Assembly: GCA_019721035.1 (NCBI GenBank) | Contig: JAHEAA010000002.1 | Location: forward strand, 76,020 to 140,019 | Direction of reading: 5' to 3' | Source of the DNA: Candidatus Sysuiplasma acidicola | GTDB lineage: Archaea; Thermoplasmatota; Thermoplasmata; Sysuiplasmatales; Sysuiplasmataceae | DNA length: 64,000 nucleotides | Part shown: positions 1-64,000 of the stretch, one piece after another | Numbering within the stretch: the first letter of the stretch is position 1 | How the letters are laid out: the number at the start of each line of letters is the position of its first letter | The notes under the pieces: model-generated | What the model was told of the DNA's origin: nothing | What the model saw: the letters and a program-made list of their open reading frames with translations, nothing else | The model's database searches: none | Program-made: the position numbers and the translations under genes

Positions 1-826
1 CCTCTATCCTCTTGTCTTCCGAGCTGCTCTCGCCGATTCCAACGAAGGCGACGCCTCCCTCGTTCATCACAGTCATTATGTCTGCGTAATCCAGATTCAC
101 GAGACCGGGTCTTGTGACTATTTCCGTCAGTCCCTTAAGTGTCTGCATGAGCACTTCGTCTGCCACCTTGAAAGCGGCCTCAATCGGCAGCTTTGGCACA
201 AGATCCAGCAGTTTGTCGTTCGGTATCACGATGGTCGTGTCGCATATGCGCCTGAGTTTCTCGAGACCGGCCATCGCGTTTTCCATTCTCAATTCCCCTT
301 CAGCCTTGAACGGAAGAGTGACGACGCCTATTGTCAGAGCCTTCATCTCCTTGGCCAGGCGAGCGACATAGTGCGCGCTGCCAGTTCCGGTTCCGCCGCC
401 CATTCCGGCCGTTATGAAAACAATCTGACCACCCTGAAGGAAGGACCTGATGTCCGGATCTGCTTCCCTTGCAGCCTCCTCACCGACTTCGGGTATGGCA
501 CCGGCGCCAAGACCCTGTGTCAGTCTCTTCCCTATCAGTATCTTCCTCGGGGAGTGTACCGACAGCAGATGCTTTGCGTCAGTGTTGACGGCACACATCT
601 GCGCTCCCTGTATCTGGGAGTCGTGGCATCGCGTAATGGTGTTGGTTCCGCCGCCTCCGCATCCGATAATCTTTATGCATACGTCCAGAGCCGACGCGAT
701 TTTCGCCAGCTCTTCGTCATCCTTGCTCACAGGCTGCGCATTCGCATTTCCCTGCGCATACACAACCTTCTCAGTCGGAACGGAATACTCCGTTCCAAGC
801 GCATCCTTCACTAGAGAATTTGGCAT
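1..826 (-). CDS. ftsZ: Cell division GTPase FtsZ, N-terminal part (gene runs off the window start; start codon at 826..824)
   Basis: Manual reverse-strand translation from ATG at 826 gives MPNSLVKDAL...IIGCGGGGTNTI...NTDAKHL...FITAGMGGGTGTGSA...TLPFKAEG. It carries the tubulin/FtsZ GGGTGTG signature and the T7-loop region. The ORF is not in the supplied track because it is edge-truncated. The + strand ORFs 371..814 and 450..869 are its antisense shadows. Confidence 0.85.
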   Translation of the reverse strand, partial: MPNSLVKDALGTEYSVPTEKVVYAQGNANAQPVSKDDEELAKIASALDVCIKIIGCGGGGTNTITRCHDSQIQGAQMCAVNTDAKHLLSVHSPRKILIGKRLTQGLGAGAIPEVGEEAAREADPDIRSFLQGGQIVFITAGMGGGTGTGSAHYVARLAKEMKALTIGVVTLPFKAEGELRMENAMAGLEKLRRICDTTIVIPNDKLLDLVPKLPIEAAFKVADEVLMQTLKGLTEIVTRPGLVNLDYADIMTVMNEGGVAFVGIGESSSEDKRIE

Positions 827-962
827 AAGTGCATCCCTTGTTCCACCAGATAGCGTGCTGGAGTTATAAATTTTTCTGCACTGTCCAACCAAAATGACTA
901 ATCCGTACGCCAAATGTCAGACACAGACAAGGTGACAGGAGCGGCTTGCCTCTGCAGCTGAA

Positions 963-1709
963 TTGCGAAAGTTTAATCATGGCGGCCGGATAATCAGCGG
1001 AGTTGCTATGACATTCATAGATGTGAAAACGACAGGCTGGCACATGCAGCAGGAGAGCGCCGGCAGGGCGGTATGCCTCATTTCCGGAGGCATAGATTCC
1101 CCGGTAGCCGCATGGCTCACCATGAGGTCCGGCATCAGGCTTGACCTGGTCCATTTCCACAGTTATCCGTTTTCCTGCACTTCGGCCATACAGAAAGCCA
1201 AGGAACTATCTGGGAAGCTCCTTCCGCTTCAGGGAGGGGGAAAACTCCATCTTGTCCCATTCCTGGATTTGCAGGAAGCAGTATTCAGAAACACACCGAA
1301 CAGCCTGAGGATCGTCATCTACAGGAGGGCGATGGCCAGGATCGCAGAAAAAATTGCAAACAGACTGGGTGCTTCCTTTCTTGTCACAGGGGACAGCCTT
1401 GGTCAGGTGTCCTCTCAGACGCTGCAGAATCTCGCAACGGTGGATCAGGCCGTAAAGATGCCGATTTTGAGGCCGCTGATTGGCTTTGACAAGGCAGAAA
1501 TCATTTCGGCGGCGAAAGGCATAGACACATACGAAATATCGATAAGGCCGCACGAAGACTGCTGCACGCTCTTCTCGCTTGGCAATCCTGCCACGAGGAC
1601 AACGGCTGCAAGGGTCGAAATACAGGAGCAGAAAGTGGAGATGCGCGCATTAATAGACAGATGCGTGGAAGCTGTTGAAACGATTCCGATAGGGATTCGG
1701 GAGAACTGA
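963..1709 (+). CDS. thiI: ThiI-like tRNA sulfurtransferase, stand-alone PP-loop catalytic domain (no THUMP domain)
   Basis: It has the PP-loop SGGIDSPVAAW and aligns with the ThiI C-terminal domain (LHFHSYPF, LVTGDSLGQVSSQTL, ILRPLIGFDK, EISIRPHEDCCTLF with the CC catalytic cysteine). The N-terminus is uncertain; internal Met at 1008 or 1044 are alternatives. Confidence 0.8.
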   Translation: MRKFNHGGRIISGVAMTFIDVKTTGWHMQQESAGRAVCLISGGIDSPVAAWLTMRSGIRLDLVHFHSYPFSCTSAIQKAKELSGKLLPLQGGGKLHLVPFLDLQEAVFRNTPNSLRIVIYRRAMARIAEKIANRLGASFLVTGDSLGQVSSQTLQNLATVDQAVKMPILRPLIGFDKAEIISAAKGIDTYEISIRPHEDCCTLFSLGNPATRTTAARVEIQEQKVEMRALIDRCVEAVETIPIGIREN

Positions 1710-1712
1710 CAT

Positions 1713-2483
1713 ATGTGCGCCGCAGCGGTGGGCGCGAAGAATGCCCGCAGGACATGCGCTGTTGTGACGGGCGGCTCGCGCGGCATAGGCAGGGCAATTG
1801 CGCTTGAGCTTGCGGTAAAGGGCGTGAATGTATGCGTGTGCTTCAAGTCAGATGAAGCTGCCGCAGGCGACTCAGTCGCGCAGGCAGTGAAGACAGGTGT
1901 GGACGCATTTTATTTCAGAGCAGACGTGTCGAAAGAGACGGAAGTCCGCTCCCTGTTCTCGGCTGTGGAAGACAGATGGGGCGGTGCCGAGATACTTGTC
2001 AACAACGCAGGCATATATGAGCGATCTTCGTTCACTCAGATGGGATTTGCGGACTGGAAAAGAACAATCGAAAACGATCTCGACAGCATATACCTCTGCT
2101 GCAGCGCCGCTGTTCCGTACATGAAAAAGAACGGATTCGGAAGAATCATAAACATTTCGTCGCAGCTTGCACTGAAAGGCTCGAGGCATGGAGCGCACTA
2201 TGCAGCGGCAAAAGCCGGCATCCTCGGATTCACACGTTCTCTCGCAATCGAACTCGGCGGTGCGGGCATAACAGTAAATGCCGTTCTGCCCGGCTCGGTG
2301 AAAACGAGAATTCTCGGCAGATACAGCGAAGAGCAGCTTGAGGAAATGGCGCGCTCGATTCCGGCTGGAAGGATAGGGACGGCTGAGGATGTTGCGCACA
2401 CCGTCGCTTTTCTCGCTTCAAGGGAGGCGGACTACATCAACGGCGCATCAATCAACGTCTCCGGCGGACTCCTGATGTACTGA
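1713..2483 (+). CDS. SDR family NAD(P)-dependent oxidoreductase (FabG-like)
   Basis: TGGSRGIG Rossmann motif, NNAG, YAAAKAG (YxxxK), about 250 aa. Confidence 0.8.
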   Translation: MCAAAVGAKNARRTCAVVTGGSRGIGRAIALELAVKGVNVCVCFKSDEAAAGDSVAQAVKTGVDAFYFRADVSKETEVRSLFSAVEDRWGGAEILVNNAGIYERSSFTQMGFADWKRTIENDLDSIYLCCSAAVPYMKKNGFGRIINISSQLALKGSRHGAHYAAAKAGILGFTRSLAIELGGAGITVNAVLPGSVKTRILGRYSEEQLEEMARSIPAGRIGTAEDVAHTVAFLASREADYINGASINVSGGLLMY

Positions 2484-2486
2484 GCG

Positions 2487-4328
2487 CTAAACAGAGAAAT
2501 CCACGCGCCTGGAAAGGTCGGACGGCAGATAGAGCGGCTTTTTCGGGTAGCCCGCCGATTTCAGTTCCGCCTCCGCGCTCAATTCCTGCAGTGTCATCTG
2601 TCTGCTAGAGTCTGTCTCGCGATCATACACGTTCAGCACCTGAGATGAAAGTTCCTTATCTCCGATCACGATGACATAGCTTACCCAGTCCTGCTTTGCC
2701 TCTCTCACCTTCTTTGAGATGGTTAGCTCCCTGTCATCGATTCCCGTCCTGAAGCCCAGTGCGCTGAGCATGCCCGATATTTCCCTGCACTTCTGAATAT
2801 GGTTTGAAGACATCGGCAGCAGCCTGAACTGTTCCGGTGAAAACCAGAATGGGAGGAAGCCGGGCTTTCCGCTCATGGAAGCCCTGCGCAGCGCCTGATC
2901 AAAAACAGTGTACATGAAGCGCTCGATAGTGCCAACTATGGCCGTGTGCAGTATGATGGGGTAATTCTTTTTCCCTCCGGCATCGGCAAATGTGATGTTG
3001 AATCGTTTCGCGTTGCCTGTGTCAATCTGCACTGTGCCTATCTCCCTGGCCCTGCCCATCATGTCAAGCACGTGATACTCAATATTGACAGTCCAGTAGA
3101 AATTGGCACCCTCCGGATAGACGTGTATGAGACAATCCCTGCCCTTTTCCTTCAGCAGCGAAAGAATGAATTCCCTGTTCGATTCGAATGCCTGCATGGA
3201 CGATACATTCACGAGCATCTCGTAGTCCGCTCCGAGTTTGCCGACCTCGGCATATATCTCGTTGTGTATCTTCCTGAACCAGAAATATGCCTCATCTGTA
3301 TCCCTGCACAGCACATGCAGATCCGGCATATTGAGCCTCCTCAGCCTGAACAGAAGCATTGTTTCGCCGGACTGCTCGTATCTGTATGCATCCGCGATTT
3401 CGAATGCGGCTACAGGCATCTGTTTGTAACTTATGTTCCAGCCGCTCATCATCGAAAACTGCTGATGACATGCCGCATATCTCAGCACGTATCGTTTATT
3501 GTCCGATTCCAGTGAATAGAGGCGATCGCCGAAGAGTTCTGCATGTTCCCTGACTGCCGGCTCGTCAAGATTGAACATGTTAGTGCCCTTGACCGAAAAA
3601 ACGGAGAGACCGAACCCTGTCACAACCTGTCTGGCATAGTCTGAGCTCAGATCGAACATGAGCGCAGCATTTGGATGATAAACTTCATGCCCGACATCGC
3701 TCATCCGTTCCCATTCTATGCCGAACTTTTTGCAGAGTTTCAGGTATCCGGGGGCATCGCTGCTGCCCACCTGCTCCCTGAGCGCCTCCTTCCTGAGCAT
3801 TGCCATGAAACATTCGCTTCCAGAGGAGTACTCTCCGGGTTTGACGACCTCTCCTTCCTTTGTGAAAACAAAATATCTGTCTTCGCCTTTCTCCTTTGTC
3901 TCCTGAACATTGACCGTGACTGTCCTGGAGAGTTCTGAAAGCGGATGCCCCTTGCATGATACGGTGAACGACTTGTACCATCCGAATGGTGCCCTTTTCG
4001 TTTCGAATTTTCCGCTCACAGCGGTCTCGAGAGCCTTGAGAATCTTAAGAGCATCCGATGGTGATCCGAGTGAGGACGAAAGATGCGCGTACGGGTATAT
4101 CAGGAGCCTTGTGGCCTTCACCATCGTGGCAACTTCTGCAACATCTGCAGCAGCACTGCGTATGAGTGCCTCACCCTTGGACGCGTCATCCTTTTCCACG
4201 GACGTGAAACAGACAAGAACGTCATCTACCGAGAAATGTTTTTCATCCTCGCCTATGTCCTCTGCAGCCTTGGTTTTGCTCTTTGCTTCATAGCTCATCC
4301 GGTCCGCGTGAATGAAGAGGAGTTTCAA
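2487..4328 (-). CDS. thrS: Threonyl-tRNA synthetase, archaeal type with N-terminal editing domain
   Basis: The homology-consistent start is TTG at 4328 (LKLLFIHADRMSYEAK, the typical archaeal ThrRS-ed N-terminus). The supplied ORF extends to 4445 with 39 low-complexity N-terminal codons. The class II catalytic core and anticodon-binding domain are present (FRLRRLNMPD, GTVQIDTG...). Confidence 0.9.
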   Translation of the reverse strand: MKLLFIHADRMSYEAKSKTKAAEDIGEDEKHFSVDDVLVCFTSVEKDDASKGEALIRSAAADVAEVATMVKATRLLIYPYAHLSSSLGSPSDALKILKALETAVSGKFETKRAPFGWYKSFTVSCKGHPLSELSRTVTVNVQETKEKGEDRYFVFTKEGEVVKPGEYSSGSECFMAMLRKEALREQVGSSDAPGYLKLCKKFGIEWERMSDVGHEVYHPNAALMFDLSSDYARQVVTGFGLSVFSVKGTNMFNLDEPAVREHAELFGDRLYSLESDNKRYVLRYAACHQQFSMMSGWNISYKQMPVAAFEIADAYRYEQSGETMLLFRLRRLNMPDLHVLCRDTDEAYFWFRKIHNEIYAEVGKLGADYEMLVNVSSMQAFESNREFILSLLKEKGRDCLIHVYPEGANFYWTVNIEYHVLDMMGRAREIGTVQIDTGNAKRFNITFADAGGKKNYPIILHTAIVGTIERFMYTVFDQALRRASMSGKPGFLPFWFSPEQFRLLPMSSNHIQKCREISGMLSALGFRTGIDDRELTISKKVREAKQDWVSYVIVIGDKELSSQVLNVYDRETDSSRQMTLQELSAEAELKSAGYPKKPLYLPSDLSRRVDFSV

Positions 4329-4569
4329 TGCGTTCAACCCTTGGCACGCTAGGCACCGTCTGATTAAATGCCTTTGCTTTGACGTGAGCTCCGAAGCAGG
4401 TCCGACAGTGACTGTCTGAGCTGCCGGCAGGACAGGTGCAAACATTGCACGGTGCTTCGAGAAAGGAAGACTGAAGTCAAAGACAATGTCTCAATCGAGT
4501 TCACACCCTGTAAGTGCGCCGGAATAGTACAGAGACGCCTGAGGCATCAGAAATCATAAGGAAAAAATC

Positions 4570-5517
4570 TCAGAGCTCTGTGTTGAGCGAGAGAGTGCCC
4601 GTGATATCTTTGAACCTGTTTCTGAGCGTCACTTCCGTGACGCCGGAAATATTTGCTATCTCCTCCTGCGTCCTCTTCTTTCCGCACAGGATGGCTGCGA
4701 TGTAGATGGCTGCCGCTGCTATGCCGGTTGGTCCCTTGCCCACGTTTGAAGAGCCGTCATTCAAACTCTTCAGTATTTCCATCGCCTTTGTTTCAACGTC
4801 GTTTCCCAGATTGAGTTCACTGCAGAATCTCGATATGTAATCTTCAGGCGTAGTAGGGAGAAGCGAAATCCTGAGTTCACGCACAAGGGTACGGTAATTC
4901 CTGCCTATTTCCTTCCTTCCGACCCTGCTTGCCCTCGCAACTTCCTCTATTGCCCGCGGGAAGCCAAGCTGCCTTGATGCCGCATATATCGAGGCGGAAA
5001 CTACACCTTCGATGCTCCTTCCCCTTATGAGATCCCTGGAAGCGGCCTTCCTGTAAATCACGGCCGCCTCTTCCCTGGCATTCTTCGGAAGCCCCATATT
5101 CGAGCTGATCCTTTCTATTGAGGCCAGCGCAACCATGAGGTTCCTCTCAACAGCGTTTGCCGCTCTGAGTCTCTTCTGCCACTTTCTCATCCTGTAAAGC
5201 TGCGGCTTGTTTCTTGCAGGGATGCTCTTGCCGTAAATGTCGACATTCTTCCACGATATTTCGGTGGAAAGTCCCTTGTCATGAACAGTGAACGTGGCGG
5301 GAGCTCCGGTCCTCGCCCGCTTCTCATTCTGTTCGGTATCGAAACCACGCCATTCCTGACCATGATCGATAATATTCTCGCTTATCACGAGTCCACAATC
5401 GGCGCATACTAGTTCGCCGCGCTCATAATCTTCCTCTAGGTGCGAACTGTTGCACTCCGGACAGAATTCGACGTCATCTACCTCAACCTTCTCCCTTGTC
5501 TTGCTAAATGCGGTCAT
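4570..5517 (-). CDS. tfb: Transcription initiation factor IIB (TFB)
   Basis: N-terminal Zn ribbon CPECNSSHLEEDYERGELVCADCG, B-finger/linker and two cyclin-fold repeats; about 315 aa, typical TFB. Confidence 0.95.
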   Translation of the reverse strand: MTAFSKTREKVEVDDVEFCPECNSSHLEEDYERGELVCADCGLVISENIIDHGQEWRGFDTEQNEKRARTGAPATFTVHDKGLSTEISWKNVDIYGKSIPARNKPQLYRMRKWQKRLRAANAVERNLMVALASIERISSNMGLPKNAREEAAVIYRKAASRDLIRGRSIEGVVSASIYAASRQLGFPRAIEEVARASRVGRKEIGRNYRTLVRELRISLLPTTPEDYISRFCSELNLGNDVETKAMEILKSLNDGSSNVGKGPTGIAAAAIYIAAILCGKKRTQEEIANISGVTEVTLRNRFKDITGTLSLNTEL

Positions 5518-5906
5518 TAAATCACACTCCGTTCAGGCAGTGTACGGTGGGAATGCGAACCGCCACATAGGGAACTGTTCTCCCGGAGACCAGCCTGCAC
5601 AAGGAATCGGAAGAACATTTCTGTATTTCCAGCCACCATATTCTGTCTTTTTTTTTCTCCGTCTTGTTCTACGTCATGTATCCTATTTAATAGTTTTGAA
5701 CTTATTAAGATACTTAAAGTTTACAAATATTACAAATATCCTCACTTCAAAACATATAAAGATACTAACAGACGGCAAAACATGAATGCATGCATCTGCC
5801 ATGACATCTCCCGCGATTGAGGCTGCTGACGTGCTGGGGGCGTCTAGCGTCGATGCGTGACAGGATGAACAAAATCTGCATTTCTGTGGATTCCGATCGC
5901 CTTTCA

Positions 5907-5915
5907 TTTAAATAA
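5907..5915 (+). promoter_or_regulatory. TATA-like box (TTTAAATAA) about 26 bp upstream of the thpR ATG; leaderless-type promoter
   Basis: An A/T octamer in an otherwise GC-neutral context at the canonical archaeal -26 distance from ATG 5939. Confidence 0.35.
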
Positions 5916-5938
5916 GCCTGCAGCGTGATCTGTCTGGC

Positions 5939-6490
5939 ATGCGCGAATTCATCTGCATCGATATCACAGACTTTTCCTGTTTTGAAGAGCTCTGCTCCAG
6001 CAGGCTCTTCAGGGACGCATGTATAAGGGCGGTGCAGGCAGCGGGACTTCACTTCACGCTGCATTTCCTCGGTGAGGTGAATGAAGAAATGAACACCGAA
6101 ATATCCGGGCTCTTGGAGGATGTTGTTTCCCGCCACAGGAGATTTTCGGTCGCATTCGGCGGAACTGGAGCGTTCCCGACCGTGCAGAGGCCCGAAGTCA
6201 TCTGGGCAGGCATTACGGCCGGAGAAGAACTGGGAATAATTCACCGTGAAATAGGGAAGGGTCTTGATGCGCTTGGCATACCGATTGAGCACAGAAGATA
6301 CAAGCCGCATGTCACGCTCGCACGTCTCAGATGCAGACCGGATGCCGCTTCCCTGGAAGACTTCTTCAGCACGTGGGGTGACAGGCGCATTGGAGAGCAG
6401 GAGATAAGGTCAATCAAACTGAAGCAGAGCGTACTTTCACAAACCGGCGCACTGCACCGGACGATTCATGATGCTTATCTCGGCCAGTAG
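5939..6490 (+). CDS. thpR: RNA 2',3'-cyclic phosphodiesterase / 2'-5' RNA ligase (ThpR/LigT, 2H phosphoesterase)
   Basis: Two H-x-T/S-x motifs (HFTLHFLG and HVTLARL), about 183 aa. Confidence 0.8.
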   Translation: MREFICIDITDFSCFEELCSSRLFRDACIRAVQAAGLHFTLHFLGEVNEEMNTEISGLLEDVVSRHRRFSVAFGGTGAFPTVQRPEVIWAGITAGEELGIIHREIGKGLDALGIPIEHRRYKPHVTLARLRCRPDAASLEDFFSTWGDRRIGEQEIRSIKLKQSVLSQTGALHRTIHDAYLGQ

Positions 6491-6493
6491 CTG

Positions 6494-6862
6494 TCAGGCT
6501 CTCTGATGAGCAAAGTGGTCCCACTCAACGGTGTTCTTTATCCCTTTCTTCTGAAGAAGCTTGCTTATGCGCTCAGATATCCTTACCACTTCGGTACTTG
6601 CGGAATTCCCTGAGATGTACAGTTCCTTGCAGTCTATCGGAAAGATAAGCCTCATTCTGCCCTTGCGGTTATATCCTTCCGGTTTCCTGTTCATCTTCAG
6701 GTCCATCATATTGAGTTCGATGAACATGTTGAGAATCTCCTTCTCCTCGGGCATCTGATCTGTCTCCTGGAGGAAAACAGTCAGCAGTTCGGGAAAGACA
6801 TCCTTCAGCTGTTTGTACCTGAAACTTGGAGTGAACCTTATGTGACCGGTTTCTGCCTTCAC
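6494..6862 (-). CDS. Hypothetical protein (122 aa)
   Basis: Clean ORF with typical coding composition, convergent with thpR. No motif that I recognise. Confidence 0.4.
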   Translation of the reverse strand: MKAETGHIRFTPSFRYKQLKDVFPELLTVFLQETDQMPEEKEILNMFIELNMMDLKMNRKPEGYNRKGRMRLIFPIDCKELYISGNSASTEVVRISERISKLLQKKGIKNTVEWDHFAHQRA

Positions 6863-7267
6863 GCTGCCCTCTAAGAGTGCTGTTCTTTTAATCTCTTCGG
6901 ATGGAATGTCCCCACCAGCAGTGTATTAAGACATATTTAAGCAGACATTATAGCACGTTAAATCATACCATGCTATCAGTTTTGACCCGCACTGTACACA
7001 CGTCTGGCATGTGATTATGCCGTGCCCGGCCAGAGCTCACAGGCATACTGAAATTGGATCGATAGGTTAAAATACTCACCCTCAAATCGTTTCAGGGGTC
7101 GGCACGGCGCTAATACGGTCGATCCGATAGAGTCAGAGCGGAGAAAAGGAATGCAGACAATCCTGGAAATAAAAATCCTTCAGAACTGAATAGCGAGAGG
7201 GGAAAATGTCAAAGTATCAAGGCAGTCCATACCTCTGTGAAACTGTTTGTCGCGGGGTGTTCATCCG

Positions 7268-8425
7268 ATGAAGATAGCGATGTTCACTGATTCGTATTAT
7301 CCCGCAGTCGACGGTGTTGTAAACTCTGTATCTACCATATCCAGGGAGCTTGAGAGGATAGGGCACGAAGTGTTCATCTTTGCACCCGAGCCGACAAACG
7401 GCGAAGTGATCAACGACATAACGAAGGGCGGAACCTTCTTCTTCAAATCAATGAAATTCAGGCACTATCCGCAGTACAGGACGGCCTTCCTTCCTTCAAA
7501 CAAGACAAAGGTTCTTGACCGGCTTGGAATTGACCTGATACACACCCACGGCATAACGACCGTAGGCCTTAAGGGTCTCAGTGCATCGAGAAAATTCGAT
7601 GTGCCGGTGGCAACCACTTATCATACAATGGTGCATGAGGCAATGAATTATTACAAGCCTATCCCGCTTCCCACCAGCATCATAGTAAATCTTGCAGTGC
7701 GGTACATGCGTTTCTTCCTAAGCAGATCAGATGTTGTCGTTGTGCCCACAAAACCCATACTGGAGGAGCTTGTCAGAATTGCACCGCGCATGCCCTATGC
7801 AGCCGTGATACCCACAGGCATAGATACGAAGCGTTTCAGCCCCCAGGGCAGGGGCGATGCAGTGAGAGAAAAGTACGGCATCGGAGATGCACCCCTTCTG
7901 CTCTACGTCGGCAGAGTCGCCTTTGAAAAGAGCATAGACAGGATCATCATGCAGATGCCTCTGCTGAAGGACAGGTCAACCAAACTCATGATAGCCGGGG
8001 ATGGGCCGGCAAGAAGCCGCCTCGAACAACTGGTTTCGTCGCTGAAGCTTAATGACAGGGTGATTTTCACCGGATTCATACCTGATGCCGAACTGCCTGA
8101 CTATTACAAGGCGGCCGATGTTTTTGTGTCCGCTTCCAAATTTGAAACTCAGGGCATAACGATGCTCGAGGCAATGGCGTGCGGCAAACCGGTGGTGAGC
8201 ATCAACTACAGGGCAGTAACCGATTTCGTGGTCAGCGGTGAGAATGGCTTCCTGTATGACGAGTACTCCGAGAACATCGCGGGCACTATAGAGAGGGCCA
8301 TGAATGCAGAAGCGCGTGTAAAGAAGAATGCCAGGAGAACGGCGGAGAAATATTCAAAGGAAAACTGTGCCAGGACACTGAGCGAACTTTATACGAGAAC
8401 GCTCAACATACACCTTAGCAGGTAG
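7268..8425 (+). CDS. Glycosyltransferase family 4 (GT-B fold)
   Basis: N-terminal MKIAMFTDSYYPAVDGV and C-terminal GT1/GT4 core (FVSASKFETQGITMLEAMACGKPVV, E-x7-E). The supplied ORF starts 21 nt earlier at 7247. Confidence 0.85.
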   Translation: MKIAMFTDSYYPAVDGVVNSVSTISRELERIGHEVFIFAPEPTNGEVINDITKGGTFFFKSMKFRHYPQYRTAFLPSNKTKVLDRLGIDLIHTHGITTVGLKGLSASRKFDVPVATTYHTMVHEAMNYYKPIPLPTSIIVNLAVRYMRFFLSRSDVVVVPTKPILEELVRIAPRMPYAAVIPTGIDTKRFSPQGRGDAVREKYGIGDAPLLLYVGRVAFEKSIDRIIMQMPLLKDRSTKLMIAGDGPARSRLEQLVSSLKLNDRVIFTGFIPDAELPDYYKAADVFVSASKFETQGITMLEAMACGKPVVSINYRAVTDFVVSGENGFLYDEYSENIAGTIERAMNAEARVKKNARRTAEKYSKENCARTLSELYTRTLNIHLSR

Positions 8426-8430
8426 TATGG

Positions 8431-9021
8431 ATGATCACTGTCGGCCAGTTTGTTTACGCACTGTTCAGGCCATACGGTGAAAGCGGACTCATATTAGCGC
8501 TGTTCATAATTTTCTTTCTGGATGCTACCTTCTTCCCTACGCTTCCCGAACTGTTTACGGTTGTCATATTCCTAGCCATGCCTACGTCCTCCTTTGCGTT
8601 GCTCATGCTGGCTACGATCAGTGTCGCGGAATTCTCAGGCATAAACAGCCTGTATTACATCGTGAAGCACCATGATCTGCCGCTGTGGATCAAGAGCAAA
8701 ATGATCTCTTATTCAAGGTTCTTCATCGTGAAGGACGAGAAGATAATACTGTTGAACAGGGTTGCGCCTGTGATACCTTTTCTTGGAGCGTTCATAGCAA
8801 CATGCGAGTGGCGCTACGGCCGGAGCATAGCTTACAATTTCATAGGAGGCATCGCAAAGTATGCGCTGATAATACTACTCGCGTCTTTTCTTCTCAGCGT
8901 CTTTTCCAACCAGTTCGAAGCCGAAGTCATAACCATAGTTGCCGTCGGTTTGCTCATAGGCTTCAGCGCATATCTCTCGAACAGGGAAAAGAGAAGACTG
9001 GGCATGGGAGCTGAGAGCTGA
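8431..9021 (+). CDS. DedA/VTT-family-like integral membrane protein
   Basis: Multi-TM 196-aa protein sandwiched between two GT4 genes with 5 and 1 bp spacers. Its topology and size resemble DedA/SNARE-associated proteins. Confidence 0.55.
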   Translation: MITVGQFVYALFRPYGESGLILALFIIFFLDATFFPTLPELFTVVIFLAMPTSSFALLMLATISVAEFSGINSLYYIVKHHDLPLWIKSKMISYSRFFIVKDEKIILLNRVAPVIPFLGAFIATCEWRYGRSIAYNFIGGIAKYALIILLASFLLSVFSNQFEAEVITIVAVGLLIGFSAYLSNREKRRLGMGAES

Positions 9022-9022
9022 T

Positions 9023-10081
9023 TTGAGAATTGTCGAGCTGAATCCGTTCTACCTGCCGTATGACGGTGGAATTGAGAAGAGGATAGCGGCGATAACCTCC
9101 AGGCTCTCCGGAAAGCACGAGATGTTTGTGGTGACATCCAGACTGCCGGGAACGCCGGAACGGGAGAATATCAGAGGGGCGACAGTCATAAGACTTCCGA
9201 GCAGCTACAGAGGAACATACAATCCACCCATGGTAAAGAGCACCGGAGTAACGGACACGCTCAGGATGCTCAATGCGGACGTGGTGGATTATCATTACCG
9301 CTGGGCGCATACATACAACAGCGCTTTCTTCCGGTATGACGGAAACAGGATTGTCACGTTTCACAATCAGTACGGGGAAGGCACCGGCCTGCTGGCAGTA
9401 GCCAGCAGACTGAACGACTTTTTCTACCTCCGCCGCATGAGAGGATTGAGGGTGATGGCCATATCCGATTTTGTGCGTTCCCAGCTGCTAAAGAAAGGCA
9501 TAGAGCCGCACATGGTAAGGACTGTTGTAAACGGCATTGACATACATGAGCACGTGACAGCAGACGACGGTTTCGCTCTTTTCATAGGCAGACTGGTGCC
9601 GACCAAGGGAGTAGCACACCTGGTGGATGCCGCTGTCCGGACAGGAATTTCGCTGAAAGTTGCAGGCACTGGACCGATGTTTGAAATGCTGAGAAAGAGG
9701 GCAGCCGGGAGCTCGGTTGAACTCCTGGGCAGGATTGACGAAGAGCAGAAGGAGAGGCTGCTCTCGAGATGTTCATTCTTCGTAATGCCCTCTCTGCAGG
9801 AATCATTCGGCATAGCATTACTTGAGGCCATGGAGCACGGAAAGGCCGTGATTGCTTCCAGCGCCGGAGGCCTCGCCTCGGTTGCCGGAAATGCAGGCAT
9901 CATCGTCCCGCCTGGAGACAGCGCCGCAATAGCTGGAGCAATGAAACAGCTGTGGGAGGACGCAGAACTCAGGAAGAAACTCGGTGAGAATGCGGTGAAG
10001 AGGGCCAAGGCCTATTCATGGGACAACATAGTTACGGAGATAGAATCGGTCTACAGCTCTCTCTGTGATACCGGAGCATAG
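9023..10081 (+). CDS. Glycosyltransferase family 4
   Basis: MRIVELNPFY...; GT4 C-terminal motif FVMPSLQESFGIALLEAMEHGKAVIAS. Confidence 0.85.
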   Translation: MRIVELNPFYLPYDGGIEKRIAAITSRLSGKHEMFVVTSRLPGTPERENIRGATVIRLPSSYRGTYNPPMVKSTGVTDTLRMLNADVVDYHYRWAHTYNSAFFRYDGNRIVTFHNQYGEGTGLLAVASRLNDFFYLRRMRGLRVMAISDFVRSQLLKKGIEPHMVRTVVNGIDIHEHVTADDGFALFIGRLVPTKGVAHLVDAAVRTGISLKVAGTGPMFEMLRKRAAGSSVELLGRIDEEQKERLLSRCSFFVMPSLQESFGIALLEAMEHGKAVIASSAGGLASVAGNAGIIVPPGDSAAIAGAMKQLWEDAELRKKLGENAVKRAKAYSWDNIVTEIESVYSSLCDTGA

Positions 10082-11031
10082 ACCACGTAGCCGGCTATGC
10101 CGACGCTCTTGCCTGTTGTCGGATTGCTTATGTAGGTTATCGTCACGGTGAAGTCCAGCGTTCTTCCTGTCACCGGCCTGTTGTAATTGAGCGTTAACGT
10201 TCCGTTTGAATTTATGGACCACAGCATGAATTTGCTCCCGTTCTGATCCTGACCACCGAGATTCTTCACCATCTGCTGGGAAACGTCATTGCGCAATGTG
10301 ATCTGACCGAGTCCTCCGTTCGCCGAGCTGTTTATGTCCATAACGGTGACTGGCCAGGCACCGTAACCAGGTTCGGTGCTGGAGTTGAAAGAATATGGAT
10401 ATATGACCATGCCGGCAGAAGGGGTGTACTGATAGACTACAGTGCTGTTCTGGGTGCTCATTATCGTGTCTGTCCAGTGCCAGAATGGATCTCTGAACGT
10501 CATGCCGCTGTATGGCTGCTGGCCGGTTGAAGAGATGAACTGGGTTCTGTTGACTGTGTGCACCATTGTCAGATGCTGAAATATAGGCATATAGGTGAGC
10601 AGTGACATGTTGAGCGGGCCGTATCCCTGGGACGCGGGTATTATCAGGAATTTGGTCTGATTTACATGCATGCCGACAATACCGCTGTCCATGCCGGCAA
10701 CCACCTGACCCGTTCCGACATTGCTTATCTGCAGTGGCGTATATGTGCTGCTGTTTCCCCTCCATGTGAATCCCGGCCCCTTGGGATATGTGGCGTTGTT
10801 CTTGGCAACGGAATAAATGGATGTGTCAAATATTTGTCCGTTGGAATACTGGCCGGTATAGTTCAGATATACGTTGTCGCCGTTCTGAACGGTGAGAGCC
10901 GGCCTGGCTTTTGACGAGACATAATACTGGTATCCAACATAACTGAGAAGGGCCGCGCCGATCAGGAGCATGACTATAACAAAAGCACCCGCCCTCGAAA
11001 TCCTGCCACGTACTGGAGCACCGTCACGCAT
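10051..11031 (-). CDS. Membrane-anchored, secreted FKBP-type peptidyl-prolyl cis-trans isomerase with Asn/Ser/Thr-rich C-terminal domain
   Basis: N-terminal TM anchor (AFVIVMLLIGAALLSYVGY), then FKBP core (VYLNYTGQYSNGQIFDTS...GQVVAGMDSGIVGMHVNQTKFLIIPASQGYG). At least 11 N-x-S/T sequons. It overlaps the 3' end of the GT4 gene by 31 bp, tail to tail. Confidence 0.75.
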   Translation of the reverse strand: MRDGAPVRGRISRAGAFVIVMLLIGAALLSYVGYQYYVSSKARPALTVQNGDNVYLNYTGQYSNGQIFDTSIYSVAKNNATYPKGPGFTWRGNSSTYTPLQISNVGTGQVVAGMDSGIVGMHVNQTKFLIIPASQGYGPLNMSLLTYMPIFQHLTMVHTVNRTQFISSTGQQPYSGMTFRDPFWHWTDTIMSTQNSTVVYQYTPSAGMVIYPYSFNSSTEPGYGAWPVTVMDINSSANGGLGQITLRNDVSQQMVKNLGGQDQNGSKFMLWSINSNGTLTLNYNRPVTGRTLDFTVTITYISNPTTGKSVGIAGYVVYAPVSQREL

Positions 11032-11051
11032 TGCGGACCGATTAAAACATC

Positions 11052-12410
11052 ATGCTAATAAAGCTTCTCCGCAATGGAGCCCCGCGCGGCAAGGGAAAAG
11101 TGGTCTGTTTGGCGAACGTTTTTACGAGCATTCGTGATGTGATTTCTTCCGGAGAAGAAGGAAAGAGTTTCAGCATCAGGGGATGGATTTACAGGACAAG
11201 AAGCAGCGGCTCCATAGTGTTCACTGTCATGAGGGATGCCACTGGCATAGTGCAGTGCACAGTGAAGAAGTCCGGCGTGCCCCCCGAGGATTTTGAGCAG
11301 GCGGCAAAGGCGCTGATTGAGACTTCGGCCGAATGCACGGGCAGTTTGAAGGCGGATGCCAGGGCACCGGGCGGATATGAACTGGTCGCCACATCATTCA
11401 AAGTCATTTCATTCGCCGAACCGTTCCCGATAACCGAAAATCAGAGCGAACCGTTTCTGCTCGACAACCGCCATTTGTGGATCAGGTCACGGGAACAGAC
11501 GGCCATAATGAAGGTGAAGGCGTCGATTCTGCTCGGAGCGAGGGAGTGGTTTACTGAAAACGACTTCTGCGAAGTCACGCCGCCGATACTCACCACGAAT
11601 GCCTGTGAGGGAGGCACCACACTGTTTCCGCTGAAATATTTCGACCAGAATGCGTATCTGAGCCAGAGTGCCCAGATGTACCTCGAGGCGCTGACCTTCA
11701 GCCTGGAGAGAGTTTTTGCCGTGACGCCATCGTTCAGGGCAGAAAAATCCAGGACGCCGAGACATCTGACTGAATACTGGCACCTGGAAGGGGAGGAGGC
11801 TTGGGTGAATAACGAGGGCAACATGCACATACAGGAGGAGCTTGTATCGCATGTTGTCCGCCATGTTCTGCAGAAGAGGAAGGAGGAGCTCGCCGTCCTC
11901 AAACGCAATGTGGAAGACCTGAAGGCTGTTGAGCCGCCGTTCGTGCGGCTCACATACGAAAATGCGCTGAAGATGCTTTCAGAGCGAGGTATGAACGCGA
12001 AATGGGGCGACGACTTTGGAACGGAGGAGGAGAAGATGCTCACTCTGGACAGCGTGAAGCCGGTGTTTGTCACAAACTTCCCGAAAGAGATAAAGGCGTT
12101 TTACATGAAGGAGAATGAGCAGGACAGCAGAACGTACAGCTGCGCTGATCTTATTGCTCCGGAAGGTTTCGGCGAAGTGATCGGCGGCAGCGAGAGGGAA
12201 ACGGATGTGCGGAAGCTGGTCGCGCGCATGGAAGAACAATCCATACCGCTTGAACCTTATGCGTGGTATCTCGACCTCAGGAAATACGGTTCCGTACCAC
12301 ATTCCGGTTTCGGCCTCGGTGTGGAGAGGCTCGTAAAGTGGATATGCAAACTGGATCACATCAGGGACGCAGTGCCCTTCCCGAGGACTCCGTCGAGGAT
12401 ATACCCCTGA
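11052..12410 (+). CDS. asnS: Asparaginyl-tRNA synthetase
   Basis: Class IIb motifs; FRAEKSRTPRHLTEYWHLEGEEAW matches the AsnRS-specific motif 2 region (E. coli [21 protein letters not shown]); GFGLGVERL motif 3. Confidence 0.85.
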   Translation: MLIKLLRNGAPRGKGKVVCLANVFTSIRDVISSGEEGKSFSIRGWIYRTRSSGSIVFTVMRDATGIVQCTVKKSGVPPEDFEQAAKALIETSAECTGSLKADARAPGGYELVATSFKVISFAEPFPITENQSEPFLLDNRHLWIRSREQTAIMKVKASILLGAREWFTENDFCEVTPPILTTNACEGGTTLFPLKYFDQNAYLSQSAQMYLEALTFSLERVFAVTPSFRAEKSRTPRHLTEYWHLEGEEAWVNNEGNMHIQEELVSHVVRHVLQKRKEELAVLKRNVEDLKAVEPPFVRLTYENALKMLSERGMNAKWGDDFGTEEEKMLTLDSVKPVFVTNFPKEIKAFYMKENEQDSRTYSCADLIAPEGFGEVIGGSERETDVRKLVARMEEQSIPLEPYAWYLDLRKYGSVPHSGFGLGVERLVKWICKLDHIRDAVPFPRTPSRIYP

Positions 12411-12416
12411 CAACGG

Positions 12417-13520
12417 TCAGCGCACGAACGGCGGCTTTACGACAACGCCATCTATTGTCCTGCCGCGTATGTCTATGCGTACTTTCGTCGAAACGGGCGG
12501 CACCGGATATGCATATCCCATCGCGACCGGTGTTCCGAGGACAGGCGAAAAACCGCCGCTGGTGACAGTGCCGGTTCCTCCGTCAAAACTGAATCTGTCT
12601 CCATGCCTTGGTATGCTCCTGCCCTCCACCCTTATGCAGATGAGGCGGCTGTATCCGCCTGCCCTCTTCTGCTCCTCCAGCGCTTCTCTGCCAATGAAAT
12701 CATGATCCCACTTGATGACCCAATCATAACCTGTTTCAAGGGTCGACTGCCTGCCGTCGAAATCGGTGCCGGAGAGCAGATACCCTTTCTCCAGTCTGAG
12801 CGAGTCTCTCGCACCCAGACCGGCGGGCACCGTTGCTGCATGATCTGACGAGAGTATGTCGCTCCATATACCGGGGGCATCGGAAGCGTGCGTGAAAAGT
12901 TCAAAACCGTCTTCGCCGGTGTAACCGGTCCTGGAGACGAAGAACGAGGAGTTTTTCAGCCTGTCCATGAAGGGTCCCTGTCCACCGGAAAATGTGCCTG
13001 TGAAACTGCGCAGGGGAACTGAGTCCGGCAGAATAGCGCCGATAGTCTTCACTGCCTCCGGACCCTGCAAAGCGATACAGCACACTTCAGCACTGACGTC
13101 GGAGACGTCACAGCTCACATTATTCACCACCCAGTTCAGTATCTCTTCCGTTCTGGAGGCGTTGGGAACTATGACAAACTCATCGGCCCCAGTCCTGATG
13201 GCAATAGTATCGTCGATTATGATGCCCCTGTCGTCGAGGAAATGTGTATAGGTGCATGAGCCGATTTCGCGACCGGCTATCCTGTTTGTCGACAGTCTAT
13301 CGAGATCGCTCTCGCAGCTCTTTCCGGACAATATGACTTCACCCATGTGCGAGACGTCAAAAAGTCCGGCACTTCTCCTCACATTCATGTGCTCCTCCAG
13401 TATGGAAGTGTAATAGAGGGGCATCTCCCAGCCTGCAAACGGTACGATGTGCCCCCCGAGCCCGACATGCTTTTCAAAAAGAGGGGTCTTCTTCAACGCA
13501 GCTCCTTTATCATCCGTCAC
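12417..13520 (-). CDS. gcvT: Glycine cleavage system T protein (aminomethyltransferase)
   Basis: MPLYYTSILEEHMNVRRSAGLFDVSHMG, the characteristic GcvT N-terminus; 367 aa. Confidence 0.9.
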   Translation of the reverse strand: MTDDKGAALKKTPLFEKHVGLGGHIVPFAGWEMPLYYTSILEEHMNVRRSAGLFDVSHMGEVILSGKSCESDLDRLSTNRIAGREIGSCTYTHFLDDRGIIIDDTIAIRTGADEFVIVPNASRTEEILNWVVNNVSCDVSDVSAEVCCIALQGPEAVKTIGAILPDSVPLRSFTGTFSGGQGPFMDRLKNSSFFVSRTGYTGEDGFELFTHASDAPGIWSDILSSDHAATVPAGLGARDSLRLEKGYLLSGTDFDGRQSTLETGYDWVIKWDHDFIGREALEEQKRAGGYSRLICIRVEGRSIPRHGDRFSFDGGTGTVTSGGFSPVLGTPVAMGYAYPVPPVSTKVRIDIRGRTIDGVVVKPPFVR

Positions 13521-13547
13521 GTGTTCACCGTCCGCACACTGTGCATA

Positions 13548-14708
13548 TTATCTCTTCCTTGATGAAAGCATCTCCTCGAGCCTCATTACCATTATATCCG
13601 CAGGGATGTCAAGGAGAGTAATCATGCCGGTCACACCGGAGGCGCCCCTCTTTTTCGACCTGAGATCTATGAGTCCGAGACCAACAAGCTCCTTCATGTG
13701 AGAATAGAACTGGGTGTGTCCCCTCGGCTTCTCACTGTACTCTTCACATACAATCCTGTAGATGTTTTCAACCTCGGTTGTTTCGGCGTACGCCCTTGTT
13801 CTCAGCAGGCGGGATGCAGAAAGCAGAACAAGCATCTGCTGTCTGCTCAGGCTGGACACTTTTTCTTCTGTCACAAACGAATAAGTTGATGCTTTTGCCG
13901 CGCGCACATCTTCGATCCCTATCTTCTGCGACATGCGTTCGTTTGCCAGCATGCCTGAGTTTTCCAGCAGCTCAAGTGCAAATCTCGCATCACCCCATTC
14001 GCCTGCGCTCTCTGCAATCATATCGAGCAGTTCGTCATCGACGGCACCGCTGACGAGCGCAAGCTCGGCTCTCGCCGACACAATATCGCGGAGCTGCTTC
14101 ACAGTATATTTGCCGAATTCTATCACGTTTGTTCTCTTGAAGGTGGACATGGCGGACATGTCCAGCAATTCGAAGAGGTGCCGTTGTGATATCAGTATAA
14201 GCGAAATCCTGTGCTTGAGCGTGTCGGACTCTTCCGGCAGCCTGCTCAGATAATATACAAGATCGCTTGCACCACTCCTGATCAGTGCATCCACTTCATC
14301 GAGCACGAAAACGCAGTGAGCCTGTTTCTTCTCTATGTGCCTGCGCAGAACCTTCCTCAATTCCTGTGAGGAGAATCCCCTGTCGGGAAAGTTGGGATCG
14401 AAATAATTTATCAGCTTGAGAAGTGTCGAAACTTCGCTGTTCCTCTGCCTGCAGTTAACGATTGTCCATTCTATCTTGCGCCCGGCTTTCGCCGTCCTGA
14501 GCGAAAGGTCTGAACAGAAACTCTTCGACGTTACAGTTTTGCCCGTGCCTATGCTGCCGACCAGCAGTACATTCTGGCTGTACCCTCCCTCCTGCACTGG
14601 TTCGAACATCACCTGGAGCCTGCGCATCTGCTCCTCCCTGTGAGGCAGCTTGTCGGGGATGTAATCGAATGAGAGCTTTCCAATGTCCTTGAAAACACCG
14701 CTAGGCAT
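13548..14708 (-). CDS. cdc6: Orc1/Cdc6 replication initiator (AAA+ plus winged helix)
   Basis: Walker A VLLVGSIGTGKT, Walker B VFVLDEVD, sensor motifs and a C-terminal wH domain. Confidence 0.9.
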   Translation of the reverse strand: MPSGVFKDIGKLSFDYIPDKLPHREEQMRRLQVMFEPVQEGGYSQNVLLVGSIGTGKTVTSKSFCSDLSLRTAKAGRKIEWTIVNCRQRNSEVSTLLKLINYFDPNFPDRGFSSQELRKVLRRHIEKKQAHCVFVLDEVDALIRSGASDLVYYLSRLPEESDTLKHRISLILISQRHLFELLDMSAMSTFKRTNVIEFGKYTVKQLRDIVSARAELALVSGAVDDELLDMIAESAGEWGDARFALELLENSGMLANERMSQKIGIEDVRAAKASTYSFVTEEKVSSLSRQQMLVLLSASRLLRTRAYAETTEVENIYRIVCEEYSEKPRGHTQFYSHMKELVGLGLIDLRSKKRGASGVTGMITLLDIPADIMVMRLEEMLSSRKR

Positions 14709-15257
14709 GGTTTCAGTCTGGACGTTAACAACTGCACTTTAATTAGCTTTGGCGGTAACGACCTTGTCAAGTTTTCATTGATATTCCAATTGCTTCATGA
14801 CTTCTGTGAACGCTCCCCGCTGCAAGCTATCTTGTAGTCAGCAGTTGCAGACAACGACAAGGTTACTGCGGCCGACACTGTTTATGTTATGCGGAATTGG
14901 CATGCTTCGGCGACCTCCCCCTGTCGCCGTTTAAATAGCCTGTAGGAGTGGAATGATGACATGCTGACGGCACGTTATCGGCTCCGTGGCAATGCCCATG
15001 CGGTGCCACATATGATCGCGACAGAACCAGGATGTCTGCCCGTGACCCGGGCAGGAGCAGGAGGCTGATGAGGCAATGAAGCAGTTCAAAGATGCTGAGC
15101 GGAAGCCTTCAAGTCAATGTTTTCAAGGAAAAGTTGACAGAGTCGTAAACATGTTTCAGCCGAACGTGAGGCGTAGAACTGTCAGCAATCATGCTTCCCT
15201 GCCGGTAAACGTGACGCCCGACTTTCAGGCAGAGGTGGCGTCACAGACACCGGCGTT

Positions 15258-16875
15258 GGTAACTGGTCAGTCTTATGAAAAGAGCCTAATGAAAGTGTTG
15301 TTTTCATTGAATTGACCGAAAGTTTTTTCGGGTAGGATCGCCATACACCCCTCTGATGAACCGGATTCTGAACGAAGAATTTGCAGGCAGGATTGAATTC
15401 CTTCTCTCCGCCGATGAGAAGAAGTTGAGACTCTCGCAGGATGCGAGACAGGAACTTCTCAGGAAGTTCCGTGAAATGATCGAGATGATCAGGAAGCTGG
15501 AGAAGGAGAATCAGAGACTCAAGGAGGATCTGAAGAAGGTACGTGACGATTACGAAGAGTACAGGCACCGCCATCCAGAGACAGTCGGCGTGAAGAACGG
15601 CAAGGCATACGCCATACCTGAGAACGCAAAGGATGAAGGCGAAGGCGGGAACGGGACCGGCAGGAAGCCGGGCGCTCAGCCCGGCCACAAACCGTTCTTC
15701 AGGGAAAAGCCGGCACCGGACTGGACGGAGGAACTGCCTGTCGATGTGTGTCCCGACTGCGGAAGCGGCGAACTCGGCGCGCCTTCACTGCGTGCAAGGA
15801 CAGTGGAGGGCATCACACTGCCGGTGCACTTTGCAGTGGAGTATCTCATTCAGCGCAGATGGTGCGGCACATGCCGCACTTTTGTCGAGTCCGATGTGCC
15901 CGATGTACTGCCAGGGTCCAGGATTGACCTGAGGACGATGCTCGTCATGACATACATGCGCATCGCACTCAGGCTTCCGGTGCAGTCCGTCGCAGAGGCG
16001 ATGCAGCGACTCTTCTCATTCCATGTCTCAGAAGGCGAAATCATAGGCGTGGAGAGGAAACTCGCTGACGCGTTCACAGACTACTACGAACAGCTGCTCG
16101 GGGACATACGCAATGCGCCTGTCCGCCACATGGACGAAACCACATGGCGTGTCGACGGCGAGAACAGCTGGTTATGGGCATTCGTCACAAAGTGGACCGT
16201 TGTCTATGCAATAAGGAAGAGCAGGAGTCATGAGGTGCCGCTCAACATACTCGCAGAACATGTTGCCGGCATCAACATCACTGACCGTTACAGGGCATAC
16301 GACACGCTCGCCGCAAAGACGGGCGACCTGCAGTCATACTGCTGGTCGCATGTTCTCGGCGATGCGAAGGAACTGGCGGAGTTCTACGGCGAGGAGGGAA
16401 AGCGCATACACGACACGCTCCATTCCATACATGAAGATGCAGCGAAACTGAAACACATGGGAAATGAATATGATGTCGAGGCATTCGTATCGAGACTGAA
16501 AACACTCGACGTGCCGTACAAATCGGCACAGTGTGCCAGGTTCGTGAAGAACCTCATAGCAGACAGGGAAAAGCTGTTCCTGTTCGTCGAACTGGACATA
16601 GAGAGCACGAACAACCGTGCCGAGAGGGCAATAAGACCGGTTGTCATCTCGAGGAAGATATCTGGAGGCAGCCGCTCAGACAGCGGCGCCACCATGTTCG
16701 AGAAACTCGCGAGTATCGTACAGACGATGAAGCTCAGGGATCTCAATTTCCTCACAGACGGCATGAGAATACTGCGGACATCACACGGGTGAATGCCGCA
16801 ACATACATTCTGACGGCGGGCGGCCGAATAATATTCGGAAACTCATGTCACTGTACACAAGACTGAATAGTTACC
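15258..16875 (+). mobile_element. IS66-family insertion sequence (single-ORF, ISBst12-like group), about 1.6 kb
   Basis: An imperfect 20-bp terminal inverted repeat: GGTAACTGGTCAGTCTTATG at 15258..15277 versus the reverse complement of 16856..16875 (GGTAACTATTCAGTCTTGTG), 17 of 20 matching. It begins GTAA like IS66 TIRs and encloses the transposase ORF. No clean 8-bp TSD was found. Confidence 0.6.
15356..16792 (+). CDS. IS66-family transposase (TnpC-like)
   Basis: N-terminal leucine zipper/coiled coil, CPDCG...CGTC zinc finger, DDE region (HMDETTW, WLWAF, QSYCWSHVLGD), C-terminal TNNRAERAIRPVVISRKISGGSRS signature of IS66 TnpC. Confidence 0.9.
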   Translation: MNRILNEEFAGRIEFLLSADEKKLRLSQDARQELLRKFREMIEMIRKLEKENQRLKEDLKKVRDDYEEYRHRHPETVGVKNGKAYAIPENAKDEGEGGNGTGRKPGAQPGHKPFFREKPAPDWTEELPVDVCPDCGSGELGAPSLRARTVEGITLPVHFAVEYLIQRRWCGTCRTFVESDVPDVLPGSRIDLRTMLVMTYMRIALRLPVQSVAEAMQRLFSFHVSEGEIIGVERKLADAFTDYYEQLLGDIRNAPVRHMDETTWRVDGENSWLWAFVTKWTVVYAIRKSRSHEVPLNILAEHVAGINITDRYRAYDTLAAKTGDLQSYCWSHVLGDAKELAEFYGEEGKRIHDTLHSIHEDAAKLKHMGNEYDVEAFVSRLKTLDVPYKSAQCARFVKNLIADREKLFLFVELDIESTNNRAERAIRPVVISRKISGGSRSDSGATMFEKLASIVQTMKLRDLNFLTDGMRILRTSHG

Positions 16876-16887
16876 GATTGTAAGAAG

Positions 16888-16900
16888 TTATTTATAATAT
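16888..16900 (+). promoter_or_regulatory. TATA-like box (TTATTTATAATAT) just outside the IS right end, upstream of the Lys-rich ORF / rpl15e
   Basis: A/T 13-mer about 26 bp before a predicted TSS near 16921; ATG at 16953. Confidence 0.3.
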
Positions 16901-17309
16901 AGCCAAATTCGAAACCAGTTCAGATTTACAATCGATCATATTGGTGTGCCAGATGAATAAGGAAGAAGAGAAGAAGGGCGCAAAGGAGAAGAAAACAAAG
17001 CAGTCCAGAGCAGCAAAGGACGAGAAAGCAGTTGCGAAACATGCTTCGAAGGAGACGCCTGAAAGGAAGGAGAAGAAGAGCAGGAAGGAGGGGAAGGAGG
17101 TAGTAGCTGCCGAGGCTGTTGAAGCCGAAACGGAGAAAGTCACAAGATCGGAGAAGCCCAAGAAGAAGAGAACACGAAGCAGGAAAGGATCCGGTGCAGC
17201 AGCGAAGTCGGGCAAGCCAACTGTTCCTGCAGAACCCGGCGCTCCTGTTTCACAGCTTGCTCCGGAAATGCCGCCTGCCATGAAATTGAAATATGGCAGT
17301 GGCACGAGC

Positions 17310-17888
17310 ATGTATGCTCACATATCTTCCTATCGCAAGAACAGCTTCAACAAGGCACTCGGCAGGACTGAGTGGGAGAGGCTGATACGCTGGCGCAAAG
17401 AGGAAAATTACAGAACCATTGAACATCCGACAAGACTCGACAGGGCACGCTCCCTCGGCTATAAGGCCAAGCAGGGTGTTACGCTGGTCAGGGTCAGGGT
17501 ACGCAGAGGCGGACTCAGAAAGAGAAGGATAGCCAAGGGGCGCAGGGCGAAGAGAAAGGGTATACTGCGCATCACCATGAAGAAGAATACACAGAGAATG
17601 GCTGAGGAGCGTGTAGGAAAGAGATACCCTAACATGGAAGTTCTCAATTCCTACCCCGTAGGTCAGGACGGCATGCACCGTTGGTTCGAGGTCATACTCG
17701 TCGACCCATACAGCCCGTCTGTTCAGAGCGACAGGCATCTCAACTGGCTTTCAAACCAGACACATTCCAGCAGGGCCTTCCGCGGCCTGACTTCCGCCGG
17801 CAAGAAAGGAAGGGGACTGCGCTGGCGGGGCAAGGGCGTCGAGAAGGTCAGACCTTCCGTAAGGGCCAACGACAGGAAGGGTAAGTAA
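17310..17888 (+). CDS. rpl15e: 50S ribosomal protein L15e. Core protein only; an in-frame Lys/Glu-rich 123-codon ORF extends upstream to 16941.
   Basis: MYAHISSYRKNSFNKALGRTEWERLIRWRKEENYRT...RGLTSAGKKGRGLRWRGKG is canonical L15e (193 aa). The supplied ORF (16941..17888, TTG start) adds a KEEEKKGAKEKKTKQ... extension. A second TATA-like element (AAATTGAAATAT, 17283..17294) lies 26 bp before the 17310 ATG. Confidence 0.85.
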   Translation: MYAHISSYRKNSFNKALGRTEWERLIRWRKEENYRTIEHPTRLDRARSLGYKAKQGVTLVRVRVRRGGLRKRRIAKGRRAKRKGILRITMKKNTQRMAEERVGKRYPNMEVLNSYPVGQDGMHRWFEVILVDPYSPSVQSDRHLNWLSNQTHSSRAFRGLTSAGKKGRGLRWRGKGVEKVRPSVRANDRKGK

Positions 17889-18746
17889 TCAGGATATTCT
17901 GGCGAGCAGAGCAAGGCGCTCGCCTTCGGTCATTCCCGCCGCCGGATAAAAGAATGCGAAATTGGACTTTACCATCGCCGCTGCGTCCGCGATCCTGTCC
18001 ACACTCAACGCAATGCCTGAGCATCGCGCCTGGGCTGCGATCGAAAGCAGTTGTTCCAAACCATTTACAGAGACAATGCTTATTTTTGCATTCCATTTCC
18101 TGATAGGCTCGATGTCATCATCCGTATTTCTGCCTATGACAACGCTGCATCCTCTCCTCATCATCATCCAGGGAATAATGATGTCATCACGCTTTTCCAC
18201 CAGACAGGCGACACTGCCCTGCGTACCCATCGGCAGGCCACCGGGTCCCTGTTCGGAATTCCCGTAGATGTACGCCGCCTTCTCTCTTGCCTCGACGAAC
18301 ACTTCCACGTCCGGATGATCGAGCGAAACACGCAGTTCCATGTCCTCATGGTCTCCGATGATGCGCGATCCTGCTTCTCTGGCGAGTTCCATGCTCGTGT
18401 ACTTCTGTCCGCCTGATCTGCGCGCTCTAACCGCGAATGCACAGCCTCTGTAAAGCAATCCTGACGCATAAGCCGAGACAGCGCTGACCAGTTCATTCAT
18501 ACCCACTGGAGCCTCCACCACTTCACTGAAGGAGGCTATGCCAAAGGTGCGCGAGATGATCTCTCTGCTCCTCTCGGCATTGCCGGATAGAACGTATATT
18601 CTGCCTCTGTCTGAAGAGACGATACATTCCTGCCCGGAGCCTAGGAATGCGTTCTCTATGTTTTCGATGAGTGTGTTGATGAATCTTCTTCGAACCCTTT
18701 CGCTCTTGAGACCTATCTCGGCATATCTGAGCAGGAATAGTGTCAT
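17889..18746 (-). CDS. ThiI-like protein: N-terminal ferredoxin-like/THUMP tRNA-binding domain plus a truncated, degenerate PP-loop domain
   Basis: The YAEIGLKSERVRRRF start is the typical ThiI N-terminus and a THUMP domain follows. GLPMGTQGSVACLVEKRDDIIIPWMMMRRG aligns to the ThiI G-x-x-G-K-vlvLlSGGiDSPVAaylmmkRG region, but SGGIDS is replaced by EKRDDI. The protein ends about 115 aa after this. Confidence 0.75.
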   Translation of the reverse strand: MTLFLLRYAEIGLKSERVRRRFINTLIENIENAFLGSGQECIVSSDRGRIYVLSGNAERSREIISRTFGIASFSEVVEAPVGMNELVSAVSAYASGLLYRGCAFAVRARRSGGQKYTSMELAREAGSRIIGDHEDMELRVSLDHPDVEVFVEAREKAAYIYGNSEQGPGGLPMGTQGSVACLVEKRDDIIIPWMMMRRGCSVVIGRNTDDDIEPIRKWNAKISIVSVNGLEQLLSIAAQARCSGIALSVDRIADAAAMVKSNFAFFYPAAGMTEGERLALLARIS

Positions 18747-18972
18747 CGGGCACTGTTAGTCTTCATTGTAATTAAAGAATGTCTGCCGTATGCATCTTCA
18801 GCGTCTGCCAGATTTGTTGCAGGTGGCATGTTCATGGAAACTGAAAGTGCAGGCCAGTGATTTACATCGATGGCAGCTGATCCCGTTCCTTCCAACACAT
18901 TTTGTCGACGCTGGCCTGCAATAGCCGCCAGCAGACAAGCGCTTGCCGGACCACATAGGAACGACTAAATAA

Positions 18973-20394
18973 GTGTCGGTAAGTGACGGCACAGGGATGG
19001 GTGCAGTGAGCTCTGACTCCGGGCGTTATAACTGGTTTTATTCATTTTTCCTGACGAATGTACCAAATGGCGGTACTGCCCCGCTGATACCGTTGTTCCT
19101 TGTGGTCGCGTTTTCAGGCACAGTCTTGCAGGTCGGACTCGTCACCGCAGCGACTTCAGTTGCGTCCATTCCTGCATTTATAGTCTGGGGCAATCTTTCA
19201 GATCACCTTCACATGAGGAGGGTTTTCATCATCGAAGGGTTTGCAGGCCTCGCCGTATCCATGCTTGTTATGGCGTTCAGCGTTAACTTCCTCATGTTCT
19301 TCATAGCGAACTTTCTCCTTGGCCTGCTCTACACTGCCAGCGCTCCGGCGGCCACAGCACTGCTCATAGAACAAACGCCGCGTGAGCTTTGGTCAACAAT
19401 GCTGGGCAAGTTCAGCAGACTAGGTGGTGCAGGTTATCTGGCGGGCCTGCTTCTTGGAGCACTCTGGTTCGAGGCATTGCCATCAACCGCATTCGACATG
19501 CGCCTGTTTTTCACTACTGTCGGCATCATAGCGGTTGCCGGCACATTCCTCGCTGTTTTTCAGATAAAAGAGAAGCGCGGTGAGACTCGTAGCGGACGCA
19601 AAGGCAACCACTGGAACACGATTGCAACTGTTCCGCTCGGTCTGAACGAACGGGCGAAATATCTTCCTTCGCGGATTGGCTCTTTTGCCAGGCTCGCGAC
19701 TCCGACATCGGGGGAGAGAGCCGAGCTCGGACGGAGGCTCATGATCTATTATCTCGTCACCATACTAATATCCACAGGCTTTACGAGCTTCTACGCTGTG
19801 TATCCTAACTATCTGGTCGATTATCTGGGTCCCAGATACGGCATCAGGGAACCCTCGGTTTTCATCATCTATATCGGAAGCTCGCTTGCGTCGACGCTCA
19901 GTTACGGTGCAGTTTCAAAATTTTCTTCCGCCATCGGAGAGAAGAAGCTGCAGGCCACTGCCCTTGCAGCACGCGTCCTGCTCATACCGTCATTCTTCGC
20001 AGCGCCTTTTTTTCTTCACAGCAGTTCTGAAGTTTTTATATCCATGCTTGGGCTGAATGCAGCGATGGGCCTCTGCTGGGCCGTAATAAGTGTAACGGGA
20101 CAATCCATCGTTGCCGGTATGGCCGGACCACATACAAGAGGAGAGGCGATAGGACTGTATAACTCGTCCCTCGGAATAGGTGCCATATCCGGAGCACTGA
20201 CTGCAGGACTGATTACCGAATTGTCCGGATATTTCACCGACTTCCTCTTCTCATCGCTTTCCATTGTGTCAGGCATGCTTGTCCTGGCAGGATTGGACGT
20301 GCGATCTGCGAGAGTTGCTCCAGCAAGCAAGACGGAAGAGAACAGGCGCAAAGGACTGATGAAGCGCATCAGACTGATGATAGGAATGAATTAA
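18973..20394 (+). CDS. MFS transporter
   Basis: About 12 predicted TM helices with an inter-domain loop, 473 aa. Confidence 0.8.
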   Translation: MSVSDGTGMGAVSSDSGRYNWFYSFFLTNVPNGGTAPLIPLFLVVAFSGTVLQVGLVTAATSVASIPAFIVWGNLSDHLHMRRVFIIEGFAGLAVSMLVMAFSVNFLMFFIANFLLGLLYTASAPAATALLIEQTPRELWSTMLGKFSRLGGAGYLAGLLLGALWFEALPSTAFDMRLFFTTVGIIAVAGTFLAVFQIKEKRGETRSGRKGNHWNTIATVPLGLNERAKYLPSRIGSFARLATPTSGERAELGRRLMIYYLVTILISTGFTSFYAVYPNYLVDYLGPRYGIREPSVFIIYIGSSLASTLSYGAVSKFSSAIGEKKLQATALAARVLLIPSFFAAPFFLHSSSEVFISMLGLNAAMGLCWAVISVTGQSIVAGMAGPHTRGEAIGLYNSSLGIGAISGALTAGLITELSGYFTDFLFSSLSIVSGMLVLAGLDVRSARVAPASKTEENRRKGLMKRIRLMIGMN

Positions 20395-20412
20395 TGCTAC
20401 GAAGCATCTGCA

Positions 20413-21636
20413 TCAGAGTCTTGATAATATCTTATTCACTTCGTCCTCAAGAGTCGCGGACCCCGTCCCCCCGTCGCCCGAGCCAAGCTCCGTCAATTCC
20501 GCACGGAGCTCCTCGACACTCTTCTCAAGCTCCTGTCTGATCTGAACAAATATCTCGAGATTTTTGCCGGCCTCCTGTCTAACCGATTCCTTTTCCTTCC
20601 GGATGCTGTCAGTGCCTTCAAATGTGATAGTCAATTCCCTGAGTCTCGTGATTTCATCTTCAAGCGCCTGCTTTCTTTCTCTGGCCTTAAGGACCTTGTT
20701 GTAATCAGTAAGTGCTTCGGAATTATTGTGTATGTAGTTAAGCGCACTCCTGATCAGATCGTTCCCGATTAAACTCAGGGGGTCATCATCCGCCAGTTCA
20801 GCCGTGAATTTGTCCAGTCGTGAAATTGCGACATCCACATCCCACTCAGTCAGCTCTCTGCTTCCAGACTTGACAACACTGCTGGTCATTTCACGTATTC
20901 TCGGCATCACTCTGACAACCGGATCTAGCAACGAGCCTGATGAATGAAGAAAGCTCTTCAGCTTCTCCATGGCCTCCGTCTCCTCTACGATTGCTGAGCG
21001 CAGACTCGATTTAGCCTCGTCCATTGCACGCAGGAGCTCCCGTTTCTTTTCCTCCTGTCTGGCGCCGGCGACCGTTTCAATGTCAAGAAACCCTTCGGGC
21101 TTTGGAATCTTTTGCCTGTATGCCTGCAGCTCATCTGTAAGATCAGCGATCTTCTTTCTGAGATAGAGAATATTCTCGATTTTTCCGTCAATTTCCTCAA
21201 GCCTTTCAAACATTCGCTGCTCTTTTTTGGAAAAACTCGAATAGTTGAAAATCTCCCTGTCCAGTTCGGCGACCGTTTCCTCAATCCGTTCCAATGCAAC
21301 CTGAAGTTGCTTTTTTCTGGCAGGTTCGCAATCCAATTTTAACAGAGGCGGCTTGAGTTTTTCCGATATTTTTGCCGGTTTCATTCTGAGAGCCTCCCTG
21401 AGATCCGGGAATCCGCCATGCCTCAGGAAGAGTTTCATTTGCTTTACGTCCTTGGGGGAGTAATCGCTGAGGAGCAGTTTGTAGAACTGCTGGAGTTGCA
21501 TCACAGCCCTTTTTTGTAAATCTCTTATCGTCTTGTCCGAGCTTTCACTCTTTCTGGCCTCCTCCAGCTTGGTGGTGATGCTCTTCCGGGTCTTCTCCAA
21601 CTTGTCGAAATCATAGGGGATGTCGCTCTCCTGCAT
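20413..21636 (-). CDS. Coiled-coil protein, function unknown (407 aa)
   Basis: Long ORF with heptad-like K/E/L/R-rich composition throughout and no enzymatic motif. Convergent with the MFS gene. Confidence 0.5.
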   Translation of the reverse strand: MQESDIPYDFDKLEKTRKSITTKLEEARKSESSDKTIRDLQKRAVMQLQQFYKLLLSDYSPKDVKQMKLFLRHGGFPDLREALRMKPAKISEKLKPPLLKLDCEPARKKQLQVALERIEETVAELDREIFNYSSFSKKEQRMFERLEEIDGKIENILYLRKKIADLTDELQAYRQKIPKPEGFLDIETVAGARQEEKKRELLRAMDEAKSSLRSAIVEETEAMEKLKSFLHSSGSLLDPVVRVMPRIREMTSSVVKSGSRELTEWDVDVAISRLDKFTAELADDDPLSLIGNDLIRSALNYIHNNSEALTDYNKVLKARERKQALEDEITRLRELTITFEGTDSIRKEKESVRQEAGKNLEIFVQIRQELEKSVEELRAELTELGSGDGGTGSATLEDEVNKILSRL

Positions 21637-21789
21637 CGTTCCGAGTATTCGCTCTTCTACAATTAATGTTTCTTTGCGGATGCCTCATTTGTCTATACAG
21701 CCAGTGTCGGCTGCCATAAGACAACAGTATGCCGGGCCTCAGCGACAGCAAACTTTTAACATTAGGTCGGTTAATCGCCTTAAGTCGAA

Positions 21790-21874
21790 GCAGGGATAAC
21801 CAAGCTTGGCCAAAGGTGCCAGATTCAGGGTCTGGTTGCGCAGGCATTCGGGGGTTCAAATCCTCCTCCCTGCA
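21790..21874 (+). tRNA. tRNA-Leu (anticodon CAG), type II with long variable arm
   Basis: Hand-folded cloverleaf: acceptor GCAGGGA/TCCCTGC, 3-bp D stem ACC/GGT, anticodon stem CCAGA/TCTGG with loop TTCAGGG, long variable arm, T arm GGGGG-TTCAAAT-CCTCC, discriminator A. CCA is not encoded. Confidence 0.8.
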
Positions 21875-21949
21875 CCGTTATTGGTGCTCAAAGTTCAAGT
21901 CATGAAAACGGCGAAGAGTACAGGGACCGGTGCAAAACCAGTGTAACTA

Positions 21950-22702
21950 ATGAGATATGCTGATATGTTCACTATAGAATTCAGGGAATATATTCATGAA
22001 AGAATCCTGGAATTTGCAAAGGCAGACAAACGAATAAGTCAAGCGGCTCTGGTTGGTTCTACCTCAGAAACGCCTGATCGCTGGTCAGATTTGGACATCA
22101 CGTTTGGCGTTTCCTCAAAATCCAACATTGAAGATGTACTGCGGGATTGGACATCGCATTTTGAATTTGTATTCAACGGGGTTTCACTATTCGACATTAC
22201 ATACAAAAGTTCAGTGTATATGGTGTTTATTCTTCCCGGTGGCCTTCAAGTTGATATCTCTTTCACTCCAGAATCCGACTTCGGTCCCCATGGACCCAGG
22301 TTCAGACTGTTATATGGTAATGTGAATAAAAGAATCCTTCACGAGGAGCCAGATCCAAAGCGTATGTTCGGGATGGCTGTACATCATTTACTAAGAACGC
22401 GTGTTTGTCTCGAACGCAGGAAAATTTGGCAGGCGGAATACTGGCTAAGCTCAGCCCGAAACGAACTCTTGTCCATTATCTGCATTAACCACAAATTACC
22501 TTACTCGAATGGAAAAGGATATGATAAACTGCCAAAAGAAGTGGTGGATTCTTTCACTCCAGCCTTTCCAAAATCACTAAACGGGATTGAATTGTGCATG
22601 GCCTTAAAGATTCTGATAGAAAACATCCCTAACAACAAGGAATTTTCACTGTTCTTGACTCAAAGGTTGGAAAACATATTGAAAGAGTTGATATCATCGT
22701 GA
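21950..22702 (+). CDS. Nucleotidyltransferase-domain protein, ANT(6)/Lnu-like (aminoglycoside/lincosamide nucleotidyltransferase fold)
   Basis: LVGSTSETPDRWSDLDITFGV matches the GS-x(n)-[DE]-x-[DE] minimal NTase motif of the KNTase/ANT(6)/Lnu families, followed by an all-helical C-terminal domain. The gene is clearly lower in GC than its neighbours. Confidence 0.6.
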   Translation: MRYADMFTIEFREYIHERILEFAKADKRISQAALVGSTSETPDRWSDLDITFGVSSKSNIEDVLRDWTSHFEFVFNGVSLFDITYKSSVYMVFILPGGLQVDISFTPESDFGPHGPRFRLLYGNVNKRILHEEPDPKRMFGMAVHHLLRTRVCLERRKIWQAEYWLSSARNELLSIICINHKLPYSNGKGYDKLPKEVVDSFTPAFPKSLNGIELCMALKILIENIPNNKEFSLFLTQRLENILKELISS

Positions 22703-22801
22703 GCGGTCACTCTTACACTTTTCCAACTTGAGCAGATATGCTAATAACCGAAATGAAATTTTGATTTGTTAAAAGATGCGAAGATCGGCCGCAAGTTGTA
22801 G

Positions 22802-22886
22802 TGCGGAGGGCCGGATTTGAACCGGCGAACCCCTGCGAGACAAGACCCTCAATCTTGCGCCGTTGACCATGCTTGGCTACCTCCGC
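22802..22886 (-). tRNA. tRNA-Leu (anticodon GAG), type II
   Basis: Reverse strand: acceptor GCGGAGG/CCTCCGC, D stem GCC/GGC, anticodon stem CAAGA/TCTTG with loop TTGAGGG, long variable arm, T arm GCCGG-TTCAAAT-CCGGC, discriminator A. Confidence 0.8.
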
Positions 22887-22997
22887 TCTGCAGGTACGAC
22901 TGGAAAACAGCAGTGGTATTAAGCTTTTATTTACAGGCTTATGTCTGTTCAAAAGCAGGCTGAGTGCAGATTATGGTTGAATAAATCCAAGATGCTT

Positions 22998-23963
22998 TCA
23001 GTTCAAGTGCAGATTCCTGTCTCCTTTTTTTGACCGGAACTGCAAATTTACTATCATATCGGACACCATGCCCGGCATGTCAAATTTCGGGTTAAATCCC
23101 CATTCTCTAACTGCGCATGTTGAGTCGACGGAAGCGGGCCATGAATCGGCAATTTTCTGTCTTCCGTCAGGTGAGTACTTTGTTGTAAAATCGGGAAAAT
23201 GTTTCTGGAGCTCCTTTTCGAGTTCTGCCGGAGTGAAATCGAATGCAGCCACGTTGAAATCTGTTCTATGTGTCAGACCAGAAGCAGGCGCTTCTGCTAT
23301 GTTTACAAGTGATTCTATTGCGTCAGGCATATACATCATTGGAAGCCTGGTGTCATTTTTAAGGAAACATTCATAATTGCGGCTGGAAACAGCTGCTCGT
23401 ATCATCTCTATCGCGTAGTCTGTCGTTCCACCGCCGGGTGCAGTCTTGTAGCTTATTATGCCAGGAAATCTCATGCCTCTGGCGTCAATAAGGCCCCTTC
23501 TGCTGTAATATTCACAGAGTTCCTCGCAGAAAAGCTTCGTTATGCCGTATATCGTCGAGGGCCTGGTGACGGTGTCCACTGGCACATTGTTTTTTGGTGT
23601 CGTGGGTCCGAACACTCCTATTGTGCTAGGCAGAATAAATCGCTCTACGCCGGAATGCATGGCCGCGTCGAGCACGTTTTTTGTACCGATAAGATTGACA
23701 TTGAATGCCAATTCGGGTTGCTCTTCTCCCCTTGCCGAAAGCACTCCCGCGAGATGAAACACAACTGTAGCAGCTGTGTCTGAGAATGTCCTGAAGACCG
23801 ACGGCCTGTCCGTGACGTCGAGGGAAACGAACTCACAGTGAGTGTCAGCAGGCTTTTTTATGTCGGTCGCCACAACGTTTTCACTGCCGTACCGAAGACA
23901 AAGTTCCCTGACGAGCTCGGAACCTATCTGACCGCATGAACCTGTAACAATTATTCGTTTCAT
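22998..23963 (-). CDS. tdh: L-threonine 3-dehydrogenase, SDR/UDP-galactose-4-epimerase-like type
   Basis: Start MKRIIVTGSCGQIGSELV (GxxGxxG); extended-SDR core with YxxxK (YGITKLF). It is divergently paired with kbl, the classical tdh-kbl arrangement. The supplied ORF has 33 extra N-terminal codons. Confidence 0.8.
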   Translation of the reverse strand: MKRIIVTGSCGQIGSELVRELCLRYGSENVVATDIKKPADTHCEFVSLDVTDRPSVFRTFSDTAATVVFHLAGVLSARGEEQPELAFNVNLIGTKNVLDAAMHSGVERFILPSTIGVFGPTTPKNNVPVDTVTRPSTIYGITKLFCEELCEYYSRRGLIDARGMRFPGIISYKTAPGGGTTDYAIEMIRAAVSSRNYECFLKNDTRLPMMYMPDAIESLVNIAEAPASGLTHRTDFNVAAFDFTPAELEKELQKHFPDFTTKYSPDGRQKIADSWPASVDSTCAVREWGFNPKFDMPGMVSDMIVNLQFRSKKGDRNLHLN

Positions 23964-24047
23964 CAAACTCACACGTGCAACAAGAAACAGCCTTGCGGGG
24001 AGTAGCATTGAGAACTTATTTAAGCCTACTTCGGCTACGCAACTGCT

Positions 24048-25232
24048 GTGACAAAAAACCATCCATGGATAGCTGAAGAACTGAAGGGAATCAGGGATGC
24101 CGGACGATACGTACCCATCAGAGCGCTGCAGTCACCGCAGGGAGCATGGGTCACCATCGGCAGGAGAAAATTACTGAATCTCTGCTCAAACAACTATCTT
24201 GGCTATGCCAACCATCCTGAGGTGAAACGCGCCGCGATAGATGCAATCGAAGCGTATGGTGTCGGTGCAGGTGCTGTGAGGAGCATTGCCGGGACGTCGG
24301 AACTTCATGTAATGCTTGAAGAGGAGATTGCGTCGTTTAAACACATGGAGGCAGCACTCGTGTTTCAGGGTGGCCTGCTAGCTAACGCCGGCACCATTCC
24401 TGTTCTGGTCGGCAAGGATGATGTAGTGTTCAGCGAGGAGCTGAACCATGCGAGCATCATCGACGGCGTAAGATTGAGTTCTGCGAAGCGTATTGTTTAC
24501 AGGCATGTGGATGTGGAGGATTTGGGAAGACAGCTGAACCAGCACAGATCAGATGGAAAGAGATCCCTCATCATAACAGACGGTGTGTTCAGCATGGACG
24601 GGGACATTGCGCCGCTCGACAGGATCGCTCAGCAGGGCATGGACTCTGACTCAATGATATATGTTGATGACGCTCACGGGGAAGGTGTTCTGGGAGACCA
24701 CGGTCGTGGCATAGTCGATCATTTCAGCCTTACAGATCGTGTCGATGTGGAAATGGGCACATTTTCAAAGGCAATTGGAAGCATGGGAGGCTTCGTAGCC
24801 GGTTCATCCGAATTGATAGAACTTCTGAGACAGAGATCTCGCCCATTCCTCTTCAGCAGCGCGCTGAATCCCGGGGATGCAGCCGCAGTTCTCAAATCGA
24901 TTCAGCTCATGAAATCAGATGATTCGCCGCTCAGACGCCTTTGGGCTAATTCGGGATCTCTGAAGTCCGGGTTGAGGGCTGCAGGGTATGACACAGGCAA
25001 TAGCAAGACTCCAATCACTCCGGTCATGATAGGGGATGAAAAGAAAACTGTGGAGCTTAGCAGGGTTCTGTATGAGGAGGAATCACTTTTCGCCTCCCCA
25101 ATTGTGTATCCGACAGTCGCGCCCGGGGCTGCAAGAATCAGACTGATGCCGTCTTCTGTTCACAGCGACGATGACATCAGATTTGCGATTGATGCGTTCC
25201 GCGCAGCAGGCTCAAAGCTTGGACTTGTCTGA
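24048..25232 (+). CDS. kbl: 2-amino-3-ketobutyrate CoA ligase (glycine C-acetyltransferase), alpha-oxoamine synthase family
   Basis: PLP-dependent AONS-family motifs (NNYLGYANHPEV, DDAHGEGVLGDHGRG, GTFSKAIGSMGGF) plus tdh adjacency. Confidence 0.85.
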   Translation: MTKNHPWIAEELKGIRDAGRYVPIRALQSPQGAWVTIGRRKLLNLCSNNYLGYANHPEVKRAAIDAIEAYGVGAGAVRSIAGTSELHVMLEEEIASFKHMEAALVFQGGLLANAGTIPVLVGKDDVVFSEELNHASIIDGVRLSSAKRIVYRHVDVEDLGRQLNQHRSDGKRSLIITDGVFSMDGDIAPLDRIAQQGMDSDSMIYVDDAHGEGVLGDHGRGIVDHFSLTDRVDVEMGTFSKAIGSMGGFVAGSSELIELLRQRSRPFLFSSALNPGDAAAVLKSIQLMKSDDSPLRRLWANSGSLKSGLRAAGYDTGNSKTPITPVMIGDEKKTVELSRVLYEEESLFASPIVYPTVAPGAARIRLMPSSVHSDDDIRFAIDAFRAAGSKLGLV

Positions 25233-25352
25233 ACTCTCGCGCATGAGCATTCCAAGGATGCAATACATTGTTGGCATAAGGTGCAACGTGCCTGCTGGAA
25301 TACCGATGTGTCTACGCAAAGATTATTACCGTTCAGGAGAATGCGAGTCCTG

Positions 25353-25650
25353 CCAGGAGAAGAAGGGCGGCCGACGGTAGCCATCTCAGGATGGCAGCTG
25401 AGGAAAGTCCCCTCTCCAGAGAAAGGTGGCCTGTTTAAACGCAGGGGGGCGAGAGCCCCGGCAAGGGCGCAGAAACGACACAGCCAGGATGCAGAATGAT
25501 TCGCCCGGCGATGACGTTGTCCTGGATTTGATGAAACGGCGACACCCCATCGGAGCAAGTCCAAATGGCCGGCATTTCTCAAATCCGGCAGGTAGGACGC
25601 ATTAGTCGAATGCTGCCTGAAACAGAAAGGGGCTTACTACCTTCACCTGG
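25353..25650 (+). ncRNA. rnpB: Candidate RNase P RNA
   Basis: Universal P4 5' motif GAGGAAAGUCC at 25400..25410 and the P4 3' motif ACAGAAAGGGGCUUA at 25622..25636. The two strands are complementary, including the conserved U-G wobble (AAGUCCC / GGGGCUU). P2 is GGUAG (25376..25380) / CUACC (25637..25641). P3 is a hairpin CCAUC-UCAG-GAUGG immediately 5' of the P4 motif. There is candidate P1 pairing between 25353..25361 and 25642..25650. The exact ends are uncertain. Confidence 0.55.
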
Positions 25651-25733
25651 CTCTGTTGAGCTGATGTCAAGCATAAGATTTATTAAGGCAAGATTATTTA
25701 TTCTATTAACATAATATTGAGTTGGGTCAGGAA

Positions 25734-25865
25734 ATGGAAAAATGCGAGCGCTGCAAGAAGCGGTTCGACACGCCGCTCAAACTGTACATACATTTGGTTG
25801 AGAAACATGAAGTGACCGATGATGAGGCCAGAAGGATTTCATGGCCCAAAGGAGCATTGCTCTAA
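25734..25865 (+). CDS. Small C2H2-type zinc-finger protein (43 aa); not in the supplied ORF track
   Basis: ATG at 25734; translation MEKCERCKKRFDTPLKLYIHLVEKHEVTDDEARRISWPKGALL gives C-x2-C-x12-H-x4-H. An A/T-rich TATA-like block (25697..25718) lies 17 to 38 bp upstream. Confidence 0.45.
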   Translation: MEKCERCKKRFDTPLKLYIHLVEKHEVTDDEARRISWPKGALL

Positions 25866-25878
25866 ACGCGAATGACAT

Positions 25879-27108
25879 TCAGGACTCCAGCTTGAAATTC
25901 AATCCTTTTCTTCTGAATGAATCGATCAGTTTGTCGAGATGAAGGCTGTCTTCCACCTCGACAACGATCCTTGCGCGGAATCTGTTCAGTACTTCGGTCG
26001 AAATGCCTGAACTCTCCTGAAGGCTCATTACGGTGGCTCCGCCTTCGGCAATCAGATTCAGAGCGTCGCGCATCGCGCCGGGCCTGTCAGGTATGTCAAA
26101 TTCAATGGCTGCAATCCTCCTGTGCATAATCATCCCCCTCATGATCATCTTCCTCACCAGACTCAGATCAACGTTTCCTCCGCTCAGGACGAGACCGACT
26201 CTCTTCCCCTCTACACTGAGCTTTCCGGAAAGCAGTAGTGCAAGAGTCGCGGCTGCGGCTCCCTCCACGAGCAGTTTCGAACGCTCCAGCAGCATGAACA
26301 TCGCCTCTGTTATCTCGTCCTCGCTGACTGTATATATGGCATCGACAAGCCTGGAGACTATGCTGAAGGCCAATTCGCCGGGTTGTTTTATGGCAATGCC
26401 GTCGGCTATCGTTTCCCCTGCTTTCCCCCTGACTATTCTTCCTTTCCTGAGCGATTCTGCGAACGCGGGCATCGCGGCACTCTGGACACCGACTATATGT
26501 GTACCGGGACTGAGCTCCTTCATCGCGACAGCCACGCCAGAAATCAGGCCCCCTCCACCAACCGGAACAATGAGATAATCAAGGTTTCTGTTCTCCCTCG
26601 CGATTTCCATGCCGAGTGTACCCTGTCCTGCGATGACCAAAGGGTCGTTGTATCCGTGAACAAACGTTAATCCGCGCTGCTTCTGAATTTCTATCGACTT
26701 CGAGAGCGCATCGTCGAACGAAGCACCGTGGAGCACGACATCAGCCCCGTAGCTCCTTGTTGCAGCAACTTTGGCCAGCGATGCGTACTGCGGCATGACG
26801 ACAACGCTCTTTATGCCGTTAAGTGTCGCTGATAGCGCAACGCCCTGTGCGTGGTTGCCGGCCGAAGCTGTTATCACGCCGCGTTCCTTCTGTTTTGCAG
26901 TCATATTGTATATCTTGTTGTATGAGCCGCGCATCTTGAACGATCCTGTACGCTGCAAATTTTCCATTTTAAGAAAAACGGTGCATCCGAACTTTTTTGA
27001 ATAAGAGGAGGAAGTGTCAAAGGGGGTTTTGCTAACGACCCGACTCACTATGTCAGATGCTTTCTCGATATCGTCGAACCGGACGGTCTTGCCCTGTGCA
27101 GCAGTCAT
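25879..27108 (-). CDS. ilvA: Threonine ammonia-lyase (threonine dehydratase), PLP-dependent, with C-terminal regulatory domain
   Basis: PLP lysine motif GSFKMRGSYN, glycine-rich loop GGGGLISGVA, 409 aa with an ACT-like C-terminus. Confidence 0.85.
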   Translation of the reverse strand: MTAAQGKTVRFDDIEKASDIVSRVVSKTPFDTSSSYSKKFGCTVFLKMENLQRTGSFKMRGSYNKIYNMTAKQKERGVITASAGNHAQGVALSATLNGIKSVVVMPQYASLAKVAATRSYGADVVLHGASFDDALSKSIEIQKQRGLTFVHGYNDPLVIAGQGTLGMEIARENRNLDYLIVPVGGGGLISGVAVAMKELSPGTHIVGVQSAAMPAFAESLRKGRIVRGKAGETIADGIAIKQPGELAFSIVSRLVDAIYTVSEDEITEAMFMLLERSKLLVEGAAAATLALLLSGKLSVEGKRVGLVLSGGNVDLSLVRKMIMRGMIMHRRIAAIEFDIPDRPGAMRDALNLIAEGGATVMSLQESSGISTEVLNRFRARIVVEVEDSLHLDKLIDSFRRKGLNFKLES

Positions 27109-27294
27109 GTATCATTCAATAGACAAGGCTGATTTAAAGTTGCGTGGTCGTAGTTGAGTAATACATTCTTTGCGAAAACAGATGCCAGTGTTCGGTTAGT
27201 ACCTGAATGAACGGTGCTGCCAAATGCTCAAAACCAATACAATTCCTAATAGAATGAAAAGCATTATTATTATGACCGCATTAAGGCGGCGTCG

Positions 27295-27322
27295 CTCTGC
27301 CAGCCAGACGAATCTGGCAGAG
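27295..27322. promoter_or_regulatory. Perfect 9-bp inverted repeat (CTCTGCCAG-10 nt-CTGGCAGAG) in the leader/promoter region of the metE-like operon
   Basis: Read directly from the sequence, 39 bp upstream of ATG 27361. It could form an RNA hairpin or be a dimeric operator. Confidence 0.4.
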
Positions 27323-27360
27323 AAACAATTGCGTGAAAGCACAGTTGCAGTGGTAATATT

Positions 27361-28329
27361 ATGCGCGTCGACAGATATCTTGTTGGCATTCAGCCAAGAA
27401 CAGAAGAGCTTATAGCAGGCACAAGAGACAGGGACAGGAACAGAATCACAGAGGAGGAGCTGGAAGAACTCAGAACGGCTGCTGCAATGAGAGATTTGTC
27501 GATACAGATGCAGGAGCAGTACACGTTTCTTTCCGACCCTATGTTCCACTGGCAGGACCTGATCAGGCCTTTTGTAGATCTGCTTGAGGGACAGGACAGT
27601 GTGCCTCAGCTGACGAGGTGGTTCGACAACAATACCTTTTACAGACGACCTGTTATCGATACATATCCCAGCATTTCCCACAGAAAATTGTTGAAGTACT
27701 ACTTTCCCAGACTTTGGGAATCGGGCAAAAGGGCTAAAGTTATCGTTCCCTCACCTTACACGCTATATGCTTCTTCAGAAGACAGTTATTTCCCTGACAG
27801 AAGGTCGGGCGTGCTTTCGTTCGCGCAGGAGATGGAGAGGGTGGCACTATTCCTGGAAGAGAAGGGTGCCCGGCAGATAGAGTTCGTCGAACCCTTCCTA
27901 TTCTTTGGCCATCCCGAAGCGGAAGACATCGAACTCGCGGCGGATGCGTTTAATCTTTCCACTCAGAAGTTGAAGTGCGAAGTGATGATACACTTTCCCT
28001 TTGGCAAACTCGAGGGGCACTTCAAACAGGTGATGGAATTCAATGCTACGGTCATCGGAATAGATTTTTTCTCGACAGCATTATCATCGGTGACCAATTT
28101 CGACAGGTCGAAGGGAGTGGCCATCGGCTGTCTTGATGCTAGAAACAGCAGGCTCGAAAGCGTTGAGTGGGTTGTCAACTTTGCACGCTCTGTCGCAGAG
28201 AGAATAGGCGGGGTGGAACATGTGGCGCTCATTCCCAGTGCGGACATGGAATTTCTGCCACGGTCTATTGCTGAGGAGAAGATGAAGATAATTGGAGAAG
28301 CTGCAAGGAGGCTTGATAATGATGGATAA
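27361..28329 (+). CDS. MetE N-terminal-domain-like protein (cobalamin-independent methionine synthase family paralog lacking the Zn site)
   Basis: Weak but consistent similarity to the MetE/UROD (beta/alpha)8 fold. There are no His/Cys/Glu/Cys zinc ligands. It is translationally coupled (ATGATGGATAA overlap) to the catalytic metE that follows. Confidence 0.55.
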   Translation: MRVDRYLVGIQPRTEELIAGTRDRDRNRITEEELEELRTAAAMRDLSIQMQEQYTFLSDPMFHWQDLIRPFVDLLEGQDSVPQLTRWFDNNTFYRRPVIDTYPSISHRKLLKYYFPRLWESGKRAKVIVPSPYTLYASSEDSYFPDRRSGVLSFAQEMERVALFLEEKGARQIEFVEPFLFFGHPEAEDIELAADAFNLSTQKLKCEVMIHFPFGKLEGHFKQVMEFNATVIGIDFFSTALSSVTNFDRSKGVAIGCLDARNSRLESVEWVVNFARSVAERIGGVEHVALIPSADMEFLPRSIAEEKMKIIGEAARRLDNDG

Positions 28330-29470
28330 GTTGTTTCCTACACAGGAAATTGGAAGCATTGCAAAGCCCAATTGGAGGGTTCTAGGTTATCGTGGCGCTC
28401 CGATACCGGATCATGATTTCAACGAAGCGAAGTACTGGGGAAGGAAACTGAAAATAGAGGGGCATGAACAGCTGCTTGAATTGCTGAAGTCTGACGACTC
28501 CGCAGAGACTCGTGAGGCCATCAGGGAGTGGTCTGCAATATATGCCATCAGACTGCAGGAGGTTTCTGGTCTTGACATCGTTTTTGATGGGGAACAGTGG
28601 AGGACTGAAATGTATGAGGCGCTGGTCAGGGATATCGAGGGCTTCAAGTTTGTCGGACATGTACGTTCGTGGGATAACAAGTACTACAGGAAGGCTGCAG
28701 TTGTCGACGAGATAAAGTGGAAAAAGCCGATTTATCTTAATGAATTCCTCTTCACTAAGGAACACACCGACAGGGTAGTTAAGATTCCGTTCACCGGACC
28801 GTATACAGTAACGGATTGGTCGTTCAACGAGTTCTATCAGAAGAGGTTGGAGAGCCTTCATATCGATCCGCTCGAGCTGAAAAAGAAAGCGTATTCTGAC
28901 TTGCTCTTTGAAGTTGCGAGAAAACTGATACGGCCCGAAATAGAGTCGCTCGTGTCTGCTGGTGCCCGCTGGATACAGATTGATGAGCCAGCTTTAAGCA
29001 CCCAGCCCGGAAAGGACCAGGTGTTAAATTTTGTCCAGGCGATAAATGATGCGACGAAGGGTTTCGATTGCAAGTTTTCGCTTCATGTCTGCTATTCCAC
29101 TGACTACACGACGATGTTCCCCGAACTCCTCGAGGCGCGTACACTGAGTCAATATGCCCTTGAGTTTGCAAACAAGGACAGTATGAAAAACGGGGGCACT
29201 AAACGCACAGGTTATGACGTTGTTAAATTGCTCGGAGAGTATGGCGCCGCCAAGCAGGTGGGTCTCGGCGTGATAGATGTCCACGATGACCGAATAGAAT
29301 CGCCAACTCTAGTCAGAGATAGAATCTTGCACGCAGCGAGTCTGATAGGTGACCCTGCGCTCATCTATGTTAATCCTGACTGTGGAATTAGAACCAGAAC
29401 CTGGAAGAACACCTACAATAAATTTGTGAATATGGTAAAGGGTGCTGAGTTGGCCAGAAAACAGACATGA
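28319..29470 (+). CDS. metE: 5-methyltetrahydropteroyltriglutamate--homocysteine methyltransferase (cobalamin-independent methionine synthase, archaeal short form)
   Basis: IQIDEPAL, HVCYS and PDCGIRTR provide the Zn-binding His/Cys/Glu/Cys set of MetE; 383 aa. The start was taken at MMDKLF (28319); the supplied ORF starts at 28292. Confidence 0.85.
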   Translation: MMDKLFPTQEIGSIAKPNWRVLGYRGAPIPDHDFNEAKYWGRKLKIEGHEQLLELLKSDDSAETREAIREWSAIYAIRLQEVSGLDIVFDGEQWRTEMYEALVRDIEGFKFVGHVRSWDNKYYRKAAVVDEIKWKKPIYLNEFLFTKEHTDRVVKIPFTGPYTVTDWSFNEFYQKRLESLHIDPLELKKKAYSDLLFEVARKLIRPEIESLVSAGARWIQIDEPALSTQPGKDQVLNFVQAINDATKGFDCKFSLHVCYSTDYTTMFPELLEARTLSQYALEFANKDSMKNGGTKRTGYDVVKLLGEYGAAKQVGLGVIDVHDDRIESPTLVRDRILHAASLIGDPALIYVNPDCGIRTRTWKNTYNKFVNMVKGAELARKQT

Positions 29471-29765
29471 TTTGCCGGCACAGCTCCATACAGGTTGTCT
29501 TTGCAGTCCCCTGATTGAATTTGATGGATGTCATTTCATCGTCCGAGGAGCTGCTAGTTATCCGGCAGCATGCGTGCTATACCCGACTTCAATGGGCATA
29601 ATAAGCTCAATTAACGCCCCGTCTAACTACAACTGCTGGCGCCTGCATCTCCCGCGAGACGGTGGCTGAGTAGTGCACGATGAACCTTCGTGCTCACTGT
29701 TGCGCAGGGAGTGAAAAAAATTACTTATACATTATGGGGGTTGAAATCGGCGAGGGAAAGAATCC

Positions 29766-30668
29766 ATGAGCGGTCACCCGGCAGGTCCACCAATGGCTGA
29801 ATGCGGCGTTCCGCAGATGCTCGGCAGACAGGTAATAAAGCCACCGGATCTCGTTCTGGTGGTCGGGGCAGAAGGCATTATTGGCGGGACACTCTTCTAC
29901 GAGCTTCTGAAATCGGAATTCAACGTAAGATGCCTCATTCGCATGGAGGATGAGGCTCGTATCGACAGGAAGCCAGGTGTGGAATTTTTCTACTGCGACC
30001 CCTGGGGCGGTGACATACCGGAAAAGGCATTTGATGGCGTGAAGTATGTTGTCAATGCCGTATCTCCGCTGAACACTGGAAGCATGCCATCGGACAATGT
30101 GGAAGCATTCGAAAGGCTCTCCAACATACTCATTACGAGATGTGTTGCAAAGCGCCTTGAACGGTACGTGGGCATCAGTTCTGTCAATCTGTCAGAGAGG
30201 GAGAACGACAGTTGGGCATTCGCAAACAGGCACATTGAGATTTCTGCAATTCGAAGCGGCGCTCCCTATACGATTCTCAGATCAGGGTTGATGCTTGATG
30301 CACTCAATGAAGAAGTACTCAGACGCATCGGCTCAGCCGGACTTGGCTCACTTATCGGCAGAAAGGGTGCCGAACGACTGTGCGTTACACCGATGAAGAA
30401 GCTTGCCGAAACAGTGGCAAGAGTGCTGAAAACCGATCAGTCACTGAACAGAATATATGAAGTTGTGCTTGGCAGTCAGATGAGCAGAAAGGAGATTGGA
30501 AAGACGGTGGCTCACAGCCGTCGGGGGAGCCAACATAATCCATGGGAGATTGACATTCAGGCGGAACTTTCTGCTGGCAGATATGGTGGTGAAATAGCCG
30601 ATTTGTCTGAGCTGGAAATCATGCTTCCAGACAAGGGTGCGCTCTTGGCACCTCAGGGCGCGGCTTAG
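29766..30668 (+). CDS. NAD(P)-binding domain protein (NmrA-like / atypical SDR)
   Basis: VVGAEGIIGGTL Rossmann GxxGxxG motif near the N-terminus; no catalytic YxxxK is evident. Confidence 0.6.
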   Translation: MSGHPAGPPMAECGVPQMLGRQVIKPPDLVLVVGAEGIIGGTLFYELLKSEFNVRCLIRMEDEARIDRKPGVEFFYCDPWGGDIPEKAFDGVKYVVNAVSPLNTGSMPSDNVEAFERLSNILITRCVAKRLERYVGISSVNLSERENDSWAFANRHIEISAIRSGAPYTILRSGLMLDALNEEVLRRIGSAGLGSLIGRKGAERLCVTPMKKLAETVARVLKTDQSLNRIYEVVLGSQMSRKEIGKTVAHSRRGSQHNPWEIDIQAELSAGRYGGEIADLSELEIMLPDKGALLAPQGAA

Positions 30669-31318
30669 CCATGTATTGTCATTGTCGAAAGCACCTGGAT
30701 CAGTTCAGGAATGACCACGTCGGTTAGCAGCAATCTGTTAAAATTAAGGCTCCAGCTCCTCTTTGACGCAGAAGAAATCATGCCGTTGTTCTTCAGAGCT
30801 GTGTCTGCCTCCTTCAGCCGCGCTACGTCGAAAGCACTGTCGTGAAGCGTGAGCGTCAAGCGTGCTTCATCCATTGGCTTCAGATCGCGCACCTGCAGCA
30901 GAACTTTTTCGGTTTCTTCGAGCAACGTACGCTGCTGCAGGATTGTCCCGGTAATCGAAGCACCCCTGGTATCGGATTGCGACTTACATGAAATCCTTAC
31001 CCTTGGATCGCGGTAGAACGACTTTTCTTCTTCAAACACCGGCATCAGATTCTCTATTCTGATTTCCTGTCCGCGTGGCTTCCGCTCAACCTCAATCGTG
31101 AGCTCCTTCATTATTCTGTGTCCAATCTTCCTCAGGCGGCTGTCCCTGCTGCCAGCAGGGCTGAAGTAAGCGCCGAGCACCATGTCTCCCTGTATTCTAT
31201 ATATTGGTTCGAATTTCCCGGAGTAGTAGAGTGCATCATATATCTCCAAAGGTACATCACCTGTCCTCGATGCTTTTATACTGATGGCGAGTTCTGATGA
31301 CACTCTCTGCTTTGACAT
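30665..31318 (-). CDS. Hypothetical protein (217 aa)
   Basis: Well-formed ORF with no recognisable motif. It is divergent from the PurM-like gene. Confidence 0.45.
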   Translation of the reverse strand: MSKQRVSSELAISIKASRTGDVPLEIYDALYYSGKFEPIYRIQGDMVLGAYFSPAGSRDSRLRKIGHRIMKELTIEVERKPRGQEIRIENLMPVFEEEKSFYRDPRVRISCKSQSDTRGASITGTILQQRTLLEETEKVLLQVRDLKPMDEARLTLTLHDSAFDVARLKEADTALKNNGMISSASKRSWSLNFNRLLLTDVVIPELIQVLSTMTIHG

Positions 31319-31363
31319 CGGACGATGCGATTGGCTTGATTATTAAAAAACATATGTGGTGAT

Positions 31364-32491
31364 ATGCGGCGAACCAGTCATCGGTTAAAGAATCGTGATC
31401 TTCACGGCGGTCATGACCCCTACGATCAGGGAAAGGCAGACTACAGGCTGTTCAGATCCATCTCAAAACTGACGGGCAGCAAACGGTCGGATGTGCTGCT
31501 TGGACCGATGTTTGGAGCAGATTTTGGCGTCATCGACACCGGCAATGGAAGGGTACTTGCGATTAGCACCGACCCAATCTACATCAATCAGCAAATGGAA
31601 CTCGATAACGCTGCCTGGTTTGCCTTTCACATAGTAGTTACAGATGTCGCGCTTTCCGGTCTCGCACCGTCACATCTTGCACTCGACTGGAATCTTCCGC
31701 CTGGGTTAGATGACTCTATATTCCTCACCATCAGCAGAGTATTCCACGCCGAGGCTAAGGCCCTGAACATGTCGATCGTCACCGGGCACACCGGCAGATA
31801 CGGCGGCTGCAAGGCACCGATACTCGGTGCCGGCACATCGATAGCAGTAGGAAGAAAAGAGAATCTCATCCTCCCGACAGGCATGAGGGCAGGGGACAGG
31901 CTCATACTCACAAAATATCCTGCGCTAGAAACAGCGATCCTGCTGTCCTACGAGTTCGACGACCTTCTTCGGGAGAATGTTGGTGGGAGCACATTGACCA
32001 GATTGCGGAAGAAGATTCGCATGCTTTCGCCACTCAACGAAGCGGCCGTTGTCTCATCTGCAGGAGGTGTCAGTGCGATGCATGATGCAAGCGAACGCGG
32101 CATCTATGGTGCGCTACATGAACTTTCAAAGGCGACCGGTCTGTCTTTTACCATCGAGCCTGACAACATCGCTATGGATTCAGATGTCAAGAAGGTGGCT
32201 GACTTTCTACGATTCAATCCCCTGGAAAGCAGCAGTGAAGGAACGCTGATACTAACCGCAAGAGAAGAGAGGGTACCGCAGATTGTACGCAAACTCGCAA
32301 GTGCGGGTGTAAGGGCAAGCGTGTGTGGTACTGTCATTCAGGGCAGGAACAGCGTGGCGGAGGTGACGGACGACGGGAGGTTACGAGCTGTTGGGATGCC
32401 GCTAACCGACGGATATCTCATCGCTCGACATGCTGCAAAGAGGATATTGCGCACTGCCGGGAGCAACAGCGCGCATCAGATAAGCGACTGA
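31364..32491 (+). CDS. AIR synthase-related protein (PurM-like fold; HypE/ThiL-like)
   Basis: N- and C-terminal PurM-like domain architecture (GADFGVIDTG...STDP; GHTGRYGG). The exact subfamily is unresolved. Confidence 0.6.
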   Translation: MRRTSHRLKNRDLHGGHDPYDQGKADYRLFRSISKLTGSKRSDVLLGPMFGADFGVIDTGNGRVLAISTDPIYINQQMELDNAAWFAFHIVVTDVALSGLAPSHLALDWNLPPGLDDSIFLTISRVFHAEAKALNMSIVTGHTGRYGGCKAPILGAGTSIAVGRKENLILPTGMRAGDRLILTKYPALETAILLSYEFDDLLRENVGGSTLTRLRKKIRMLSPLNEAAVVSSAGGVSAMHDASERGIYGALHELSKATGLSFTIEPDNIAMDSDVKKVADFLRFNPLESSSEGTLILTAREERVPQIVRKLASAGVRASVCGTVIQGRNSVAEVTDDGRLRAVGMPLTDGYLIARHAAKRILRTAGSNSAHQISD

Positions 32492-32533
32492 TGCCATTCG
32501 TCAAATAAATCGCAATTCTTAAGAAGTTGCTAC

Positions 32534-33835
32534 ATGTGCTCCGGGAGCAAAAACAGGATAAACGCTAAAATGAAAAACGATTACATCCTGGCGGTAAGGA
32601 CCCTTGCGATATCGGTGGGTGCAGGCGCCGCTTCAATGTTCGTTGGAGTTTATGGCGTTCTAATCGGCGCCTCTGCAGCGGAAATGGGCTGGCTCCAGTC
32701 TTCGGCAAACTCTATAGCAAACTCAGGTCAGCTGCTGTGGGGAAGGATCAGCGACAGGTTCGGAAGGAGAAAGCCCTTTCTGTTCTTCGGCAGCATCGCC
32801 CTGGCCGTACTCTGGCTGTTCATGGCAGTCATTTCAACGCCTGTCGAGCTGGTGATCACATATGCTGCAGTTTCACTCGTGGCAGCCATGATAACGGTGA
32901 ACTGGTTCTCATTGATTGCAGACATAACCGCCTCCAGCAGGAGAGGCAGGTTCCTGTCCGTCCTGAATAATGTGGGCTCTGTTGGAACACTTCTTGCTGT
33001 TGGAGTCATGATATTCGTCCTTCATGGCTCTGCCAGAAGAGAAATACAGATACCATTCATCGCCGCAGCCGTATCGTACGTTGCGTCTGCCATACTGGTC
33101 ACACAGATAAGTGAAAAGGAACATGCAACACGCCTAACAAGCAGTATACGACAGACATTTTCAAGCATGAAAGAGCACGATTATTTTTACAGATATTTCG
33201 TGGCTATGAATGTGCAGGGATTCTTCTGGTCCATGGCGTGGCCCATATTTCCGATAACAATGGTTTCAGTCATGCATTTCGACCTGCCAACAATTGCGCT
33301 GCTGACAGTCATCGCGCTTGTTTCAACCATTGTTGGGCAATTTCTCGTTGGCAGATTTGTGGATCGTGTGGACAGGATGCCGCTGATTTTCATTAACAGG
33401 CTGATGCTTTCCGCGATACCGCTATTCTATGCCATATTCAACACATTTGATGAATTTGCATTTCTCGAGCTGTACAGCGGTATTGCCGGGGCAATCCAGA
33501 ATGTTGTCATGATGTCATACCTGATGGACGTTTCACCGGAAACCCATCGTGCCGAGTTCATTTCCATAATGAACGGATTCAACGGTGCAGTCTATTTCGC
33601 AGGCGCCCTCACAGGAGGCTATATGCTGGAATTTATGCTTAAAACCCATCCGCTGTTGATCGCACTTCCGATTGTCTACGGCATCATTGTGGCAGGCCGT
33701 TTTGGAACATCTTTCATGTTCCTGAGGCTCAAGGAGCCAGAGAACAGAGGAAGAGGCAGGCTTGGCATATTTGCCATACTCTACAGGCTCAAATTCCCGG
33801 GCATACCTTCGGGAGCCACTGTCAAACCACGATAG
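32534..33835 (+). CDS. MFS transporter
   Basis: MFS signature G-R-[IL]-S-D-R-F-G-R-R between TM2 and TM3 (WGRISDRFGRRKPF), 12 TM segments. Confidence 0.8.
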   Translation: MCSGSKNRINAKMKNDYILAVRTLAISVGAGAASMFVGVYGVLIGASAAEMGWLQSSANSIANSGQLLWGRISDRFGRRKPFLFFGSIALAVLWLFMAVISTPVELVITYAAVSLVAAMITVNWFSLIADITASSRRGRFLSVLNNVGSVGTLLAVGVMIFVLHGSARREIQIPFIAAAVSYVASAILVTQISEKEHATRLTSSIRQTFSSMKEHDYFYRYFVAMNVQGFFWSMAWPIFPITMVSVMHFDLPTIALLTVIALVSTIVGQFLVGRFVDRVDRMPLIFINRLMLSAIPLFYAIFNTFDEFAFLELYSGIAGAIQNVVMMSYLMDVSPETHRAEFISIMNGFNGAVYFAGALTGGYMLEFMLKTHPLLIALPIVYGIIVAGRFGTSFMFLRLKEPENRGRGRLGIFAILYRLKFPGIPSGATVKPR

Positions 33836-33957
33836 TAATTATTTACGCGGTGTGCCAGCCGGTGGCAGTGTGGGCGGGGGCTGGATTACCGGCACTGTCA
33901 TGTTTTCAGGTAAAATAGCCTTGAAGAAACAATTATAAAGACACCGGCCTGATATAT

Positions 33958-35061
33958 TTGGCACCGATGGTGATTCAACTGGCATCAATTGACGTGGTGG
34001 TTGTAAGCGAGAGCGGGTCTGACAACCAGGAAGACCTGAAAGCGCTTTCTTCCGTTCCAGGACTCAATGTATCGGCTTCGACACCACTCATGCTTATGCT
34101 GTCGCTGCATTCGATAAATTTCGGCACTGTCGCCGTGCTCGAGCTACCTTTTCTGCAGGAGAGTGAGGAGGAGTTTCTGGAAATACTGCTGAAGGGACCT
34201 TCTCCTGTTCCTGCTGTGCTTGTTACAGACGAACCCGTGAAATACCTGCGGCACCTTGGCAGGGGAACAGTCAAGCTAGTTCTGAGAGAGCCGGGATACC
34301 TGAATTCACTCCCTGATTCCATAAAAGATGCGAGCGATGGAGCGAGAGTGGTTTTTGAACGGGATGCGCTTGAGAAAAGACTCCAGGAATACGCGCAATA
34401 TCTGGAGATCATAAACAAGATCATGGAGCATGACATAGGTGATCTAAACCAGGCGATACTGACCTTTTCAGAACTGCTCGGTAGGACTGAGGGGAAGGTC
34501 AGCAAGCATCTCATCGACAACATCATCGCGCAATCAAAGACTGTGGGAAATCTGATTAATGCGTTTTCCAATCTGGCTCGTCTTGCCAAGGGCAATGTTC
34601 AGGAGCTTGCATTCAGAGTTCATCCTCTGAAGCAGGAAATAGACGATGGCGTAGAAAAATTTGCTTCGGAGTCTGGCAGAGAATACAATGTGGCGATAAA
34701 TTGCAGCAAGGATGAATCTGTTCTCGGCGACGCTCAACTGTCGAACCTTTTCGAATATTCACTCGCGCTTCTCGCCAGCATACAGAAAGATACGAATAGT
34801 TTTGATATAGACGTTCGTGAGGAAACGGCACTTCAGAAGTCGGCGGTGATAACAATCTCACCAAGGGGCGTGCCCAAATCGAGCATTCCGCGTGTTATGT
34901 CTCATGTGGACGACATAGATACGCTGCTGCGAGGCAACGTCGACCTCATGGCTGTCACAATACTCACACGGCGATATGGTGGAAATGCCTCAATCGGCAC
35001 ACTCGAAGTCGGGGGAAGGAATGTAACGTTTCTGACCATCATGCTTCCCCTGAGTGCCTGA
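33958..35061 (+). CDS. Histidine-kinase-like protein with N-terminal pseudo-receiver domain (HisKA-like H-box plus degenerate HATPase_c)
   Basis: The H-box-like IMEHDIGDLNQAILTFSELL resembles sHDLrnPLnaIlgfsElL. The C-terminus RRYGGNASIGTLEVGGRNVTFLTIMLP resembles the G2/G3 end of HATPase_c, but the G1 box is unclear. The N-terminal CheY-like fold has SE in place of the acidic DD pair. Confidence 0.5.
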   Translation: MAPMVIQLASIDVVVVSESGSDNQEDLKALSSVPGLNVSASTPLMLMLSLHSINFGTVAVLELPFLQESEEEFLEILLKGPSPVPAVLVTDEPVKYLRHLGRGTVKLVLREPGYLNSLPDSIKDASDGARVVFERDALEKRLQEYAQYLEIINKIMEHDIGDLNQAILTFSELLGRTEGKVSKHLIDNIIAQSKTVGNLINAFSNLARLAKGNVQELAFRVHPLKQEIDDGVEKFASESGREYNVAINCSKDESVLGDAQLSNLFEYSLALLASIQKDTNSFDIDVREETALQKSAVITISPRGVPKSSIPRVMSHVDDIDTLLRGNVDLMAVTILTRRYGGNASIGTLEVGGRNVTFLTIMLPLSA

Positions 35062-35066
35062 GCACA

Positions 35067-35993
35067 TCAGTTGTTTTCTTCCAGGAACTTCTGCACATCA
35101 AGTGCGGATACGCATCCCATTCCTGCGGCAGTTATTGCCTGACGGTATCTGTGGTCATGCACATCACCTGATGCGAAAACGCCATCAATGCCAGTCCTGC
35201 TGCCGTCATGTATTATGATGTAACCCTTTTCATCCAGAGGCAGCTGTCCCCTGAACACGTCTGTGTTAGGTCTGTGGCCTATGGCCACAAACAGCCCACC
35301 GACTGAAACGTCTTTCACTTCGCCGGTGCTGATATCCTTTACGACAAGGCCCGTGACTGTCTTGTCACCGGTTACTTCCTTTATTTCGCTGTTCCACATG
35401 AATGAGATTTTCTCATTGTCCATTGCCTTCTTCTGCATAAACGGGGAGGCTCGCAGCTTGTTCCTTCTGTGTATTACAGTAACGTGCGATGCATAACGCG
35501 TCAGAAACAGCGCCTCTTCCATGGCGGAGTCTCCGCCACCAGCTACTGCAACGTCCCTGTTCTTGAAAAAAGCACCGTCGCATGTCGCACACCCCGAAAC
35601 GCCTTTTCCCATAAACTTCTTTTCTGATTCAAGGTTAAGCCAGAGTGCGCTCGCTCCAGTGGCTATAATCACAGTTTTCGCTAGATATCTATCATCGCCA
35701 ACCATGATTTTAAAAGGTCTTGAGCTGAAGTCTACAGCACTGACGTCGTCATCCACGAAGTCCGTACCGAATCTTGCAGCCTGTTCTCTCATCTTTACCA
35801 TGAGCTCTGGGCCGAGTATCCCCTCAGGGAAGCCAGGGTAGTTCTCCACTTCGCTCGTGATCATTAGCTGCCCGCCCGGAGTCCTGCCCGCAATAACGAG
35901 CGGCCTGAGAAGTGCGCGTGACGCGTATACTGCCGCAGTAAGCCCGGCTGGACCGGATCCGATGATTATTACGTTTCTTGTTTCTTCATTCAT
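35067..35993 (-). CDS. trxB: Thioredoxin-disulfide reductase
   Basis: FAD motif IIIGSGPAGLTAAVYA, redox-active CATCDG, NADPH motif. The start was taken at MNEETRNVIIIG; the supplied ORF has 22 extra codons. Confidence 0.9.
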   Translation of the reverse strand: MNEETRNVIIIGSGPAGLTAAVYASRALLRPLVIAGRTPGGQLMITSEVENYPGFPEGILGPELMVKMREQAARFGTDFVDDDVSAVDFSSRPFKIMVGDDRYLAKTVIIATGASALWLNLESEKKFMGKGVSGCATCDGAFFKNRDVAVAGGGDSAMEEALFLTRYASHVTVIHRRNKLRASPFMQKKAMDNEKISFMWNSEIKEVTGDKTVTGLVVKDISTGEVKDVSVGGLFVAIGHRPNTDVFRGQLPLDEKGYIIIHDGSRTGIDGVFASGDVHDHRYRQAITAAGMGCVSALDVQKFLEENN

Positions 35994-36239
35994 ATCCTTG
36001 CCGGTCAAAGTTAGATTTAACCCAATTAAAAACGTTTGCCGTGAAAGAAGGCTCACCATTCAACTGTCAATGGGCCTGTTGCAGGGGCCCGTTGCAGGAA
36101 ACATTTGAATTTGACAACAGGCGTTAACACGAGCTCGTGGCATCGAGTCATACGGATTTATCGCTTTATTCGCCGGGAACAGATGGAGAAAGCCGCTCTT
36201 CAAGGAGCAAACGATCCGGATCAGCTGCAGGCATATCAT

Positions 36240-36578
36240 TCAGAGATGCTGAGATGTAGGCAGCATGCTCTGGTGGTTCAGCGCTCTACGTCTCGGAACG
36301 CGATATCTCAGCACTTCATCCAGTGGATAGTCTATATAATTGCACAATATTGCGAGACGGTCCATTGTGAATGGCTGCGCCCCGTTCATCAATTGCCTTA
36401 CACTCCATCCAGGATGAACTCTGGATCTGTATCCCAATACCCTTCCTAACTGGTTGACGCTTCCCGCCTTCCTGATGCCTTCGGCAAGAAGAGATTCCCG
36501 GAAATCCGCCGCCAGCCAAATTTTCTCATTTCGCACCCCATCAGAAGTGATGTACGAGTCTGCTATTCCTTCTGTCAT
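36240..36578 (-). CDS. Possible small HTH-containing protein (112 aa). Weak call.
   Basis: AGSVNQLGRVLGY resembles an HTH turn. It sits in a roughly 760-bp gap between trxB and the MDR gene. The overlapping + strand ORF 36105..36449 has non-protein-like composition. Confidence 0.3.
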   Translation of the reverse strand: MTEGIADSYITSDGVRNEKIWLAADFRESLLAEGIRKAGSVNQLGRVLGYRSRVHPGWSVRQLMNGAQPFTMDRLAILCNYIDYPLDEVLRYRVPRRRALNHQSMLPTSQHL

Positions 36579-36754
36579 GTTCTTTATTTAGCATTGCACT
36601 TTATATCCGTATTTTGGTTCAAGCGTTTGACAGCATAACGAAATCCGAAGTTTCGTGTCCAAATTTATCATGCTGTTGTCATGCCAAAAGACTAATGATG
36701 TGAACGGTATTCAGGTGCGTGTCTGGCACTGCATCGTCTGATCATACAGGGAAT

Positions 36755-37807
36755 ATGTATGCTGTTTATTTCAGAAGGCACGGCGAATCTGATGTTCTGG
36801 AGTCCGGCCGCCTTCCCATGCCGTCTCCCGGGCGGCATGAAGTGCTCATTCAGGTCGAGGCGACTTCCGTCAACAGGCTCGACATTGCTGTCAGGAAAGG
36901 CTTTCCAGGACTTTCGCTGCCGTTGCCGCATATACCGGGTAGCGATGCCGTGGGTCGCATCATTGAAGCGGGAGGTGAAGTTTCTGGCTGCGCACCCGGA
37001 CAGAGGGTTGTGATTAATCCCGGAATTGGTTGCGGGAGATGTCTTGAGTGCCTTTCGGGAAGAGTTACAATGTGCGGCCGTTTTGTCATTCTCGGTGAGC
37101 ATATAAACGGCGCTTATGCGGAGTACGTCGCAGTTCCTGCCTCGAATTTGAAACGCGTTCCTGATGATTATCCCCTCATAAAAATCGCTGCAGCCCCCCT
37201 CGTCTACATCACGGCGTGGCATTCACTTGTTTCCAGAGCTGGTTTGAAGTTTGGCGACAGAGTTCTTGTCACCGGAGGAAGCGGTGGGGTATCTACTGCG
37301 GCCATACAGATCGCTAGGCTCTTCGACGCGTACGTCGTCGCCACGACAAGGTCAGCGGACAAAACAGACATCTTGCGCAGAATAGGTGCCCATGAAATCA
37401 TTGTCACCGAGAAGCCAGAAGGATGGGCCAAGACTTACACGGCTTCAGGAGGTCGCCCATTTGATATTATCATCGATTCCGTTGGTTCGGCACTCTGGAA
37501 CGACAACATGCGCCTTCTTGTCAAGGGTGGAAGACTGGTCAACTACGGGCGGACTTCCGGTGGCCAGGTTTCGATGGATTTGTCATTCATATTTTGGAAG
37601 CAGCTGCAGGTCACCGGATCCACCATGGGCGATCCTGGCGATTTTGAAACAGTCATGAACCTGATATTCAGCAGGAAGCTTGATCCTGTCGTGGACAAGG
37701 TGTTTACGATGCGCGAAGCCGCAGCAGCTCAGGATTATGTTGAGGCGTCTAGACACACAGGCAAGGTTGTGCTTGTCAATGGTGAACGAAATGCTGCTGA
37801 CAGTTAG
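36755..37807 (+). CDS. MDR-superfamily oxidoreductase (Zn-ADH / quinone oxidoreductase-like)
   Basis: GroES-like N-domain, structural-Zn cysteine cluster GCGRCLECLSGRVTMC, Rossmann VTGGSGGVSTAAIQIA. Confidence 0.8.
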   Translation: MYAVYFRRHGESDVLESGRLPMPSPGRHEVLIQVEATSVNRLDIAVRKGFPGLSLPLPHIPGSDAVGRIIEAGGEVSGCAPGQRVVINPGIGCGRCLECLSGRVTMCGRFVILGEHINGAYAEYVAVPASNLKRVPDDYPLIKIAAAPLVYITAWHSLVSRAGLKFGDRVLVTGGSGGVSTAAIQIARLFDAYVVATTRSADKTDILRRIGAHEIIVTEKPEGWAKTYTASGGRPFDIIIDSVGSALWNDNMRLLVKGGRLVNYGRTSGGQVSMDLSFIFWKQLQVTGSTMGDPGDFETVMNLIFSRKLDPVVDKVFTMREAAAAQDYVEASRHTGKVVLVNGERNAADS

Positions 37808-37943
37808 TCGCTATTACCCAGTCACACAGTCCCTCTGAGTCGACGATATGGAAGTAGCAGCAGCTTCTGCCAGAGGATGACACTCAGCCTGACAGAGTCG
37901 AAAGAAAATAAGCTTAAATACCAAGTGTGGCAATTCAAAGATA

Positions 37944-38285
37944 GTGATTCACATGTTCGATGTCACAATTTCAGAAAAAGCCATAGAGAAGGTTAAAACA
38001 CTCATGCCAAAGGAGAATGACAAGCAGGTCTTCCTCAGGGTCTACGTGGCCGGAGGAGGATGTGGCGGCTTCAAGTATGGTCTCAGCTTTGAGAACAAAG
38101 CGGACATGCTCAACGACTTCAAGCTGGAGAAGGCAGGGGTTAACATAGTCGTCGACCGGGAGAGTGCGGCTTATCTGGAAGGGACCGAAATAGATTACGT
38201 GGACAGCCTGGAGGGCTCAGGATTCACATTCATTAATCCGAACGCAAAGAGCACCTGCAGCTGCGGTCAGTCGTTTACCGCCTGA
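37944..38285 (+). CDS. Iron-sulfur cluster insertion protein (HesB/IscA/SufA family)
   Basis: C-terminal C-x-C motif STCSCGQSF plus the conserved upstream Cys (GGGCGGF); 113 aa. Confidence 0.85.
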   Translation: MIHMFDVTISEKAIEKVKTLMPKENDKQVFLRVYVAGGGCGGFKYGLSFENKADMLNDFKLEKAGVNIVVDRESAAYLEGTEIDYVDSLEGSGFTFINPNAKSTCSCGQSFTA

Positions 38286-38728
38286 AGGGTGCTGTCGAGC
38301 CCCAGCTTTCTGAACAGCAGTTTCCTTCCCTCTTCAGGATTATCCAGACCGAGCACAAACTCGACTCTGCCGTCCTTCTTGTTGATTATGTATGTTGAAT
38401 TCACCTTTACCCTTGACTTATCCAGCTTTTTTAGAATCTTTGCCAGAGATCCGGGCTTGTCATCGATCACAACAGTTATGATTTCATCTTCCGTGAACTC
38501 ATACTTGCCGTGATTAAGCATATCTCTGCACGTCAGTTCGTCAGATGTGATCAGCCTGACTTGTCTTGAATTGCGCGAGCTGCTCATCGTCAGCGTAATT
38601 ATGTTAATGCCGCTGTTCCCGAGTGTGTCTGTCAGCTCGGCTAGCCCACCGTCTTTATCATTTAGGAGAACGGCAAATTCCTTCGTTTTTACCCCTTCGG
38701 GGGAATGAGCGTTTTCTCCATATTTCAA
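38267..38728 (-). CDS. Tandem ACT-domain protein
   Basis: Two beta-alpha-beta-beta-alpha-beta-like repeats (FAVLLNDKDGGLAELTDTLGNSGINII and ITVVIDDKPGSLAKILKKLDKSRVKV). It has a 4-bp overlap with the upstream M48 gene. Confidence 0.55.
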   Translation of the reverse strand: MKYGENAHSPEGVKTKEFAVLLNDKDGGLAELTDTLGNSGINIITLTMSSSRNSRQVRLITSDELTCRDMLNHGKYEFTEDEIITVVIDDKPGSLAKILKKLDKSRVKVNSTYIINKKDGRVEFVLGLDNPEEGRKLLFRKLGLDSTLQAVND

Positions 38729-39969
38729 CCTTCTTTTGCCGCTTCGGCGGAACTACGCCACGCTTCGCCCATTCTGACCCTCTCAGCCGTCGACGGGTGC
38801 GTGGCAAAGAGTATCTTCCTGATCGTGCCTGGATCGTCGTCCATCAGGTTGAGGTCGCACAGCCTTTTCTCGCTAGAAATGAATGCTACCGGGTTGCGAT
38901 ATGCGTTGAGTGAGAAAAGATCTGCACATCGCTCTCTCTTTCTCGAAATGTAGTTTGTCAGTGGAGTCAACGCTGCTCCGGTGATACTCAGTGTGATCGA
39001 GAACAACAGAAGGACATATGGATCAGTCGGGGAATAGAGTGAATGCATATGAAGCGCGAGACTGTAGACGGCATAAAGAAGTAATGCGGAAATGTAGGCC
39101 ATCAGAACGTTCGACACCCATGACTTCCAACTGTCCCCGGCAAGATAGTGGCCCAGTTCGTGGGCTGTTATGCAGGTAACCTCTTCAGGCGTGAAAAAGC
39201 GGATTGTATTGTCGTAGAGCACGATGCGTTTCTTCTTTCCTATGCCGGCAACGAATGCATTGGCCATCGTGGATCTCGAGCTTTCATCAATCACGTAAAT
39301 GCTCATCCGGTCGAGTGAGAGGGACTTGAGCAGCGCCATTATTTTACGACTCACTTCACCATCTTCCAGGGGTCTAATGCGATAGAAGAAACGGAGCGCA
39401 AGGAAAGGGAAAAAACGGGAATATGTCACTGTGAAGAGTACGTAGGCTGTTGCTGCGAGCAACCACCAGAGATTCGACAGGCTTATTAACGCTAAGAGCA
39501 GCGTTGACGCTCCAGTAATGAAGACCATGGAAATTAACAATGCCTTCAGACTGTCCGTCAGCCAGTTGACGGTGCCTGCAGTCGCTATGCCGTATCTCTT
39601 CCTTATCCCATGAATCCGGTAAGCGAACGGCATGCCGACAGCGTAGAACAGCAGAACAATGGTTGACGAAAAGATGCAGACCCTCGGAAACCATGACAGA
39701 TATTCGAGCGACGAAGCTATCCATTTTCCCGGGCCAGCAAATGTAATGAAAAACAGCAATGATAATTCAACCGCAGTCGACACGACTGACATCCACAACA
39801 GTTCTGACGATACGCTGCGCGCCCTGCGCCTTATCTCCTGATTAAACTCATAAGGGTACTGATGAACATCAGCACCTGCCGAAACGGTTCTGTTTACTGT
39901 ATCGTTGTTCATGGTTTCCAATCCGGATCTGTGAGAACGATAGCAATATGGCGCCATGATGCGCGTCAC
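38725..39969 (-). CDS. M48-family zinc metalloprotease (Ste24/HtpX-like), integral membrane
   Basis: HExxH zinc motif ITAHELGHYLAGDSWKSWVSNVL preceded by multiple TM helices. Confidence 0.8.
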   Translation of the reverse strand: MTRIMAPYCYRSHRSGLETMNNDTVNRTVSAGADVHQYPYEFNQEIRRRARSVSSELLWMSVVSTAVELSLLFFITFAGPGKWIASSLEYLSWFPRVCIFSSTIVLLFYAVGMPFAYRIHGIRKRYGIATAGTVNWLTDSLKALLISMVFITGASTLLLALISLSNLWWLLAATAYVLFTVTYSRFFPFLALRFFYRIRPLEDGEVSRKIMALLKSLSLDRMSIYVIDESSRSTMANAFVAGIGKKKRIVLYDNTIRFFTPEEVTCITAHELGHYLAGDSWKSWVSNVLMAYISALLLYAVYSLALHMHSLYSPTDPYVLLLFSITLSITGAALTPLTNYISRKRERCADLFSLNAYRNPVAFISSEKRLCDLNLMDDDPGTIRKILFATHPSTAERVRMGEAWRSSAEAAKEG

Positions 39970-40466
39970 TCGTTCTCTTTCACCTGATGCTGTTCTTCAA
40001 TCTCCCTCATCTTATGGGAAAGGTTCAGAGCCGCGCTCTCTTTTATTGTGGAGAGTGCTATTATTGACTTGGTTCTGCTGAAGTGGCCCGACCTGGAAAG
40101 CCTGAGGATTATATCCTCCAGCGTCGCCATGTTTTCCGTTTTGACCTTTATGATCAAATCCTCGTCGCCGGCCAGATGATGGCATTCCTCGATGTCGCCA
40201 ATGCTGTTTATGAGATCAACCACCTTCTGATCACCAAGGGATCCGCCAGTCTTGAAATAGAGCATGATGAACGCCGTGATGTCCAGATTGACACTTTTTG
40301 GATCCACAAGCGTCGTAAAACCGGTAATGACGCCTTTTCTCATCAACGATTGAACACGTTCGTGAACGGTAGGCGCAGCCAGCTTCACCTGCCGGCTTAT
40401 CTCTTTGAGAGAGGTACGCGAATTCCGCTGAAGCAGTTCGAGTATTAGTATATCTTTTTCATCCAT
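39966..40466 (-). CDS. Lrp/AsnC family transcriptional regulator
   Basis: N-terminal HTH (DILILELLQRNSRTSLKEISRQVKLAAPTVHERVQSL) plus a C-terminal RAM domain; 166 aa. It has a 4-bp overlap with the M48 gene. Confidence 0.9.
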   Translation of the reverse strand: MDEKDILILELLQRNSRTSLKEISRQVKLAAPTVHERVQSLMRKGVITGFTTLVDPKSVNLDITAFIMLYFKTGGSLGDQKVVDLINSIGDIEECHHLAGDEDLIIKVKTENMATLEDIILRLSRSGHFSRTKSIIALSTIKESAALNLSHKMREIEEQHQVKENE

Positions 40467-41065
40467 TTAGTCACTATACCTTATTTTCTTCGGATAAATC
40501 TTTCCTTTTATTAGTCGTTTTTTACATCTATTCGTTATCAACTGAATAATTTTCATACTAATCCTTATATACCAAATATTTTTAGGACTATTCTGAAAAT
40601 AAACTAGGATGTGAAGAAAAATGTGGGATATGCTCATACTAAATTCAAGCACACAGAATAGTAACAGACGAAAGAACTACCTTGATCTTGTTGCCATTGA
40701 AAGGGCAAACGAGGAGTCGGCTAAGGTGCATCACACCAGGAAAGCCGGAAGTCTCTTCAACAGGATGGCACAAAAGATACATTTCTGAGTTTGAACACCG
40801 GTGCATACCGATTACAAACCTCTTCCTTTCAATATTTTTCCTTTCCTCCCTTTAGAACAATTGCACCATTCCCGCACGAATGATTTTTAGCGGCACCAAA
40901 ACTGTTATGGAGTCTCGGCGAGTGCTGAAACACACAATCCGGAGAGGAGAGTACTATGGATGCAGTGAAGCGCAGTTAGCCAATGTCCAAATCTCTCCGC
41001 CGAGCGAGACCGGCTTAATGGAATCTTTTTTGTGCCCGTGCCGCCATATCACGGACGGTGATATC

Positions 41066-41452
41066 GTGTCTCTGAATAGTATAAGTACGAATGATGCTCC
41101 TGCTGCAATTGGACCTTATTCCCAGGCAATCGATTCTGGAAGCATAGTTTTCTGCTCTGGCCAGATAGGTCTGGATCCTGTGACAGGTAAACTTATATCT
41201 GACGACGTCGAAGCTCAAACAACAAGGTGTCTTGCCAATATGGAGGAAGTGCTGAAGGCTTCAGGCATTACGCGCGACCAGGTGGCAAAGACTACAATTT
41301 ACCTGACGAACATGGATGATTTCGGAAAGGTCAATGAATTGTATGGCGCCTATTTCGGCACACACCGGCCAGCACGAACAACAGTCTCGGTTGTCGCCCT
41401 CCCGAGGGGGGCGAAAGTGGAAATAGAGGCTCTTGCAGTTAAGCTGCGATGA
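41066..41452 (+). CDS. ridA: RidA/YjgF-family reactive-intermediate (enamine/imine) deaminase
   Basis: From the GTG at 41066 the protein is 128 aa and aligns end to end with E. coli RidA (NDAPAAIGPYSQA...RPARTTVSVVALPRGAKVEIEALAV). The supplied ORF begins at 40880 with an unlikely 62-aa leader. Confidence 0.85.
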   Translation: MSLNSISTNDAPAAIGPYSQAIDSGSIVFCSGQIGLDPVTGKLISDDVEAQTTRCLANMEEVLKASGITRDQVAKTTIYLTNMDDFGKVNELYGAYFGTHRPARTTVSVVALPRGAKVEIEALAVKLR

Positions 41453-41501
41453 CGTTCTATGCTACCGGCACGCATAACTTATTACGCCACAAAACCATTC
41501 C

Positions 41502-42350
41502 ATGCTGTTTGAAGTGCGGATAACGGACAATCGCGCTGCATCCCGGTTCCATGGCAGACCGGTGATTTCGCTGCTTACCGATTTCGGGACACTCGGTGGC
41601 TACGTCGGCGCAGTAAAGGGTGTCATACTTTCCAGGACGGATGCCGATATCGTGGATATATCACATGATATATCCCCCCAGTCGGTAATTGAAGGTGCTT
41701 TCGTTCTTAAGAGCGTTGTACCCTATTTTCCTGACGGTTCCGTCCATATGGCTGTGGTAGATCCTGGTGTGGGCGGGACAAGGAGACCGATTGCAGTAAA
41801 GTCGGGTAAACATTTCTTTGTTGGCCCAGACAATGGGCTGATCATCCCTGCTGCAAAGGAGTGCGGCCGAATGAGCGTCAGAGAGATTGATTTTAGAAAA
41901 TTGGATATTTCAAATGTTTCAAACACATTTCATGGACGGGATGTATTTGCGCCTGCGGCCGCCTATCTTTCTGCCGGAGGCGCGTTCGAGAAAGTTGGCA
42001 GAGAAGTCAGGTCTTACAGAGAGATCGATATCGGGGAAGTTAGATTCATTCCTTCAGGCATATCCGGCATTTGTATTTATGCGGATGCCTTTGGAAACGT
42101 GATTACAAATCTCAACGGTACAAGATTTAGCAGGCTGTTTTCAGTCGGTCAAAGGTTGAAGGTGACCTGTGGAGATTTTGAGGACGTAATAGAATTCACA
42201 CGCACTTACGCCGACAAGCAGGACGGAGAACCACTGGTATTGATTGGCTCCCATGGCAACATCGAGATTGCTGTCGCCGGCGGCAATGCCAAGCATCTTA
42301 TCGGATACCGGCAGGGCGTGGAAATTGAATTCAGAAAAATCAGAATCTGA
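41502..42350 (+). CDS. SAM hydroxide adenosyltransferase family protein (DUF62; fluorinase/chlorinase-like fold)
   Basis: N-terminal LLTDFGTLGGYVGAVKGVI...DISHDISP matches the conserved DUF62 (SalL/FlA-like) N-domain motif; about 280 aa. Confidence 0.7.
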   Translation: MLFEVRITDNRAASRFHGRPVISLLTDFGTLGGYVGAVKGVILSRTDADIVDISHDISPQSVIEGAFVLKSVVPYFPDGSVHMAVVDPGVGGTRRPIAVKSGKHFFVGPDNGLIIPAAKECGRMSVREIDFRKLDISNVSNTFHGRDVFAPAAAYLSAGGAFEKVGREVRSYREIDIGEVRFIPSGISGICIYADAFGNVITNLNGTRFSRLFSVGQRLKVTCGDFEDVIEFTRTYADKQDGEPLVLIGSHGNIEIAVAGGNAKHLIGYRQGVEIEFRKIRI

Positions 42351-42832
42351 CACTATTTGTATATAGTCATATCGTCATCTGAATAGTAATCTGATTACAT
42401 AATTGAATACAATCGTGATTTTATATTAGAATACAGACATGAATATTAATAAGATAATAGACAACAGTTCTTGGATTCCATATCAGGTTCAAAAAGCCTA
42501 TTATATGCCAAAAGTATTCCCATAAAACTCACCCATGGCGGGGATGCACCACCAGTTAATGGGGAAACAGTAGTCGCAAAGTGTGCTATAATTTAACTGG
42601 CATCGGAATCTAACGCGATCGTGCAACTGCACTCTCGCATCACAAATCGGGAAAGTCTTCAGAAAATGCTTAAGTCAAGCAGGTGTGTGTTTATTATATG
42701 AGTGTCAGAAATGCCGTGAAAGTGGACAGGGAAGAAGTTCCGCAAGTGGTACCCGGCAGCGGGAGCCAGAAAAGGGCGGGAAAGAACATAACCCCGAAGA
42801 AGAGCCATGCTGGAGACCAGGCGGGATCACAC

Positions 42833-45814
42833 ATGAAATTTGAAAGGAAATTTGTAGCGGACGGAGAAGATCCGTATTCCACAGTCAGGTGGGTGGAAAG
42901 AGTTTCTCGTATTACCGAACCTGATGGTAAAATTGTCTTTGAAATGGACAACATTATGGCTCCAGAGGGTTGGAGCCAGCTGGCAGTGGACATTGCAGTT
43001 TCCAAATATTTCCGAAAGGCAGGCGTTCCAGGCACCGGAACAGAAACTAGTGTGATGCAGCTCATTCACAGAGTGGCTCACACCATCAGGTGGGCCGGTG
43101 AGCAATATGATTATTTTGAGGGAGTCGATGCGGAAAATTTTGAAGCTGAACTCACGTACATGCTGCTACATCAGATGGCTGCCTTTAACTCACCTGTCTG
43201 GTTCAATGTCGGCCTCTATCACGAGTATGGCATAAAGGGAAGCGGTGGCAGCTGGGCATGGGATGCGACAAAAGGCAAGGTAACGCAGACGGAAGACGCT
43301 TATTCGAGACCACAGTGCTCCGCATGCTTCATACAGTCCGTTACTGACGATCTGATGTCGATATTCGACCTGCTGAAGAATGAAGCAAGGCTGTTCAAAT
43401 ACGGTTCCGGGACTGGCACCAACTTCTCCAAGATCAGGGCCGCCGAGGAGAAGCTGTCCGGCGGCGGCACGTCCTCCGGCCTCATGTCTTTTCTGAAAGT
43501 TCTTGATGCCGGCGCAGGTGCCACTAAGTCAGGCGGAACAACAAGAAGGGCCGCAAAGATGGTCGTACTCGATATAGATCATCCCGAAATCGCGTCGTTC
43601 ATCAACTGGAAGGTGAAGGAAGAGGAGAAGGTCAGGGCGCTGATCAGAGAAGGATATCCTGCCGATTTCAACAGCGAAGCGTACCTCACCGTGTCTGGCC
43701 AGAATTCCAATAATTCTGTGAGAGTCACAGATGATTTCATGAATGCTTTCCTTTCTGACGGCAGCTGGAATACCACCTACAGGACCACTGGAGAGATAGC
43801 ACACACATACAAGGCAGCAGAACTCATGGAACAGGTGAGCAAGGCAGCCTGGGCTTCCGCCGATCCAGGCATGCAGTTTGACACGACAATAAACAGATGG
43901 CACACGTGCCCCAATTCCGGCAGAATCAACGCGTCCAATCCCTGTTCGGAATATATGTTCCTCGACAATACTGCGTGCAATCTCGCATCCATAAATCTGG
44001 TCAAATTCATCGACGAGGAAGGCAATTTTGACATTGACGGTTTCAGGCAGACGATACGGGTATTCACTACCGCAATGGAGATCATCGTGGATTTTGCATC
44101 ATATCCGACCGAAGTAATCGCCGCCAACAGTCACACGTTCAGAACGCTCGGACTGGGTTTTGCGAATCTTGGAACGTCTGTAATGCTGCTTGGATATGCC
44201 TACGACAGCGACGAGGCAAGGACTTTCGCCGCCGCGATATCTGCCATCATCACCGGCCATTGCTATAGAACGTCGGCCGAGATAGCAGCAATAACAGGTC
44301 CATTCCCGGGCTTCGAGGTAAACAAAGAGGCAATGCTCAGAGTCATGGGCATGCACCGTGATGCCATATTCCGCATAGATTCGACTAAACTTCCACCGCT
44401 GCTGCTCAAAGCGGCAATGGATGACTGGAACGAATGCATCAAGCTCGGAGAGATGTATGGCTACAGGAACGCACAGGCTTCAAACGTGGCTCCGACAGGG
44501 ACGATTGGTCTCCTCATGGATTGTGATACAACAGGCATAGAGCCGGATTTTTCCATCGTCAAATGGAAAAAGCTGGCGGGCGGTGGTTATTTCAAAATTG
44601 TCAATAAATCCGTCGAGATTGCGCTCAGGAGACTTGGATACGGTACAGAGAAACGCAGAAGCATAATAACCGCTCTTACCGGCACTGGCACACTGGACGG
44701 TTCGCCGTTCATCAACAGGGATTCCCTGGCTGCAAAGGGAATGAGTGCTGAAGAGATCAGAGAAGCGCTGGAATACATAAGCCGGACGCACACAATGGAT
44801 GATTTCACACCGCATATGTCGGAAAAGGAGCTCATCGCCATGGGCTTCAGCAGGGAACAGGTACAGGCCACACGCGACTTCGTAAACGGAGTTCAGTCCA
44901 TGGAACTGATCGAAGATGTCCTGCCTGAGCATGTCCGGATATTCGACTGTGCAAACAGGAGCGGACGCGGTAAACGCTTTATCGCACCAATGGGGCACGT
45001 GAAGATGATGGCTGCCGTGCAGCCGTTCATATCCGGCGCCATTTCCAAGACTGTCAACCTCCCCGCAGATGTCACTTGGGAAGATGTACGCGATGTGTAC
45101 GTTAATTCATGGCGGATGGGTCTCAAGGCACTGGCCGTCTATCGAGACGGATCCAAGGCATCACAACCGCTCAGCTCCGCCAAGGAAATTGGAGAGGAGG
45201 TGCTGGAACTTGGCCGGGGGGTCAAGAAAGAGCTGCCGAAAAAACGTGGAGGCTTCACGCTCGAGTCCACGATCGGCGGGCACAAGCTTTTCCTGCGTAC
45301 TGGAGAGTACAGCGACGGAACGCCGGGCGAAATATTCATAGATATGTACAAGGAGGGGTCGTCATACAGGAGCATACTGAATGGTTTCGCCATTGCCGTC
45401 TCTATTGGACTGCAGTACGGCGTGCCGCTGGAGAAATACGTAAATGCGTTCACATTTACGCGCTTCGAGCCGCAGGGATTCACCGATCATCCGAATGTGC
45501 GTACATGCACTTCTCCCCTCGACTTCATCTTCCGCGTGCTTGGTATGGAGTATCTGGGCAGGACGGACTTTGTACAGGTGAAACCTTCTGTCGATGAGAA
45601 AGAGACGGCCAGGGAACCGAGGCCTTCTTTCATACATCCTTCGACAAAGTCTCTGGACGAGTTCAGCAGAGAAGAGCCTGCGCCCGATTTAATGGACAGG
45701 AGTTTGATGTTCGATTCCGACGCGCCGCTCTGTTCGGTTTGCGGGCACGTGACAGTTAGGAACGGCAGCTGTTACAAATGCCTGAACTGTGGCAGCACTA
45801 CCGGTTGTTCGTAA
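42833..45814 (+). CDS. nrdJ: Ribonucleoside-triphosphate/diphosphate reductase, class II (adenosylcobalamin-dependent), with C-terminal zinc ribbon
   Basis: Active-site NPCSEYMF...CNLASIN, radical-site Cys region SACFIQSV, C-terminal CSVCGHV...CYKCLNCGSTTGCS. The start was taken at MKFERKFVADGEDPY; the supplied ORF has 50 extra codons. Confidence 0.9.
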   Translation: MKFERKFVADGEDPYSTVRWVERVSRITEPDGKIVFEMDNIMAPEGWSQLAVDIAVSKYFRKAGVPGTGTETSVMQLIHRVAHTIRWAGEQYDYFEGVDAENFEAELTYMLLHQMAAFNSPVWFNVGLYHEYGIKGSGGSWAWDATKGKVTQTEDAYSRPQCSACFIQSVTDDLMSIFDLLKNEARLFKYGSGTGTNFSKIRAAEEKLSGGGTSSGLMSFLKVLDAGAGATKSGGTTRRAAKMVVLDIDHPEIASFINWKVKEEEKVRALIREGYPADFNSEAYLTVSGQNSNNSVRVTDDFMNAFLSDGSWNTTYRTTGEIAHTYKAAELMEQVSKAAWASADPGMQFDTTINRWHTCPNSGRINASNPCSEYMFLDNTACNLASINLVKFIDEEGNFDIDGFRQTIRVFTTAMEIIVDFASYPTEVIAANSHTFRTLGLGFANLGTSVMLLGYAYDSDEARTFAAAISAIITGHCYRTSAEIAAITGPFPGFEVNKEAMLRVMGMHRDAIFRIDSTKLPPLLLKAAMDDWNECIKLGEMYGYRNAQASNVAPTGTIGLLMDCDTTGIEPDFSIVKWKKLAGGGYFKIVNKSVEIALRRLGYGTEKRRSIITALTGTGTLDGSPFINRDSLAAKGMSAEEIREALEYISRTHTMDDFTPHMSEKELIAMGFSREQVQATRDFVNGVQSMELIEDVLPEHVRIFDCANRSGRGKRFIAPMGHVKMMAAVQPFISGAISKTVNLPADVTWEDVRDVYVNSWRMGLKALAVYRDGSKASQPLSSAKEIGEEVLELGRGVKKELPKKRGGFTLESTIGGHKLFLRTGEYSDGTPGEIFIDMYKEGSSYRSILNGFAIAVSIGLQYGVPLEKYVNAFTFTRFEPQGFTDHPNVRTCTSPLDFIFRVLGMEYLGRTDFVQVKPSVDEKETAREPRPSFIHPSTKSLDEFSREEPAPDLMDRSLMFDSDAPLCSVCGHVTVRNGSCYKCLNCGSTTGCS

Positions 45815-46637
45815 GCGCTATATTCATGCTCCCGCTGCGGAAGCCTTCCATGTCGAGCGTCACATAGAGGAAGCCGAGCGACTTGAACTTTGCAACGGTG
45901 TCCTCTCTCAGGGACGGCAGCGAAAAACAACCTATGTCCTCCGTGCCGACCTCGATCCTCGCCAGAGGTCCGTGAACCCTCACCCTGACACTCTTCATGC
46001 CCATACGGTGCAGATATGCCTCCCCTTCAGCGACCGCCCTGAGCGTCCGCTCATCTATGGGCTGCCCATACTGTATGCGCGAGGAAAGGCATGCGTTTGA
46101 TGGCCGGTCATGTACGCTGAGCCCGACTTCCCTTGCGGCCGCACGGACATCATCCTTTTCCATGCCGCATTCGGCAAGCGGAAACCAGACGCCTTCGGAT
46201 CGTGCGGCTGCAATGCCCGGTCTGTAATCAGAAAAGTCGGATTTGTTGACACCGATAGCAACTGTCGAAAGGCTGAGCTCCGACGCCTTTCTGCGCAGCA
46301 CGGTTGAAAGCTCGATTTTGCAGCGGTAGCATCTTCTCTCGTCATTCCGCAGATATGCGGGATCTTCCATTTCGTGAGTCTCCACAAACATGTGCATGAT
46401 TCCGATCTCGGCCGCCACGCTGCGTGCACACTCCTTTTCCTCATCAGACAGGGAAGGCGACAGGGCGGTGACTGCCACAGCACTGTCGCCAAGCTGTTCA
46501 TGTGCGACATAGGCAACTAGTGCGCTGTCCACTCCGCCGGACAGACCGACGAGTATGGAGTGCCTGTTCTTAATGGATGCCCTAAGCGTCCCCAGAGCGG
46601 CATTCGTATCAACAATGACTTTCTCTGCAGTATTCAT
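45798..46637 (-). CDS. PP-loop ATP pyrophosphatase, LarE-like (TIGR00268 family) sulfur transferase
   Basis: SGGVDS PP-loop, about 279 aa with conserved Cys (CYRCK). It has a 17-bp convergent overlap with nrdJ. Confidence 0.6.
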   Translation of the reverse strand: MNTAEKVIVDTNAALGTLRASIKNRHSILVGLSGGVDSALVAYVAHEQLGDSAVAVTALSPSLSDEEKECARSVAAEIGIMHMFVETHEMEDPAYLRNDERRCYRCKIELSTVLRRKASELSLSTVAIGVNKSDFSDYRPGIAAARSEGVWFPLAECGMEKDDVRAAAREVGLSVHDRPSNACLSSRIQYGQPIDERTLRAVAEGEAYLHRMGMKSVRVRVHGPLARIEVGTEDIGCFSLPSLREDTVAKFKSLGFLYVTLDMEGFRSGSMNIALTNNR

Positions 46638-46743
46638 CTACGGACCTGGAAGTAAGGCGATTCTATATTAAATAATTGAGAACATTCAACATCAGACAGC
46701 TGCTGAAGCATCTATATATTTGAATTCGGTCCGCAGAGGCTAG

Positions 46744-47724
46744 GTGAAAATGAGACAATACCCGGTATCGAGGCTGAGGAGGTACAGGAAAAAGAGCGTA
46801 AGGAGAATGCTCTCCTCTTTTGAAATCAGTCCTTCGAAGCTCATCTACCCGGTCTTTGTCGACGAAACGCTGGATGAGAAAAAGGAAATCGCACCTATGC
46901 CTGGTCAATTCAGGTATCCGGTAGACGGACTCCAGGAAATTTGCAAAAGGGCCGAGGAACTTGGCATCGGCGCAGTCATGTTGTTCGGCATCCCCTCAGA
47001 GAAGAACGACGGTGGTACAGGCGCATATGATGATGACGGCATAGTGCAGAAGGCTGTCAGAGCGATCAGGAAAAAGAGCTCTATCGCCATTATCACCGAT
47101 CTCTGCCTATGCGAATACACGACTCATGGACAATGCGGCATAATGAACAGCGACGGTGTAGATAACGACGCCACGCTTGAACTGTACGGTCGCATAGCAG
47201 TTTCACAGGCCATGGCCGGTGCAGAATGGATTGCGCCGAGCGGCATGATGGACGGGCAGGTCGGCCACATACGCAAGGCGCTTGACACAGCAGGCTTTCA
47301 GGATGTTTCAATCCTCGCATATGCCGCCAAGTCAGCGTCCTCGTTTTATGGACCGTTCAGGGAGGCGGCCGGAAGCACGCCTTCCGATGGCGACAGGAAA
47401 GGACATCAGCTGAACTATGCAAGCAGGTTCGAACAGATGCTGGAGATCGAGGCAGACATCGCGGAGGGCGCAGACATTGTCATGGTGAAACCGGCACTGC
47501 CAAACCTCGACATAATCTGCAAGGCGAGGGACAGATACGGTGTACCGGTTGCAGCTTACAACGTGAGCGGCGAGTATTCGATGCTCAGGGCCTCGGCCAT
47601 GAACGGCTGGACCGACTACAGGGGGACCGTGGAGGAGACGCTCATCTCCATATTCAGAGCAGGAGCGGACCTGATCGTAACATATCATGCCATCGAAGCG
47701 TCTGAATGGATTACCGGGAAGTGA
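46744..47724 (+). CDS. hemB: Porphobilinogen synthase (delta-aminolevulinate dehydratase)
   Basis: Active-site lysine region VMVKPAL and conserved blocks GIPSEKNDGG and DLCLCEYTTHGQCG. Confidence 0.9.
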   Translation: MKMRQYPVSRLRRYRKKSVRRMLSSFEISPSKLIYPVFVDETLDEKKEIAPMPGQFRYPVDGLQEICKRAEELGIGAVMLFGIPSEKNDGGTGAYDDDGIVQKAVRAIRKKSSIAIITDLCLCEYTTHGQCGIMNSDGVDNDATLELYGRIAVSQAMAGAEWIAPSGMMDGQVGHIRKALDTAGFQDVSILAYAAKSASSFYGPFREAAGSTPSDGDRKGHQLNYASRFEQMLEIEADIAEGADIVMVKPALPNLDIICKARDRYGVPVAAYNVSGEYSMLRASAMNGWTDYRGTVEETLISIFRAGADLIVTYHAIEASEWITGK

Positions 47725-47739
47725 TGCCGGACGATACGT

Positions 47740-48609
47740 GTGGGTACCAGGGGAAGCGAGCTTGCAATGGCACAGACCGAACTTGCGCTCTCCGTTCTGA
47801 GTCATTCAGGCATCGAAGAAAAGATGGACGTGCAAATCATACGGACGAGCGGTGACAGCGGAACATCGAAACCCGCGGAAGGTTCATTTGTGGACACAAT
47901 CAATGATCGTGTCATAGACGGGCGGCTCGATATAGGCGTTCACAGCATGAAGGACCTTCCTGCCATTCTCCCGCCGGAAATCGAGATAGCAATGGTACCA
48001 AAAAGGGCAAGCCGGCATGACTGTCTAGTTGGCCCGGCTACGCTGTACCGATTACCCTCGGGAACGACAGTGGGAACCTCCAGCCCGAGGAGGATAGCAC
48101 AGCTTGCGCGCATCCGGCCCGATCTTAGAGTGGTCCAGATGAGAGGAAACGTCACGACACGTATCGCACGGCTGTCAACGGGCAAAGCCGGTTCTGCGTT
48201 GCTGGCGCTTGCCGGACTCGAACGGCTGGGCATCCACCCTTCTGATGGAATGGGTATTTATCCCCTGCCCCTGGATCATTTTGTTCCTGCAGCCGGCCAG
48301 GGCGCAATTGCGCTGGTCTGCAGGAAAGGCTATTTTACTGAAGCGGTTAAAAAGGCGGCTTCGGACAGACAGACGCTGGGGGAAACAGGCATAGAGAGGG
48401 CGCTGCTTCTCGGACTCGGCGCAGGATGCAGCGTCCCGCTGGGCATCAGCGTGGTATCGTTCGGCCGCGGGTACACAGTTCGTCTGCAGCTTTTATCGCC
48501 TGACGGTTCCAAGGAAGCGAAACTGACCGCACGCGTGTCCGCTGATGACGGCGTCAATGGCATTCTGTCGTCGTTTGAACGATTGCGTGCATCGAGGTTT
48601 GGACAATGA
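47740..48609 (+). CDS. hemC: Hydroxymethylbilane synthase (porphobilinogen deaminase)
   Basis: GTRGSELAMAQT N-terminus, dipyrromethane cofactor Cys region. It begins with GTG 13 nt after the hemB stop. Confidence 0.9.
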   Translation: MGTRGSELAMAQTELALSVLSHSGIEEKMDVQIIRTSGDSGTSKPAEGSFVDTINDRVIDGRLDIGVHSMKDLPAILPPEIEIAMVPKRASRHDCLVGPATLYRLPSGTTVGTSSPRRIAQLARIRPDLRVVQMRGNVTTRIARLSTGKAGSALLALAGLERLGIHPSDGMGIYPLPLDHFVPAAGQGAIALVCRKGYFTEAVKKAASDRQTLGETGIERALLLGLGAGCSVPLGISVVSFGRGYTVRLQLLSPDGSKEAKLTARVSADDGVNGILSSFERLRASRFGQ

Positions 48610-49382
48610 CGTCAGGGAGAAAACATGAGGAGAAGGGTATCGTCTACCTTACCGGAGCCGGGCCCGGCGATCCATCGTTGCTCACCGTTAGGGCCAGGGA
48701 GCTGATTGCATCATCACGCCATATCGTCTACGATGCGCTCGTCGGAAGTGCCATAATGGAGCTTTTCCCGGCGGAAGCGAAAGTTTACAATGCCGGGAAG
48801 CGGAGCGGAAGGCACACAATGTCGCAGGATCAGATAAATAATCTGTTGGTTGAACTCGCCGATTCCGGTGCTGATGTGCTGAGGCTCAAGGGAGGCGATC
48901 CGTTCATCTTCGGCAGGGGAGCCGAGGAGGCGGAATTTTTGCTTGCCCAGGGAGTCAGGGTGGAAGTTGTGCCAGGAGTGAGTTCTGCGACGGCCGGTCC
49001 AGAACTGGCGGGTATACCGCTGACCAGGAGGGGTGTTTCCGACAGAGTGCTGATCATATCTGCTCGCGGACCGGGCGGTATGGACATCAACTGGAACGGC
49101 ATATGTGAGGAGAGACAGACAACGGTGTTCATGATGGGTCTTTCCATGGCTCCTGAAATATCCGCCCATCTCATCGAAAGAGGCGCTCCGCGTAACACGC
49201 CGGTGGCGCTGATATTCGGGGCGTCTCTTCCGGAGCAGAGGACGGTCATAACAGATCTTGAACGACTCGGGCGTGAGGGACATGCTGACAGCGGCAGCGG
49301 GCCGGCGCTGATAGTGGTAGGACCGACGGTGTCCGGCAGGATTAAACGAGGTGATGAAAAAGATGAAAGTAGGAGTGCTTAG
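48606..49382 (+). CDS. cobA: Uroporphyrinogen-III C-methyltransferase (SUMT)
   Basis: VYLTGAGPGDPSLLT SAM-binding motif; about 258 aa. It has a 4-bp overlap with hemC. Confidence 0.85.
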   Translation: MTSGRKHEEKGIVYLTGAGPGDPSLLTVRARELIASSRHIVYDALVGSAIMELFPAEAKVYNAGKRSGRHTMSQDQINNLLVELADSGADVLRLKGGDPFIFGRGAEEAEFLLAQGVRVEVVPGVSSATAGPELAGIPLTRRGVSDRVLIISARGPGGMDINWNGICEERQTTVFMMGLSMAPEISAHLIERGAPRNTPVALIFGASLPEQRTVITDLERLGREGHADSGSGPALIVVGPTVSGRIKRGDEKDESRSA

Positions 49383-50112
49383 ACCGGCTGATGAATGGGA
49401 GGAAAGTGCGGCAATACTCAGAAACGCGGGCCTTGAACCGGTAGCGGCTCCGGCTCTTGAAATCAGAAAATTGACTCCACATAAAGCTCTGCTGGAACGA
49501 TTGAGCGGGGCCGACATTGTCATCTTCGCGAGCGCCAGGGCCGTGAGAACATTCTTTTCAGAAGGTGAGAATAAAACAGGCTTTCCGTCAGTGGCCAGAG
49601 TTATCTCTATCGGCGAAAGAACACACGCCGAACTCGCCCGGCACGGAGTTGATTCGCTCAAGCCCGCTGCTTATTCTTCGGCGGGCATAGTCGAACTGGT
49701 GCGGACGATGCGCACTGAAGGAGTGTCTGTCGTCGTGATGCGCAGCCGCGAGGGCAGCTCAACGCTTATGGAGGGACTTCGAAGCATGGGTTTTGACGTT
49801 ACAGAGATTCCGCTGTACAGTGTGGCATACCCGCGTAACGACGATGCACTCAGGACGCTGGTAAGAGACATAGCCAGGGGCGGCATATATGCACTGCCGT
49901 TCACCAGCGCCATGATGGTACGAAATTTTTTCAGATGTGCCGAAATGAACTGCATCATGCCGCAGTTCTTGCAGAAGCTTGCAGACTGCAGTCTCTGGTC
50001 CATAGGGCCCGAAACCTCCGCAGTGCTGCGCGAAGCTGGTGCGGTATTCACAGAAGCGGCCGTTGCCGACTACGCCTCCATTGCGGCAACAATCGCGTCG
50101 GTAGACAGATGA
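49351..50112 (+). CDS. hemD: Uroporphyrinogen-III synthase
   Basis: Size and two-lobed HemD-like layout. It is last in the hemB-hemC-cobA operon, with a 32-bp overlap with cobA. This family is weakly conserved. Confidence 0.6.
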   Translation: MMKKMKVGVLRPADEWEESAAILRNAGLEPVAAPALEIRKLTPHKALLERLSGADIVIFASARAVRTFFSEGENKTGFPSVARVISIGERTHAELARHGVDSLKPAAYSSAGIVELVRTMRTEGVSVVVMRSREGSSTLMEGLRSMGFDVTEIPLYSVAYPRNDDALRTLVRDIARGGIYALPFTSAMMVRNFFRCAEMNCIMPQFLQKLADCSLWSIGPETSAVLREAGAVFTEAAVADYASIAATIASVDR

Positions 50113-50127
50113 TCCGGAACGGGCCTG

Positions 50128-50364
50128 TCAGGATATCCTTTCTTTTTTCAATCTGAGCACTTTGACCTGAGAAACAATTCGGTCCACCTTCATCTGGGCC
50201 AGCGCCGAGAGGCGCTCGTATTTTTCTTTGCTAATGTCGTCGCGTTTGAGCCTCTTCTTGAGGTCAGCGATATCCGCCTCGTACTCCGCCCGTATGGCGT
50301 TGAGCCGCTTTATTTTGCGTTCTATCCTGTCGGTGTCACTGCCGCCTAAGATACCGTCCAACAC
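50128..50364 (-). CDS. Small coiled-coil protein (78 aa), function unknown
   Basis: K/E/R-rich helical ORF 91 bp downstream of, and co-oriented with, fibrillarin. Confidence 0.35.
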   Translation of the reverse strand: MLDGILGGSDTDRIERKIKRLNAIRAEYEADIADLKKRLKRDDISKEKYERLSALAQMKVDRIVSQVKVLRLKKERIS

Positions 50365-50455
50365 GTGATTGCTGCCTCCTGTGCAGGATATAAGGACGGA
50401 CGCCTATAAAATGCCAGAACCCCTGCAAGCTTAAGGCTGTCGTCTCGCGTGCGCA

Positions 50456-51124
50456 TCAGACGGCTGTGACGGCGTCCCGAACGCCTGTGGATGCATAAAT
50501 TACCGCATGATCCTTCTCGAAGGCAGATATGTCCAGCATACCTGAATGAACGCCAAGCGCACTGTTCACACTCTTACGCGCCAGGGCATAAACGTGTTCG
50601 GGCGACGCAGCCGAGTCTATGCTGCGTGCTTTAACGACCAGAAAGAGTGATTTGAGTGAGCGGAAATACGACGCATTTTTGATGAATATTTCGACGCTAT
50701 TGCCCTGTGCGATGTCCTGGTAGAGCACATCCGGATCGCCTGCTATCGCCGCGTACTCTTCCGGCCTTGATGCATCGGCAAGCACTGGAATCATATTCGG
50801 GTGGTGGCTGGCGACCTCAGCCAGCCTTGCATAGGATGTGAATGATATTTCGACGCAACATACCCTGCCTGAGGGCACAATATCGGCCACGTGACTCGCC
50901 GTCGTGCCGGTTGAGGCACCGAGATACAGCACATTGCTATGTTTGCTGAACGGAAAAAAAGTGCCACCTCCTGCGAGGAAGGCGGCAAGCTTGCTCCTGT
51001 ACGGATCCCATTCCCGGTATTCCCGGCCATTTGATGTGATGAGCTGCTGTCTGGCCAGCTTCCAGCCGGGAGAGCTGTTTAGTGTAAATAACTTCCCGTC
51101 AAACTTTGAAACAGTTTCTTCCAT
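50456..51124 (-). CDS. flpA: Fibrillarin-like rRNA/tRNA 2'-O-methyltransferase
   Basis: VLYLGASTGTTASHVADI SAM motif, EWDPYRSKLAA, 222 aa. Confidence 0.9.
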   Translation of the reverse strand: MEETVSKFDGKLFTLNSSPGWKLARQQLITSNGREYREWDPYRSKLAAFLAGGGTFFPFSKHSNVLYLGASTGTTASHVADIVPSGRVCCVEISFTSYARLAEVASHHPNMIPVLADASRPEEYAAIAGDPDVLYQDIAQGNSVEIFIKNASYFRSLKSLFLVVKARSIDSAASPEHVYALARKSVNSALGVHSGMLDISAFEKDHAVIYASTGVRDAVTAV

Positions 51125-51483
51125 TTATCTCACCATCTTGACTGTCTCTTTGAACCGACATCTTTTCGGGATTAAAAGTATGATGTTGTTCACTTTCGGT
51201 TTTTGCTCGTGATTTGACGGTAACATTTTACGGGACAACGGAAGGAAATACAGGTTCAAGTTGAATCTGACATGCACTCCGCCGCACTCTACCTGTGTGG
51301 ATTCGCTCATGCGCTGTCCTGTTGATTGGATTGAGATGAATACACATTTAACCGTACTGCGGGCCTCATTCAAGGGTCAGTTCATGAGTCTGTGCTGGCA
51401 ATGGGGCAGGATGCAGAGGTCCGAAACGGTCGACGTTACACCGACAGTGGAAAGAATTTAACCATGCAGCGCGATACAACGTC

Positions 51484-52257
51484 GTGGAAGAGGAACTGAA
51501 AAGGATTGCAGTAAAGGTGAGGGAAGCGCTGCTCACCACGGGATTGGGCGAAAATGCGAGGGATGTCGTTGGTAAAGGAGTTGACGGAGGACCAAGCTAT
51601 CGCGCTGATGTTGTTGCAGACAGAGCGGCGATTGAGGCGATAGATGCTCTCTCCCTTAACATGAACATACTGAGTGAGGAGTCGCCGTTTATTGACAGAA
51701 AGGCGGAGCAGACGATTATCATAGATCCGCTTGACGGAAGCGAAAACATGGTCAACGGCATTCCATTCTACGCTGTTTCACTGGCCGTAGGCACTAAATC
51801 GCTCTCAGGCGTCAAGTACGGCCTGGTGATGAACATCGTCACCGGCGACGTCTTTTATGCCGAGAAGGGCAAGGGAGCGTTCTTCAACAGCAAACCGATC
51901 CATGTGAGAAAGTATGACGAAAAACAATCATTGTTTTTCATTTACATGGGCGCAAATGCGTCTTTGAACTCATACGACATAGCGAGAAAGTCGTCACGCA
52001 TCAGATCACTCGGTGCTGCATCGCTTGAAATGTGCTACCTTGCGGGCGGCATCGCAGATCTGTTTTTTATGCGCTGCTCCGACAACAACTTCGCACTTCG
52101 GATTGTGGACATAGCTGCTTCATCTCTTATTCTCAGGGAGGCCGGCGGCGAAGTGTACGACCTGACAGGAAATCTGCTTGACATGAAATTTGATATTGGC
52201 GACAGGAAGAGTCTCTTGGCCGTGGGGGACAAGAACCTCAGGAGGCTCGCCATTTGA
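51484..52257 (+). CDS. suhB: Inositol monophosphatase family protein (archaeal IMPase/FBPase)
   Basis: Metal-binding IIDPLDGSEN; Li-sensitive phosphatase fold. It has a 4-bp overlap with nadK. Confidence 0.8.
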   Translation: MEEELKRIAVKVREALLTTGLGENARDVVGKGVDGGPSYRADVVADRAAIEAIDALSLNMNILSEESPFIDRKAEQTIIIDPLDGSENMVNGIPFYAVSLAVGTKSLSGVKYGLVMNIVTGDVFYAEKGKGAFFNSKPIHVRKYDEKQSLFFIYMGANASLNSYDIARKSSRIRSLGAASLEMCYLAGGIADLFFMRCSDNNFALRIVDIAASSLILREAGGEVYDLTGNLLDMKFDIGDRKSLLAVGDKNLRRLAI

Positions 52258-53051
52258 AGTTCGGCCTGTATGCTAATCACAACATACCCGTAGCAGTGGA
52301 AAAGGCGAAGGAACTGTTCAGACTGCTAAGTGGTGAGATGGAACTGGAACAGTCGACTGCTGAAGCAATAGGCGAAAAGGGCGTCAGGCTGGAGAAAATG
52401 AAGCCTGATGTGCTTGTTGTCATCGGAGGTGACGGGACGATTCTAAAAACACTCATGCGCTGTGATGCACCGGTGCTAGGGATAAATGCGGGCGACGTCG
52501 GTTTCCTCACAGAAGTCGGACTGAACGGTATGAAAGGAGCCATGGATCGCATTACCTCCGGTAAGTACAGGATCGAGGAGAAGCTAAAGCTCAGAACATC
52601 GGTGGATGGGAAAAGGGTAGAGGATGCGGTGAACGAAGCCGTAGTCCATACTGCAGAGACAGGCAAAGTAAGGCATTTCATTCTGGCTGTCGACAGGAAC
52701 AGCGTGGGGGTCGTGAAGTCGGACGGCGTCATCATTTCGACCCCGACCGGGTCGACATCTTACTCGCTGGCTGCCGGCGGTCCGATAGTAGACCCTTCAG
52801 CTTCGGTTCTGGTCATTTCGCCGATAGCGCCGTACGGAATATCCTCGAGACCTATTGTGGCCGGTTCGAGGTCGGTAATCAGGCTGGCTGTTGAAGGGGA
52901 AAGGACATGCAGACTGGTCATTGACGGACAGGTTGAGCACAAACTCAGCGGCCATGAAGTTATCGAATTCTCCTCTTCGGAGCATGCCGCCAGATTCGTC
53001 CGGTTTGACTATGACTTTTACAGAAGGATCCACACCAAACTGACGGGCTGA
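52254..53051 (+). CDS. nadK: NAD kinase
   Basis: GGDGT motif (VIGGDGTIL) and NAGDVGFLTE. Confidence 0.9.
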   Translation: MKFGLYANHNIPVAVEKAKELFRLLSGEMELEQSTAEAIGEKGVRLEKMKPDVLVVIGGDGTILKTLMRCDAPVLGINAGDVGFLTEVGLNGMKGAMDRITSGKYRIEEKLKLRTSVDGKRVEDAVNEAVVHTAETGKVRHFILAVDRNSVGVVKSDGVIISTPTGSTSYSLAAGGPIVDPSASVLVISPIAPYGISSRPIVAGSRSVIRLAVEGERTCRLVIDGQVEHKLSGHEVIEFSSSEHAARFVRFDYDFYRRIHTKLTG

Positions 53052-53056
53052 CTTCG

Positions 53057-53467
53057 ATGCCTGTTTTCAGCAGAAGAAGGATACCGAGGAGAGCATCGGC
53101 AGAGATACTGTACATAAGGAGGGAACTGCTCGATTCCGTCATGGAGGCGGCCATGCATTCACTTCCGAATGAGTTTGCTGCCGGCCTGTCTGCCCGAGGC
53201 GACACGATATACGACCTTGTGCTCATACCCAGCACGAAAAGCAACTTCCATTCCGCGACATTCAATTACCATTCCATACTGGGCGACTTTAGCACCGTCG
53301 GAACCATACATTCACACCCGTCCGGTCATATCATTCCAAGCATGCCCGATCTGCGCCTTTTCAGCAACGTCGGAAGGGTTCACATTATTGTAGGTTTCCC
53401 TTTCGCGCAGAACAGCTGGGCCGCTTTCGACAAAACAGGCAGCAGGATAACACTAACTGTTGTGTGA
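53057..53467 (+). CDS. JAB1/MPN/Mov34 (JAMM) metalloprotease-domain protein
   Basis: JAMM motif E...HSHPSGHIIPSMPD (H-x-H-x7-S-x2-D). Confidence 0.7.
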   Translation: MPVFSRRRIPRRASAEILYIRRELLDSVMEAAMHSLPNEFAAGLSARGDTIYDLVLIPSTKSNFHSATFNYHSILGDFSTVGTIHSHPSGHIIPSMPDLRLFSNVGRVHIIVGFPFAQNSWAAFDKTGSRITLTVV

Positions 53468-54592
53468 TGTCACAACAGCCCTGTAAATTTCAAGGAGTCG
53501 TTCTGCGACGACCCTGCTCGAGAATTCTCTTGCCCTAACTATGCACGCCTCTGCCATTGCCTGCCTGAGAACAGCGTTCTCGAGTATCGTGTTTATTTTC
53601 GAAGCCATGTCACTAGGATTCATTGGTTCAGATCTCAATCCCTGCACTCCGTCATTTATGATCTCCCTGACGCCGGGTATGTCGCTCACAACAACCGGTG
53701 TACCGCTGGCCATCGCCTCAATTGCCGAAATGCCGAAAGCCTCCAGTCTTGACGTCGATGGAACGACGAGAACGTCGGCCGCCCTGTAGATCGACGGAAG
53801 GACTGGATCGGGGACGTCGCCGATGAATGTCACCTTCGAGGGATCAGAAAGGAGTCTGGCAGCCCTCTTGAGCCTGGGCGCATATTCGCCATCACCTGCT
53901 ATCATGAGTCTGGTTTGCGATCCTGTGTGCTTCATGGCCTCGATGAGATACTGCACACCCTTGTGCCTGACGAGTCTTCCGACGAAGAGGACGATACCCT
54001 TCCCGTCGATTCCTAGCCTGCGTCGAGTCCGCAACCTGTCCTCCGGATTCGGGAAGAAGCGCCTCGTATCTGCTCCGACCGGCACTATGTCCGGAGCGAT
54101 GCGCCATGTGTTTGCCGAGGTCGATGCATATGTCTCCGTCGTGACTACGATCCTTGAATAGCCGGCAATGATGCTCGAGCTTATGCGCCTGTCGAGGAAT
54201 CTGACAACTGGTCCAGCAAGTCTCGAGGGGAGGTCGGAATCGCAGTGATATGTGACAACTGATGGAATACTTTCCCGTTTCAGCCGGCGGGAGGCAAGAT
54301 AAGCAAAGCTTGGAGGTGGTGTATGTGCGTGCATCACGTCGAATTCATCCATAATGCGCGAATGCAAGCCGCGTGGAATTGGTGTACGCAGGAGCGTAAT
54401 CAGCAGAGGAACTCGTCTGACCGTTACGCCATTGATCACCTCCTCCGCAGGCAGGGAGCGATCATTGCGCGAGGTAATCACGGTAAGCTCATGGCCTAGC
54501 CTTGTGAGTTCGACAGATATGTCCCTGACAAACGATTCGACACCTCCGTGATGCGGAGTGTAGTAAGGAGAAATCTGGGCAATCTTCAGCAC
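53453..54592 (-). CDS. Glycosyltransferase family 4
   Basis: MLKIAQISPYYTPHHGGVE N-terminus; C-terminal VVPSTSRLEAFGISAIEAMASGTPVV. Confidence 0.85.
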   Translation of the reverse strand: MLKIAQISPYYTPHHGGVESFVRDISVELTRLGHELTVITSRNDRSLPAEEVINGVTVRRVPLLITLLRTPIPRGLHSRIMDEFDVMHAHTPPPSFAYLASRRLKRESIPSVVTYHCDSDLPSRLAGPVVRFLDRRISSSIIAGYSRIVVTTETYASTSANTWRIAPDIVPVGADTRRFFPNPEDRLRTRRRLGIDGKGIVLFVGRLVRHKGVQYLIEAMKHTGSQTRLMIAGDGEYAPRLKRAARLLSDPSKVTFIGDVPDPVLPSIYRAADVLVVPSTSRLEAFGISAIEAMASGTPVVVSDIPGVREIINDGVQGLRSEPMNPSDMASKINTILENAVLRQAMAEACIVRAREFSSRVVAERLLEIYRAVVTSHNS

Positions 54593-54685
54593 ATCACCAG
54601 CGGGTTATGCCGTCGTTTTATTCCGACTCTTCTGCCGGCAGCCTGACGGCTCCCGGGGCACCGTCTGCTTTGCCGCAGCATCGGG

Positions 54686-55630
54686 TCACGCCTTCTTCGA
54701 TGCAATGCATGAACCGACAATGAGCGGCAGTGTAATGGTCGCATCGCCCTCCACAGTGACGTGTCTTGCACCCGGCCTTACCTTTCCCCATGAAATGGCT
54801 TCCCTCACCGGTGCACCCGAAAGGCTGCCATCGTACTCCTGAGCCGTAGTGAGATAAACGACATAGTCCAGCCCTCCCCTGAACTGGTTCCACCATATCG
54901 TGTGGTGCTTGGATATGCCTCCACCGATCATAAGTGCGCCAGTCCTGGATGCCGTGTAGACTATGTCTGACAGTGCGTGTTCATCCTTGAGCAAATCGAT
55001 GGTGAAATCTTTGTGCTCCTGCCAGAAGAGCCAGAGCTGAGAACCGACAGCACCGTCGGTTATGCCAGGCACAAAAACAGGTATGCGGTTCCTGTGAGCC
55101 CAGTAGAGTATGCTCCGCTCGTCGTCGACATAGGCGCCGAGTTCATCACAGAGTTCTGCAGTGGATATTCTCTTCTTTCCCTCGCGATACAGCCGGGAAA
55201 GGAACGGGCGCATCTTTCTTTCAAGAACGACGCCGTAACTGCCGTCCGGAATCAGTATGTTTCCGAGCCTGTTAACTCCTTCCTTCCTCAGTTTGGCGTC
55301 GTCCATGAGGAAATCGCCGTGGTAGTAACTCTTCCAGCTTCTTGCCAAGTCGTGGTCAAGCGTGCCGCAGGTTGTCACTATGGCTGACACGAGGCGTTCC
55401 CTGACAAGATATCTTAGCACCCCTCTTGTACCCGTGGATACAATATCTGCGGGAAAGGAAAGAAAGATATACGCACCATCGTCGATCATCCGGCGGAGTA
55501 TTCTGGCCGCTTCGCCGACTTTCTTCGCTGTGAAACCGCCGGACCTGTACATCTGCTCTGTCAGATCTTTCAGGTCTCGGCAGTTTTCGAGTTCTATGTC
55601 TTCCACTTTTTCCGCACGGGAACGTTTCAT
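54686..55630 (-). CDS. dys: Deoxyhypusine synthase
   Basis: GGGISKHH NAD/spermidine-site motif; 314 aa from MKRSRAEKV. The supplied ORF has 38 extra codons. Confidence 0.85.
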   Translation of the reverse strand: MKRSRAEKVEDIELENCRDLKDLTEQMYRSGGFTAKKVGEAARILRRMIDDGAYIFLSFPADIVSTGTRGVLRYLVRERLVSAIVTTCGTLDHDLARSWKSYYHGDFLMDDAKLRKEGVNRLGNILIPDGSYGVVLERKMRPFLSRLYREGKKRISTAELCDELGAYVDDERSILYWAHRNRIPVFVPGITDGAVGSQLWLFWQEHKDFTIDLLKDEHALSDIVYTASRTGALMIGGGISKHHTIWWNQFRGGLDYVVYLTTAQEYDGSLSGAPVREAISWGKVRPGARHVTVEGDATITLPLIVGSCIASKKA

Positions 55631-55699
55631 GATGGATGAATGTATGCCATATAGAAATAATGTGACTGTCGGCACATCTGCGTACCTCATCTCATTCAG

Positions 55700-55999
55700 A
55701 TGGACAACAATCCTCGACCGGCTGGCACCGACAACACGGAACACGGTGTCGGAAAGATTGATTTAGTCAGAACATCTTCGAAGCCCCGGAAAGTGTTTGA
55801 ATTGGCGGAACGCGTAGCTCCTCACCGGCACTGCAGACAGTGTGGCAAGCCTGTGGCACTTGAAGCCACGTTCTGCTCTGACGAATGCAACAACAGTTTC
55901 AAAAACGGACTCAGAAGAAAGAAGAGACAACTCTACCTCTATTACATCATGGTTATTGCACTGCTGTTCCTGGCGCTGGCCTACGTTGGTAAGTTATGA
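55700..55999 (+). CDS. Small zinc-ribbon protein with C-terminal TM helix
   Basis: CRQCGKPV...FCSDEC (C-x2-C-x13-C-x3-C) followed by the hydrophobic LYLYYIMVIALLFLALAYV. The true start may be internal. Confidence 0.45.
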   Translation: MDNNPRPAGTDNTEHGVGKIDLVRTSSKPRKVFELAERVAPHRHCRQCGKPVALEATFCSDECNNSFKNGLRRKKRQLYLYYIMVIALLFLALAYVGKL

Positions 56000-56982
56000 C
56001 GCGAAGAGAAGTGTGCCTCGGCGGCACGTTCAATGCATTGCATGCTGGACACAGGCTGCTGCTTCAGTCGGCGTTTCATAATGCAGATGCGGTGTACATC
56101 GGCCTTACATCAGATGAAATGGCACAATCGAAACGGACTGCAGTCAGATCCTTCGCCCTCAGGCGGAGGTCGCTGGTCTCATTTTGCACCGGGTTCCAGA
56201 AGCCGTTTTTCATAACCATGCTGCATGACCCGTATGGCCCGGCGGTAAGCATGGCATCTCTGAGTGCAATAGCCGTGACTCCGGACACTGTTTTTCGCGT
56301 TCCTGTGATCAACAGGATGAGGTGCACCAGGGGCATGAAGCCTCTGGAACGCATCATTGTGCCCCTGGTCCGATGTGCTGATGGAATTAAGCTCAGCTCC
56401 TCCAGGATTGTCGCGGGAGAATGCGACAGAGATGGAAATGTGCTCCGGCGCATTACAATAGGCATCGGTTCGGCTAATCCGTCGAAAATCAAGGGAGTGG
56501 AAATGGCTTTCCATCGGTATGCGCATGTTTTCCGTAATCCGATGTTCAAAGAACAGGATGTGAAGTCGTCGGTTTCCGATCAGCCGTCGGGTGATGATAC
56601 TGTCAGAGGTGCCATGAATCGCGCGCGCCTGGCTTTGATTGGAAACGACATCGGTATCGGCATCGAAGCAGGTTTGTTCAGAAACAGGGTACTCCACAGA
56701 ACCTTCGATGTCCAGTATTGTGTCATAGTGGACAGGGCAGGGTACGTTTCGTCGGGCCACGGAATGGGTTTTTCCTATCCGCCGTCGGTGCTCAAGGATA
56801 TTTCCGAGGGAAAGACCGCTGGGCACTCGATGTCATCGATCAGCGGCATTAAAGACATAGGAAGGAAGGAGGGAGCCGTAGGTTATCTTACCAGGGGTGC
56901 GATTGGTCGGGCAGAATTGACAGAACAGGCTGTTATCGCTGCACTGATTCCGCGCATCAACAGAACGCTGTACACCGCGTAA
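55996..56982 (+). CDS. coaD: Fusion protein: archaeal phosphopantetheine adenylyltransferase (PPAT, CoaD) N-domain plus DUF84/YjjX-type inosine/xanthosine triphosphatase C-domain
   Basis: N-domain: GGTFNALHAGH, IGLTSDEMA, LHDPYGPA and KPLERIIV match archaeal PPAT block for block. C-domain: IKDIGRKEGAVGYLTRGAIGRAELTEQAVIAAL matches E. coli YjjX [33 protein letters not shown]. Confidence 0.8.
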   Translation: MTRREVCLGGTFNALHAGHRLLLQSAFHNADAVYIGLTSDEMAQSKRTAVRSFALRRRSLVSFCTGFQKPFFITMLHDPYGPAVSMASLSAIAVTPDTVFRVPVINRMRCTRGMKPLERIIVPLVRCADGIKLSSSRIVAGECDRDGNVLRRITIGIGSANPSKIKGVEMAFHRYAHVFRNPMFKEQDVKSSVSDQPSGDDTVRGAMNRARLALIGNDIGIGIEAGLFRNRVLHRTFDVQYCVIVDRAGYVSSGHGMGFSYPPSVLKDISEGKTAGHSMSSISGIKDIGRKEGAVGYLTRGAIGRAELTEQAVIAALIPRINRTLYTA

Positions 56983-56993
56983 CTTACAAGGGG

Positions 56994-57094
56994 GCGCTGA
57001 GGGGGAGATTTGAACTCCCGAGTCGCAGAGCGACACCGGCTTTCCTGAGAGATTCTCAAGGCCGGCGCCTTGAACCGGGCTTAGCTACCTCAGC
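56994..57094 (-). tRNA. tRNA-Ser (anticodon UGA) containing a 13-nt intron at the canonical 37/38 position
   Basis: Reverse strand: acceptor GCTGAGG/CCTCAGC, discriminator G, D stem GCT/GGC, anticodon stem CCGGC/GCCGG, loop CUUGAG|intron|A with a bulge-helix-bulge-like TGAGA/TCTCA helix. Long variable arm GTCGC-TCT-GCGAC. T arm GGGAG-TTCAAAT-CTCCC. The 5' end overlaps the pheT stop codon. Confidence 0.7.
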
Positions 57095-58713
57095 AGCTGG
57101 ATTCGCGTCACATCGAGTTCCAATCCGACGACCGGATTAAACAGGTTGAAGTTGGTAATGACTTCCGGGTGTATTTCTCCCACATACCCTATCGCTTCAA
57201 CTCCATCACTTATGCGCATTTGCCTGCCTTCGATGAATCTCGGATCTGTCGATTCGGAGTATGTGAGGTTCAGCCTCAAATCTCTTCCTATCGCGTCAAT
57301 CAGTGATTTCGATTCTGAAAACGTGGCGCGCGGATGCGTATTGAGCGATGCGAGGAAGAGCCTGCGTTCAGGTGTCTGAACATGGCCTATCTCGAAAACC
57401 CTCTGCGGAAGTTCATTGTGCTTGTTCGCTTCGAGCAGCCTGAACAGGCCAGGAAGCAGCGATGTTCTCATAATCTCTGTATCCTCGGTAACGGGATTGA
57501 GTACTCTCACCACACCGGTGGGCTCAGTCCGCATCATCTTGAAGTTGGAGCTGACCGAAGCGAGCAGGAGCGTGATGCAGTGGATATATCCGTAGCCGGA
57601 CATGAGTTCCGATAGCACGTCTGAAAGTTTCGTCGAGGGAAGCAATTCGCCGTTTGTCTGATGCGCCGGCATGGACTTGCCGAACGATTCGAAACCATGC
57701 GCTATTGCAATATCCTCCGCAAGGTCCACCTCATGAAGCACGTCCATTCGATACGGCGGAACGCCTGCGGTGATGAAATCTCCATCTGGCTCGGCCGAGT
57801 GACCCATCCGCCTCAGGTGTTCTGCGTTCTCGTCGTCGGTGAGCTTGATGCCGGTGACTGCATTAATCCGCCGGGAAGTTGTCTGCATACGCCTGAAGCT
57901 CATGTCGGGAGATGTTGAGGAGTCATCGCCACGCAGGATCGACACGGACTCGATGGAAGCACCTCTGTCCGCAAGGTTTGAGCACAATATATTGAGCACA
58001 CCCGCGCATGCAGTCCTGCTGGTGCCAGTCACATCGATAAACATGTCCCTGGTATTTTCGTCCAGCACCGTTACAGTTCCGTTTATTATCGGCGGCATCG
58101 AGAGGACCGCTCCATTTGCGTCCGCAAGCACGGGATAAGGCCCCTGTCCCACGATCCGGCCATATTCCCTGCCCTTCTCATGCTTCAGCACAATATCTCC
58201 TAGCGAAAGTTCTTCATCCATGCCGAGCGGTGTGAAGCGAACTTCATCAGCAGCCATTGCCGCATACGTAAACGGAGGTTTCACTGTCCGCACGTTGTGG
58301 AGACCGATCGATACCTTTCTTCTGCGCCTGCCCACGGTGAGATGCAATTTCTCCTGAAGTTCGATGAGCGATCTGAGGGCACCGTTAGAAAGGTCGACAT
58401 GGCGTGCAACCGCACAGACAATAACCGGCCTTACTGCTTCAACAGACCTGTCAACGGTGAGATTGATTGCGCCGGTCTTCACATCATATTGTCTGACTTT
58501 CCGGTTCCCGTGGAGAAAGGAGAGCGTCCGGGCAATGCCCTCAACGGAGTAGTGGTCAGGCCTGTTCGGGAAGAACTCAAACCGCATACAGTCGGCCTCC
58601 ATGCCCTCAAAGCTGGCTCCTGTCATGGGAATAACCGATGCAAACCAGTCTGAGTCCCTGTTAATACCGGAAAGTCTCACGAGCTCATCGAGCCTTATGT
58701 CGATTACGGGCAT
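57085..58713 (-). CDS. pheT: Phenylalanyl-tRNA synthetase beta subunit (archaeal/eukaryotic type)
   Basis: MPVIDIRLDEL N-terminus, B3/4 and B5 domains; about 542 aa, typical of archaeal PheT. Confidence 0.9.
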   Translation of the reverse strand: MPVIDIRLDELVRLSGINRDSDWFASVIPMTGASFEGMEADCMRFEFFPNRPDHYSVEGIARTLSFLHGNRKVRQYDVKTGAINLTVDRSVEAVRPVIVCAVARHVDLSNGALRSLIELQEKLHLTVGRRRRKVSIGLHNVRTVKPPFTYAAMAADEVRFTPLGMDEELSLGDIVLKHEKGREYGRIVGQGPYPVLADANGAVLSMPPIINGTVTVLDENTRDMFIDVTGTSRTACAGVLNILCSNLADRGASIESVSILRGDDSSTSPDMSFRRMQTTSRRINAVTGIKLTDDENAEHLRRMGHSAEPDGDFITAGVPPYRMDVLHEVDLAEDIAIAHGFESFGKSMPAHQTNGELLPSTKLSDVLSELMSGYGYIHCITLLLASVSSNFKMMRTEPTGVVRVLNPVTEDTEIMRTSLLPGLFRLLEANKHNELPQRVFEIGHVQTPERRLFLASLNTHPRATFSESKSLIDAIGRDLRLNLTYSESTDPRFIEGRQMRISDGVEAIGYVGEIHPEVITNFNLFNPVVGLELDVTRIQLLR

Positions 58714-58850
58714 TCTCTCACCCATCAACTGTTGGTTATATTTTAATTTATGAGGTTGTCACCCCCCACAGACCCCCCTGAGAGCACATGCGGCACACCG
58801 CCAGTTTAAAATGCAATGCAATTATAGCGAACACCATTGAGGGAAATGAC

Positions 58851-59657
58851 ATGAAGATCGCAGTAATCGGCGCGGGAAAGATAGGTGAGGCAGTCGCTCG
58901 ATGCCTGGCGTCGTCTGCAATTGCAGACAGCGTAACAGTGACCAAGCGTAATACGTCCACGCTGAAATTCAGCGACAGGAAGGTCAGGGTAATTTCGGAC
59001 AATGCGGAGGCAGCGTCGAAGTCCGACGTGGTTATCATTGCCGTCAAACCGGGTGACGCCAGAGCGGTGCTCACAAAGATTGCCGAGCACACGGAAGGGA
59101 AAATTGTCATTTCACTGATGGCGGCCATAAAAATAGACAGGCTGCAGTCGGTGCTGCCCGGAAGCAAGATAGTCAGAGCAATGCCGAATATTGCCGCGAC
59201 CATAGGGGAATCCATGACAGCCTACGCCATGGGCGGAGGGTTCAGCGCAGCAGATGCGAAAAAGGCCACAGATGTGTTGGGCACATTCGGCGAGTTCATT
59301 CAGGTCAATGAATCGCTGATGGATGCAATAACCGCTCTTTCCGGAAGCGGACCTGCCTATATAGCAATCATCATAGATGCACTTGTCAGTGCGGGCCTGA
59401 AGGTCGGCATACCAAGAGATGTTGCTTTCAGGCTCGTTGCCAAGACGCTGACAGGCACGGCGAACCTGCTCTCGAGCCACCCTGTTCATCCGGCAGAGCT
59501 GCGCGACGCCGTAACCACACCGGCGGGGACGACGATTGCAGGCATCTATGAACTGGAAAAAGGTTCCGTCAGGACCAGCATAATGAACGCGGTCGACGCC
59601 GCTACAGAAGCGTCCAGGAAAGTTGCTGCAACATTCGACTCGGCATTTGAACCATAG
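58851..59657 (+). CDS. proC: Pyrroline-5-carboxylate reductase
   Basis: MKIAVIGAGKIGEAV NAD(P) motif and C-terminal dimerisation domain (SGSGPAYIAIIIDAL). The supplied ORF has 21 extra codons. Confidence 0.85.
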   Translation: MKIAVIGAGKIGEAVARCLASSAIADSVTVTKRNTSTLKFSDRKVRVISDNAEAASKSDVVIIAVKPGDARAVLTKIAEHTEGKIVISLMAAIKIDRLQSVLPGSKIVRAMPNIAATIGESMTAYAMGGGFSAADAKKATDVLGTFGEFIQVNESLMDAITALSGSGPAYIAIIIDALVSAGLKVGIPRDVAFRLVAKTLTGTANLLSSHPVHPAELRDAVTTPAGTTIAGIYELEKGSVRTSIMNAVDAATEASRKVAATFDSAFEP

Positions 59658-59688
59658 AAGCTGTCTCGGGTGCGGAATGTCACACTGA

Positions 59689-60708
59689 TTACACTATCAG
59701 CGAAAGGTCACCAAACTCATGCCAGCTGTAACCTATCTCCTTTGCGACTGAGTAGGCTGACAGGAGTGTTGAATCGTCGACAAGGGCGGAAACCATATCC
59801 ACATGGGAACCGTCCGGTTCATGCAGACCGGTTATGAGGCCGTCTATCATGCCGAATCTGAAACCCGGCGTGATGTAGATGTCGGTCCTTCCATGAATGG
59901 GCTTTCTGCCTGAGATTGCACATGATTCCAGCGCTCTCGCAACAGTGGTACCCACTGCCAGAACGCGACCGCCCTCTTCGTGCGTTTTCTGAATTTGTTC
60001 AAGCGTCCTCCTGCTAACTGCGTATTCCTCATCGAGCAGCCTGGTCGCGTTTTCGAATTCTGATGACTCAAGAGAAGAAAGATTGCAATGCAGAGTAATT
60101 GTGGCAAAACGCACCCCATTCTTCTCCAGCGACTGCATCACCCTTTGGGTAAATGGCCGCGACGCAGAAGGAAATTCGACGGAGCCAGGCAGCGACGAGA
60201 AAACAGTATCGTATGTTTCCGGAGGTAGATCGAAAGGTATGTGACCGTATCTTATATACTGCCCGAATTTGCTCATCACAGACGTGAATTCGAAGTAATC
60301 CGCAGGCTCAACCCACCAGTACCTGTGGAAGAGACTGTGCCTTTTCACCAGTTTCACTCCCGTAGATTCAGGCACTGTCAGTGCTATTTCTCTTTCCGAC
60401 AGTAATTCACCTATGTTCCGCGGACGCGGCTCGCACAGCATCATCCCGTGCACTGAACTCGTGCCGAAATTCAGTTTGCCTCTTCGGCCGCTCTCCGTGA
60501 AGAATACGTTGAGTGAAGACGGAATCATGAGTGAATCATTGAACACCAGAAGATCACCCGGACGAAGAAAGTCCCGCAGGCCGATGAAAGGTGATCCGCT
60601 GACCATCCCTCTGCTCCTGTCTATCGTGAGCAGTTTGACCTCGTCTTTCGCTGCGCCGTAGAATTCCGGCGGAAGGTGTGCGGTGTTGTAATCGAACATG
60701 TGTTTCAT
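59689..60708 (-). CDS. queA: S-adenosylmethionine:tRNA ribosyltransferase-isomerase (QueA) homolog
   Basis: Collinear blocks versus E. coli QueA: PGDLLVFNDSLMIPSSL / PGDLLVFNNTRVIPARL; ATITLHCNLSSLE / AFVTLHVGAGTFQP; RVLAVGTTVARALES / RVIAVGTTSVRSLES; IYITPGFRFGMIDGLITGLHEPDGSHVDMVSA / [32 protein letters not shown]. Confidence 0.8.
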   Translation of the reverse strand: MKHMFDYNTAHLPPEFYGAAKDEVKLLTIDRSRGMVSGSPFIGLRDFLRPGDLLVFNDSLMIPSSLNVFFTESGRRGKLNFGTSSVHGMMLCEPRPRNIGELLSEREIALTVPESTGVKLVKRHSLFHRYWWVEPADYFEFTSVMSKFGQYIRYGHIPFDLPPETYDTVFSSLPGSVEFPSASRPFTQRVMQSLEKNGVRFATITLHCNLSSLESSEFENATRLLDEEYAVSRRTLEQIQKTHEEGGRVLAVGTTVARALESCAISGRKPIHGRTDIYITPGFRFGMIDGLITGLHEPDGSHVDMVSALVDDSTLLSAYSVAKEIGYSWHEFGDLSLIV

Positions 60709-60718
60709 AGTCTCAGCC

Positions 60719-61375
60719 TCACCTCGCCGTGAGTTGCTCACAAATCAGTTTATAGACATCTGTAGCGGCTGTATCGGGGTGCTTTAGCTGACTGACGTCC
60801 GCATCCGGGATCGCAAGCCGATGCATTTCAGTGTCCATGTCACCTGGATCTATGTTCATCGCACGCACTCCCGCTTTGGCGAGCTCGACATCAAGCACAT
60901 TGATTGCCTGGTTGAAGGCTGCCTTCGAAGCGCCATATCCTGACCATCCCGCATATGGAGTGCGCGATGCGTCGGATGTAATGTGAACGATTATGCCTTT
61001 CGCATTCATCAACGGCAGGAGCTTCTGAACAACATTGAAATTTGCGAACACATTGGACTCAAACAACCTTCTCAGTTCCATAAGATTAATCTGATCGAAT
61101 GCAGGAAGTGGAAGTTGTCCTATGGTGCCGGCATTCAGCACCAGAGCGTCGATGTAGCCAGGCTTCGCCCTGATCACGCTCCTGAGATTCAGCACGTGAT
61201 TTTCCAGCCTGATATCACATGGAACAGTACTAGCATCCGCATTTTTGTCTTCTTTCAGGGATTCCAGCAGTTGTATCCTGCGCCCGCACCCTGTAACCGA
61301 CCAGCCCTCTGCCGAGAATTTGTTGAACAAGCTTCTGCCGAGTCCGGAAGTGCAGCCGGTAACAACTGCAGACAT
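60719..61375 (-). CDS. SDR family oxidoreductase
   Basis: MSAVVTGCTSGLGRSL (TGxxxGxG), LVLNAG, YGASKAA (YxxxK). It sits 10 bp upstream of queA on the same strand. Confidence 0.75.
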   Translation of the reverse strand: MSAVVTGCTSGLGRSLFNKFSAEGWSVTGCGRRIQLLESLKEDKNADASTVPCDIRLENHVLNLRSVIRAKPGYIDALVLNAGTIGQLPLPAFDQINLMELRRLFESNVFANFNVVQKLLPLMNAKGIIVHITSDASRTPYAGWSGYGASKAAFNQAINVLDVELAKAGVRAMNIDPGDMDTEMHRLAIPDADVSQLKHPDTAATDVYKLICEQLTAR

Positions 61376-61481
61376 CTTCTCTCTGTGTTCGTTCATTGCA
61401 GACATGTAATGAGGATGGTAATTGATATTCATAAGCTTTACAGTTTAATAATTTTATAAACATGGCAGCAACCTGCGCGGC

Positions 61482-62756
61482 TCATGCTCTAAAATACAGA
61501 TAGATGTCAGCCACATTCGTGCCAGTGTCTCCAGTGTTTATGGTCGTATGGTTAGATGCGAAATATGTGCCGGTGTCAAAGTTCCTCAGAAAGGTGTATG
61601 AATCGCCGTTGGCCGATGAAAGGCCGCCGGCGGCAGATGTGTTTCCGTCTCTGCCATCCGTTGCGAATGCTGCAACAAATTCGCCCTCGCGCAATAGACC
61701 GGCGCACGACAGTGCGAAATGCTGGCACCTGCCTCCTTTCCCTTTCCTGGTAACACGTACACGCACCTCTCCTCCTCCGACGTAAAGTCCCGGCCCCTTC
61801 AGCGACGCTCGAGCATTGCCGACAAATCGCGCTGCCTCGTAGTCGACATCACCAACAAGCTTACCGGGAAATGCCAATGCCTTGTAACCTTCATAAGAAG
61901 CTGCTGCCACGGCAGATGCGACTGCCGCAGAATTGTCCGCAATTATGGTGTTGGTCGTCATGTCGAGCGATTGATCACCGGGTTTGACAGTTTCGTATCT
62001 GCCTGACAGTAAGGTCTCTTCCAACCCTTCCAAGAACTCGATTGCCCCGTATCGTCTCATCAGGGCGATCGCGTCTGATGAGGTCGTGTAGTCAGGAGAA
62101 GTCGGGCCGGAACCTATGTCTTCGAGCGAGTTTCCCATTACGTCAGAAATGATCAGTGATGTTATGCCGCGCGGATGACAAAGACGCGAAAGTTTTCCAC
62201 CCTTTATCCTTGAAAGATGTCGTCTGACGCAATTAATTTCAGATATGCTCGCTCCGGCAAGCATCATTCGTTCAGACACTGCTCTTTTCCTCTCAAGTCC
62301 CACGAAGTCGATGGGTGCTGAAAGCATCGATGAGGCTCCGCCGCTCAGCAGGAAAATAATCCGAGTGGCTTCTGAACTGTCGAGCAGCATTTCGACACAT
62401 TCATTCGTATTCTCAACAGTCGTTTCATCAGGAAAAGGATGAGAGCACTTCCGCAGGATTACGTCGCCCACATTCCCTTCGGTATTGCAATTTATCTGAC
62501 CGCGTCCAAGCGGTATGCCCGATGCCTTCAGCGCGGAAGCCATCTGTGCCGACGCTTTTCCTCCGCCGGCGCAGATTATGTCTGCGCCGGACAGAAATGA
62601 TACAAACTTTCTGCCGGCGTCGGTTGCGAGATATTCAGGTATGCAACGGGACGGATGAACTGCATGGATTGCAGACTCAAGGGACCTGCATATCAGCCCT
62701 GCCGCTGCCTCGCCTGCGAATGCTGCGAGTTCACCGAAATTTGTTATCAGACTCAT
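61482..62756 (-). CDS. Glycerate 2-kinase (MOFRL family)
   Basis: MOFRL-family architecture (ICAGGGKASAQMA, LLSGGASS, LYVGGGEVRVRV, ATDGRDG). ATG at 62756; the supplied ORF starts with TTG at 62762. Confidence 0.8.
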   Translation of the reverse strand: MSLITNFGELAAFAGEAAAGLICRSLESAIHAVHPSRCIPEYLATDAGRKFVSFLSGADIICAGGGKASAQMASALKASGIPLGRGQINCNTEGNVGDVILRKCSHPFPDETTVENTNECVEMLLDSSEATRIIFLLSGGASSMLSAPIDFVGLERKRAVSERMMLAGASISEINCVRRHLSRIKGGKLSRLCHPRGITSLIISDVMGNSLEDIGSGPTSPDYTTSSDAIALMRRYGAIEFLEGLEETLLSGRYETVKPGDQSLDMTTNTIIADNSAAVASAVAAASYEGYKALAFPGKLVGDVDYEAARFVGNARASLKGPGLYVGGGEVRVRVTRKGKGGRCQHFALSCAGLLREGEFVAAFATDGRDGNTSAAGGLSSANGDSYTFLRNFDTGTYFASNHTTINTGDTGTNVADIYLYFRA

Positions 62757-62762
62757 CTTCAA

Positions 62763-63911
62763 CTATCTTGCCATTCTTGCATGCGCCGCAGCCAGTTCAC
62801 CCTTTGACTGGGCGGCAAGCGTGGAGAGTTCTCCTGCCAGTATTACTGCCCCCATTATTTCCGCGAGTTTAAGCGCGCGTCCGCGACCGCGGCATCCCAT
62901 CAAATCGAGCGCTTCGCTCTGCGTCGGCAACGAAGTGCCGCCGCCCACTGTGCCCACTTCTAGTGCGGGAAGTCTAACGGAAATGTAGAGGCCCCCGTTA
63001 ACCTTCTCGGCCAGAGAGATTCCCATGCTTGCTTCAACAACCTGCGCGGCGTCCTGTCCGGTGGCTATGAACATGGCGGCCGCCATGTTAGCGAAATGAG
63101 AATTGAAGCCATAAGACAGGGACATGGCGCTGCCGACCATGTTCTTCCTGATCGAGGTATCGGCAATTTCGTCCGGTGTTGAATGAAGCTTCGCCTTCAC
63201 AATCCTTTCAGATATCACAGCTTCGGCGAGGACCGTCTTTCCCCTCCCCTCAAGGAAATTCATTGCAGATGGCTTCTTGTCGACGCACATGTTGCCTGAA
63301 ACAGATATCGTCTTTGCGCCTGTCTCACGCCCAATCAGGTCGCACATCTTCTGTGAGGCTATCGTCGCCATATTCATTCCCATGGCATCCTGCGTCGAGA
63401 ATGAAAAGCGCACAAACAGTGTTCTTCCGGCCATATAGGAAGTGGCTGAAAGCAACCTGCCGTGCTTCGTCGTGGAACGTGTCGCTGCCTGCAATTTTCT
63501 GAAATTACTGGAAACCCATTCTGAAACCTGAAGGGCGTGCTCAATGCCCTCTGTTATGAAGACCGGTGCTCTCGTCATCTCATCCTTTATAACACGAACG
63601 AGAGCTCCACCGGATTCCGTGACGACTGAACATCCCCTGTTGATCGTTGCAACTAGTGCCGCTTCGGTAGTCGCAAGTGGTATGAAGAAGTCACCTCTTG
63701 CATGCTCTCCTCTGACGCTCAGAGGCCCGGCGATACCCAAGGGAATCTGCGCGACACCAAGGAAATTCTCTATGTTCCTTGACGCATCTTCAGGCTCAAA
63801 TGAATGCGAAGAGGTGTGTTTCAACTTTACCCCTGTTTCCCTCTCGAGCAGGTTTCTCCTCGCGGCTGTATCAGACTTCGTTCCCCCTCGTGGAAGCGCG
63901 ATGCGATCCAT
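62763..63911 (-). CDS. hmgA: Hydroxymethylglutaryl-CoA reductase (NADPH)
   Basis: HMGR signature DAMGMNMAT plus GTVGGGT and ENFLGVAQIPLGIAGPL. It abuts the glycerate kinase gene. Confidence 0.9.
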   Translation of the reverse strand: MDRIALPRGGTKSDTAARRNLLERETGVKLKHTSSHSFEPEDASRNIENFLGVAQIPLGIAGPLSVRGEHARGDFFIPLATTEAALVATINRGCSVVTESGGALVRVIKDEMTRAPVFITEGIEHALQVSEWVSSNFRKLQAATRSTTKHGRLLSATSYMAGRTLFVRFSFSTQDAMGMNMATIASQKMCDLIGRETGAKTISVSGNMCVDKKPSAMNFLEGRGKTVLAEAVISERIVKAKLHSTPDEIADTSIRKNMVGSAMSLSYGFNSHFANMAAAMFIATGQDAAQVVEASMGISLAEKVNGGLYISVRLPALEVGTVGGGTSLPTQSEALDLMGCRGRGRALKLAEIMGAVILAGELSTLAAQSKGELAAAHARMAR

Positions 63912-64000
63912 GTCTCCTCATCATTGAAGGAGTATAAGAAAATTCAAGGAACGGCCTAGTGACGGTTGCAGCTCCATGCCGTCACTGAGATTCGGGCACA

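Follow-up and report, generated by a model that had tools for sequence, protein, structure and literature searches.

One reading frame in the genome of Candidatus Sysuiplasma acidicola, lying within the 64-kb stretch of archaeal DNA analysed here (the window), pairs a phosphopantetheine adenylyltransferase (PPAT) with a nucleoside triphosphatase of the YjjX/DUF84 type, and so raises two questions: are these two whole enzymes made as one chain, and if so, why are they joined? PPAT catalyses step four in CoA synthesis, from ATP and 4′-phosphopantetheine to dephospho-CoA and PPi. This step is essential for CoA synthesis in the archaeon T. kodakarensis (TK2128; PMC6650551). A first-pass annotation had proposed a single 328-aa ORF here, and this is borne out: the ORF listing gives exactly one, with an ATG start, no internal stops and one uninterrupted frame. 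The domain scan suggested at the same time, for PF01467 and PF01931, matched both Pfam families within that ORF (Table 1), and tblastn found no further copy of either domain in the 64-kb window.

Table 1. Coordinates in the window of the fusion, its domains and motifs, and the gene upstream.
Feature	Position	Strand	Basis
Whole fusion ORF, 328 aa, stop codon included	55996..56982	+	ORF list; NF002250 alignment
PPAT domain, archaeal/eukaryotic-type CoaD, residues 1–150	55996..56445	+	PF01467, NF001985, 3do8 match
HxGH nucleotidyltransferase motif, H16-A-G-H19, inside GGTFNALHAGH	56041..56052	+	Alignment
ISSTxIR-like motif, L133-S-S-S-R-I138	56392..56409	+	Aligns to ISSTRI of 3do8
Junction, residues 139–157 (VAGECDRDGNVLRRITIGI): PPAT C-terminal tail (GE.D..G) and first DUF84 strand	56410..56466	+	pLDDT, consensus
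DUF84/YjjX-type NTPase domain, residues ~153–328	56452..56979	+	PF01931, TIGR00258, 1u5w fold
G-S-A-N-P-S-K motif, residues 158–164, aligning to YjjX TTNPAK	56467..56487	+	Invariance alignment
I-E-A-G-L motif, residues 223–227, with invariant E224	56662..56676	+	Invariance alignment
DUF2116 gene, zinc-ribbon ‘treble clef’ and C-terminal hydrophobic helix	55700..55999	+	PF09889, E 2e-14

The N-terminal domain is, by its domain matches and motifs, a complete archaeal-type PPAT. PF01467 (Pfam) matches residues 8–139 (E 5e-9, score 36.8 against a cut-off of 21), the NCBIfam PPAT model NF001985 gives 135.1 where 104 is required, and the fold of this half superimposes on the stand-alone A. fulgidus PPAT 3do8 with a TM of 0.79. 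Because residues 5–149 here align to residues 2–147 of 3do8 and thus cover nearly all of that 148-aa protein, the domain corresponds to the whole enzyme. G10, T11, F12, H16, G18 and H19, in and around the nucleotidyltransferase motif, are invariant among 29 fused homologues. The whole-enzyme alignment to 3do8 and the HxGH and ISSTxIR motifs liken this half to the stand-alone archaeal/eukaryotic-type PPATs of A. fulgidus, P. abyssi and T. kodakarensis; in contrast to those enzymes, the GE.D..G C-terminal tail of the window protein continues straight into a second domain.

That second domain is, judged by family, a complete YjjX/DUF84-type purine NTP phosphatase. PF01931 is matched along its full profile (positions 1–162 of 162) by residues 158–321 (E 3e-44), so that the earlier claim that both domains are complete holds for this half as for the first, and the score against the inosine/xanthosine triphosphatase equivalog TIGR00258 (NCBIfam) is 148.9, above the cut-off of 117.1. 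The domain aligns along nearly the entire length of E. coli YjjX and V. cholerae VC0702 (PDB 1u5w, 1u14, 1zno, 1zwy; HAMAP/TIGR00258), with which it shares both fold and family-invariant residues; against YjjX 1u5w, Foldseek gives a TM of 0.85 normalised to the target, an rmsd of 2.3 Å and ~32% identity. Those two relatives are stand-alone proteins of ~170 aa, and E. coli YjjX, which hydrolyses ITP and XTP, is to our knowledge the only relative of the domain that has been assayed.

Residues were compared across 115 DUF84 sequences (102 fused, 12 stand-alone or split, and YjjX). S/T159 and K164 are invariant throughout, as is E224 (115 of 115), and N161 is present in all the non-fused sequences and in 98 of the 102 fused ones, the other four having S. 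The window protein retains every residue of the set conserved in bacterial sequences, in archaeal stand-alone ones and in the fused ones (S/T159, N161, K164, Q196, P197, G205, A206, R209, E224, A225, G226, P262, G293 and R305), so that a degenerate C-terminal domain lacking the catalytic residues of DUF84, one of the outcomes that could have undone the first reading, is ruled out. That reading had called the partner an ITP/XTP ‘pyrophosphatase’; the family assignment stands, and the reaction label is insecure, NCBIfam naming the family triphosphatase or NTP phosphatase. The products listed for EC 3.6.1.73 are NDP and Pi. One paper places YjjX among the pyrophosphatases, and the naming of the reaction differs between sources. 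A single position of interest departs from YjjX: E38, described as part of its metal-binding site (PMC9237125), is K190 in the window protein, and at this position the fused family has E in 27 sequences, D in 19, K in 12 and S in 9, besides other residues, and VC0702 has P. Since the position varies both in VC0702 and across the fused family, we did not use it against YjjX/DUF84 membership; the residue seems not to define the family and, to judge from the alignment, may not be essential.

The two domains are produced as one chain. The junction consensus GEIDxxGxxLRPLxVxVGS is conserved among the 29 aligned fused homologues, and the codons of the junction here (…RRITIGIGS…) include no ATG, GTG or TTG, which rules out a separate start for the DUF84 domain. 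In the AlphaFold2 model (pLDDT 92.9, pTM 0.86), residues 141–160 reach a pLDDT of 94–96; the junction is thus predicted to be ordered, and the relative placement of the two domains is predicted with confidence. A frameshift or stop that would split the ORF in two is absent, and a protein 99% identical over 100% of its length is already public (P0001); a full-length protein of this identity occurs on 12 contigs, which come from several sources. As ~100 homologues, P0001 among them, cross the same junction uninterrupted, an artefact in which two genes were joined by a sequencing frameshift or misassembly, in whose favour stands only the truly split gene form of another phylum (below), is ruled out for practical purposes. 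We consider it likely, on this evidence, that the locus encodes a complete archaeal PPAT joined to a complete YjjX/DUF84 NTPase in a single polypeptide.

The fusion is not novel to this window: it belongs to a curated family and is standard across Thermoplasmata. The model NF002250 (PRK01170), ‘bifunctional pantetheine-phosphate adenylyltransferase/NTP phosphatase’, has the same domains, order and length, and aligns residues 6–327 to profile positions 3–321 of 322 (E 2e-83). The score of 280.5 bits falls under the cut-off of 489, which indicates that this lineage is more divergent than the set to which the model was tuned. Both Pfam domains are carried by ~100 clusters at 90% identity, and at 50% identity ~100 representatives show the same architecture along the whole profile. 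A search for related loci with a 12-sequence alignment as query confirmed 206 species genomes; the best 80 of these 206 match residues ~5–326, except for one (L074, residues 31–326), and all 80 are Thermoplasmata-type archaea, which answers for these best matches the question, raised in the first-pass annotation, of whether the fusion is restricted by lineage. Literature searches by DUF84, COG1986/COG1019, PF01931/PRK01170 and Thermoplasma PPAT found no paper on a PPAT–DUF84 fusion; an apparent ‘DUF84’ match in the NetSyn preprint is in fact DUF849.

Outside this group, the same two genes occur side by side. In Hydrothermarchaeota (Ca. Pyrohabitans and relatives), separate PPAT and DUF84 genes follow each other in the same order with a 10-nt overlap (ATGCGnGTAG), in four Hydrothermarchaeota-type species and three different neighbourhoods (loci L086, L089, L091 and L092). 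Their products (150–151 aa and 174 aa) are 47–48% and 45–48% identical to the two halves of the fusion, and differ from it in being two polypeptides and in having no DUF2116 gene upstream. The pair divides exactly at the fusion junction, where its sequences are colinear with the fusion; with the 10-nt overlap, this means that a one-nucleotide frame change interconverts the split and fused states. The separate, overlapping genes of Hydrothermarchaeota also imply that the association of PPAT with DUF84 predates the fusion or extends beyond it. To weigh one fusion against later fission, the DUF84 halves were placed in an approximate neighbour-joining tree without support values, in which split and stand-alone sequences lie between fused clades. 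For the other stand-alone DUF84 genes inspected (P0104, P0108) no PPAT neighbour was found, nor was a DUF84 neighbour found for the other stand-alone PPAT genes (P0118, P0238, P0112), so the association is confined to certain lineages. Candidates for fusions in the reverse order, DUF84–PPAT, which would have pointed to independent fusions, proved to be DUF84–DUF84 tandems (P0213, P0237) and a PPAT–PPAT tandem (P0248).

The gene directly upstream of the fusion encodes a DUF2116 protein, whose start is uncertain (the ATG at 55700 or a TTG near 55802). Its stop codon overlaps the ATG of the fusion (ATGA), and the two genes are therefore probably co-transcribed. Among 74 related loci, 54–55 have DUF2116 directly upstream on the same strand. 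DUF2116 also lies upstream of the stand-alone PPAT in L094.

Why, then, should these enzymes be joined? We infer that both domains are catalytically active. A functional link between PPAT and DUF84 is plausible, and the case for it is strengthened by the second phylum, where the two genes lie side by side and overlap. Fusion or overlap would hold the NTPase at a 1:1 stoichiometry with PPAT, probably in one oligomeric particle. The reason we prefer is that the NTPase would limit how far purine NTPs that are deaminated or non-cognate (ITP, XTP, possibly GTP) enter adenylyl transfer by PPAT, where they would otherwise yield inosine or xanthosine analogues of dephospho-CoA. Taken alone, this substrate-guarding rationale for the fusion is tentative and rather unlikely. 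The first-pass annotation had suggested sanitising of the nucleotide pool at the adenylyl-transfer step or action on a CoA-related dinucleotide, both of them speculative here. A benefit of ‘local sanitising’ is doubtful, as a tethered enzyme does not make an NTP that diffuses freely any scarcer in its surroundings.

A real contender, if one we would stop short of calling probable, is that the fusion is a matter of expression convenience: two unrelated housekeeping genes were merged by a one-nucleotide frame change, with no biochemical coupling, and the merged gene has been inherited since because splitting it brings no benefit. That a single frame shift at the 10-nt overlap separates the split from the fused state fits this well, as does the unlinked position of most stand-alone DUF84 and PPAT genes looked at elsewhere; E. 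coli yjjX, too, is not known to adjoin coaD. Yet the fusion persists in ~100 clusters (50% identity) and throughout an archaeal class, with a junction that is conserved and modelled as ordered (pTM 0.86), and the second phylum retains the gene pair in three distinct neighbourhoods.

An unlikely reading is that archaeal YjjX/DUF84 is a dedicated partner of PPAT in the CoA pathway and not a general house-cleaner. Such a partner might proofread adenylyl transfer, either by hydrolysing ITP, XTP or GTP before PPAT can use them or by breaking down dephospho-CoA analogues that carry inosine or guanosine, with recycling of phosphopantetheine, or it might sense purine nucleotides or CoA and so regulate PPAT. 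The persistence of the link as fusion or overlapping genes in two phyla is consistent with this, as are the variation in the fused family at the position of the YjjX metal ligand and the physiological role of YjjX itself, which has been described as inadequately characterised (PMC9237125). There is also a precedent, in that the fusion of PPAT to an uncharacterised arCOG04076 domain led to the enzyme that acts next in the pathway (PMC6650551). However, every residue shared with YjjX is conserved, in keeping with unchanged chemistry on a mononucleotide, and the domain lies above the TIGR00258 equivalog cut-off.

It is very improbable that DUF84 replaces dephospho-CoA kinase (DPCK), by analogy with the eukaryotic CoA synthase (PPAT–DPCK). 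PPAT–DPCK fusions do exist in eukaryotes, and in marine group II/III archaea PPAT is fused to arCOG04076 (DUF359), a GTP-dependent DPCK (Shimosaka et al., 2019; PMC6650551); that protein, from the same phylum Thermoplasmatota, likewise has PPAT at its N-terminus and a second small nucleotide-handling domain, and an NTPase that cleaves off the gamma-phosphate might in principle be carrying out a kinase reaction in uncoupled form. There, however, the partner is unrelated to DUF84 and catalyses the next pathway step, whereas Pfam and NCBIfam scans of residues 150–328 here found no DPCK domain (CoaE P-loop or DUF359/arCOG04076), only PF01931/TIGR00258, which sets the window protein apart from the eukaryotic COASY/PPAT–DPCK type, whose second domain is a DPCK. 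The DUF84 fold is moreover of the Maf/Ham1 ITPase type and not a kinase fold. On grounds of the literature, too, replacement is disfavoured: arCOG04076 is reportedly present in almost all archaea apart from some DPANN, with a wider spread than the enzymes missing in Thermoplasmatales (PMC6650551).

The picture of CoA metabolism stays unchanged unless a real coupling of PPAT and DUF84 is shown by experiment. What is new here is the Hydrothermarchaeota pair split at the fusion junction and the recurrence of DUF2116 upstream; this uncharacterised zinc-ribbon gene may be a third component of a PPAT–DUF84 unit. For genome annotation, the 99%-identical twin and most relatives carry only the public name ‘inosine/xanthosine triphosphatase’, which conceals the essential PPAT step in Thermoplasmata genomes and can lead metabolic reconstructions to list it, in error, as missing. 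For the family, fusion in one phylum and overlap in another offer a route into the poorly defined role of YjjX. If DUF84 were indeed a dedicated partner of PPAT, the fused and overlapping forms would reveal the role of the poorly understood YjjX/DUF84 family, in parallel with the PPAT–arCOG04076 fusion that revealed the archaeal dephospho-CoA kinase.

The first-pass annotation had read a single 328-aa ORF as a complete phosphopantetheine adenylyltransferase (PPAT) joined to a complete DUF84 (YjjX-type NTPase) domain, and this assignment is right by ORF calling, Pfam and NCBIfam matches and alignment to solved structures (Table). The PPAT half scores 135.1 bits against the archaeal PPAT model NF001985 (curated cut-off 104), and the DUF84 half 148.9 bits against TIGR00258, the inosine/xanthosine triphosphatase equivalog (cut-off 117.1). 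Residues 5-149 align to 2-147 of the stand-alone Archaeoglobus fulgidus PPAT 3do8 (148 residues), taking in GGTFxxxHxGH, ISSTRI and the C-terminal GE.D..G tail, so the N-domain is an entire enzyme and the DUF84 domain starts at the point that corresponds to the end of a stand-alone PPAT. The C-domain matches E. coli YjjX and V. cholerae VC0702 across nearly their full length. Since no junction codon could serve as a start, the two domains can only be made as one chain. No second PPAT or DUF84 domain was found elsewhere within the 64-kb window.

Table. Features of the window and split gene pairs at related loci (L-numbers).
Feature	Coordinates	Strand	Remarks
Fusion ORF	55996..56982	+	ATG start, 328 codons, internal stops absent
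PF01467 (cytidylyltransferase-like)	residues 8-139 of fusion		Pfam, E 5e-9
PF01931 (NTPase_I-T, DUF84)	residues 158-321 of fusion		Pfam, E 3e-44, all 162 profile positions covered
DUF2116 gene	55700..55999	+	PF09889, E 2e-14; directly upstream of fusion
Class-II tRNA with intron	56995..57094	-	RF00005, 44.4 bits (Rfam), 16-nt insertion in anticodon loop
Split PPAT (150-151 aa) + DUF84 (174 aa) pairs	L086:3001-3971, L089:3001-3968, L091:3001-3968, L092:3001-3971		Ca. Pyrohabitans and relatives
Archaeal RNase P RNA	25355..25648	+	RF00373, 192 bits, full length
tRNA-Leu(GAG)	22801..22886	-	ARAGORN; no Rfam report at gathering threshold
Neighbouring tRNA-Leu	21790..21874		reported by Rfam
350-aa QueA-like ORF	59689..60741	-	full-length PF02547 (Queuosine_synth), E 1.5e-64

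A frameshift or misassembly was rejected as the source of the fusion: a 99% identical 328-aa protein is recorded on 12 contigs from several sources, both Pfam domains occur at the same length in ~100 clusters (90% identity), and an alignment of 29 homologues runs unbroken through the junction (consensus ISSTRIxxGEIDxxGxxLRPLxVxVGSxNxxK), with no hidden stop dividing two genes. When 1.84 billion representatives were searched with a profile, 1340 proteins matched at E <= 1e-30; of the top 150 representatives (clustered at 50% identity), ~100 span the entire profile without a break. The fusion is lineage-restricted, but the lineage is a whole class: among 206 confirmed relatives (one genome per species), the best 80 are all Thermoplasmata-type archaea, comprising Methanomassiliicoccales, Methanomethylophilaceae, Ca. 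Sysuiplasma, DHVE2 and many Thermoplasmata/Thermoplasmatota MAGs, and match near full length (approximately residues 5-326; one exception, L074, 31-326). The closest among the matches listed are a Thermoplasmata MAG (73% identity) and Ca. Sysuiplasma superficiale (50%). The PPAT-DUF84 fusion is thus the normal state within its class. Other homologues have different arrangements, namely tandem DUF84-DUF84 proteins (P0213 and P0237; 376 and 347 aa), a tandem PPAT-PPAT protein (P0248, 327 aa) and two resembling chimeras with pentapeptide-repeat or ABC-transporter fragments (P0215, P0216), where misassembly is possible.

In the PPAT half, G10, T11, F12, H16, G18, H19, N106, R109 and R137 are (near-)invariant among fused proteins, and the window protein has all of them. 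For the DUF84 half we compared 102 fused and 12 stand-alone or split archaeal sequences with YjjX: S/T159, N161, K164, Q196, P197, G205, A206, R209, E224, A225, G226, P262, G293 and R305 are essentially invariant across all three groups, and the window protein keeps every one of them, so a degenerate C-domain was rejected. The sole discrepancy is K190, which aligns to E38 of YjjX, a residue assigned to the metal-binding site (PMC9237125); because residues at this position differ all across the fused family and VC0702 has a proline there, we do not hold it against DUF84 membership. An AlphaFold2 model (29-sequence alignment; mean pLDDT 92.9, pTM 0.86, junction pLDDT 94-96) indicates two domains in a confidently predicted mutual arrangement, not beads on a string. 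By Foldseek against the PDB, the C-half matches YjjX and VC0702 (target-normalised TM 0.79-0.86) and the N-half 3do8 (TM 0.79), with no solved two-domain relative.

When only the PPAT half was used as query, eight stand-alone PPATs were found, four of which (P0111, P0115, P0116 and P0113, the last recorded as Ca. Pyrohabitans sp., phylum Hydrothermarchaeota) are followed by a stand-alone DUF84 gene at a 10-nt overlap, ATGCGnGTAG, in three different neighbourhoods. These PPATs end in …RRGEIDREGVLLCA*; the DUF84 genes begin MRVAVGSTNPVK, which lies within ATGCGCGTAG. The split products match window-protein residues 4-150 (47-48% identity) and 153/155-326 (45-48%) in colinear order, and thus the pair is divided exactly at the fusion junction; split and fused states are interconvertible by a single-nucleotide frame change. 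As the pair keeps its gene order and translational coupling in Hydrothermarchaeota, a second archaeal phylum, the association is more than one fused-gene accident. It is not universal: three other stand-alone PPAT genes have no adjacent DUF84, two other stand-alone DUF84 genes have no adjacent PPAT, and their neighbours are unrelated. A rough neighbour-joining tree did not separate an ancestral split form from secondary fission.

The fusion is probably co-transcribed with the DUF2116 gene, whose stop overlaps the fusion start (ATGA), whose own start could be either ATG at 55700 or TTG near 55802, and whose product is a zinc-ribbon protein with a C-terminal hydrophobic helix; we found no literature on DUF2116 function. 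DUF2116 holds this position in 54 of the 74 Thermoplasmata loci with enough upstream sequence (~55 with L027, by eye), and also precedes a stand-alone PPAT, at a 4-nt overlap, on an unrelated metagenomic contig (L094:2717-3004). Approximately 19 loci, mostly of a high-GC clade of Thermoplasmata MAGs (many soil, 'EA_' isolates), instead carry a 344-347-aa gene that by sequence looks homoserine-dehydrogenase-like; in the high-GC loci L019, L022, L026, L044, L046, L051, L055, L058, L059, L061, L063, L072, L075, L077 and L079 it ends ~40 nt ahead of the fusion start. Deoxyhypusine synthase lies upstream in divergent orientation and PheRS beta downstream in convergent orientation, the latter likewise in 33 of 80 related loci; no further gene of CoA or nucleotide metabolism is conserved next to the fusion. 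The intron-bearing tRNA begins 13 nt past the fusion stop codon on the opposite strand, its first 10 nt overlapping the 3' end of the pheT ORF (57085..58728, -); ARAGORN missed it. Its fold (z = -4.6) is a cloverleaf whose variable arm is long, and we read its anticodon as UGA (Ser). QueA is a bacterial queuosine enzyme; the QueA-like ORF lies in an archaeal genome and has homologues in the two closest related loci. The RNase P RNA confirms the archaeal origin of the window.

The fusion is an already known, catalogued and class-wide architecture, and its novelty is accordingly low. The NCBIfam family NF002250 (PRK01170), 'bifunctional pantetheine-phosphate adenylyltransferase/NTP phosphatase', has the same architecture and aligns over profile positions 3-321 of 322 (E 2e-83); because the score, 280.5 bits, falls under the model cut-off of 489, the 99% twin and most relatives are publicly named "inosine/xanthosine triphosphatase" only. 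By curated score, motifs and fold the halves belong to the archaeal PPAT and YjjX/TIGR00258 families. The protein is not a PPAT-dephospho-CoA kinase fusion like those of eukaryotes or marine group II/III archaea. No discussion of the fusion was found in the literature searched. Products of EC 3.6.1.73 are NDP and Pi. The earlier label 'pyrophosphatase' for the DUF84 half is not secure: one paper places YjjX with the pyrophosphatases, but NCBIfam has triphosphatase or NTP phosphatase.

YjjX hydrolyses ITP and XTP and is, to our knowledge, the only assayed relative of the C-domain. PPAT converts ATP and 4'-phosphopantetheine to dephospho-CoA. T. kodakarensis cannot do without this step (PMC6650551). 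One polypeptide carries both catalytic domains, each complete and apparently intact, at an ordered junction. Both activities are probably retained, and the fusion would guarantee equal amounts of the two enzymes, probably within one oligomer. Our preferred rationale is that the NTPase would shield adenylyl transfer from purine NTPs that are deaminated or non-cognate and would otherwise yield base-modified dephospho-CoA; we hold it only tentatively, and rather doubt it, because a tethered hydrolase makes no local nucleotide-free zone. Its main rival, a neutral merger of overlapping PPAT and DUF84 genes, is likewise less likely than not. The marine group II/III case illustrates that PPAT fusions can indicate real pathway partners (PMC6650551). 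The DUF84 domain might instead have a dedicated role related to CoA, either proofreading a dinucleotide product or regulating PPAT, a possible but improbable reading. That the domain substitutes for dephospho-CoA kinase is unlikely, given that the arCOG04076 kinase is reported for nearly all archaea (PMC6650551) and that DUF84 has a Maf/Ham1 ITPase-type fold. The dedicated CoA-related role, if true, would be the interesting outcome.

Follow-up and report, generated by a model that had tools for sequence, protein, structure and literature searches.

The window, by which we mean the whole 64 kb stretch of DNA that we analyzed, derives from an uncultured Thermoplasmata archaeon, and its marker genes confirm that the DNA is truly archaeal. 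It contains an archaeal RNase P RNA and codes for an archaeal-type PheRS β subunit, TFB, Cdc6/Orc1, ribosomal protein L15e, an archaeal ThrRS editing domain, fibrillarin and deoxyhypusine synthase. On the minus strand, a QueA-like gene follows directly upon an SDR gene:

59689..60708, minus strand: QueA-like gene; ATG at 60708 is the likely start (339 amino acids, a length as in called homologs)
60709..60718, minus strand: spacer between the SDR stop codon and the QueA-like start (10 nt, by direct sequence reading)
60719..61405, minus strand: partner SDR gene; ATG at 61405 is the likely start (228 amino acids, matching homologs)
61406..61481, minus strand: intergenic region 5' of the SDR gene, with the TATA-box-like sequence TTTATAAAA at about 61453-61461
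25355-25648: archaeal RNase P RNA

The mechanically called ORFs extend further upstream in both cases (59689..60741, minus strand, opening with GTG at 60741, for the QueA-like gene, and 60719..61432, minus strand, for the SDR gene). A full-length QueA-family ORF had been reported from the sequence 10 bp downstream of an SDR on the same strand, and direct reading finds this placement to be exact: 10 nt separate the SDR stop codon TGA (60721-60719) from the QueA-like ATG. A Shine-Dalgarno-like motif (GGTGAGG) is located just 5' of this ATG and overlaps the 3' end of the SDR gene. The TATA-like element lies ∼50 nt 5' of the SDR start codon, and we infer from the archaeal TATA consensus that it serves as a promoter. 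Because this element is found in the intergenic region 5' of the SDR gene, the two genes probably form a separate bicistronic unit after a glycerate-kinase-like gene. In the window lineage, the gene pair adjoins pheT and an intron-containing tRNA gene.

The QueA-like protein and its family

The window protein is a member of the Queuosine_synth superfamily. It matches PF02547 with 218.6 bits (E = 1.5e-64, cut-off 25) over profile positions 19-322 of 322 and aligns end to end with the QueA structures 1VKY and 1YY3. The AF2 model (pLDDT 94.5) has the two-domain fold of QueA, and a Foldseek search of the PDB returned only 1VKY, 1YY3 and 1WDI, with a probability of 1.0. In the structure-based (Foldseek) alignment, the protein corresponds to QueA over its full length at 23–26% sequence identity, and retains the small inserted β-barrel domain and the N-terminal motifs with Arg-21, Asp-52 and Asn-57.

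The database name of the protein is S-adenosylmethionine:tRNA ribosyltransferase-isomerase. We compared it with the three QueA equivalog models of NCBIfam (NF001140, TIGR00113 and NF002398) and found that it fails all of them (167.8 versus a cut-off of 324 bits, 148 versus 267.45 and 95.9 versus 588). Ten relatives from archaea and bacteria likewise score below the QueA equivalog cut-offs. The best 120 homologs have common motifs, which differ from those of 1VKY, 1YY3 and 1WDI. At the sites of the canonical motifs PLPPYI, GSvAAPTAGLHF, LHVGxGTFxPV, TNFHLPxS and FxSFGDAM, the window protein carries IRYGHI, GSVEFPSASRPF, LHCNLSSLES, TGLHEPDGSH and WHEFGDLS. We define the paralog signature as PGS.E.PSA...F, TG.H[ED]...SH and [WY]HEFGD; in the window protein, it is represented by PGSVEFPSASRPF, LHCNLSS, TGLHEPDGSH and WHEFGD.

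Comparison of 121 paralogs with 13 canonical QueA sequences revealed eight canonically fixed positions that are switched in the paralogs (Pro to Tyr-154, Ala to Glu-178, Thr to Ser-181, Thr to Ser-212, Asn to Gly-294, Leu to His-302, Phe to Trp-329 and Ser to Glu-331). The paralogs have gained the acid/base residues Glu-178, His-302, His-330 and Glu-331. Paralogs and canonical QueA have 32 conserved positions in common, and the shared positions include Arg-21, Asp-52, Asn-57, His-207, Glu-227, Arg-248, Thr-254, Arg-258, Glu-261, His-296 and Asp-334. Across 119 diverse family members, 18 positions are invariant and about 37 nearly so; His-207, Glu-227, His-296 and Asp-334 are constrained in the family and common to active QueA.

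In a neighbor-joining tree (calculated without support values), the 121 paralogs are monophyletic and separate from the 13 canonical QueA sequences. The tree contains a deep archaeal sub-clade of 44 sequences with the LHCN signature and one with IHCN (P0007), and the bacterial members of the paralog clade come from Rhizobium plasmids, Nonomuraea, cyanobacteria and soil metagenomes. By these sequence comparisons, the window protein belongs to a sister family distinct from canonical QueA: the two families are alike in their two-domain fold, full-length alignment and shared conserved positions, but the paralog fails the equivalog thresholds, has the eight switched positions and forms a clade of its own. 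The label of a bacterial-type QueA, given to the protein in the sequence-only reading, is thus at odds with scores at about half of the equivalog cut-offs, the switched positions and the separate clade. That reading had named phylogeny beforehand as its refuting test; a deep QueA-like clade does exist, but it is not a clade of known function, and we therefore reframe the original idea rather than dismiss it. The depth and diversity of the archaeal clade argue against a recent horizontal transfer of a bacterial queA gene. The paralog family is not described in the literature we searched (on QueA-like proteins, PF02547 and COG0809, SoxR and the Rhizobium contexts).

The partner SDR and its pairing with QueA-like genes

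The SDR matches PF00106 with 133.7 bits and contains the sequence motifs VVTGCTSGLG (TGxxxGxG), LVLNAG (NAG), ITSDAS (catalytic Ser) and YGASK (Tyr-x3-Lys), which together identify it as a classical SDR. An Arg pair follows strand β2, and the enzyme is probably NADP(H)-dependent. None of the NCBIfam models matches the partner SDR at cut-off, and the relatives of solved structure that match it best are ketoreductases and a sulfoacetaldehyde reductase. A kinship with sepiapterin reductase, considered on the basis of motif resemblance, was rejected, as that enzyme is absent from the best solved relatives; a role as epoxyqueuosine reductase was dropped as well, there being no queuosine context.

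A profile built from 30 bacterial partner SDRs scores the window SDR at 198 bits, compared with 90 bits for the other SDR of the window (1713-2483). The partner proteins have the subfamily motifs SDA..xY.GW..YG.SKAA and DPGDM.T.MH..A.P, and their sequences define one subfamily of their own, which spans both domains of life. They thus share their motifs and usual length with classical NADP(H)-dependent SDR carbonyl reductases, but differ from these by the subfamily motifs and by being found specifically next to QueA-like genes.

Among 48 independent paralog loci from metagenomes and genomes that are long enough to hold an upstream gene, 46 have an SDR gene directly upstream and in the same orientation, compared with 0 of 25 canonical QueA loci (Fisher p = 1.5e-17); the exceptions are L068 and L069. 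We examined eight different archaeal contexts and found the SDR in each of them (8/8), and the archaeal neighborhoods of the pair have nothing else in common. In relatives, the SDR and QueA-like genes are 1–25 nt apart or overlap by 4–8 nt. The pair is also found on Rhizobium plasmids and in Nonomuraea. We identified a natural fusion protein (P0203), in which SDR residues 3–193 are joined to a QueA-like part (residues 263–588) with both signatures kept, and a similar but more degenerate fusion (P0250). The fusion proteins and the 4-nt overlaps point to stoichiometric co-function of the two proteins. The locus counts and the natural fusion thus strongly confirm the suggestion that the SDR works together with the QueA-like protein. 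The window pair has the signature, the clade membership and the upstream partner-subfamily SDR by which we define the QueA-like/SDR module.

Queuosine genes and redox regulators in the gene neighborhoods

We found tgt downstream of and adjoining canonical queA in 10 of 25 loci, but next to the paralog in 0 of 66. The same 66 paralog loci have no linkage to arcS or to queC-F. In the scanned ORFs of the 64 kb window, which lie outside 5450-5785, 25160-25582, 36105-36449, 42683-45814 and 47740-49661, we detected no tgt, arcS or queC-H. Rfam scans of 22 paralog loci and of the whole window revealed neither a preQ1 nor a SAM nor any other riboswitch. The paralog thus differs from QueA in never being found beside tgt, in being almost always beside an SDR and in being sometimes fused to one. 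Rhizobium-type bacteria, which have the pair, already have a canonical queA and make no archaeosine. These data do not support the tRNA pathway envisaged initially, whether queuosine-like or based on a new 7-deazaguanine, in which the SDR would act as reductase: the protein is not a QueA ortholog, pathway genes are missing from the scanned ORFs of the window, tgt is found at none of the 66 loci, and the pair occurs in Rhizobium as well.

The premise of this pathway, that archaea lack QueA, has to be qualified, since bacterial-type queuosine gene sets have been reported in DPANN archaea and Methanosarcinales, where QueA is co-localized with QueH-like and Tgt genes and the set was interpreted as a queuosine pathway gained by transfer (Castelle et al. 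2021, PMC8204110). Theirs is a different situation. Both cases concern a PF02547-family gene in an archaeal genome, but here neither tgt nor queH is found in the scanned 64 kb ORFs, the gene's constant neighbor is an SDR, and the protein falls into the paralog clade.

In bacterial relatives, a divergent soxR gene adjoins the pair on Rhizobium plasmids whose other flanks differ, and lies beside the pair in five metagenome loci. Altogether, a soxR gene and/or a SoxR box was located in Rhizobium (L092, L094 and L098) and in the metagenome loci L032, L037, L046, L047, L056, L059 and L071. The box in the intergenic region between soxR and the SDR gene matches 15 of 18 positions of the SoxR box consensus CCTCAAGTTAACTTGAGG (taken from PMC4411124). 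This SoxR-like box follows a −35-like hexamer (TTGACT in L092, TTAACT in L094), and in L037 and L059 a similar box lies immediately next to the start of the SDR gene. From these arrangements, the pair is predicted to be under SoxR control in several bacterial lineages. A GAF-HisKA_3 kinase and a LuxR-type regulator are found in 13 loci and in Nonomuraea, and the other recurrent neighboring regulators may be redox or stress sensors. The SoxR linkage is confined to a minority of bacterial lineages, and neither soxR nor a SoxR box was found in the window or in archaeal relatives. To our knowledge, archaea have no SoxR.

In non-enteric bacteria, SoxR regulons are small, and their oxidoreductases, monooxygenases and transporters deal with redox-active metabolites (PMC4146615, PMC4411124). 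The pairs from Rhizobium and soil resemble these regulons, as they have a divergent soxR and a box at the promoter position typical of direct activation targets, and an oxidoreductase (the SDR) is among the members of both. A QueA-like gene is not listed for the SoxR regulons in the literature we searched, and the window copy differs from them in having a TATA-like promoter only.

A proposed function for the SDR/QueA-like pair

QueA transfers the ribose of SAM and rearranges it to form a cyclopentane ring, and this reaction is regarded as having no parallel in biology. We know of no other reaction than this ribosyl transfer and isomerization in which SAM donates its ribose. The sequence-only reading had offered, as an alternative to a tRNA pathway, that QueA was recruited for a different SAM-ribosyl transfer, and this is the reading that our sequence data favor. 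We estimate a probability of about 0.6 that the pair is a two-enzyme module, in which QueA-like SAM chemistry on a non-tRNA acceptor would be combined with an NADPH-type redox step. The two genes would represent a self-contained, co-transcribed unit, apparently inherited together in Thermoplasmata archaea and many bacteria. Because the QueA fold and the 32 conserved residues are kept, the QueA-like protein is predicted to bind S-adenosylmethionine and to run QueA-type chemistry, in which C5' is deprotonated, adenine and methionine leave, and the five-carbon ribosyl unit is transferred or rearranged. The eight switched specificity positions and the gained acid/base residues suggest that the acceptor differs from tRNA-bound preQ1 and is most likely a small molecule. 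The SDR, probably NADPH-dependent, would catalyze a coupled carbonyl/alcohol redox step. It may act on the acceptor, ahead of the ribosyl transfer, or on the product derived from SAM, once the transfer has taken place. Our best guess for the role in bacteria is that the pair processes or neutralizes redox-active compounds, or makes a protective one, rather than modifying tRNA.

A more specific version of this function can be put forward tentatively, at clearly less than even odds. The module may embody a second use of SAM ribose transfer, in which SAM and a small molecule or water would yield a carbocyclic, cyclopentane-type product or conjugate. In bacteria, it would be induced by SoxR or another redox sensor and would neutralize redox-cyclers or provide a protectant, and in Thermoplasmata it would have served a housekeeping function for a long time. 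For the archaeon, the physiological role is an extrapolation, because the SoxR linkage is found in a minority of bacteria and is inapplicable to archaea.

The retained QueA architecture, including the β-barrel domain and the N-terminal Arg-21, Asp-52 and Asn-57 motifs, makes an RNA substrate conceivable. The pair could then transfer the SAM ribosyl group to another nucleoside of tRNA or rRNA that bears an amine (perhaps, in archaea, to a 7-deazaguanine such as archaeosine or preQ1 elsewhere), with the SDR tailoring the ring; the proximity of pheT and of a tRNA gene with an intron, and the housekeeping, constitutive-looking archaeal neighbors, would be in line with this. We consider such an activity unlikely, however, since canonical queA is readily linked to tgt whereas none of the 66 paralog loci is linked to tgt, arcS or queC-F, and since the SDR is all that the archaeal neighborhoods have in common. 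Furthermore, the orthologous pair is present in archaeosine-free bacteria and on accessory plasmids, beside SoxR and its box, which is the pattern of a small-molecule stress gene, and SDRs are not known to us as partners of tRNA base-modifying enzymes. The plasmid-borne copies also bear on the much less probable case of a divergent but functional QueA that makes epoxyqueuosine on preQ1-tRNA, in an archaeon with a partly acquired bacterial queuosine pathway. Significant full-length similarity to QueA and the database name of the protein are consistent with this, as is the presence of bacterial queuosine genes in some archaea (PMC8204110). Yet the Rhizobium paralog is an extra copy next to soxR and a SoxR box, the scores reach about half of the equivalog cut-offs, the canonical invariant motifs (PTAGLHF, VGxGTFxPV, TNFHLP and FSFGDAM) are replaced, the protein is part of a separate monophyletic clade, and tgt and queH are not co-located, unlike in the DPANN cases. 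We regard this explanation as highly improbable.

Replacement of several canonical motif residues, together with a catalytic activity that is predicted only, would also fit a conserved operon without shared chemistry, or a QueA-like protein that has lost its SAM chemistry and acts as a scaffold or binding subunit of the SDR. This, too, appears improbable: the 119 sequences keep 18 positions invariant and about 37 nearly so, which speaks for an active site under constraint, the residues that were gained are of polar acid/base type rather than hydrophobic fillers, and the fusions and overlapping genes again favor stoichiometric co-function.

If the SAM chemistry is kept, as the favored two-enzyme module predicts, this large and conserved sister family would represent a second biological use of the QueA reaction. 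Its members occur in two domains of life, are nearly always coupled to a reductase of their own and in some bacteria appear to be linked to a sensor of redox stress. What looked like queuosine in Thermoplasmata thereby gives way to a candidate metabolic function. The paralog is currently mis-annotated as a tRNA enzyme in thousands of genomes. Cultured carriers are available in Rhizobium etli CFN42 (plasmid p42f) and Nonomuraea gerenzanensis, in which the module can be tested directly.

A QueA-like gene and its SDR neighbor in an archaeal contig

The gene pair under study lies on the reverse strand and comprises two ORFs:

59689..60741, minus strand: QueA-family ORF, 350 aa
60719..61432, minus strand: SDR ORF, 237 aa

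The first matches Pfam Queuosine_synth (PF02547, 218.6 bits, profile positions 19-322 of 322) and the second adh_short (133.7 bits). When the DNA is read directly, the SDR gene ends in ...ACG GCG AGG TGA (stop at 60721-60719), and 10 bases separate this stop from the QueA-like start ATG AAA CAC ATG at 60708. Gene calls with the same starts on a 99%-identical contig yield proteins of 339 aa (QueA-like) and 228 aa (SDR). The sequence-only reading of a QueA homolog and an SDR in this position, orientation and 10-bp spacing is exact by ORF list, Pfam and DNA reading. A TTTATAAAA element is located 5' of the SDR start (61405); the predicted promoter of the pair is TATA-like, and this archaeal pair is without SoxR.

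The host is an archaeon, because the window holds an archaeal RNase P RNA (25355-25648, plus strand, 192 bits, Rfam) and encodes an archaeal PheRS-beta, TFB, Cdc6/Orc1, L15e and an archaeal ThrRS editing domain, and because the gene calls on the matching contig include fibrillarin and deoxyhypusine synthase. Close relatives carry the names Candidatus Sysuiplasma, Thermoplasma sp. and Thermoplasmatota. The mechanical ORF 25160-25582 (minus strand) is spurious, since it overlaps the RNase P RNA.

A sister family with the QueA fold

The window protein scores 167.8, 148 and 95.9 bits against the NCBI curated QueA equivalog models (cut-offs 324, 267 and 588, respectively), and 10 archaeal and bacterial relatives likewise fall below the cut-offs. 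When the top 120 hits from the database were aligned with the three QueA proteins of solved structure, all 120 proved to have a common signature unlike that of canonical QueA.

Signature motifs of the paralog family and of canonical QueA
Motif 1: paralog PGS.E.PSA(G/S)R.F; canonical GSvAAPTAGLHF
Motif 2: paralog LH(C/T)(N/G).xS; canonical LHVGxGTFxPV
Motif 3: paralog TG.H(E/D)...SH; canonical TNFHLPxS.L
Motif 4: paralog (W/Y)HEFGD; canonical F.SFGDAM

Eighteen positions are invariant among 119 family members. Comparison of 121 paralogs with 13 canonical QueA sequences revealed 32 positions conserved in both sets, including Arg-21, Asp-52, Asn-57, His-207, Glu-227, Arg-248, Thr-254, Arg-258, Glu-261, His-296 and Asp-334, and eight that are fixed but switched (Y154/P, E178/A, S181/T, S212/T, G294/N, H302/L, W329/F and E331/S; window residue/canonical residue). 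All 121 paralogs form one clade separate from canonical QueA in a neighbor-joining tree without support values. Its archaeal members (44 with an LHCN signature and one with IHCN) form one deep sub-clade, with a mean distance of 1.07 compared with 0.76 among bacterial paralogs. A deep archaeal clade, as considered in the sequence-only reading, is recovered, inside a paralog clade that holds bacteria too. A confident AlphaFold2 model (pLDDT 94.5) has the three QueA entries as its only solved structural relatives; the fold is the same as in canonical QueA, but the family is different.

An older survey placed QueA homologs in bacteria only (PMC1282579), and known archaeal QueA cases are transferred QueA/QueH/Tgt sets (PMC8204110). 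We found no description of the paralog family in the papers searched on QueA paralogs or homologs, PF02547/COG0809, SoxR or Rhizobium links. New are the partner and the context, with a substrate that is probably not the canonical one; familiar are the QueA fold and probably the cofactor chemistry. The database name S-adenosylmethionine:tRNA ribosyltransferase-isomerase is probably a functional mis-annotation for the paralog.

Conservation of the SDR partnership

In all eight archaeal contexts read, the gene directly upstream codes for an SDR, at a distance of 1-10 nt or with an overlap. Three of the contexts share synteny with the window (HMG-CoA reductase, glycerate-kinase-like, SDR, QueA-like, proC, pheT); the surroundings of the other five are unrelated to it. 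A 100-nt, presumably intron-containing tRNA (56995-57094, minus strand, 44.4 bits, Rfam; not reported by ARAGORN) lies between pheT and a CoaD/NTPase gene and is kept in related loci (L003 8115-8214, L005 7386-7485). This CoaD/NTPase gene (55996-56982, plus strand) fuses pantetheine-phosphate adenylyltransferase with an ITP-XTP NTPase (DUF84; NF002250 match below cut-off) and is conserved in syntenic relatives. Past the window end, the window's contig has two hemerythrin genes clustered with DUF2249 and cupin genes (L002 2598-5646), a few kb upstream from the HMG-CoA reductase/glycerate kinase/SDR/QueA-like block; the cluster could relate to O2 or redox handling and is not conserved in other lineages.

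A metagenome scan gave 80 further loci, sorted into paralog and canonical by signature and counted together with non-redundant genome loci; an SDR was scored present if it ended 0.9-1.9 kb before the QueA-family gene end. Where the sequence before a paralog-type gene is long enough for the test, 46 loci have the SDR and 2 do not, as against 0/25 canonical-type loci (Fisher p = 1.5e-17). The two exceptions among the 48 (L068 3734-4840, L069 247-1584) have no detectable SDR in the available flanks. Many pairs overlap by 4 nt. Some partner SDRs have an N-terminal SnoaL_2 domain, and in a 4.2-Mb genome with one of the nearest bacterial homologs a SnoaL_2-SDR fusion overlaps the QueA-like gene. Two SDRs and a GNAT gene precede the QueA-like gene, another of the nearest bacterial homologs, on a Gloeocapsa contig (L011 3798-7050); here and in L036, both cyanobacterial-type loci, the GNAT acetyltransferase gene lies between partner SDR and QueA-like gene, with the second SDR before them, which may hint at an amine or acetylation step in this lineage.

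A profile built from 30 bacterial partner SDRs alone scores the window partner at 198 bits and other archaeal partners at 160-199, compared with 90 for an unrelated SDR of the window (1713-2483). Beyond generic SDR motifs, partners share SDA..Y.GW..YG.SKAA and DPGDM.T.MH..A.P. They also have a conserved Arg after beta-2, a feature associated with NADP(H) use in SDRs, which suggests that the partner uses NADP(H). Natural fusions turned up when 1.8 billion representatives were searched with a profile: P0203 (589 aa; SDR 3-193, QueA-like 263-588) has both signatures, and P0250 (606 aa) resembles it but is more degenerate. Given the nearly constant upstream SDR, the shared motifs and the fusions, the two genes act in both domains like a single functional unit that is inherited together, and the SDR, a candidate reductase in the sequence-only reading, is now backed as a functional partner.

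Genomic context and possible function

As a positive control, tgt lies just downstream of canonical queA in 10/25 loci, with secD beyond it; it is absent from all 66 paralog loci. Pfam annotation of most window ORFs (all but those at 5450-5785, 25160-25582, 36105-36449, 42683-45814 and 47740-49661), together with the gene calls on the matching contig, reveals no tgt, arcS, queC, queD, queE, queF, queG or queH. Neither the window nor the 22 paralog loci scanned with Rfam contain a riboswitch, whether for preQ1, SAM or another ligand. The module also occurs in bacteria unconnected with archaeosine, including 32 Rhizobium plasmids (R. etli CFN42 p42f among them), whose hosts presumably also have a chromosomal canonical queA; the one QueA-family place in Nonomuraea gerenzanensis is held by the paralog. 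These results lend no support to the queuosine-like pathway of the sequence-only reading and favor its second alternative, a QueA relative recruited for a different SAM-ribosyl transfer.

Apart from the SDR, recurrent neighbors are regulators only: a GAF-HisKA_3 kinase accompanied by a LuxR-type response regulator (at 13 loci and in Nonomuraea), a winged-helix regulator cluster (six loci, one archaeal), and SoxR with its CIGCGC cluster motif (five metagenome loci). On Rhizobium plasmids soxR is divergent and adjoins the SDR, though other flanking genes differ. The 85-bp intergenic region (L092 7227-7311, L094 4197-4281) holds the SoxR-box-like palindrome CTTCAAGTT(A/C)ACTTGAAC; the L094 box matches 15/18 positions of the E. 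coli SoxR box CCTCAAGTTAACTTGAGG (consensus from PMC4411124), and the L092 box differs in one central base. The box starts directly after a -35-like hexamer (TTGACT in L092, TTAACT in L094), the usual position in SoxR-activated promoters (PMC4411124). In two soil metagenome contigs without adjacent soxR, a comparable box directly adjoins the SDR start (L037 7201-7218, L059 7204-7221). By its sequence, the pair is predicted to be SoxR-wired in some bacteria. SoxR regulons outside the enteric bacteria are small and consist of oxidoreductases, monooxygenases and pumps that handle redox-active metabolites (PMC4146615); in the literature searched, no QueA-like gene is reported as a member.

Catalysis by QueA proceeds through C5' deprotonation, ring opening with adenine loss, nucleophile attack, carbocycle formation and methionine loss. 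The 32 shared residues include most polar core positions, and we would therefore expect SAM binding and this reaction sequence to be retained; the core chemistry is probably that of canonical QueA. The switched residues bring two His and two Glu (Glu-178, His-302, His-330 and Glu-331), replacing the loops that differ most, which suggests a different acceptor. The SDR would perform a carbonyl/alcohol redox step. Its substrate would be either the acceptor, for example a quinone or ketone reduced ahead of conjugation, or the product derived from SAM. Another SAM-cleaving enzyme, a SAM hydroxide adenosyltransferase (DUF62; PF01887, PF20257; 41502-42350, plus strand), adjoins a RidA/L-PSP gene in the window, and its linkage to the pair was not seen in other loci.

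We place the probability of a distinct two-enzyme module that does not serve queuosine synthesis at about 0.8. The label 'bacterial-type QueA' does not fit a protein that misses all three equivalog cut-offs, differs in signature and lies in a separate clade, and a genuine but divergent QueA, despite the common fold, is highly improbable. A non-catalytic role, against which the conservation pattern speaks, is scarcely more credible. Modification of RNA at another amine-bearing nucleoside would agree with the retention of the entire QueA architecture, but we consider it unlikely. A small-molecule, redox-stress function of the module is a tentative proposal, with odds somewhat short of even, and for the archaeon, with its TATA-like promoter and no SoxR, any such role would be an extrapolation by analogy. 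The explanation as a whole we regard as moderately favored.

Two further features were seen in the window. ThiI is seemingly split into two proteins encoded 16 kb apart, one with the PP-loop ThiI domain (963-1709, plus strand) and the other with the ThiI_fer/THUMP domain (17889-18746, minus strand). An IS66-family transposase gene (15356-16792, plus strand) lies beside the Cdc6/Orc1 gene (13548-14708), a mobile element amid a housekeeping region.
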